A stretch of 37,372 nt of DNA from Nemertoderma westbladi. Taxonomy: Eukaryota > Animalia > Xenacoelomorpha. This document shows positions 1-37,372 of the stretch, one piece after another (within the stretch, counting starts at the first letter, position 1; each line of letters opens with the position of its first letter). The notes below the pieces were generated by a model. The model worked only from the letters and a program-made list of their open reading frames with translations. It ran no database searches and was not told where the DNA came from. The stretch lies in assembly GCA_032718475.1 (NCBI GenBank), contig JAUCBJ010005997.1, forward strand, positions 1 through 37,372, written 5' to 3'. Made by a program: the position numbers and the translations under genes.

Positions 1-1577
1 ACCGCAAACTAAAACTGTATTTTTTCTATTTAACTTGCACTTCTGTTTTGTAATGTGGCGGCTGGGTGTTAGTTGCAGTGGTATATCACTGAAATAAGAC
101 ACTATTATCTAGGAAGTGGCGAACTGTATGTTGTACGGAAAATTATAAATCTTTTAATATAATTTCGATTTTGACACTGAGTTCGAATGTTTTTCCCCAA
201 TACAACTGGAATACGCCCTGAGATTTCTCTTTGTTAACCTTGCCAATTATAATGCGTGTAGATACTGAGTTCTATTGTATAAGTTGGTTGTAAACAACAA
301 ACTGCTGGTTGAGATTGGTTCGCATTTGTTCCACACAATAGGATAATGAGGCTTATTTTGCTTTACTTTCCGTTTTACCTTCCTTTGAATGGATTTAGAT
401 AAGATAATCTATATTGAATTCCTCTTTCACTCATTCCTCTTTCACTCAATAGCCTGCGAATGTCGGTGGAAAATTGATCATTTTTTTAGCTTATTTTAAT
501 GTGAGTCAATTTTCTATACGATGGGGATTCGCCTTTCTAAACAGCAGGTGTCGTCCAATTTTGTTCAGGGTTAATTGGTTTAGCTATCATGCACATAATT
601 TACTTGATTAATTTATCCCTAATAGAGATAATGGATATTCGGATATGATAGGATATCACAGGACATTTTTCTAAAATATTCATTTTTCTTTGCCGAAGGA
701 GCGTTGATTGTAGTGTTATTAAACATCAGTAACAGCTCAGTCGGGCGAATAGGTATTCTTATTAATATTCGGAACAGGAAGTAATGTTTTAAGTTTTCAG
801 AAATGAACATTTGGCGTTATTTTTTACCACAGAGGATTATGGATAACATATGGCCAAGACTCGTGTGAGGATTTATTGTGATGTAGTGGTACAGAAATCG
901 CGGTATAGCGGTGAAAGGCATTCGTTAATAATAAGTATTCATATACTGTAGGGAGTATAGAGGAAGTATACTGTTTGGTCGTTGGAATAGGAAGTACTTC
1001 ACTTAAAAGTGGATCGGCATGTTGTGTGCATGGGTCATTGCCTAATCATTGCTACGTAATTTCCTGTTGCAAGAAAGAACTCTTGTCGGTTCTCCAGTAG
1101 GCAGCACTGCTGTTGCGAATTTAGTGTTAATATTCGAAAATATCGGTCAGTTCAGGAATGAATGAACGTATTTTATGTATAGGTTGAATAAAAAGTCAAT
1201 TATAATTAATTCTTGTGTTGCTATTTGCTTGAAAATTTAATATTTTCAATGTTGCGAATTTATTTTTTTACTAACACCATTGCATTGTGTAATGCACATA
1301 ACTGAGGCGAACGTACGACAAATATTTGGACTTGACTATTTAAAATTCTTTTGTTAATGTTCTGTTACCAGTAATATTGGATATACAGGAACGATAGGCA
1401 ATATTTTCTTACTTTCGAGATGTGTAAATTCTGAAGCTGTGTGTTTAATGAGTTATATATCCTTACAAAAAATTATGTTCGCAAATCCTGTAGGCTTACC
1501 TATAGTATACCTTGCAGCTTTGTCTACCCTCTTCTATTGATGCTTCAATGTCTCATGATATAACGATTTATCGCAAG

Positions 1578-3551
1578 ATGTTACGCTTTGTGTATTTGTT
1601 TATTTTGGTTAAATATATTTATTTATGTTTTTATGGTCATGCATCTGCGGCATTAAGTTTTGAAGATCCTACCTACGCGTCCGCAGTGAATGCTTCTTAC
1701 CACCAGTACTGTATCATTGGTGCAGGTCCTTCTGGAATCCAGATGGCGTATTTCCTCCAGAAAGCCAACCGCGATTACATCGTCTACGAACAGAATTCTA
1801 TTAGTGGTTCTTTCTTTGTCAAATACCCAAGACATCGAACTCTTATTAGCATCAACAAGAGATTCACAGGACAGACTAATAAAGAGTTTAATTTTCGTCA
1901 TGATTGGAACTCCTTAATTAGTGATGATGAAAATCTATTATTTACGAAATATTCGAAGAAATTTTTTCCTGATGCTGATGATATGGTCACATATCTAAAT
2001 GATTTTTCTCAAAAGTTCCAACTTAATATTCAATACAACACTAGAGTGAAGGATATCTCCGCCTACCTCATAAATAATGAGTTGAATCTCACTTTAAACA
2101 ACGATACCAAGTACAAGAAGGAACACCCCGACTACTTCTCCAATGACACCAATTTGTCTTATAGGTATATTTTTAGTGACCAAAATGATGTCATATACAC
2201 ATGCGGTTTGTTGCTTGTGGCAACAGGGTGGTCTAAACCGAATATTCCTGCTGACATTTTTGATGATGACAATTTGTTAACGTCATATGACGACATGAGC
2301 TTAGATACTGACATATACGAAGGAAAGACTGTACTAATACTTGGTAAAGGGAATAGCGCATTCGAGACTGCAGATCATATAATGGGTGTTGCTGGTGCTA
2401 TACACATGGTCAGCAACTCTAGAGTTGCACTGGCATGGCAAACTCACTATGTTGGTGACCTTAGAGCGGTCAACAACGGTTTGATCGATACATACCAATT
2501 GAAATCATTAAATGGTATAATTGAAGGCCCTCTAAATAATTTGGGTTTTGGGCGGTGTTTCAAAGATAAAATATGTGTTTATGACATGAGTGAATCTGAT
2601 GCGATGGATGAAATTTTAACAACTGATTTTGATAACGGCGCTATTCGTCACGGACATGATATTGTAATTCGATGTCTCGGTTTTACTTTTGATTTTGACA
2701 TATTTCAGAGGCGAGCCAAACCTAACCCAGCTGCAACAGGCGGTGGTCTATCTAAATTTCCTGCAATCGATGCGAGGTATATATCGATTCCTGGTATGTA
2801 TATACTAGGTCCATTGGCTCATTCATTAGATTACAAGATATCTGCCGGTGGCTTCATCCATGGCTTCCGTTACACCACACGTGCATTGTCTCGTCTCTTG
2901 GAGTTTGAGTTCCACTCTGTAGTCTGGCCTTCAATCACTTCTAAATTAAATCACCTGGAGAATCATATTGTAAAAAGAATAAATGAAATGAGTGGTCCAT
3001 ATCAGATGTTTGGTGTTCTGGGTGAAGTTATACTCATTGATACTATCAACAACGAGTTTACACACTTCGAAGAGTTTCCTGTAAAGTTAATAGATCAGTT
3101 TGAAGAAACCACAGGCCACTTATTGAGGAACCGATCTTTAATTGTTGTTACATTGGAATATGGGGCAAATTTCTCCCATCCTGGTGCGGATACTATGAAT
3201 AATGATAGAGCGAAAGGGGTTGATCCTCATCTCGCATGGGATGCTAACTTTTTGCATCCTGTATTTTATTATTACAAAAGTCTGCCCACTTCTCTTGATA
3301 TGGAGACCATTAATGAAAAGGCAATACTACCAATCCCAGACGATGTTATGATGCTTGCTGAGGACTTTCTTACAGAATGGAACAGCCCCAACTCTCATAT
3401 TCTTCAATTGCGGAGATGGTTGGAAAAGATTACTAGTTCGAACCGGAGACATTATTCTAGTACGTCTTGTTTCGAAATGTCGTTACATTCTATTAAACCT
3501 CCATCTGGGTGTAAATCGTATCTAAACGGTGAAGGATTATGGCTCCATTGA
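1578..3551 (+). CDS. FOXRED2: FAD-dependent oxidoreductase domain-containing protein 2-like (FOXRED2/ERFAD), paralogue A
   Basis: Uninterrupted ORF. Hydrophobic N-terminal signal-like segment (MLRFVYLFILVKYIYLCFYGHASA), FAD motif GAGPSG, YPRHRTLISINKR, RHDWNSL, ATG motif, NADPH motif GKGNSA, WQTHYVGDLRAVNN, SAGGFIHGFRYT and FLHPV, all characteristic of FOXRED2. The ORF-track start (1512) is TTG; in-frame ATGs lie at 1548 and 1578. Confidence 0.9.
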   Translation: MLRFVYLFILVKYIYLCFYGHASAALSFEDPTYASAVNASYHQYCIIGAGPSGIQMAYFLQKANRDYIVYEQNSISGSFFVKYPRHRTLISINKRFTGQTNKEFNFRHDWNSLISDDENLLFTKYSKKFFPDADDMVTYLNDFSQKFQLNIQYNTRVKDISAYLINNELNLTLNNDTKYKKEHPDYFSNDTNLSYRYIFSDQNDVIYTCGLLLVATGWSKPNIPADIFDDDNLLTSYDDMSLDTDIYEGKTVLILGKGNSAFETADHIMGVAGAIHMVSNSRVALAWQTHYVGDLRAVNNGLIDTYQLKSLNGIIEGPLNNLGFGRCFKDKICVYDMSESDAMDEILTTDFDNGAIRHGHDIVIRCLGFTFDFDIFQRRAKPNPAATGGGLSKFPAIDARYISIPGMYILGPLAHSLDYKISAGGFIHGFRYTTRALSRLLEFEFHSVVWPSITSKLNHLENHIVKRINEMSGPYQMFGVLGEVILIDTINNEFTHFEEFPVKLIDQFEETTGHLLRNRSLIVVTLEYGANFSHPGADTMNNDRAKGVDPHLAWDANFLHPVFYYYKSLPTSLDMETINEKAILPIPDDVMMLAEDFLTEWNSPNSHILQLRRWLEKITSSNRRHYSSTSCFEMSLHSIKPPSGCKSYLNGEGLWLH

Positions 3552-3679
3552 TTCCTCGTAGTTTATCAAACTCCTCGGTTTTTGATCATGTACATATATT
3601 ACCAAATATATTAATTATGTAATTTAAATAGGACGTGAATGAACAACTGTGATAGCAAATGGTGCAAAAGTAGGAAATC

Positions 3680-3753
3680 ACCACCAGTGGGGTTCGAACC
3701 CGTGTCTCATAAAATAAACCTTCAGGTATTTCTGACCACTACACCACGGAAGC
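3680..3753 (-). mobile_element. tRNA-derived SINE head or decayed tRNA pseudogene
   Basis: Minus strand: A-box TGGTGTAGTGG (3746-3736) and B-box GGTTCGAACCC (3700-3690) with tRNA-like spacing; acceptor and anticodon stems do not pair well. Confidence 0.6.
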
Positions 3754-4145
3754 TCGTATATCTTGTTGTAATAGCGTTGTAATAAGTAACCTTACGGTTA
3801 TTATTTGATACAGACCGTCATTACGGGTGGATTTATTGTGTCATCTCAATACATTTGCAGTAATAACTTGTACCGTAATGGTACTGCAAATTAAATGCAA
3901 ATTATTGTTTTAACATCCATAAAATTTATTAATTATATTGTTTAGATCCAAAGTCCTGTTAAAATTACTTAATAATGTATATTTGTTAACAAAATATATT
4001 ATCATATCAAATAAATAGTGTGTCGGACCTAACTTTATACGACTTTGGTTTGTTTGTTTCTTTGTAATGAGTTTGATCAGAGTAGATTATAATGAATAAT
4101 ATAAAAGCCTCGATATTTAATATAAAATTTTTTAAATAATCTTAA

Positions 4146-7100
4146 TCTATATTTCTGATAGCTCTTTACAATACCACAGTATTTGGGGCACATTATAGCT
4201 CTTTACAATACCACAGTATTTGGGCCACATTATCGCTCTTTACAATACCACAGCATTTGGGCCACATTATCGCTCTTTATAATACCACAGTATTTGGGCC
4301 ACATTATCGCTCTTTACAATACCACAGTATTTGGGGCACATTACCGCTCTTTACAATACCACAGTATTTGGGGCACATTATCGCTCTTTACAATACCACA
4401 GTATTTGGGCCACATTACCGCTCTTTACAATACCACAGTATTTGGGCCACATTATCGCTCTTTACAATACCACAGTATTTGGGGCACATTATCGCTCTTT
4501 ACAATACCACAGTATTTGGGGCACATTATCGCTCTTTACAATACCACAGTATTTGGGCCACATTACCGCTCTTTACAATACCACAGTATTTGGGCCACAT
4601 TATCGCTCTTTACAATACCACAGTATTTGGGCCACATTATCGCTCTTTACAATACCACAGTATTTGGGCCACATTATCGCTCTTTACAATACCACAGTAT
4701 TTGGGCCACATTATCGCTCTTTACAATACCACAGTATTTGGGGCACATTATCGCTCTTTACAATACCACAGTATTTGGGGCACATTATCGCTCTTTACAA
4801 TACCACAGTATGTCGGCCACATTATCGCTCTTTACAATACCACAGTATTTGGGGCACATATCGCTCTTTACAATACCACAGTATTTGGGGCACATTATCG
4901 CTCTTTACAATACCACAGTATTTGGGCCACATTACCGCTCTTTACAATACCACAGTATTTGGGCCACATTATCGCTCTTTACAATACCACAGTATTTGGG
5001 GCACATATCGCTCTTTACAATACCACAGTATTTGGGCCACATTATCGCTCTTTACAATACCACAGTATTTGGGGCACATTATCGCTCTTTACAATACCAC
5101 AGTATTTGGGCCACATTATCGCTCTTTACAATACCACAGTATTTGGGCCACATTATCGCTCTTTACAATACCACAGTATTTGGGGCACATTATCGCTCTT
5201 TACAATACCACAGTATTTGGGGCACATTATCGCTCTTTACAATACCACAGTATGTTGGGCACATTATCGCTCTTTACAATACCACAGTATTTGGGGCACA
5301 TTATCGCTCTTTACAATACCACAGTATGTTGGGCACATTATCGCTCTTTACAATACCACAGTATTTGGGCCACATTATCGCTCTTTACAATACCACAGTA
5401 TTTGGGGCACATTATCGCTCTTTACAATACCACAGTTTGTTGGGCACATTATCGCTCTTTTCAATACCACAGTATTTGGGGCACATTATCGCTCTTTACA
5501 ATACCACAGTATTTGGGCCACATTATCGCTCTTTACAATACCACAGTATTTGGGGCACATTATCGCTCTTTACAATACCACAGTATTTGGGCCACATTAT
5601 CGCTCTTTACAATACCACAGTATTTGGGCCACATTATCGCTCTTTACAATACCACAGTATTTGGGCCACATTATCGCTCTTTACAATACCACAGTATTTG
5701 GGCCACATTATCGCTCTTTACAATACCACAGTATTTGGGCCACATTATCGCTCTTTACAATACCACAGTATTTGGGCCACATTATCGCTCTTTACAATAC
5801 CACAGTATTTGGGGCACATTATCGCTCTTTACAATACCACAGTATTTGGGCCACATTATCGCTCTTTACAATACCACAGTATGTTGGGCACATTATCGCT
5901 CTTTACAATACCACAGTATTTGGGGCACATTATCGCTCTTTACAATACCACAGTATTTGGGCCACATTATCGCTCTTTACAATACCACAGTATTTGGGGC
6001 ACATTATCGCTCTTTACAATACCACAGTATTTGGGCCACATTATCGCTCTTTACAATACCACAGTATTTGGGCCACATTATCGCTCTTTACAATACCACA
6101 GTATTTGGGGCACATTATCGCTCTTTACAATACCACAGTATTTGGGCCACATTATCGCTCTTTACAATACCACAGTATTTGGGGCACATTATCGCTCTTT
6201 ACAATACCACAGTATTTGGGCCACATTATCGCTCTTTACAATACCACAGTATTTGGGCCACATTATCGCTCTTTACAATACCACAGTATTTGGGCCACAT
6301 TATCGCTCTTTACAATACCACAGTATTTGGGCCACATTATCGCTCTTTACAATACCACAGTATTTGGGCCACATTATCGCTCTTTACAATACCACAGTAT
6401 TTGGGCCACATTATCGCTCTTTACAATACCACAGTATTTGGGGCACATTATCGCTCTTTACAATACCACAGTATTTGGGCCACATTATCGCTCTTTACAA
6501 TACCACAGTATGTTGGGCACATTATCGCTCTTTACAATACCACAGTATTTGGGGCACATTATCGCTCTTTACAATACCACAGTATTTGGGCCACATTATC
6601 GCTCTTTACAATACCACAGTATTTGGGGCACATTATCGCTCTTTACAATACCACAGTATTTGGGCCACATTATCGCTCTTTACAATACCACAGTATTTGG
6701 GCCACATTATCGCTCTTTACAATACCACAGTATTTGGGGCACATTATCGCTCTTTACAATACCACAGTATTTGGGCCACATTATCGCTCTTTACAATACC
6801 ACAGTATTTGGGGCACATTATCGCTCTTTACAATACCACAGTATTTGGGCCACATTATCGCTCTTTACAATACCACAGTATTTGGGCCACATTATCGCTC
6901 TTTACAATACCACAGTATTTGGGGCACATTATCGCTCTTTACAATACCACAGTATTTGGGCCACATTATCGCTCTTTACAATACCACAGTATTTGGGGCA
7001 CATTATCGCTCTTTACAATACCACAGTATTTGGGCCACATTATCGCTCTTTACAATACCACAGTATTTGGGGCACATTATCGCTCTTTACAATACCACAG

Positions 7101-10100
7101 TATTTGGGCCACATTATCGCTCTTTACAATACCACAGTATTTGGGGCACATTATCGCTCTTTACAATACCACAGTATTTGGGGCACATTATCGCTCTTTA
7201 CAATACCACAGTATTTGGGGCACATTATCGCTCTTTACAATACCACAGTATTTGGGGCACATTATCGCTCTTTACAATACCACAGTATTTGGGCCACATT
7301 ATCGCTCTTTACAATACCACAGTATTTGGGGCACATTATCGCTCTTTACAATACCACAGTATTTGGGCCACATTATCGCTCTTTACAATACCACAGTATT
7401 TGGGGCACATTATCGCTCTTTACAATACCACAGTATTTGGGCCACATTATCGCTCTATACAATACCACAGTATTTGGGGCACATTATCGCTCTTTACAAT
7501 ACCACAGTATTTGGGGCACATTATCGCTCTTTACAATACCACAGTATTTGGGGCACATTATCGCTCTTTACAATACCACAGTATTTGGGGCACATTATCG
7601 CTCTTTACAATACCACAGTATTTGGGCCACATTATCGCTCTTTACAATACCACAGTATTTGGGGCACATTATCGCTCTTTACAATACCACAGTATTTGGG
7701 GCACATTATCGCTCTATACAATACCACAGTATTTGGGGCACATTATCGCTCTTTACAATACCACAGTATTTGGGCCACATTATCGCTCTTTACAATACCA
7801 CAGTATTTGGGGCACATTATCGCTCTTTACAATACCACAGTATTTGGGGCACATTATCGCTCTATACAATACCACAGTATTTGGGGCACATTATCGCTCT
7901 TTACAATACCACAGTATTTGGGGCACATTATCGCTCTTTACAATACCACAGTATTTGGGGCACATTATCGCTCTTTACAATACCACAGTATTTGGGGCAC
8001 ATTATCGCTCTTTACAATACCACAGTATTTGGGGCACATTATCGCTCTTTACAATACCACAGTATTTGGGGCACATTATCGCTCTTTACAATACCACAGT
8101 ATTTGGGGCACATTATCGCTCTTTACAATACCACAGTATTTGGGGCACATTATCGCTCTTTACAATACCACAGTATTTGGGGCACATTATCGCTCTTTAC
8201 AATACCACAGTATTTGGGCCACATTATCGCTCTTTACAATACCACAGTATTTGGGGCACATTATCGCTCTTTACAATACCACAGTATTTGGGGCACATTA
8301 TCGCTCTTTACAATACCACAGTATTTGGGCCACATTATCGCTCTTTACAATACCACAGTATTTGGGGCACATTATCGCTCTTTACAATACCACAGTATTT
8401 GGGGCACATTATCGCTCTTTACAATACCACAGTATTTGGGGCACATTATCGCTCTTTACAATACCACAGTATTTGGGGCACATTATCGCTCTTTACAATA
8501 CCACAGTATTTGGGCCACATTATCGCTCTATACAATACCACAGTATTTGGGGCACATTATCGCTCTTTACAATACCACAGTATTTGGGCCACATTATCGC
8601 TCTTTACAATACCACAGTATTTGGGGCACATTATCGCTCTTTACAATACCACAGTATTTGGGCCACATTATCGCTCTATACAATACCACAGTATTTGGGG
8701 CACATTATCGCTCTTTACAATACCACAGTATTTGGGGCACATTATCGCTCTTTACAATACCACAGTATTTGGGGCACATTATCGCTCTATACAATACCAC
8801 AGTATTTGGGGCACATTATCGCTCTTTACAATACCACAGTATTTGGGCCACATTATCGCTCTTTACAATACCACAGTATTTGGGGCACATTATCGCTCTT
8901 TACAATACCACAGTATTTGGGGCACATTATCGCTCTATACAATACCACAGTATTCGGGGCATATTATCGCTCTTTACAATACCACAGTATTTGGGCCACA
9001 TTATCGCTCTTTACAATACCACAGTATTTGGGGCACATTATCGCTCTTTACAATACCACAGTATTTGGGGCACATTATCGCTCTATACAATACCACAGTA
9101 TTTGGGCCACATTATCGCTCTTTACAATACCACAGTATTTGGGGCACATTATCGCTCTTTACAATACCACAGTATTTGGGGCACATTATCGCTCTTTACA
9201 ATACCACAGTATTTGGGGCACATTATCGCTCTTTACAATACCACAGTATTTGGGGCACATTATCGCTCTTTACAATACCACAGTATTTGGGGCACATTAT
9301 CGCTCTATACAATACCACAGTATTTGGGGCACATTATCGCTCTTTACAATACCACAGTATTTGGGGCACATTATCGCTCTTTACAATACCACAGTATTTG
9401 GGGCACATTATCGCTCTTTACAATACCACAGTATTTGGGCCACATTATCGCTCTTTACAATACCACAGTATTTGGGCCACATTATCGCTCTTTACAATAC
9501 CACAGTATTTGGGGCACATTATCGCTCTTTACAATACCACAGTATTTGGGGCACATTATCGCTCTTTACAATACCACAGTATTTGGGCACATTATCGCTC
9601 TTTACAATACCACAGTATTTGGGCCACATTATCGCTCTTTACAATACCACAGTATTTGGGGCACATTATCGCTCTTTACAATACCACAGTATTTGGGGCA
9701 CATTATCGCTCTTTACAATACCACAGTATGTTGGGCACATTATCGCTCTTTACAATACCACAGTATTTGGGCCACATTATCGCTCTTTACAATACCACAG
9801 TATTTGGGGCACATTATCGCTCTTTACAATACCACAGTATTTGGGGCACATTATCGCTCTTTACAATACCACAGTATTTGGGGCACATTATCGCTCTTTA
9901 CAATACCACAGTATTTGGGGCACATTATCGCTCTTTACAATACCACAGTATTTGGGGCACATTATCGCTCTTTACAATACCACAGTATTTGGGGCACATT
10001 ATCGCTCTTTACAATACCACAGTATTTGGGGCACATTATCGCTCTTTACAATACCACAGTATTTGGGCCACATTATCGCTCTATACAATACCACAGTATT

Positions 10101-11952
10101 TGGGCCACATTATCGCTCTTTACAATACCACAGTATTTGGGGCACATTATCGCTCTTTACAATACCACAGTATTTGGGGCACATTATCGCTCTTTACAAT
10201 ACCACAGTATTTGGGGCACATTATCGCTCTTTACAATACCACAGTATTTGGGCCACATTATCGCTCTATACAATACCACAGTATTTGGGGCACATTATCG
10301 CTCTTTACAATACCACAGTATTTGGGCCACATTATCGCTCTATACAATACCACAGTATTTGGGGCACATTATCGCTCTTTACAATACCACAGTATTTGGG
10401 CCACATTATCGCTCTATACAATACCACAGTATTCGGGGCACATTATCGCTCTTTACAATACCACAGTATTTGGGGCACATTATCGCTCTATACAATACCA
10501 CAGTATTCGGGGCATATTATCGCTCTTTACAATACCACAGTATTTGGGCCACATTATCGCTCTTTACAATACCACAGTATTTGGGGCACATTATCGCTCT
10601 ATACAATACCACAGTATTCGGGGCATATTATCGCTCTTTACAATACCACAGTATTTGGGCCACATTATCGCTCTTTACAATACCACAGTATTTGGGGCAC
10701 ATTATCGCTCTTTACAATACCACAGTATTTGGGGCACATTATCGCTCTATACAATACCACAGTATTCGGGGCATATTATCGCTCTTTACAATACCACAGT
10801 ATTTGGGCCACATTATCGCTCTTTACAATACCACAGTATTTGGGGCACATTATCGCTCTTTACAATACCACAGTATTTGGGGCACATTATCGCTCTATAC
10901 AATACCACAGTATTTGGGCCACATTATCGCTCTTTACAATACCACAGTATTTGGGGCACATTATCGCTCTTTACAATACCACAGTATTTGGGGCACATTA
11001 TCGCTCTTTACAATACCACAGTATTTGGGGCACTTTATCGCTCTTTACAATACCACAGTATTTGGGGCACATTATCGCTCTATACAATACCACAGTATTT
11101 GGGGCACATTATCGCTCTATACAATACCACAGTATTTGGGGCACATTATCGCTCTTTACAATACCACAGTATTTGGGGCACATTATCGCTCTTTACAATA
11201 CCACAGTATTTGGGGCACTTTATCGCTCTTTACAATACCACAGTATTTGGGGCACATTATCGCTCTATACAATACCACAGTATTTGGGGCACATTATCGC
11301 TCTATACAATACCACAGTATTTGGGGCACATTATCGCTCTTTACAATACCACAGTATTTGGGGCACTTTATCGCTCTTTACAATACCACAGTATTTGGGG
11401 CACATTATCGCTCTATACAATACCACAGTATTTGGGGCACATTATCGCTCTATACAATACCACAGTATTTGGGGCACATTATCGCTCTTTACAATACCAC
11501 AGTATTTGGGGCACTTTATCGCTCTTTACAATACCACAGTATTTGGGCCACATTATCGCTCTTTACAATACCACAGTATTTGGGGCACATTATCGCTCTT
11601 TACAATACCACAGTATTTGGGGCACATTATCGCTCTTTACAATACCACAGTATTTGGGGCACATTATCGCTCTTTACAATACCACAGTATTTGGGCCACA
11701 TTATCGCTCTTTACAATACCACAGTATTTGGGCCACATTATCGCTCTTTACAATACCACAGTATTTGGGGCACATTATCGCTCTTTACAATACCACAGTA
11801 TTTGGGCCACATTATCGCTCTTTACAATACCACAGTATTTGGGGCACATTATCGCTCTTTACAATACCACAGTATTTGGGCCACATTATCGCCTTTTACA
11901 ATACCACAGTCCTAAAAATGGCGGGGCCAGCGAGATTGCACTGATGTGCTAG
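4146..11952 (+). mobile_element. Possible non-autonomous Helitron-like element hosting the 37-bp array
   Basis: A|TCTATAT at 4145-4152, 12 bp before the array; GC-rich tail with imperfect hairpin (11921-11943) and CTAG|T at 11949-11953, about 40 bp after it. Matches Helitron A-TC...CTRR-T termini, but these motifs are short. Confidence 0.4.
4158..11910. repeat. 37-bp tandem satellite array, about 209 copies, consensus CACATTATCGCTCTTTACAATACCACAGTATTTGGG(G/C)
   Basis: Directly visible head-to-tail repeats without spacers; very homogeneous, with a few recurrent point variants and rare 35-36 bp units. Confidence 0.99.
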
Positions 11953-12121
11953 TAAGTGCTGCACCCTTACTACTTTTAATTACCAAACCAGTTGATATAA
12001 TTATTAATACTGTAACAATTAAACAGAATAATTAAATTTAATTATTAATTATTAATTATAAATTACATGTTGTGTCCATGAGGGGCGTGGAGGGGGGATT
12101 TGATACAGCAATGGCCTCGCG

Positions 12122-12532
12122 GATTGATTGGGGTCCAGAGTGCGGTGGAATGGAGGCCATGTTGCCGATGATTGGGGCCCATATGGTGCGGTGGAATGGA
12201 GGCCATGTTGCAGATGATTGGGGTCCATGGTGCGGTGGAATGGAGGCCATGTTGCCGATGATTGGGGTCCATGGTGCGGTGGAATGGAGGCCATGTTGCA
12301 GATGATTGGGGTCCACGGTGCGGAGGAATGGAGGCCATGTTGCAGATGATTGGGGCCCATCATGGTGCGGTGGAATAAAGGCCATGTTGCCGATGACTTT
12401 GGTCCATGGTGCGGTGGAATGGAGGCCATGTTGCAGATGATTGGGGTCCATGGTGCGGTGGAATGGAAGCCATGTTGCAGATGATTGGGGCCCATATGGT
12501 GCGGTGGAATGGAGGCCATGTTGCCAATGATT
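12122..12532. repeat. 44-bp (44-47) G-rich minisatellite, about 9 copies, GATGATTGGGGTCCATGGTGCGGTGGAATGGAGGCCATGTTGCA
   Basis: Unit starts at 12167, 12213, 12257, 12301, 12345, 12392, 12436, 12480 and 12526; degenerate copy upstream from about 12070. Confidence 0.95.
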
Positions 12533-12632
12533 TAGGTTGTTGGTTACCCATTATACTTTAAGCAGGGACACTGCAGTCTCAGGGCCGGCATGAACAACTG
12601 ACTCGCCGGTCTACCTAGTGCAACAGTTAGCG

Positions 12633-12900
12633 ATCCAGGTAGGGGGAGGGGGGGGGGGGGGGGGGACTGGACGCAATAAATATTAATCCCTCTCCAGGGG
12701 AAATTTGACGCAAACAACAGCTGATTACTCTCAAAAATAAAACTGTAACCTGTTCTATTGTGCTTAGTTTATTGTTTTGGTTAAAAGAGCGTGCCACTGT
12801 AACCTGCTCCTTTCCCTAGATTGTGAATTTAATATTGAGGTGGGATATTAATTCGCCAAGGCGGGATTTGCGTCCAATTTCCCCCCCTGTCTCCCTCGAT
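12633..12900. mobile_element. Degenerate MITE-like element with imperfect terminal inverted repeats
   Basis: G-run plus ACTGGACGCAA at left versus TTGCGTCCAATTTCCCCCCC at right; internal segment 12740-12817 is shared with 27043-27070 (reverse) and 29170-29240. Confidence 0.5.
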
Positions 12901-13468
12901 CAAATTGTAATATTTTCGTCTTGTTTTCCTTATACATTCAAATTTTGAAGTCGTTGGCATGATATTTATGAAATACTAACTATACAAAATGCTATAATGT
13001 TATAAATAAACTATTATTTATTGTTATATATACATAAAGTTTACTCCGATTATAAGTTTGTTGATTCTTAAAGAAGAATATAATCATAGATATGTGAATA
13101 TAATTTATGCCGGGACCCGGATTGGAATTGTCTCCTATTCCAGTTTCCAGTATAAATCGTTACTTCTACACATTAGAACATACTAAATGAATTTGTTGGC
13201 CATCGAAATCAAAAAATTATTATTAATCTCTTCTCAATTAATTTAACATTAAAAAAAATTTCACAAATTTCACAAATGAATGTGGCCCCATCCATTTTAT
13301 ATAGTTCGTGGTACACCGGAAAAAAACACGGCTGGTTAAAACAAGAGGGCAACAACTAACAGCATAAAATAAAGTCGTATTATACGTATGCCATATAATA
13401 AATATAGTGTTAATAATTCACGTCGTATATAAACCCCCCCCCCCCTCCCCAGATTATTGTACAATAAG

Positions 13469-14983
13469 TTAAATGCGGGTTATGAATTCAACTTTGTACC
13501 GGGATGGTCTTCTTGTAATTCCACCCTCCACCTCGTCTTTTAGAGGGAGTCTGCCATCACTAGGCGGACGAATATGGAATGTGTGTAGCAGGTAACCGAA
13601 TATAATTCTCATTTCAACCTTGGCGAAAGATTCTCCGAGGCAAATTCTCGGACCAATTCCAAAAGGTATGAAACACTCCGGCTTCACAAATCTATTGTTA
13701 ACATCAAGGAAGTGTTCAGGTCGAAACTCTCTTGGATGTTTCCAGATTTTAGGGTCGTTACAGATCGCCCAAATGTTAGCTATGATGATGGAGTCGCGCG
13801 GAAGATCGTAAGAAAGGAAACCCGTGTCGGATTCCAGTCTGTGTGGAGCCGTCAGAGGTGAAACGCAACCGTATCGCAAGACTTCGTGAAGAGTTGCCTC
13901 TAAATACGGAATCTCCTTAAAGATATCGTTGTTTGGTAATCCACCTCCTTTATGATTATCCAATAACATTTGACATTTTTTCTGAATAGTTTTATTCTCG
14001 GCCATAAGTATAACGAACCAATAAACTGCATCGGTTGCTGTTTCAGATCCAGCCATAAACAAATCTCGAATGACCATTAATATATTATCATCTTTCAAAT
14101 ATATTAAATCATCGTGGTTTTTATTCTTCATCTTGTGGGCGTGTTTCATAAAGGCGTCAATCACATCGGTATCATCGTCGTCGTAGTTGACTGCAGCTCG
14201 ATGGGAATCCATTTCCTTTCGAAGAAGTTTATTCATTTTGCTTTGGTTTTTGAAGATCTTGTATCCTAATGTCCCAGGGATCCAACATTCCAACTGTCTG
14301 GGTAGTATCGAGGGCTTCGAAGGACCTGCTGTTCTCATAACAAATTCAATGCATTCCAAAAGTTGGCAGAAATATGGGTCGTCAATATCGAATCGTTTAC
14401 CAAATATCAGACTACAAATAACATTAGAGATGGTTAAGCAGATGGCATCATAAGGATCAAAGTCTTCTCGCTCGTGACTGAGGATTTCCTTGCAAAGTAA
14501 GTTTGTTTCGTAGACGACCAGGCCTTCTAGTCGGCGAGTTCCTAATCCAAATTTCCGAAGAAATATCATGACCAGTCGTTTAACAACAGTCCAAGACTTA
14601 CCATCGTTAAACAGCAAGCCAGTCTTATTTGTCCGGGTGTCTATAATATTTCTTAAAATTCTTCCTGAAAATATTATTGAATTGTCAACAAAAGCTTCTT
14701 TTATAGTGGCGAATTGATTTAACGCGAATATAGAGCGTCTTCCAATATTTACAGTTATGATATCGCTTCCCAACTGTTCTGACCAGTTAGCGAGCGTCTG
14801 AGGGAAGGTGTACGGGTTTAATAGGGAGAGAACGTTACCCAGTAAAGGTAATCCTCTAGGAGCTGGAGGTAACTTCAGCGTGTGTTGTGATAAATATCTG
14901 TAGACTCCTAAAAATATTACCAAGAATATCACTGCAGACTGTATGTCTAGCGCGCTGAGGTATTCGTATTGAAGTAACAACAT
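13469..14983 (-). CDS. Cytochrome P450, CYP2 clan, microsomal type (about 504 aa)
   Basis: N-terminal TM anchor, Pro-rich hinge PPAPRGLP, I-helix FMAGSETAT, K-helix EVLR, PEHF (PERF), heme motif FGIGPRICLG. First in-frame ATG at 14983 (track start 15049 is TTG). No introns. Confidence 0.95.
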   Translation of the reverse strand: MLLLQYEYLSALDIQSAVIFLVIFLGVYRYLSQHTLKLPPAPRGLPLLGNVLSLLNPYTFPQTLANWSEQLGSDIITVNIGRRSIFALNQFATIKEAFVDNSIIFSGRILRNIIDTRTNKTGLLFNDGKSWTVVKRLVMIFLRKFGLGTRRLEGLVVYETNLLCKEILSHEREDFDPYDAICLTISNVICSLIFGKRFDIDDPYFCQLLECIEFVMRTAGPSKPSILPRQLECWIPGTLGYKIFKNQSKMNKLLRKEMDSHRAAVNYDDDDTDVIDAFMKHAHKMKNKNHDDLIYLKDDNILMVIRDLFMAGSETATDAVYWFVILMAENKTIQKKCQMLLDNHKGGGLPNNDIFKEIPYLEATLHEVLRYGCVSPLTAPHRLESDTGFLSYDLPRDSIIIANIWAICNDPKIWKHPREFRPEHFLDVNNRFVKPECFIPFGIGPRICLGESFAKVEMRIIFGYLLHTFHIRPPSDGRLPLKDEVEGGITRRPSRYKVEFITRI

Positions 14984-15376
14984 TACTTTAATATTAAATG
15001 AAATTCGGAAGAGAAAGAAAACAAAATTTACAACATTACCACAACACAAAGATTAGTTAATATGATATCAATCGTTTCAACACCATCTATCATGATTGTC
15101 ACGTAATTTGGCACATGAGTTGCTCTTTAACATGTTGGCTATTGTAATCCCTATATGGGAATGAATATAATACCCCTATCAAAATATATAACATACACGG
15201 CACCTACACGTACTGTACCATAATAGTGTGCATGAAAAGTACATTAAAAAAATAGGTAAATAAGATCGTTTCCCCTTTCTAAGACTCGACTGAAATCTAA
15301 TCAATTTATGTTCTCATTTAACAACTTGCGAATGAATGAATGTAAATTTATTTTTAGATAATTAATTTATATAAGT

Positions 15377-15560
15377 CCAACCTTAGCGTAGAGGTTAAAT
15401 TCGTTTCGTTGAATTATCTGGTTGTCGTGGGTTCGATCCCCGCATAACGGCAGGGTAGTTTTCAATTCGGCACTAAAGGTTTAAAGGGAATATAGCCAGG
15501 GCACATCTCAGTTGCTTTGCATCCTTAACTGTTAGGCAAATGAGAATCAGCTTCCTGTAT
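15377..15560 (+). mobile_element. tRNA-derived SINE, family copy 1
   Basis: A-box-like TAGCGTAGAGG (15384-15394), B-box GGTTCGATCCC (15430-15440); body CAGGGTAGTTTTCAATTCGGCACTAAAGGTTTAAAGGGA...AGCCAGGG is homologous to 26161-26210. 3' end uncertain. Confidence 0.7.
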
Positions 15561-17439
15561 GAAGTAAAGGTCTCAGATTAAGTTGTCAGACTTTGTGTTT
15601 AATCCCTGTCATAAGGGCAATGGCTATAACGAAAACTTGACTTGTTTTTCTACTTCTAACGTGATAAAAAAAATATGGTCGTGATCTACTTATGGAATAT
15701 ACCAACATTATATGATCTCAATGAATTAACTCCAGTCATATTGAAATGAAATCAAATTCGTTGAATTAGACACGTTGTAAGAAAAAGTGAACATAATTAA
15801 ATTACTTTCTTTTAAAAATTTTGGAAAATATTAAAAAGGTGTTGTTTCTCTACTAAAAGTAAGACATATTTTTTTATCTGAATTGTGGTTGTTGAACTAA
15901 TAATGTGCACATTTAATTGCTAAATATATAGAGAAAATTCGAATTCATTACTGTTCTTGTGCATCGTGTTATGTGCAACATCAGATAGTATTTAATTACA
16001 AACAGTTACCCCAATGGTTACAAATATATTAATTTAAAGGTTTTAAACGTTTTATTGATTTTAATATTCCAAATAAAATAAAAATAATTATTTAAACGAA
16101 CAACAATGGGACAACAGTTTGAATACACCTCTCAGGGTTGCCAGTTTTTTTTTCCGGGAAAAATGCTTGTTTTTGATATCCTTATTGTTGTTGCAGCTTT
16201 GGTACTGATTGATGACGCGGATACGTGAAGCTGACGAATGACGCTGATATGTTGGTTGGTCTGTAGTCTATTGCGTGTCTATCGGTCTGTATCTCAAGTG
16301 ATTCACCGACAGACAACGAGCAGACGGACACAGTTTTTATGAACAAGAAAAAGTTTGCTTTGACCACCTCAAAAATATGAGTAAAGAAAACCTTTACCAG
16401 AATAGAATCTATATAAAAGAAAACTATTTATTAATCATTACACATTCGTATTACGGGTCCGATGTAAGTAGTAGTTAAGGTAGTCCATGTCTGGCAAAGT
16501 TGTTATTGACACCGTTACTATGCACACCTGCATTCATTCAGTCCATTTGGCTCCTAATATGTGTTTCAGATCAACCTGATGTTTGATGCAGGATCTGAGT
16601 GAGAAGGAATAGTTTAACGAATATGTTCGTGGTTCGTACCGGTAGTCCGACTGGAGGAGCTGGTTCGGTCTGGAAGACGGAGCCGGTTTTCCCCAGACGT
16701 TGTAGAATTATATTATGGTTTCTAAACCCTTCCTATATGTTAATCAGCGAAGACGCGTTTTATATTGCACTCCATTTGTATTTTTACATTATTTTGTATT
16801 TTTAACTCTGCTGGTTGTGTGTTTACGTTTGATATTACTTTATTCTTTAAAATTCCAATGTTTCTCATTAGTTTGATGTAATTATCAAACAAAGGAAAAG
16901 CCGAAAAATCAAAAGTGCTTGAATTTCACAAATTATATTAAATAATAATTCTGAAAGATATAGAATAAGGGAGTTTATTCTGGAAAGTCTCTTTTCTTAC
17001 CTAGGTAGATTCAATATAAAATCAACTTATTGCAAGAGTAGAGCAACACTATTTATCTTATAATTTATCATATAATTTCTAATTTATCAATTATAAAAAT
17101 TTCAAGATTTATTTAGTTACTATACTGCACTAAGTTAAGTTAAGTATCAAGCTGAAAATACCGGCTAAACTAACTAGTCTGTCATATTCATTCAACAGAG
17201 CCATATGTACAATATTTTCAATGCTAATAGTACTGTAATTATGCTAATCACAAAGCAGGGAAGTATACAATTATGACGTTATAAAAGCCAAATTAAACAC
17301 TACCAATACTCCCTTCCGATTCTATCTATTTCTAATCGGCATGCTGCATTGCAGCTGCACATTGAGATGGTATGTTGACTTAATAAAAAATATTTGTGCC
17401 ACCACCATGCAATCTACAATTGGCGTGCCACAATACAGC

Positions 17440-17815
17440 GTGCAGTAAGAATGCTATGCCGGCTCGTCGACAAGTCCCCAATGACTTTCGCAAGATTATC
17501 CGCATCATCAAGGCCAGTGTCCTTTAAGAGATCTCAAGAACGTCAGAACGTCTACCATGCTTATTTTCTCAATGGGGCTGCCAAAGCACAAGATTGTGCA
17601 CAGGCTGGTCCTCACGGCGAAAGCAATGTCCTGTGAAGCAGAGGCGGCTTTGTTCCAGTGTCAAGCTAGGGAAGACTAATGGGACACATCCAATATTATA
17701 TAGTGTCTGGTGGAGATTTGTGCATTGTACTTGACGTAGCATTCTTGTGAGCCCAGCATGGACTCCCATATAGGAGTACTGGTTCTACTGCTTCCCTAAA
17801 TAGTCAAACCGAGTC
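17440..17815 (-). pseudogene. Decayed 3' fragment of an RTE-clade non-LTR retrotransposon ORF
   Basis: Frameshifted minus-strand peptides FREAVEPVLLYGS, TRMLR, RLCFTGHCFRREDQPVHNLVLWQPH and KDTGL match the conserved post-RT C-terminal motifs of RTE-type LINEs. Confidence 0.75.
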
Positions 17816-17826
17816 CTTATAGTCGA

Positions 17827-20115
17827 TTACCATGAATTGAGGTCATCTTCAACCCTCTTCTTTATTTCTGCTCTTGTGCTATCTTTATCCTTACTCTTAT
17901 ATTGTACATATTGTATTTCTTCTGCTGCAGAATGCGCCAAAGGTCCATAGCAACCAAACGATGCATTAAAATCTAACATTTGTTCTCGTTGAGTTGTGTC
18001 TAGCTTGTCTAACCTCAGCCTGAGTTCGTGCAACTTTTGCTCATCTCGTTCATCATCAAATAGTTTTGGCGGGGTTTTAGGCGATTTCGGCGATTTTATT
18101 CCTCTTTCACACCTTGTTGGGAATCCTATCGATGCTAGGGAAGTACTACGGAATGGCATATCATATACCGATGACGTACCTATACTCAGTATCCTATTGT
18201 ATGCTTGGTGTCTCTTTCGCAGATCGTACAGGGCTCTTTCTGTTCGTTCGTTAACAGTGGTGTTGGCATCGGACATCTTCCCTGTTTTTTCCAGAATATT
18301 TTTTTGAATTTCAAGCCGTTCTATATCAGTATTAGCTTTGAGGAGTTTTTCTTTGAACTTTTTTATGTAAGATTTGTATAACAATTTGTTGCTCTTAAGA
18401 TCCTGTGATGCCTTATTTAATTTCTTATTAAAGTTATCCATTTGAATTTGAAGTTCTCCATTCCTTCTTGTAAGATTTATTTTTTCGTTAATCCATATTC
18501 CCTTTTCATTCTCTCTTGCTAGCTGTAGATTTTCTACCGTTTCTGTTAGATCTGCTTTGAGTATAGCGTTATCGTTTGTCAAATCAAGAACATTTTTCTG
18601 TAGTTGATTGTTCTGTAAAGTTAATTCATGTATGCGAAGGTCTTCTTGAGGTGGTTTGTGTAACTCCATTATTTCCTTTTCTTGAAGAACAAGTTTTAAT
18701 TCACAACTTTCTCTCTGTAATCTCTCTAATTCAGCAATAATTTTGCTGTTTACATTAATGGTTTCATTTTTACCATTAATTTCAACTTCAAGCTGATTGA
18801 CTTTTTGTTGATATTCCTCTACTTTCGAATTCGATGCTTCCAATTGTTTTTCTATTATTGCTACCTTCTCTTTATGTTCTTGAATTTCTTTGTTAAATCC
18901 AGATTTGATATCATCTATTTGTTGTGACATAGATTTGCATTTAATGCTTAATTCTAGTTTTTCACTTACTAACTCTTCATGTTTAATCCATTCCGAGTCC
19001 CTCACGGTTTGTTCTCTAACAACTAATGCAGTTTCCTTCTCTTGTATATTACCTTTCTGTTTCTCTACAATGGCTTCCAGAATGTTGATCTTTTCTTGGG
19101 CCTCAATGATACGGTTGTTCCATTGTTCTGTTTCTTTGGACGAGGAACTTTTTAATTTGATCATATCTGATTGGTGTTTTAGTTCTGCAGTTTCAAGTAG
19201 ACCCATGACTTCACAAACCTGGTTACGCAAGAGAGAATTACTCTTATCATATTCTATTGTTTTGTTATTGAGACTATTATGAGTTTCTCTTACTGCATCT
19301 AATTCATTATGTAAACTCCTAACCTGTTTCTTTAGTTGTTCGTTTTCCTTAAGAATCTGATCTGCGCGATTTTTACTTTCTGAAATCTCATCGGTTTGAG
19401 TTCTATTACAGTGATCGAATTCCAAATGTAAAGTATCTTTTTGCTCTTGTACATGCCCCAAATCATCTAGTAAAGATTTCACCTTATTATGTAGCTGCTT
19501 ATTCTCTTTCTCAAGGTGACTTATTTTCCCACTTTGACCTTCTAATGTTTCTTTCAACTTTTTTATCGCTTCCGCGTTATTTTCGCATAGCTGTGCTTTC
19601 TCGTTCTCCACTCTGCTTACAATAGCTTCTATTGCCAACTCGTGTTGCTTACTTTCATTAGTAGCTTTTGTCTCTAGCACAGCGAATTGTTCTATTAATT
19701 CTGTATACTTTGCTCTGTAACCCTCCATATCTTTAGCCATTTCGAGTAGCCTCCTATTGTAGTTAGTCTCAGCCTCCTCTTCAACTTGTGATTTCATGTT
19801 GTTTATAACTTCTTCCTTTAATGCATTCCTATTCAATTTCTCACATTCTCGTCTTCCATCTTCCACCTGGTCCTGGAGTTTTCTAATTATTTTATTATAT
19901 CTTTCATCTATTCTCGGAATTAATGATTCTTTGCTTTTAAGTTCTTCCACTAGTTTGTCGTATTCGTGGGTTAATGTATCATGTTGATCCTTTATTGTCT
20001 GATAGTTTGTCTTGTACACTTCAGCCTTTATCCTTTCTTCATTGATAAGTTTTTTATAGTTTTCACCTTCTTCAAGTAATTTAGCAAATTGTTTGTGTAT
20101 AAGTTCATTTGCCAT
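17827..20115 (-). CDS. CEP83: Centrosomal protein of 83 kDa-like (CEP83/CCDC41), coiled-coil distal-appendage protein
   Basis: 762-aa ATG-started, almost entirely coiled-coil ORF. N-terminal LINEERIKAEVYKTNYQTIK and C-terminal LRKRHQAYNRIL / LRLRLDKLDTTQREQM resemble the conserved terminal motifs of CEP83 as I recall them. Confidence 0.75.
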   Translation of the reverse strand: MANELIHKQFAKLLEEGENYKKLINEERIKAEVYKTNYQTIKDQHDTLTHEYDKLVEELKSKESLIPRIDERYNKIIRKLQDQVEDGRRECEKLNRNALKEEVINNMKSQVEEEAETNYNRRLLEMAKDMEGYRAKYTELIEQFAVLETKATNESKQHELAIEAIVSRVENEKAQLCENNAEAIKKLKETLEGQSGKISHLEKENKQLHNKVKSLLDDLGHVQEQKDTLHLEFDHCNRTQTDEISESKNRADQILKENEQLKKQVRSLHNELDAVRETHNSLNNKTIEYDKSNSLLRNQVCEVMGLLETAELKHQSDMIKLKSSSSKETEQWNNRIIEAQEKINILEAIVEKQKGNIQEKETALVVREQTVRDSEWIKHEELVSEKLELSIKCKSMSQQIDDIKSGFNKEIQEHKEKVAIIEKQLEASNSKVEEYQQKVNQLEVEINGKNETINVNSKIIAELERLQRESCELKLVLQEKEIMELHKPPQEDLRIHELTLQNNQLQKNVLDLTNDNAILKADLTETVENLQLARENEKGIWINEKINLTRRNGELQIQMDNFNKKLNKASQDLKSNKLLYKSYIKKFKEKLLKANTDIERLEIQKNILEKTGKMSDANTTVNERTERALYDLRKRHQAYNRILSIGTSSVYDMPFRSTSLASIGFPTRCERGIKSPKSPKTPPKLFDDERDEQKLHELRLRLDKLDTTQREQMLDFNASFGCYGPLAHSAAEEIQYVQYKSKDKDSTRAEIKKRVEDDLNSW

Positions 20116-21700
20116 ATTGAAACTTTGTTACAATATAGTTCAGGGAGCCTTTTCGCCAGCAGTAACTCCGTAATATATACAAATTAATATTGTTTCAGTT
20201 TATTATTACCATGAAATATCCGCATCTACGTAAACAGGAACTAATTTGATATTGTCAAAGAGTTTTGTGCAGAAATTTAATGTATAAATAACACAAATAG
20301 AGATAAAATAATCCCTAACTCTGTTCGGATAATTTATTGTATATACTTATTATTTAGAGAGAATGGAATACAGAATCTAATTATATTACAATATTACTGA
20401 TATACAAATAAATACGTACAGACTTATAATATGCCGTATATTAATCTTTCTTTTTTGGAAACGAATTATGTTAAATTAATTTCCATTAATAAGTGGATAT
20501 ATAAACTAATATTACAGATATAATAAAATATATAATAATAAATTTATAAAAAATTGTTGGCAATAATTGTGAACGGATGAAATACAAAAATACTTATGGT
20601 AATTTTACATATATCTGCAAGTAAATTTCATGTAATCGGACTGAAATAGTATATCTAAAATTCATATTATACTATCGTATTTGCATAACGATCAATGTTT
20701 TTATTATCTCTGTTTGACTATCAACTGCACAGATTGGAACTTTGCTATACGGCTGTTGTTACAATGAAGGTGGCAAGCCTGTGTGCGATTGGGTCTGTGT
20801 GCACAACCAGTCCTTCCTATATAGTGTATTCCTGATACAAAGATTTACTATTGTTACATTGAAATCCATAAAGTTGATTACTAATCTGCAGTAACTAATC
20901 CATGGTTTATTGATCTGTTTCGGAGCTAGTGGCCGAAGTAGTTTATATTTGAGTTTTTTTTTAATTTTACTAAAAGCCACATTGTTGGGATTTATCGAAC
21001 TATTGGAAGAGTGATTCCTCTGAAATTGTTGTTGTTCCATTACTATTTAGTTTCTTTTTGTCCATCGTTTATTGCGTTCCAACTAATGTTTGTTTTATCG
21101 TGCTCTGTTCAGTCTTCCTGACATGTTAGTATTATATCATATCATGTTTGTGCATACCTAAAGGCCCGTTCATATCCAACGGAATGGTAAACCGCGCGGT
21201 GTACCTCAGGGCCAGCGGTACCCCTTCTGAGTGTGAACTACCTATTTGTGAACAATCTATTTTCCCTCAAAAAAATCGTAACCTTGAACTAACTAATTTT
21301 TCCGAGTGTTCATACTAGAACTTGGGCATTAAAATGTCCATTTGTTCCGTACTAAAACTGTATGCTAAAGTTTGACTTTGTCGGCGCTTGCGCTTAGTCT
21401 TGTCCAAGTCCCTACAACATGTAAAATTAAAGAACCATATTATTTTTTTAGAAAAAGCAATATGTGTATTCAATAAACTGTCGAGGTATATGTTGATAGT
21501 CAGTGCGCCATTATATGCAATGGAAAGTAGAAATATTCTTCAACGACATATTATATAACAACATATTGCACCAATATATAAATCCATGCCTCGATTGTGG
21601 TATAACTTGTTCGACATCGCGGCTCAGGCCACCACAAGTCGTACAAACAATCTTTATCATAGAATATAAGTAATTAACTACTACAGGTGCACATATATAA

Positions 21701-21738
21701 GCATATGACAAAGCTATATTTATTGCTTTGTCATATGC
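21701..21738. repeat. Perfect 14-bp inverted repeat (hairpin)
   Basis: GCATATGACAAAGC - 10 nt - GCTTTGTCATATGC. Confidence 0.85.
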
Positions 21739-22711
21739 CTCTCATGAGCCTTTCTTCCTCCCTATTGTATTCAATAATAATATTTTGCAGCTATAAAGTA
21801 ATTATGCGGATCTACATTCTACTGTTGTCATAAATATTCATTCTGTGTAATTAAAGTTTTATGAGTTGGGAGCTGACTTTGAAAAGTTGCTGTGGTAGTT
21901 CAGTTATTGACAGCCGACGGGTGGGTTTCTTTTTGAACCCCCCCCCCCCCCCCCCCCCCCCCTACACACTCTTTGTTTATTATCGTTAGCAATAAATAAT
22001 GGTGTACTGCTATTCAATGTCAGCGAACTACTTCCAACTAAATAGGAGTAGTTTGCCAAATCGGAAGGGGAAGGTATCCTAACATGTTATTATTTATAAG
22101 AATATGTTTGTTACCAGTCATATATGCGCCTTATGCTGCTATATTTACAGTTGACTATTCTGTTATTACTTTTCAACTTATATTTCTGTATATCGGCATT
22201 CTGTGTCACATAAGTAAGTAACTGAGGGATAGTAGAACAACATAAAAGAACAAAATATAATCAACATAAAAGCTAAAACCCAACTTAAAACGTCCATGCT
22301 TAAGACGTAAATTAATTATTAATAATAAAACAATAAACATTGTTTATGACTTAAGCAAGGCTACCTACCACCTTAGAGCTTGAAGATGTTGAGGTTTAGT
22401 TTTATTTCGAAGTTAGAGCTTTATGGTCGATATTATTATTACCTAAGCAAGCAGTGGCAATGCGCTAAGTTGCCTTGTAGTTTTTATATTATATCCAAAA
22501 ATATGCTGCCAATATTCTTAGATTGTTATCATTTTAAAGATTGACAATTGGATAAAAATTCCATAAAATTTATGTACAGGAGTAAACAGTTGTGCTTTAC
22601 CAAGGCGTGATTTCTATTTGGTTTCCGTACTTCGTCAATTCATAATAATGTAATATAACGGCTTTGTTCAGAAATGGAAACTTCAGGAAGCAGGTCACTG
22701 GGGGTTGAACC

Positions 22712-22757
22712 AGCGCTATACGCATGTTGTGGCCTATCAGGCCTCATCAGTAGCGCT
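22712..22757 (-). ncRNA. Degenerate type I hammerhead ribozyme (core GAAA mutated to ACAA)
   Basis: Minus strand AGCGCTA-CTGATGA-GGCCT GAT AGGCC-ACAA-C ATGC GTA-TAGCGCT: perfect stems I and II, intact CUGAUGA and GUA site, broken GAAA. Confidence 0.65.
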
Positions 22758-22981
22758 AACCAGTTCATCCACATACTCTCCCACCTAATACACCTTTATT
22801 GAAAATGCAGTCTTGCATTATATCCTATCTCTAACAGCTGACCTAACGGCCTCAAGTATGTTAAAGTGGAACAGGAGGGAAGTACAAATAAATAAATATT
22901 CAATATTCATAATAAATATAAATATTCATATATATACTGCCTGTTCAATAGAAGCGGATTAGGTGGGACTGCGAGTGTCAG

Positions 22982-23075
22982 GGGCAAGTGGCTGAACTGG
23001 TTAGTGCTACTGATGAGGCCTGATAGGCTGAAACGTACGTATAGCGCTGGTTCAATCCCCAGTGACGTGCTTTTT
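22982..23075 (+). promoter_or_regulatory. Pol III type-2 internal promoter unit (A-box, B-box, T5 terminator) enclosing the hammerhead
   Basis: A-box TGGCTGAACTGG 22989-23000, B-box GGTTCAATCCC 23049-23059, TTTTT 23071-23075; the A- and B-box motifs are also present in the inverted copy. Confidence 0.65.
23003..23048 (+). ncRNA. Minimal type I hammerhead ribozyme
   Basis: Stem I AGTGCTA(23003-09)/TAGCGCT(23042-48); CTGATGA 23010-16; stem II GGCCT-GAT-AGGCT 23017-29; GAAA 23030-33; short palindromic stem III ACGTACGT 23033-40; GUA cleavage triplet 23039-41. Confidence 0.85.
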
Positions 23076-23532
23076 CATTTTTTCCAATTCTGAACAAAAC
23101 CGTTATATTACATCATTATTTACAGTTGCATTAACAGCTCAACTCCAATTTATTCAGTTCATACTACATGACGAATGGCATGAACTAAAATAAAAAAAAA
23201 AAATAAAATAAAAAAAATAAAACATTCAATCTACGTAATCTTCTCAGTGGCTTCCCAGTGGTTAGTTACTGTACAATGCATATTCCATTACCTGTTTCTT
23301 GGAATTTTTCTTTAGTGAGGAAACCTACCGATCAGCTGACTTCCATCAGCTTATTTTTAGTTTTTTGCATATTTTGGTACTTGCATACCTACCAGTAAGA
23401 GTTTTAATTAAACGTGCTTGAATAGTGTAATATTTCCGTCCGATTAATGTTTCATTAATTCTTAGTTAATTGTTGTTGTATGTCAGATGAACTGGATTAC
23501 TAGAAACAGTATAAAATTATTGAACGCGTACA

Positions 23533-25545
23533 ATGTCAGTTAATGAATTTAATTGCTTGTGGAAGATGGTAATATGTAGTGCATTACTCTACATTGGCGA
23601 ACTCTCTATAATATGTTACGCCGGGAAGTTTGACGAGGCTGCCCGCAAAGAGGCAGTATATGCTTCGTACCACCAGTACTGTATCATTGGAGCAGGTCCT
23701 TCTGGAATCCAGATGGCCTATTTCCTCCAGAAAGCCAACCGCGATTACATTGTCTACGAACAGAATTCTATTAGTGGTTCTTTCTTTGTCAAATACCCAA
23801 GACATCGAACTCTTATAAGCATCAACAAGAGATTCACAGGACAGACTAATAAAGAGTTTAATTTACGTCATGATTGGAACTCTTTAATTAGTGATGATGA
23901 AAATCTATTATTTACGAAATATTCAAAGAAATTTTTTCCTGATGCAGATGATATGGTCACATATCTTAATGATTTTTCGCAAAGGTTTAACCTCAACATC
24001 CAGTACAACACAACAGTCCAGAACATATCGGCGTACTTCCTCCACAAAGACTTTAATATGAAGTTCGACAGCAATATAAAGTACAGGAAGGAACACCCCG
24101 ACTACTTCTCCAATGACACCAATTTGTCTTATAGGTATATTTTTAGTGACCAAAATGATGTCATATACACATGCGGTTTGTTGCTTGTGGCAACAGGGTG
24201 GTCTCGACCGAATATTCCTACGGAAATGAAAGATGAAGATGATTTACTTATGTCATATGAAAACATGAACTTGGATACTGATATATACGAAGGAAAGACT
24301 GTACTAATACTTGGTAAAGGGAATAGCGCATTCGAGACTGCTGATCATATAATGGGTGTTGCTGGTGTCATTCATATGATCAGCAGCTCTAGAGTTGCAC
24401 TCGCCTGGCAAACTCACTATGTTGGTGACCTTAGAGCAGTAAACAATGGGTTTCTAGATACCTACCAATTGAAATCGTTAAGTGGAATAATGGAGGGAGA
24501 TTTACGTAATACTGTATTTACAAAGTGTTTATATCATAATAGAATCTGTATTGAGAACGAGGTACAAAACAGAACAAATCGTAACCGTTTCTCTGGCTAT
24601 GATACCAGTGCAGTTCGAGACGGCTATGATATTGTTATTCGTTGTCTCGGTTTTACTTTTGATTTTGACATGTTCGAGGAACGAGCCAAACCTAACCCAG
24701 CAGCTACAAGCGGTGGTCTAACTAAATTTCCTGCAATCGATGCGAGATATATATCGATTCCTGGTATGTATATACTAGGTCCATTGGCTCATTCATTGGA
24801 TTACAAGAAATCTGCTGGTGGCTTTATCCATGGCTTCCGTTACACCACACGTGCATTGTCTCGTCTCTTGGAGTTTGAGTTCCACTCTGTAGTCTGGCCT
24901 TCAATCACTTCTAACTTAAATCACCTGGAGAATCATATTGTAAAAAGATTAAATGAAATGAGTGGTCCATATCAGATGTTTGGTGTTCTGGGTGAAGTTA
25001 TACTCATTGATACCATCAACAGTGAGTTTACACACTTCGAAGAGTTTCCTGTAAAGTTAATGGATCAGTTTGAGGAAACCACAGGCCACTTATTGAGGAA
25101 CCGATCTTTAATTGTTGTTACATTGGAATATGGGGCAAATTTCTCCCATCCCGGTGCGGATACTATGGATATGGGAAGAGCCCGAGGGGCCCACGCACAC
25201 ATTGCCGATAATGCAAACTTTTTGCATCCTGTATTTTATTATTACAAAAATCTGCCCACTTCTCTTGATATGGAGACCATTAATGAAAAGGCAATACTAC
25301 CAATCCCAGACGATGTTATGATGCTTGCTGAAGAATTCCTTACCGAATGGAATACACCGAACACTCATATTCTTCAATTGCGGAGATGGTTGGAAAAGAT
25401 TACTAGTTCGAACCGGAGACATTATTCTAGTACATCTTGTTTCGAAATGTCGTTACATTCTATTAAACCTCCATCTGGGTGTAAATCTTACCTAAACGAT
25501 GAAGGATTTTGGTTTGACGTTATGGCCGTAAATTTCGATATGTAG
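23533..25545 (+). CDS. FOXRED2: FOXRED2/ERFAD-like flavoprotein, paralogue B
   Basis: 670-aa ATG-started intact ORF with signal-like N-terminus and the same FAD/NADPH motifs; colinear with paralogue A at an offset of 21970 bp at both ends of the homology. Confidence 0.9.
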   Translation: MSVNEFNCLWKMVICSALLYIGELSIICYAGKFDEAARKEAVYASYHQYCIIGAGPSGIQMAYFLQKANRDYIVYEQNSISGSFFVKYPRHRTLISINKRFTGQTNKEFNLRHDWNSLISDDENLLFTKYSKKFFPDADDMVTYLNDFSQRFNLNIQYNTTVQNISAYFLHKDFNMKFDSNIKYRKEHPDYFSNDTNLSYRYIFSDQNDVIYTCGLLLVATGWSRPNIPTEMKDEDDLLMSYENMNLDTDIYEGKTVLILGKGNSAFETADHIMGVAGVIHMISSSRVALAWQTHYVGDLRAVNNGFLDTYQLKSLSGIMEGDLRNTVFTKCLYHNRICIENEVQNRTNRNRFSGYDTSAVRDGYDIVIRCLGFTFDFDMFEERAKPNPAATSGGLTKFPAIDARYISIPGMYILGPLAHSLDYKKSAGGFIHGFRYTTRALSRLLEFEFHSVVWPSITSNLNHLENHIVKRLNEMSGPYQMFGVLGEVILIDTINSEFTHFEEFPVKLMDQFEETTGHLLRNRSLIVVTLEYGANFSHPGADTMDMGRARGAHAHIADNANFLHPVFYYYKNLPTSLDMETINEKAILPIPDDVMMLAEEFLTEWNTPNTHILQLRRWLEKITSSNRRHYSSTSCFEMSLHSIKPPSGCKSYLNDEGFWFDVMAVNFDM

Positions 25546-26084
25546 ACATGCAATATTTATTTAAGGGTTATGTTTAATGCATTTTTTCTGGTGATGGTAT
25601 GAGATATATGTTACTTTTATTACATTAGCGAACAATGTCAAATATATTTCAAAAGGTCATAGCTTTCTAACACCAGTTAGCTTAAGCAATCATTACTAAA
25701 TGATTTCTAATATACTAGGGATAGTTACTAAAAGTTAGACAGTTATTGGCTTCCGACACACGCTCAGAGACTTTTGTAAACGGCTGTTGTGTAAGCTGTT
25801 CACTGATGACTCATAGTTTTGATTGAGTGAGTGCTGGACGCAGTTGTTCAGAGCATTGATTATCACAGTACTTTTTTCTAGGAAAAAGCAAATCCTATGA
25901 GAGAATTATGGTCGAGTCTTTTTTCAGCCGAGATTTACCTGCGCTATATAAAATCTGGAAACTTCATAAAGAAAAAAAACTATTATGGCAATTATATATA
26001 AGTTCGCATAAAAACTGTCCATTACAGGTGCTGCAGTTTAGTTTTATTTCGGATACAGTGAAACAGCCGATTATAGTCAATATT

Positions 26085-26260
26085 CGAGTAAGTGTCATGA
26101 TTTGTTTCCATTGAATTCACATCTCTCCGGAGGTCGTGGTTTCGACCCCCGGATGGGGGCCAGGGCAGTTTTAGATTCGGCACCAATGCTTTAAAGGGAC
26201 CAGCCAGGGTGCATCCCTGCATTGTGTCCTTAAATAGTAGCTAAATGAGTACTGGAGTTT
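26085..26260 (+). mobile_element. tRNA-derived SINE, family copy 2 (diverged)
   Basis: B-box-like GTTTCGACCCC (26139-26149) followed by a body homologous to 15450-15510, then AAATGAGTACT. Confidence 0.6.
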
Positions 26261-26546
26261 CCTCTGGGGAGAATTGTTCTGGGGGGACCTCACTGGAAAT
26301 AAAGTACAATAACTCTGTGTCATTGCTCGATAGTGTGATAGTCGCACACGTGTCAGCATGAAATCCGTTGTATAATTCAAACATTATTTATATTCTATAA
26401 AATACTACAAAATAATGAATAATAATTGTATTTATATAATTGGACATTAAATCAATTTGTATTGTGCTTACTTATATCACTTTGTGGACGAAGGGGCCTT
26501 ATAACCTTATCGAGGCTCCTTATGGGCGAACATACTCGTCTTCGCC

Positions 26547-27040
26547 TTGTGTCATGAAAAATACTTGGTGGAAGAAATAGTGGACTCATTGGATCAAGTG
26601 GTAACTGACGCACTATCAACCTATCGACCTGAAATAGGCAGCAAAATCGCCGATATCGATTCGACTTTCTGGGGTTCTCCTAGTCTCTCCAACAGCAAGT
26701 GGACGGGTGCTAACCAGACTAGCAGACATGTTACCACGAGGATCAGTTTACATGGATTCCACTATAAAATATGCTGTTCTAGAAATTTCCACCGACCAGA
26801 CTCTCCTTGTGTTTGCTCACTATGCGGTGAGACCGCCACATTGTATCACCTTCTGGACTGTACTTCTAGCTCTAGGTCGCTAAAGGAATGGGCAGTTGAA
26901 TAATTGTAAACTATGACTCATATCCTACATTATTTTAATATTTAAATTATTTATTAATTATTTATTTATTTTATCGTAAAATTTTCCTTTGGTGCCAGAA
27001 TGACAACACCATGGCGTGTTTCAGATAATATATTATTAAT
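26547..27040 (+). pseudogene. 5'-truncated non-LTR retrotransposon 3' end with CCHC zinc knuckle
   Basis: ORF remnant ends with CSLCGETATLYHLLDC (CX2CX7HX3C), typical of LINE ORF2 C-termini, followed by a short AT-rich tail. Confidence 0.55.
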
Positions 27041-29085
27041 TAAGGGAAAGGAGCAGGTTACAGTGGCACGTTAAACAGTAACCTAGAGTTATTGTTATTG
27101 CCAGCGTCATGGAATGGGTGCGGTTTCGCATTGCATTTGCGACACCTCCCGCTGTTTCCGCGAACTATAAATCGATATAGAACTATAAACTCTATATTAC
27201 TTACTACACTATTGGTTATTGTTATTGTATGTAATGTGTGTCAAGTTGCAAATTATAGATGTAATATTGTGCTATTTACATATATACTGTACAGGCTGTC
27301 ATATTATTACAGAATATTAAAGTGACGGCAGGTGGTAAAAAACAGCAGAACAAGAACACCATCACATGTTAATTCAGTAGATTTTCCCCTGGAGACAGAT
27401 GAATTTTGATACCGCTTCGAAAATGTTAAAATAATGTACTAAAATTATTTAGTAATATAATTATTGCCATTTCTGAATAATATATCTACAACTAAATCAA
27501 ATGAAAATAAAATGAATATAATTTTTTTAAAATCAACAATATATATTGTACAGATAATAACACAATATTAAAGTAACGAACAAACAATTAAAAGCAATTA
27601 AAAATCGCACCACCAAGGAATAGCAAGAATGCCACCACCAAATCAATAATTATCTGGTAAGTCAGACCCACGCAGACCAGCTCCGTCCCCGAACCCGAGA
27701 CACCTCCAGGACCGCCGACCCCCACGCAAACACAGGGAGTTGGAGCGGAGGAGCGCGAACTGATAGAGGCGGAAATGAATATAATTACGTTTAACATTAA
27801 AATCCCATGAAATCAAAAAAAAATTTGGCTACAATTATTGTTTTCTTGTACTTTTTACTACTACATGTCTTTGGCACTCCTTGAAAATTCTGCGCTACGT
27901 TATTCTAACGAAAACATTAAACTAAAAGTCTATATTACAGGCAGCCAATAAAACTGTCAATATAGCAGTTTTATTTTTGGGATTAATACGATGTTATTTT
28001 AGTAGATTTTTAGCTAACGGGTGGAATTTTGATAACGTCGAAACTTATATCTGTGCGCGTTGAAAGTCTCCCCCCCCCCCCCCCCCTATATTTTTTTCTT
28101 TCTGGATGTTAAAATATATAAAAAAAAATTGTTAATAGTATTCGCTACTTTTCTGCTTACAGAAAAAGTGGCCGTAAGTAGATTCTATTTTTATAAATAA
28201 TTCATAAAGGAATAACTATTACTAATCAGCCATTAACTAACAAGCCGAATAGATTTCGGTGTTGAGATTGAGAAGAGACGGATAAATCAAGTTCGTTTGT
28301 ATAAGGAATTATGCAAAGTATAACAGACTAGGCTACTGTGAGCCGTGGGGTATAGTGTTTCTCTATACGTATTTAGAAATGGACGATAACAAATTTATTT
28401 CAAAAATATACATTTTCTTACTAAACGAAAAGGTTTCTTCACATTTAAGCAAACCGGAAGAAGGATGCATTGTGAAGCTATACAATATACACATTGGTTC
28501 TATTGTACGCGTTATTTAATCTTACTGTGTGAATACGCAATATGGGCTGAGGAATCAATATTAATTTATTATATAGGTTTAGCTGCAAGTATAGTCTGGG
28601 ATAGAAGTTATTTAGTGTTTACTCATTACTAAGAAGGAACTCCATGTTTTATGTACCGGTATGCTAGTTAGCTAAGTTATTTCATCAGCAGTGTTTAGGT
28701 GCTGATGGACGTGATTTAAATTACACAAATATAAATAACTATTTACTTCAAGGTCTATAATCCTACGATTTATAAGATTTTAATGAGAAATGATTTCAGT
28801 GCGACATTCATTGTTGTAACAGAGACGATAATCTTATTATAAATTACTATATTTTATGACTTTGGGTATATAATTTCATTCGAAAATGTAAATATTAAAT
28901 TATTAACAGAGCCAAACTTTATTTCTTAAACATTAAACGATAAACATTAATTAGTATTACTATAGTAGTATAGTGCTTGATTTGAATCTATGTGCTTGTT
29001 ACCAACAGTGTATCGTTGGTAACAAACAAGCTGAAAAGCTTGTTAAGACGATGTACGCTTGTTACAAATAGTGTACGCAAAAAGT

Positions 29086-29332
29086 CAATTGGGGTGTCGT
29101 TTCAGCCTTCTCATAGGGTTAATGTTAAATTAATATTGAAGAATTAGTGCCTAGAAGAAAAATTGTACTGTAAACTGTGTTCCTAAATTTAGTTTATTGT
29201 TTTGGTTAGAAAAGCCTGCTATTATAACCTGCTACTTTCCTTTAAAAGGTACCTTAAATGATGAATATCGAAATTAAATATTCGTGAAATTAAGTTAATA
29301 TGTTAAAATAGGCAGAAACGACACCCCAATTG
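29086..29332. mobile_element. MITE with 23-bp inverted repeats
   Basis: CAATTGGGGTGTCGTTTCAGCCT / AGGCAGAAACGACACCCCAATTG (22 of 23 match); outer GACGATGTAC / GTGCATCGTC suggests the true ends lie further out. Confidence 0.75.
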
Positions 29333-29672
29333 GTAATATGCTTCCGGTGCATCGTCAACATAAACTTTTACCACCAGTGCTTTAGTCCTACCAGTACTAC
29401 GGTACATTAATTGTACAGTAAATCAATTAGTCATATCCTACCACATCTAAATTTACTTTCAGTTTAGTGTATTGTATTGCATGGTAGCCTCTATTTATAG
29501 TCACGCAGATTAACAGTACAAAATTAACACAATATTTATATAGATTTTGTTCGAAGTTGAAATGTAAACTAAAATAAATTTCAGAGCATATTGTTACGGT
29601 ATATTCTGTTGTCATTTTCTTTATGAATTATTTTCAGTTTTCAATTATTTTTATTACTTTTTATTCTCACGT

Positions 29673-29905
29673 AATTATATAATTCAACCTGTAGCTGTCG
29701 AATCACTGGGCGGTCTTGGTACCTCTACGATAGCATTCCTCCGTGAGCTAGGAGGGCACCGTAGGCTATACAGAAGGTATCTGGCAACAAAAAATCGATT
29801 GAACACCTCCGTCAACGTTTGGGGGTTTGTTTCAGGTCGGTAATGCTGCATGCGTCAAAGAGTCCTTGCTGCATATTCCGAGTCTTTTAGAGAAATTTTA
29901 TTTAA
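29673..29905 (+). pseudogene. Decayed 3' fragment of a CRE-like non-LTR retrotransposon (restriction-like endonuclease C-terminus)
   Basis: Frameshifted peptides IQPVAVESLGGLGTSTIAFLRELG, HLRQRLGV and QVGNAACV match the P.A.E..G..G ... QRLS...QRGNAA motif of CRE-clade elements. Confidence 0.75.
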
Positions 29906-30590
29906 ATATTAAATGCTTCTTTTTTTACGTTTTTCTCTTCTTTGGTGACTCACTTCTTGACGATTTGGAATGTTTCACAGAATAATTTTTGTTCATAGCT
30001 GTGATATCAACATCTGATGAGAGTTAACGGCCAACGACGATAATGTGGAATAATGGGATGCTTATACTAAATAATAATAATATTTATTATATTATGTAAA
30101 TATATTAAACATAATCATTAAACAATTATGCCGAGAATTAAAATTAAATGAATAAAAAAATATTTTTATGTTCATAATCCCAGTAAAATATGTTACCACA
30201 ACCGCAAAACTACCATGTATTGAATTAGTGCATCAACATTGAATGTAATATTATTTATAATGCAGCTCTATATTGCAAACGTATGTATTATACTTGATCA
30301 ATTACAATCTTTGTTAAACATCCACACGAAAGTGTGTTTCGGATGAGTAGAGTTTATTTGTTGCCATGGTATCTTCTGTTTCTGGAATTTTGTTTATTTA
30401 ATTACTGTATTATTGTGCACAGCGATTTGTTCTGAAATAGGCCTACTGCTGTAGGCCTACCGGTACTGTGTTACGCATTGTGTGATTGAGTAGTAGGAGT
30501 ACCCAATACACTGTATGTGCTGATGTACCGTACCACTATATAAAATTATCTGATCCGCCCAAGATCGGAAAAAAAATTACAAATATACAG

Positions 30591-30744
30591 AGAATATCAC
30601 CTGTTCTATGAGTGATATACGATATATCAACCTGAAGCAAATAAACTTGTATTACTACCGAGGCCGAAGGCCGAGGTTGTTATACAAAGTTTATTTTCTG
30701 AAGGTTGACATATCGTATATCACTCCTAGAACATGTGATATTCT
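30591..30744. repeat. 154-bp imperfect palindrome centred on GA-GGCC-GAA-GGCC-GA, probably the end of a non-autonomous DNA element extending to about 31484
   Basis: Arms of about 70 bp pair; adjacent GTTTATCACATGT (30745-57) is inverted at 31472-84. Confidence 0.85.
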
Positions 30745-31028
30745 GTTTATCACATGTGTTCGAACTTATTGAACACGATGAGGGCCATCCTGCATAATAA
30801 GGTAAAACGAATCCCGCTCCACAATTTAGTATTTCCCTCTCAAAATTTTTATTATAGCTAGTACTTTTAGCTTTTTGTATAGAAATCGTTCTAGAATATA
30901 TGCTAGCTATTTATTTTGAAAAACTGAACACTCAGTTACAAATATTTTTTATTTCAGAACATATATTGGAAAATATCTTGATTATATTTTAAACACAAAC
31001 ACGATTAATTATACACCACCTAAGGGAA

Positions 31029-31212
31029 GGCCGCGTTCACACTACCGGGTCAAAGTCAAATGAAAATAAATGTAGCTAGAAATAGTAAATAATAATACAT
31101 TATATAATATAATACAGTACATAAGCAGATAAGGGCTTTCTATAAACAATTAAATTGTGTTTTACAATTTGTCTTTTGACTTTGACTTCAACTCGGTAGT
31201 GTGAACGTGGCC
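31029..31212. mobile_element. PIF/Harbinger-like MITE, 184 bp
   Basis: TIRs GGCCGCGTTCACACTACCGGGTCAAAGTCAAA / TTTGACTTCAACTCGGTAGTGTGAACGTGGCC; TAA at the right flank, GAA at the left. Confidence 0.75.
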
Positions 31213-31533
31213 TAAGAATGTTTGGAATTGCATCTTTTTTTTATTTAAGAACAAGATCGCTACCGGTAATATATAAAAAATGTTCTAGAATTTATATTTA
31301 ATAACCAACATTGTGTAGGGCCTTCATGGCCTGCTAGTATATCATTTTTGTAATTAAAAAACGCAAATTAATTAGTAATACAAGTTTCAAATAATTGTTG
31401 AATATAGCTAACGGTATATCACATGGTGTGAAATACAATATACAGTTATCAACCGCTAAAAATAAGGGAGAACATGTGATAAACTATAATTATTGTCTGT
31501 TCGAGAACGGAATAGAATACAGTACCTGAAGCG

Positions 31534-31588
31534 AATTAATCTGTATAACTACTGAGGCCGTAGGCCGAAGTAGTTATACAGATTAATT
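31534..31588. repeat. 55-bp palindrome with perfect 20-bp arms centred on GA-GGCC-GTA-GGCC-GA
   Basis: AATTAATCTGTATAACTACT / AGTAGTTATACAGATTAATT; homologous to the core of 30591-30744. Confidence 0.9.
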
Positions 31589-32354
31589 TGTGGATAATAA
31601 TTAGTTCGAGCTTTTTGCTGAGGGTGGGTAAGAAATTAGTTACTTTCATGGGCAGAGTTTTGCTGTACAGATTGTCATTGGTACACCTTGGCTTGGGTAC
31701 CCATAGTTTGACCAGTTTTTTCATATGAAAAGGCTTTTATCATGAGGTTTGACAGTGACATAGGGCAGTATGGACATCGCCTTTACCTCTAGCTCTGCAA
31801 TACATTCAGACCTGCAGACTCTGGATACATGGATTACCGCACCTTTAAGGACAGACACAGCATCACACAGTAATAATTAATGGATTTATTTCATAAAACA
31901 ATATGAATGGCACTGGACATCATATAGATCAGTTTTCTTTGCTTCATATGATATATTATTATATAATCGATAATTCTAAAGAACTGATAACTTGTACTAA
32001 TTTACTGCTAAATATGGTCCCAGATAAAAAAAATATTCTGATTATTAGTAGGCATAACTACAGTATATAATTATTATTTTACTCTCAGTATTTGCAGGAT
32101 AAAACATACAGTAACTATGCATAACTAAGCTAAATGATCCAACCTTTGAAAAGTCTACAAATTTATCCACAGTAAAATATACAGTAAAATATTTATATTA
32201 AATATTTCACTGATCTTTTTGTCTCACTGACTGTAAGTCAATTATAAAAATAATTAATTACTTATTTTTCACGCAAAAAGTAAAAGGTGAAATAATGACC
32301 AGATACATATGAAGAATTGTTCAAAACAAAATCAACAATATTGTTTCCGTAACT

Positions 32355-34409
32355 TTAAGATTTATGAACAGAATCATTGTGTCTCTTAAGTTCATGTCCA
32401 TTAGAAATTTGTTTATGGCAGATAGAACAATCATATTTAGAGTTTCCCATTCCTTTATGAAAGTTGTTAACATGAGTGTTTAGAATGGATTGCTGGCTGA
32501 ATTCTTTGTTACAATAACCGCACTTATGTTTGATTAGTTTATGGATAGAGTCGACATGTTTATTTAGATTACTTTTGGTACCAAATGATTTTCCACAATC
32601 AAAACAGCTGTACTTGATGTCTTTATGGGCGTAGTTGACATGGACGTTTAGATTGCCCTGCTGGCTGAATTCTTTGTTACAATTACCGCACTTATGTTTG
32701 ATATCTTTATGTGCGTAGTTGACATGCCTGTTAAGACTGACCTGCTGTCTGAATTCTTTGTTACAATAACCGCACTTATGTTTGATTAGTTTATGGATAG
32801 AGTCGACATGTTTTTTTAGATCACGTTTGGTACCAAATGATTTTCCACAATCAAAACAGTTATATTTGATATCTTTATGGGCGTAGTTGACATGAGTGTT
32901 TAGACTGCCTTGCTGGGTGAATTCTTTGTTACAATAACCGCACTTATGTTTGATTAGTTTATGGATAGAGTCGACATGTTTATTTAGATGACTTTTGGTA
33001 CCAAATGATTTTCCACAATCAAAACAGTTATATTTGATATCTTTATGGGCGTAGTTGACATGGGCGTTTAGATAGTCTTGCCGGCTGAATTCTTTGTTAC
33101 AATAACCGCACTTATGTTTGATTAGTTTATGGATAGAGTCGACATGTTTTTTTAGATCACGTTTGGTACCAAATGATTTTCCACAATCAAAACAGTTATA
33201 TTTGATATCTTTATGGGCGTAGTTGACATGAGTGTTTAGACTGCCTTGCTGGGTGAATTCTTTGTTACAATAACCGCACTTATGTTTGATTAGTTTATGG
33301 ATAGAGTCGACATGTTTATTTAGATGACTTTTGGTACCAAATGATTTTCCACAATCAAAACAGTTATATTTGATATCTTTATGGGCGTAGTTGACATGGG
33401 CGTTTAGATGGCCCTGCCGGCTGAATTCTTTATTACAATAACCGCACTTATGTTTGATATCTTTATGGGCGTAGTTGACATGGGTGTTTAGAAAGTCTTG
33501 CCGGCTGAATTCTTTGTTACAATAACCGCACTTATGTTTGATTAGTTTATGGATAGAGTCGACATGTTTTTTTAGATCACCTTTGGTACCAAATGATTTT
33601 CCACAATCAAAACAGCTGTACTTGATATCTTTATGGGCGTAGTTGACATGGGCGTTTAGATAGTCTTGCCGGCTGAATTCTTTGTTACAATAACCGCACT
33701 TATGTTTGATTAGTTTATGGATAGAATCGACATGTATCTTTACAGAACTCTTCTTTTTAAACAGTTTCTCACAAAAATCGCATTTATACTTATTCTTTAC
33801 GTCTTTATGAAAGGATTCTATATGTCTCTCTAAATTTTCTCTGCCATTAAATAATTCATTGGAATGAAAACAGGAACTGGTATCTGGAGAAAATTGGAAC
33901 TCCCCAACAGCTTTACTAGAACTACCGGAATCTGTTGTTGCACAACTGATTGTCAGTTTAGTAGCGCTGCAACGATCAACGTTGTCACGAGAGGTACCGG
34001 TACCAGCAGTATTACACTGTTTTCTAACAGTTCGAGTTTCTGCAAATGGATCAATAACTATACAACCTTCAGATTTTACACTAATAAATTGCAAACCACA
34101 AGCTGAATGTTGAATATGAATATTTGCATCTTCAGTTTCAATAGGCGTACTATACGAACAGTTTGGGCTGTCGTTTTCCTGTTTTTCGACAACAAAATAA
34201 TCTCCAGGAATATCTTCGTCATCTTGTACAGGGACATAATCTACTCCACCAAACAAATTGTTTTCATCTTCGATAGAAGATCCGTAAACGCAGTTCTCCT
34301 GTTTAACTTCAAGAGGATAGGGAGCACAGTCTGTTGGTTCTTTCTTTATAATTATCCCGGCACTGGAGGATTTTTTCTTCAATACATTAATTTGTTGATT
34401 CATTATCAA
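32355..34409 (-). CDS. C2H2 zinc-finger protein with 17 intact fingers plus one degenerate finger
   Basis: CX2CX12HX4H repeats with 28-aa (84-bp) period from about 33790 to 32360; acidic N-terminus with IKKE, VKQE and VKSE (psi-KxE) motifs; no SET, KRAB, BTB or ZAD domain recognised. Confidence 0.92.
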   Translation of the reverse strand: MIMNQQINVLKKKSSSAGIIIKKEPTDCAPYPLEVKQENCVYGSSIEDENNLFGGVDYVPVQDDEDIPGDYFVVEKQENDSPNCSYSTPIETEDANIHIQHSACGLQFISVKSEGCIVIDPFAETRTVRKQCNTAGTGTSRDNVDRCSATKLTISCATTDSGSSSKAVGEFQFSPDTSSCFHSNELFNGRENLERHIESFHKDVKNKYKCDFCEKLFKKKSSVKIHVDSIHKLIKHKCGYCNKEFSRQDYLNAHVNYAHKDIKYSCFDCGKSFGTKGDLKKHVDSIHKLIKHKCGYCNKEFSRQDFLNTHVNYAHKDIKHKCGYCNKEFSRQGHLNAHVNYAHKDIKYNCFDCGKSFGTKSHLNKHVDSIHKLIKHKCGYCNKEFTQQGSLNTHVNYAHKDIKYNCFDCGKSFGTKRDLKKHVDSIHKLIKHKCGYCNKEFSRQDYLNAHVNYAHKDIKYNCFDCGKSFGTKSHLNKHVDSIHKLIKHKCGYCNKEFTQQGSLNTHVNYAHKDIKYNCFDCGKSFGTKRDLKKHVDSIHKLIKHKCGYCNKEFRQQVSLNRHVNYAHKDIKHKCGNCNKEFSQQGNLNVHVNYAHKDIKYSCFDCGKSFGTKSNLNKHVDSIHKLIKHKCGYCNKEFSQQSILNTHVNNFHKGMGNSKYDCSICHKQISNGHELKRHNDSVHKS

Positions 34410-34940
34410 ATCTTAATAATTATATAGGCCTATCAATAATTATAATTATACAGGTGATTACTTACCAAGCCTATTCGCTATTATAAATAGATTTCAGCGT
34501 GCAGAAGTAGGCAGTTAGGCATACATTCCGTAACGTGTACAATTGATACAATTAACAATTGTACAAAATGTAGGCCTACTGTACATGTACTGTAGATGCA
34601 ATATCTTTCTCTAACAGTAAATGAGCATGTAACAATTACATCCAGACATCCTAAAGGGAACCAAAACAAAAAACGAGTACCGGTATGATTTTTTTTTGTG
34701 ATATAAGTGTTTACTTTTAGATTTACACTGCTTAAGCGCCTAAACTGTAAAAGTACCGCTAAAATGTAATAAACATTGTATTTGGTAAATTAGGCCTACT
34801 ACATTCCCGTACACTGTATGCCACATGACTTCGGAGCCGACGATCTTCCTATTCCCCAATCAGCCAATCCATGCAGCCATGGGCTGGACGTTCCCTAACC
34901 CGGGATCAGGAACCGATCCCAGCACTGCGAGCATCGAGTC

Positions 34941-36693
34941 TAAGTCCAAAGTCCAACTAGCCCTTGGTACTTGGACACAAGTCCCTAAAAGGTGCCACCC
35001 TGCTCCATAACGCGGGAAATTTAAATGATTGAAAGACATGTAATTTATACTGCAAAGGCCAAAGGCAGAAAGGGTGGCAGATCAGATCTGCCACCTATAT
35101 TTTGGCGGTAAATTCAAATCTGTTTTAACATTGAATATATGAATAGAGTAAGACTAATGTAATACGGCCTAATGTAATAATGGGCCCGCATACCCAGTAG
35201 TGACCGTGTTTGTATATGTGATGGCAGTTCAGTACAAAATGAACATCATGCAATTTTAATGTGCCCAAAAACCGCCTTTATAAGAAACAAGTATAGTATT
35301 GTAGGCTGCATTTGTATGTCCGAATTTATGGTTCAGTTTTCAAATAATATAATAGTAAGTGCAATTACAGAATGTTTAGAAGTATTAGATAACTAGAATT
35401 CATGTAAATTTGTATTAAGTTGGACTGTATCTTTGTCGCAATGGTATATTTACAAGTTATTATTGTAAATTTATTTAATTGATTTAATTTGGAAGATATT
35501 GTCAATAAACATATATATATATATAATTCATTGAATCAGAATAAATTATTTCTTATCGGTTTAACTCACTCATCCGTTGTTGTTGTTGTTTTATCTATTC
35601 TGGGGCTTCGAGCAGCACGTGAACAATTAAGCTGACTGGTTAACTACTCTGGGACTTCGAGCAGCACGTGAACAACTAAGCTAACTGGTTAACAAGTCTG
35701 GGACTTCGAGCAAAATTTAAAATTGAGGAGGGGGGCGGGTCGGGTGATTTGGCTTAACTTCTATCCCAGTAAAGTATAGAACATTATAATCCTAACAATT
35801 AATACACTTATACCAAGTATGTTAATAGTGGATTTCAAGTGGATAGATGATACAAAGACGCAGTGAATTGATATATTTTTGGCGTTTGATTCAAATTACA
35901 GAATTACAATATTTCCATCACAAACTGTACACAGTGTGCTACATAATGTACGTGGGTACGTACTAAAAGGTCAAGGAGCTAGAGCAGTAGACTTCATACA
36001 GTAAACTTCTTACTGTAGTAGTACTTACAGTACTTCTACTGTAATAACAGTTCAGTTTAGTTGTTCACGTGCTGCTCGAAGTCCTAGACTAGTTAACCAG
36101 CCAGTTTAGTTGTTCACGAGCTGCTCGAAGTCCCAGACTGGGAAACCAGCCAGTTTAGTTGTTCACGTGCTGCTCGAAGTCCGAGACTAGGAAACCAGCC
36201 AGTTTAGTTGTTCACGAGCTGCTCGAAGTCCCAGGCTATTTAACCAGTCAGCTTAGTTGTTCACGAGCTGCTCGAAGTCCCAGGCTATTTAACCAGTCAG
36301 CTTAATTGTTCACGTGCTGCTCGAAGTTCCAGACTAGTTAACCAGTCAGGTTAGTTGTTCACGTGCTGCTCGAAGCCCTAGACTAGTTAACCAGTCAGCT
36401 TAGTTGTTTACATGCTGCTCGAAGCCCCAGAATAGATAAAACAACAACAATAACGGATGAGTGAGTTAAACCGATAAGAAATAATTTATTCTGATTCAAT
36501 TAATTACATTTAGTCTTGCTCTCTTCATGTAGGGTATTCAATGTTAAAACTGATTTGAATTTACCGCCAAAATATAGGTGGCAGATCTGATCTGCCACCC
36601 TTTCTAGTACAAATTACATGTCTTTCAAGCATTTGAATTTCCCGCGCTATGGAGCAGGGTGGCACCTTTTAGGGACTTGTGTACTTGGACTTA
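34941..36693. mobile_element. Foldback-type element with long inverted arms containing tandem repeats
   Basis: 34975-35163 plus 35524-35712 is the reverse complement of the outer part of 36053-36682; non-repeated centre 35713-36052; each arm has the palindrome GGTGGCAGATC-N-GATCTGCCACC. Confidence 0.88.
36053..36430. repeat. 49-bp tandem repeat, about 8 copies (about 2.3 inverted copies at 35599-35712)
   Basis: GTT(C/T)AC recurs at 36063, 36112, 36161, 36210, 36259, 36308, 36357 and 36406; unit CAGTTTAGTTGTTCACGTGCTGCTCGAAGTCCTAGACTAGTTAACCAGC. Confidence 0.95.
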
Positions 36694-37372
36694 CACAGTT
36701 AGAGTTCAAGGCGCTAATCTAATCTGTTTTTTATTCGACAGGCGGAATTTGATATGGCGTCGGACTGTCGGAGGTGTTCTTCCGGTGTACAAATAGGAGA
36801 GGAGTGTATGTAGGTCTGGAAATCTTGCTAGCTGGATCGTGCCATTGTCATATAGCACCACAGCCTGGACTTATGCAAACGTTAAATAGCCAGGATCAGA
36901 GGATGTTGGAAAAAATATTCATTATAAATCTCGGTTGGCTATACTGAATTAATTATCCAGGGGGCCAGGCGGCGGCAAACCGGAACAGGTAGTACCATTA
37001 CTGCTGCGCATCCCGGGCTGGGCCTGACCCTGACAGCCTAACAGACACCAGCTGTCACTCGTCCTCGCCTGGCCTGGCTCCTGAACCTCCTGTATATTTG
37101 CCAACGGTAGCGCAGTAGGGCAGACCGGACAATACCTAGCCTCTGAACATCTAAAATCACATCGACAGTGACGGACTGACATATGATTCTCCATCTCCTT
37201 ACCCAGTTACCGGTACTGCTATATAGCCTGATAGGTGAATGGCTGGAAGGTAGAACTTAGAACTATAGACAGATAGAAGGCGATAAAACATCATAGACAG
37301 CTAGAGTGCTGCAGTACCAGTAATATCAAGCAGTCACTGACAGACTGACTGGTCAGCGAAATGGCCTACCAA

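Follow-up and report, generated by a model that had tools for sequence, protein, structure and literature searches.

The stretch of Nemertoderma westbladi DNA analysed here (contig JAUCBJ010005997.1; 37,372 nucleotides, referred to below as the window) carries long genes at 1506-3551, 13469-15052, 17827-20127, 23524-25545 and 32355-34412. All are single uninterrupted open reading frames, which is unusual for an animal. They comprise two FOXRED2 paralogues, a gene for a CEP83-like protein and, as we presume from the sequence alone, a cytochrome P450 and a C2H2 zinc-finger array; the FOXRED2 products are at most 49% identical to their relatives and the CEP83-like protein 23%. The window also contains a 37-bp satellite (4161-11910; 209.5 copies, 97% matches) that is open in three forward frames, foldback- or MITE-like inverted arrays of one 49-bp unit with common outer flanks (35591-35712, forward, and 36052-36439, reverse), and two tRNA-derived SINE-like pieces with A and B boxes and no hammerhead (3640-3775, reverse, and 15380-15460, forward).

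A predicted type I hammerhead ribozyme placed between the A box and the B box of a tRNA remnant, with a T-run behind it, lies at 22982-23075 (Table 1). An earlier note on this DNA had located these motifs, and we found all of them exactly at the positions that it gave. The extent proposed there holds for the motifs themselves; the element to which they belong reaches far past both sides. The 3' strand of the D-arm remnant serves at the same time as the 5' arm of hammerhead stem I.

Table 1. Features of the hammerhead/tRNA-box locus, in window positions
Feature	Coordinates	Strand	Evidence
Copy B: inverted, head-to-head with copy A, no tail	22642..22902	-	alignment to copy A, repeat depth
AT-rich filler between the 5' ends of A and B	22903..22935	.	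single-copy depth
Copy A: forward, 5'-truncated, ends at the fixed 3' end of the family	22936..23154	+	loose ends at 22936 and 23154
tRNA D-arm remnant (positions 8-25) with A box	22989..23007	+	tRNA pattern matches; family variants
A box	22989-23000	+	pattern match
Type I hammerhead	23003..23048	+	pattern, family variants, predicted fold
Stem I	23003-09/23042-48	+	pattern match
CUGAUGA core	23010-16	+	pattern match
Stem II	23017-29	+	pattern match
Stretch collinear with tRNA-Asn(GUU) anticodon arm and variable region	23017..23036	+	alignment, family variants
GAAA core	23030-33	+	pattern match
Palindromic helix III	23033-40	+	pattern match
GUA site	predicted cut between 23041 and 23042	+	pattern match
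B box (T-loop remnant)	23049..23059	+	pattern match; family variants
T5 run, private to copy A	23071..23075	+	family depth
T6 run, likely family Pol III terminator	23078..23083	+	family depth
35-bp PLE-type tail, on copy A only	23120..23154	+	A/B comparison, one locus

This set of motifs is not a product of chance. The full hammerhead pattern occurs once in the whole window, both strands considered, and the only pair of A and B boxes spaced 35-75 nt apart is the one that flanks it. When the flanking 80 bases were shuffled, 0 of 200,000 trials reproduced the A box on the 5' side of the hammerhead together with the B box on its 3' side; the analytic estimate, for which consensus patterns of the boxes were taken from general knowledge, is 1e-7 to 1e-6, with the two boxes not fully independent in it, as the A box is partly complementary to the B box. 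The comparison with Rfam hammerhead models that had been proposed earlier gave no hammerhead or tRNA match in the whole window at E<=1, and in a 521-bp region only Hammerhead_3, a type III model (17.9 bits, E 0.5; gathering threshold 48.5). Nor does the locus hold a functional tRNA gene: ARAGORN called 0 tRNA genes in the window, Rfam none, and the predicted probability of the D-stem is 0. A match to MIR7533 (E 1.5e-07; 43.9 bits against a gathering threshold of 230) was set aside as a mere reflection of the inverted repeat described below.

The ribozyme had been labelled a minimal hammerhead. In the min-HHR of Penelope-like elements (PLEs), as outlined in PMC4209133, helix II measures 7-8 bp and is preceded by an extra unpaired base, and helix III is absent. 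Here, in contrast, helix II has 5 bp, there is no extra base, and a short palindromic helix III is present; the same source assigns this dimer-type layout to the canonical type I hammerheads of animals. The label is therefore not appropriate in the min-HHR sense.

The family to which the motifs belong was reconstructed from contigs of four public DNA runs, X1-X4, representing three samples and three studies (X2 and X3 derive from one sample). Summed contig depth over the core reached 72,000 (X1), 279,000 (X2) and 372,000 (X3), versus 8-150 on the unique flanks; the resulting ratios of about 1,800-14,500 are not true copy numbers, and the repeat is likely to be present in thousands of copies. 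The feature is thus the core of an abundant repeat, not a lone 90-nt gene. The copy that carries it (copy A; 43% GC) shows 11 listed differences from the majority letters across its 219 bp. A second copy (copy B), absent from the earlier note, lies 80-340 bp upstream of the feature then reported, and 146 of the 170 columns of its alignment with copy A at 22936-23119 are alike. It has decayed, having lost the GAAA core and one A-box letter, and on its upstream side includes about 90 bp that belong to the family and that copy A lacks. The filler between the two copies contains a 19-bp local duplication (tandem period 19 at 22891-22930).

Depth at the level of a repeat covers 22820-22902 and 22936-23154, and in other loci cross-strand joints connect 22819-22 to 22934-36, from which it follows that the additional 5' part of copy B is upstream family sequence. 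At least 30 more shared letters were found beyond 22902. On the other side, 42, 50, 45 and 6 contigs (X1-X4, respectively) run beyond 23154 into unlike AT-rich flanks; this position is the fixed 3' end of the family, and it bears no A-tail. Relative to the presumed Pol III start, family sequence extends about 170 bp further upstream, and downstream it reaches 71 bp past the T6 run. Contigs joining 23154 to 22902 numbered 3 in X2, 2 in X3 (the same sample) and 0 in X1 and X4; a back-joint from 23154 to 22964 occurred in 1 contig each of X1-X3, and an overlap of the loose-end consensus sequences closes the unit as well. On the basis of these few short contigs, whose joints were called at 80% likeness and are unreliable at that level, the unit may close at about 344 bp; at least 312 bp of it was seen directly. 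Two family forms differing by a 13-nt indel exist at 22961-22988, upstream of the A box, and copies A and B carry different forms despite the minority letters that they have in common downstream.

The order A box, hammerhead, B box and T-run proved to be a trait of the family contigs and not an accident of this copy. In the unphased variant tables of X2 and X3 (one sample; variants of at least 6%), no hammerhead core position varies, and the conserved elements CUGANGA, GAAA and an NUH site are all present. Two letters of copy A are private: 23005 is C in 99% of the family, which makes stem I fully Watson-Crick, and 23056, an unconstrained position that is the sole variant site of the B box, is C instead of T in 99%; X1 and X4 agree on both. 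True family polymorphisms within 22989-23059 number only four. These are 22996 A/G, a purine position and the sole A-box variant; 23023 A/T in loop II (T in 49-57% in X2/X3, 36% in X1 and 9% in X4); 23029 C/T, the partner of G10.1 (C in 60-71%); and 23037 A/G in helix III (G in 5-13%), where G preserves the self-duplex through G-U pairs (-8.8 versus -9.8 kcal/mol). All four keep the consensus or the pairing, as one-sided changes with no two-sided compensation in these unphased tables. The 5' TGGC of the A box and the CAA of the B box show no variant at the same threshold. The pattern of the four polymorphisms speaks for selection on the ribozyme and the boxes; the low variation may alternatively reflect just one recent master copy. 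A family devoid of the catalytic core or of conserved boxes, which the earlier note had named as fatal to its view, is not what we observed, since both are kept. Outside the core, minor alleles at 22975 (A, 9-14%) and 23068 (T, 11-16%) have similar frequencies and could pair in an outer helix, a possible (unphased) compensation.

The A box, the B box and the T6 run together make up a complete type 2 Pol III unit. The terminator is a different one from that originally suspected: the T5 run is a private mutation, as 23074 is C in 94-95% of the depth in X2 and X3 and 93% in X1. The T6 run is located 19 nt behind the B box, where the terminator of a tRNA gene would sit; no substitution or indel of at least 6% is listed for it, at a depth that is only 15-20% of that of the core, and copy B lacks it. 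A Pol III transcript would end at T6, far short of unit length, so the internal promoter cannot alone yield the template for transposition, unless master arrays lack this run. The lack of T4 runs in 200 non-core bases, considered as a sign of Pol III read-through, was discarded (P 0.13, not significant).

The earlier note had proposed a self-cleaving Pol III RNA of roughly 90 nt, or a SINE family. A gene or SINE of about 90-100 nt that copies itself from its own short transcript would account for the complete type 2 unit and for the peak of depth over 22992-23063 (three to five times that of the 3' flank), but the same peak is expected from 5' truncation, optional tails and poor seeding beside private changes. 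A 100-nt Pol III RNA could not template the 170 bp upstream, the 71 bp downstream, the fixed end and the tail. In addition, although internal A and B boxes are present, as in tRNA-derived SINEs, the tRNA part is not at the 5' end of the element, and the fixed, complex 3' end has neither an A-rich or simple-repeat tail nor a TSD of 5 bp or more. We therefore consider this explanation very improbable, and the PLE-type inverted insertion with its tail likewise contradicts it.

The arrangement of the two copies bears on the mode of mobilization. Copies A and B share six family-minority letters (23061, 23068, 23102, 23104, 23115 and 23119), which indicates that they stem from one template lineage and probably from one event. 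Copy B stops at the position matching 23119, and copy A continues for a further 35 bp. PLE insertions, in the accounts given in PMC8557442 and PMC11167929, are marked by a 5'-truncated copy that adjoins the 5' end in inverted orientation and by a tail of 30-40 bp on one side only; both are seen here, the tail at this one locus. For the anole element PAc, the tail is described as the distance between two internal starts of reverse transcription, and insertion in vitro did not need hammerhead cleavage (PMC11167929). At least five same-strand joints with the inverted-plus-truncated layout occur at other loci (22722/23078, 22767/22974, 22767/23042, 22772/23105 and 22899/23103), each of them, among the joints listed, as one contig per run and unreliable at 80% likeness; joint 22767/23042 (one contig each in X2 and X4) restarts exactly at the predicted cut. 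The 5' truncation, the location of the hammerhead shortly upstream of the 3' ends and the AT-rich flanks are further similarities to PLE insertions as far as these are characterized in the sources cited. No word of 5 or more letters is common to 22600-22641 and 23155-23200, as would be expected of a TSD.

The element is likely of the retrozyme type and dependent on PLEs. Unlike a PLE proper, it has an internal tRNA-type promoter and a hammerhead other than the min-HHR, and no ORF with RT or GIY-YIG endonuclease was detected in the window (ORFs of at least 80 aa; crude motif scan). Alternatively, the copies might be truncated pseudo-LTR remnants of an autonomous PLE whose 3' end had captured a tRNA, with no separate non-autonomous unit. 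Truncated PLEs are reported typically to leave inverted pairs of hammerheads at distances of 100-700 bp, along with dispersed single motifs (PMC4209133); the majority of the visible copies here end at 23154 next to unlike flanks, and the family could be traced only 30 letters beyond 22902 on its 5' side. Nevertheless, the joints and the loose-end overlap close the unit at about 344 bp and the hammerhead has the canonical retrozyme layout, and we regard such remnants as rather improbable.

Transposition at the DNA level was also considered, in the form of a MITE or of the solo LTR of a non-autonomous LTR element resembling Helenus, with a tRNA-derived LTR and an incidental hammerhead. Helenus offers a precedent for tRNA-derived A and B boxes, which reside in its LTRs, in a mobile non-coding repeat that is not a SINE (PMC10886601), and a short inverted similarity connects 22896-22902 with the 3' end. 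In comparison with Helenus, as portrayed in that article, the present element lacks LTR ends, a PBS, a PPT and a 5-bp TSD, and possesses a hammerhead. Moreover, its 5' ends vary, a TSD was not found, and both the tail on a single side and the head-to-head pairs are in keeping with PLE insertion; we consider this origin barely credible. The specific candidate, a TG...CA LTR or MITE, was dropped, as shared family sequence continues past 22902 and the family ends at 23154, ahead of the CA.

Folding was predicted for RNAs of different lengths. With the majority letters, stems I and II, the helices I and II of a type I hammerhead, form at pair probabilities of 0.84-0.96. With the letters of copy A, stem I falls to 0.003-0.05 (versus 0.93 with the majority), a T-arm-like hairpin being favoured instead; this copy is thus predicted to misfold, and the family majority to fold. 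The 23037G variant lowers stem I to 0.25 in the monomer model. Helix III has a predicted probability of 0.01 in the monomer, and its perfect 8-nt palindrome, with a 2-nt loop and a predicted self-duplex of -9.8 kcal/mol, could supply this helix in a dimer. With a helix III of this kind, cleavage would depend on the pairing of two RNA molecules into a double hammerhead. The 100-nt stretch of Pol III size is no more stable than its shuffles (z -0.48), whereas 22936-23099 (164 nt) is matched by only 1 of 300 (z -2.97); for the whole 219 nt, 14 of 300 shuffles are as good (z -1.88). The predicted pairing connects the region ahead of the presumed start with that surrounding and following the T-run. 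Taken together, these results make the long RNA look like the selected structure.

In the predicted majority fold, GAAC of the A box pairs with GUUC of the B box, and RNA pairing alone could therefore preserve both. The same PLE-dependent retrozyme might thus carry vestigial boxes, kept by the mutual pairing that extends stem I and unused by Pol III. The 22996 A>G variant, which maintains the pair as G-U, agrees with this, as do the excess structure of the long RNA and the block that T6 imposes on a unit-length Pol III product. Against it stand the invariance of the unpaired TGGC and CAA (at the 6% threshold), which one recent master copy might also produce, and the position of T6 at the place of a tRNA terminator, and we judge vestigial boxes to be unlikely, albeit worth serious attention.

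The unit had been described as tRNA-like, with the ribozyme in the place of the anticodon arm and variable loop; the pattern matches and an alignment to tRNA-Asn bear this out, in that the flanks are tRNA-derived and in register. A pattern of A box, D-arm and B box found ARAGORN-called tRNAs in 117 of 119 viral-contig loci, among the matches listed. The stretch between the boxes, with either form of loop II, fitted tRNA-Asn(GUU) best among 87 distinct standard-length tRNAs of seven anticodon classes in the matches listed, these being from viral contigs, and the idea of tRNA-Asn having been formed from a resemblance after sight of the sequence. One tRNA-Asn can be aligned collinearly over 50 of 59 letters, of which the search pattern itself dictated 24. 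Stem II falls on the anticodon stem and GAAA on tRNA positions 41-44, and T at 23023, present in about half of the family, creates the GUU anticodon within loop II (CUGUUA). The 11 distinct viral-contig copies of tRNA-Asn(GUU) among the matches listed, mostly from giant-virus bins, resemble the element in the D-arm and in GG...CCGAAA around the anticodon loop, and 5 of the 11 have its T-stem, GCUGG/CCAGU. The element differs from them in 16 inserted letters, a broken D-stem and acceptor stem, and an 8-nt T-loop.

Several controls were applied to this resemblance. Among 2,000 shuffles, 178 attained the best score against a single tRNA, as did 96 among 2,000 random hammerheads. The best class mean, a statistic chosen after that first, weaker control and based on at most 8 distinct middles per class, was attained by 24 and 6 among 1,500 random hammerheads, and by 2 among 1,500 when the outer stem II was kept. 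When 122 natural stem II pieces taken from viral contigs were used instead, the GUU form was equalled by 0-1 of them and the GAU form by 3-5. Against an origin from tRNA stand the similarity of loop II to the consensus loop of the Rfam type III model, the 14 of 122 natural loops that start with UG, and the fact that natural hammerheads with a GAAA tetraloop also score best on Asn.

Given that stem II and GAAA are in register with the anticodon arm, the hammerhead may have arisen from the tRNA. Under such a scenario, the anticodon stem would have become stem II (G30-C40 as G10.1-C11.1), the anticodon loop would have become loop II and tRNA positions 41-44 the GAAA, with CUGAUGA, the palindrome of helix III and the 3' strand of stem I coming from short insertions. 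This de novo origin is tentative, and we would sooner doubt than accept it. The alternative is that an existing hammerhead was inserted, or template-switched, into a tRNA. Equally speculative is the combined reading, namely that the hammerhead was born de novo in a tRNA-Asn(GUU) gene carried by a PLE-dependent repeat, that boxes and terminator were kept, and that the RNA of about 100 nt now trans-activates the cleavage of other copies. A derivation of CUGAUGA from the old anticodon loop was rejected, the two being 4 nt out of register.

The closest known relatives appear to be the animal non-LTR retrozymes, which are characterized in PMC7229834 (Cervera and de la Pena 2020) as hammerhead repeats of 150-450 bp, expressed as circles and ligated by RtcB in vitro, and which were argued to be non-autonomous PLE derivatives in the preprint of Li, Clavereau and Pollet (2026; bioRxiv 10.64898/2026.07.22.740005). 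The present element matches these accounts in its non-coding unit within that size range, a GC content under 50%, a type I hammerhead of canonical layout whose palindromic helix III is short, a copy number in the thousands with many monomers, and the proposed dependence on PLEs. In contrast to the retrozymes so described, it has A and B boxes straddling the ribozyme, with T6 following; it is known from DNA, and the evidence for tandem units consists of a few contig joints. In the searchable text of these two sources the term "polymerase III" is absent, as are "pol iii" in that of PMC7229834 and "tRNA" in that of the preprint.

Sm-alpha and Sj-alpha of Schistosoma, summarized in PMC6765202 and PMC2770079 as "a promoter followed by a hammerhead" and related to tRNA-Gln(UUG), likewise unite, at high copy number, a Pol III promoter of tRNA kinship and a hammerhead of type I, and in them, too, cleavage parts the promoter from the unit-length RNA. 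Judged by these descriptions, the element from Nemertoderma is set apart by a hammerhead that lies between the boxes and shares bases with the D-arm and T-arm, by its likeness to tRNA-Asn and by the terminator that follows. On account of T6, its internal promoter cannot simply drive the element in the manner proposed for Sm-alpha. We class it neither as a SINE nor as an autonomous PLE nor, by its layout, as Sm-alpha.

The earlier note did not recognize this nested architecture from any described family, and no account of a hammerhead between the boxes was found in the open-access full texts searched; nor did one of a hammerhead derived from the body of a tRNA come up there, and the SINEBase paper holds nothing relevant to the element. 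In viral contigs, the search for the family or its architecture returned 1 match, attributable to chance. None of the 123 matches listed for the core plus B box (4 viral and 119 metagenome loci) places a type I hammerhead between A and B boxes, and none of the 33 matches for the D-arm plus core (29 prokaryotic-genome and 4 viral loci) has both stems or a B box. As these collections hold little animal DNA, they are silent on the spread of the element among animals. We conclude that what is new here is the placement of a hammerhead inside rather than behind a tRNA-type promoter, in a retrozyme-type element.

The explanation that we favour, with somewhat more confidence than doubt, is that the locus represents a degenerate copy of a non-coding repeat that is abundant and likely constitutes a retrozyme of about 340 bp mobilized by the enzyme of a PLE; its predicted type I hammerhead is enclosed by the A and B boxes of a tRNA remnant most like tRNA-Asn. 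A long RNA spanning the unit would be generated by read-through rather than by the internal promoter alone, and is predicted to fold as a rod with the hammerhead at its tip. A PLE protein might then nick AT-rich DNA, with reverse transcription starting about 78 and 113 nt behind the cut site; by analogy with PAc, two such starts could produce the observed 3' ends at 23119 and 23154 together with the head-to-head pair. In parallel, Pol III may synthesize an RNA of about 100 nt, from about 22982 to the T6 run, and this short RNA, supplied by thousands of dispersed copies, could act as the trans partner for cutting. Cutting would separate the A-box half from the B-box half, so that an intact promoter could be inherited only through RNA that is uncut, multimeric, or circular after re-ligation.

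The texts consulted on animal retrozymes, PMC7229834 and the 2026 preprint, identify no promoter for them, and the cutting of solitary type I hammerheads, which require a dimer partner, calls for an explanation. A ribozyme that shares bases with a tRNA-type promoter links Pol III transcription, promoter-splitting cleavage and activation through trans-dimers, each of which can be tested on a 100-nt RNA.

The repeated origin of hammerheads has long been debated. If the tRNA-Asn ancestry of stem II and GAAA is true, the element would be a natural case of a path from tRNA to ribozyme that can be rebuilt stepwise in vitro, and if the de novo reading holds, a natural ribozyme with a traceable non-catalytic ancestor only a handful of mutations away. 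Should this ancestry fail, it would still represent a new way for a PLE parasite to co-opt a tRNA.

Two minor observations were made in the collections searched. Metagenome contigs L043 (36-125), L066 and L097 contain a type III hammerhead (Rfam E 0.012), and a similar one is present in L012 (575-680). In the first three, loop I resembles a tRNA D-loop and a T-arm-like hairpin comes after the hammerhead, with no ARAGORN call; these four contigs possibly represent an unrelated tRNA-like hammerhead in microbes. Finally, L007 (569-657) and L108 carry a tRNA called Ile(GAU) with a long variable arm, the anticodon loop of which is identical to the CUGAUGA motif.
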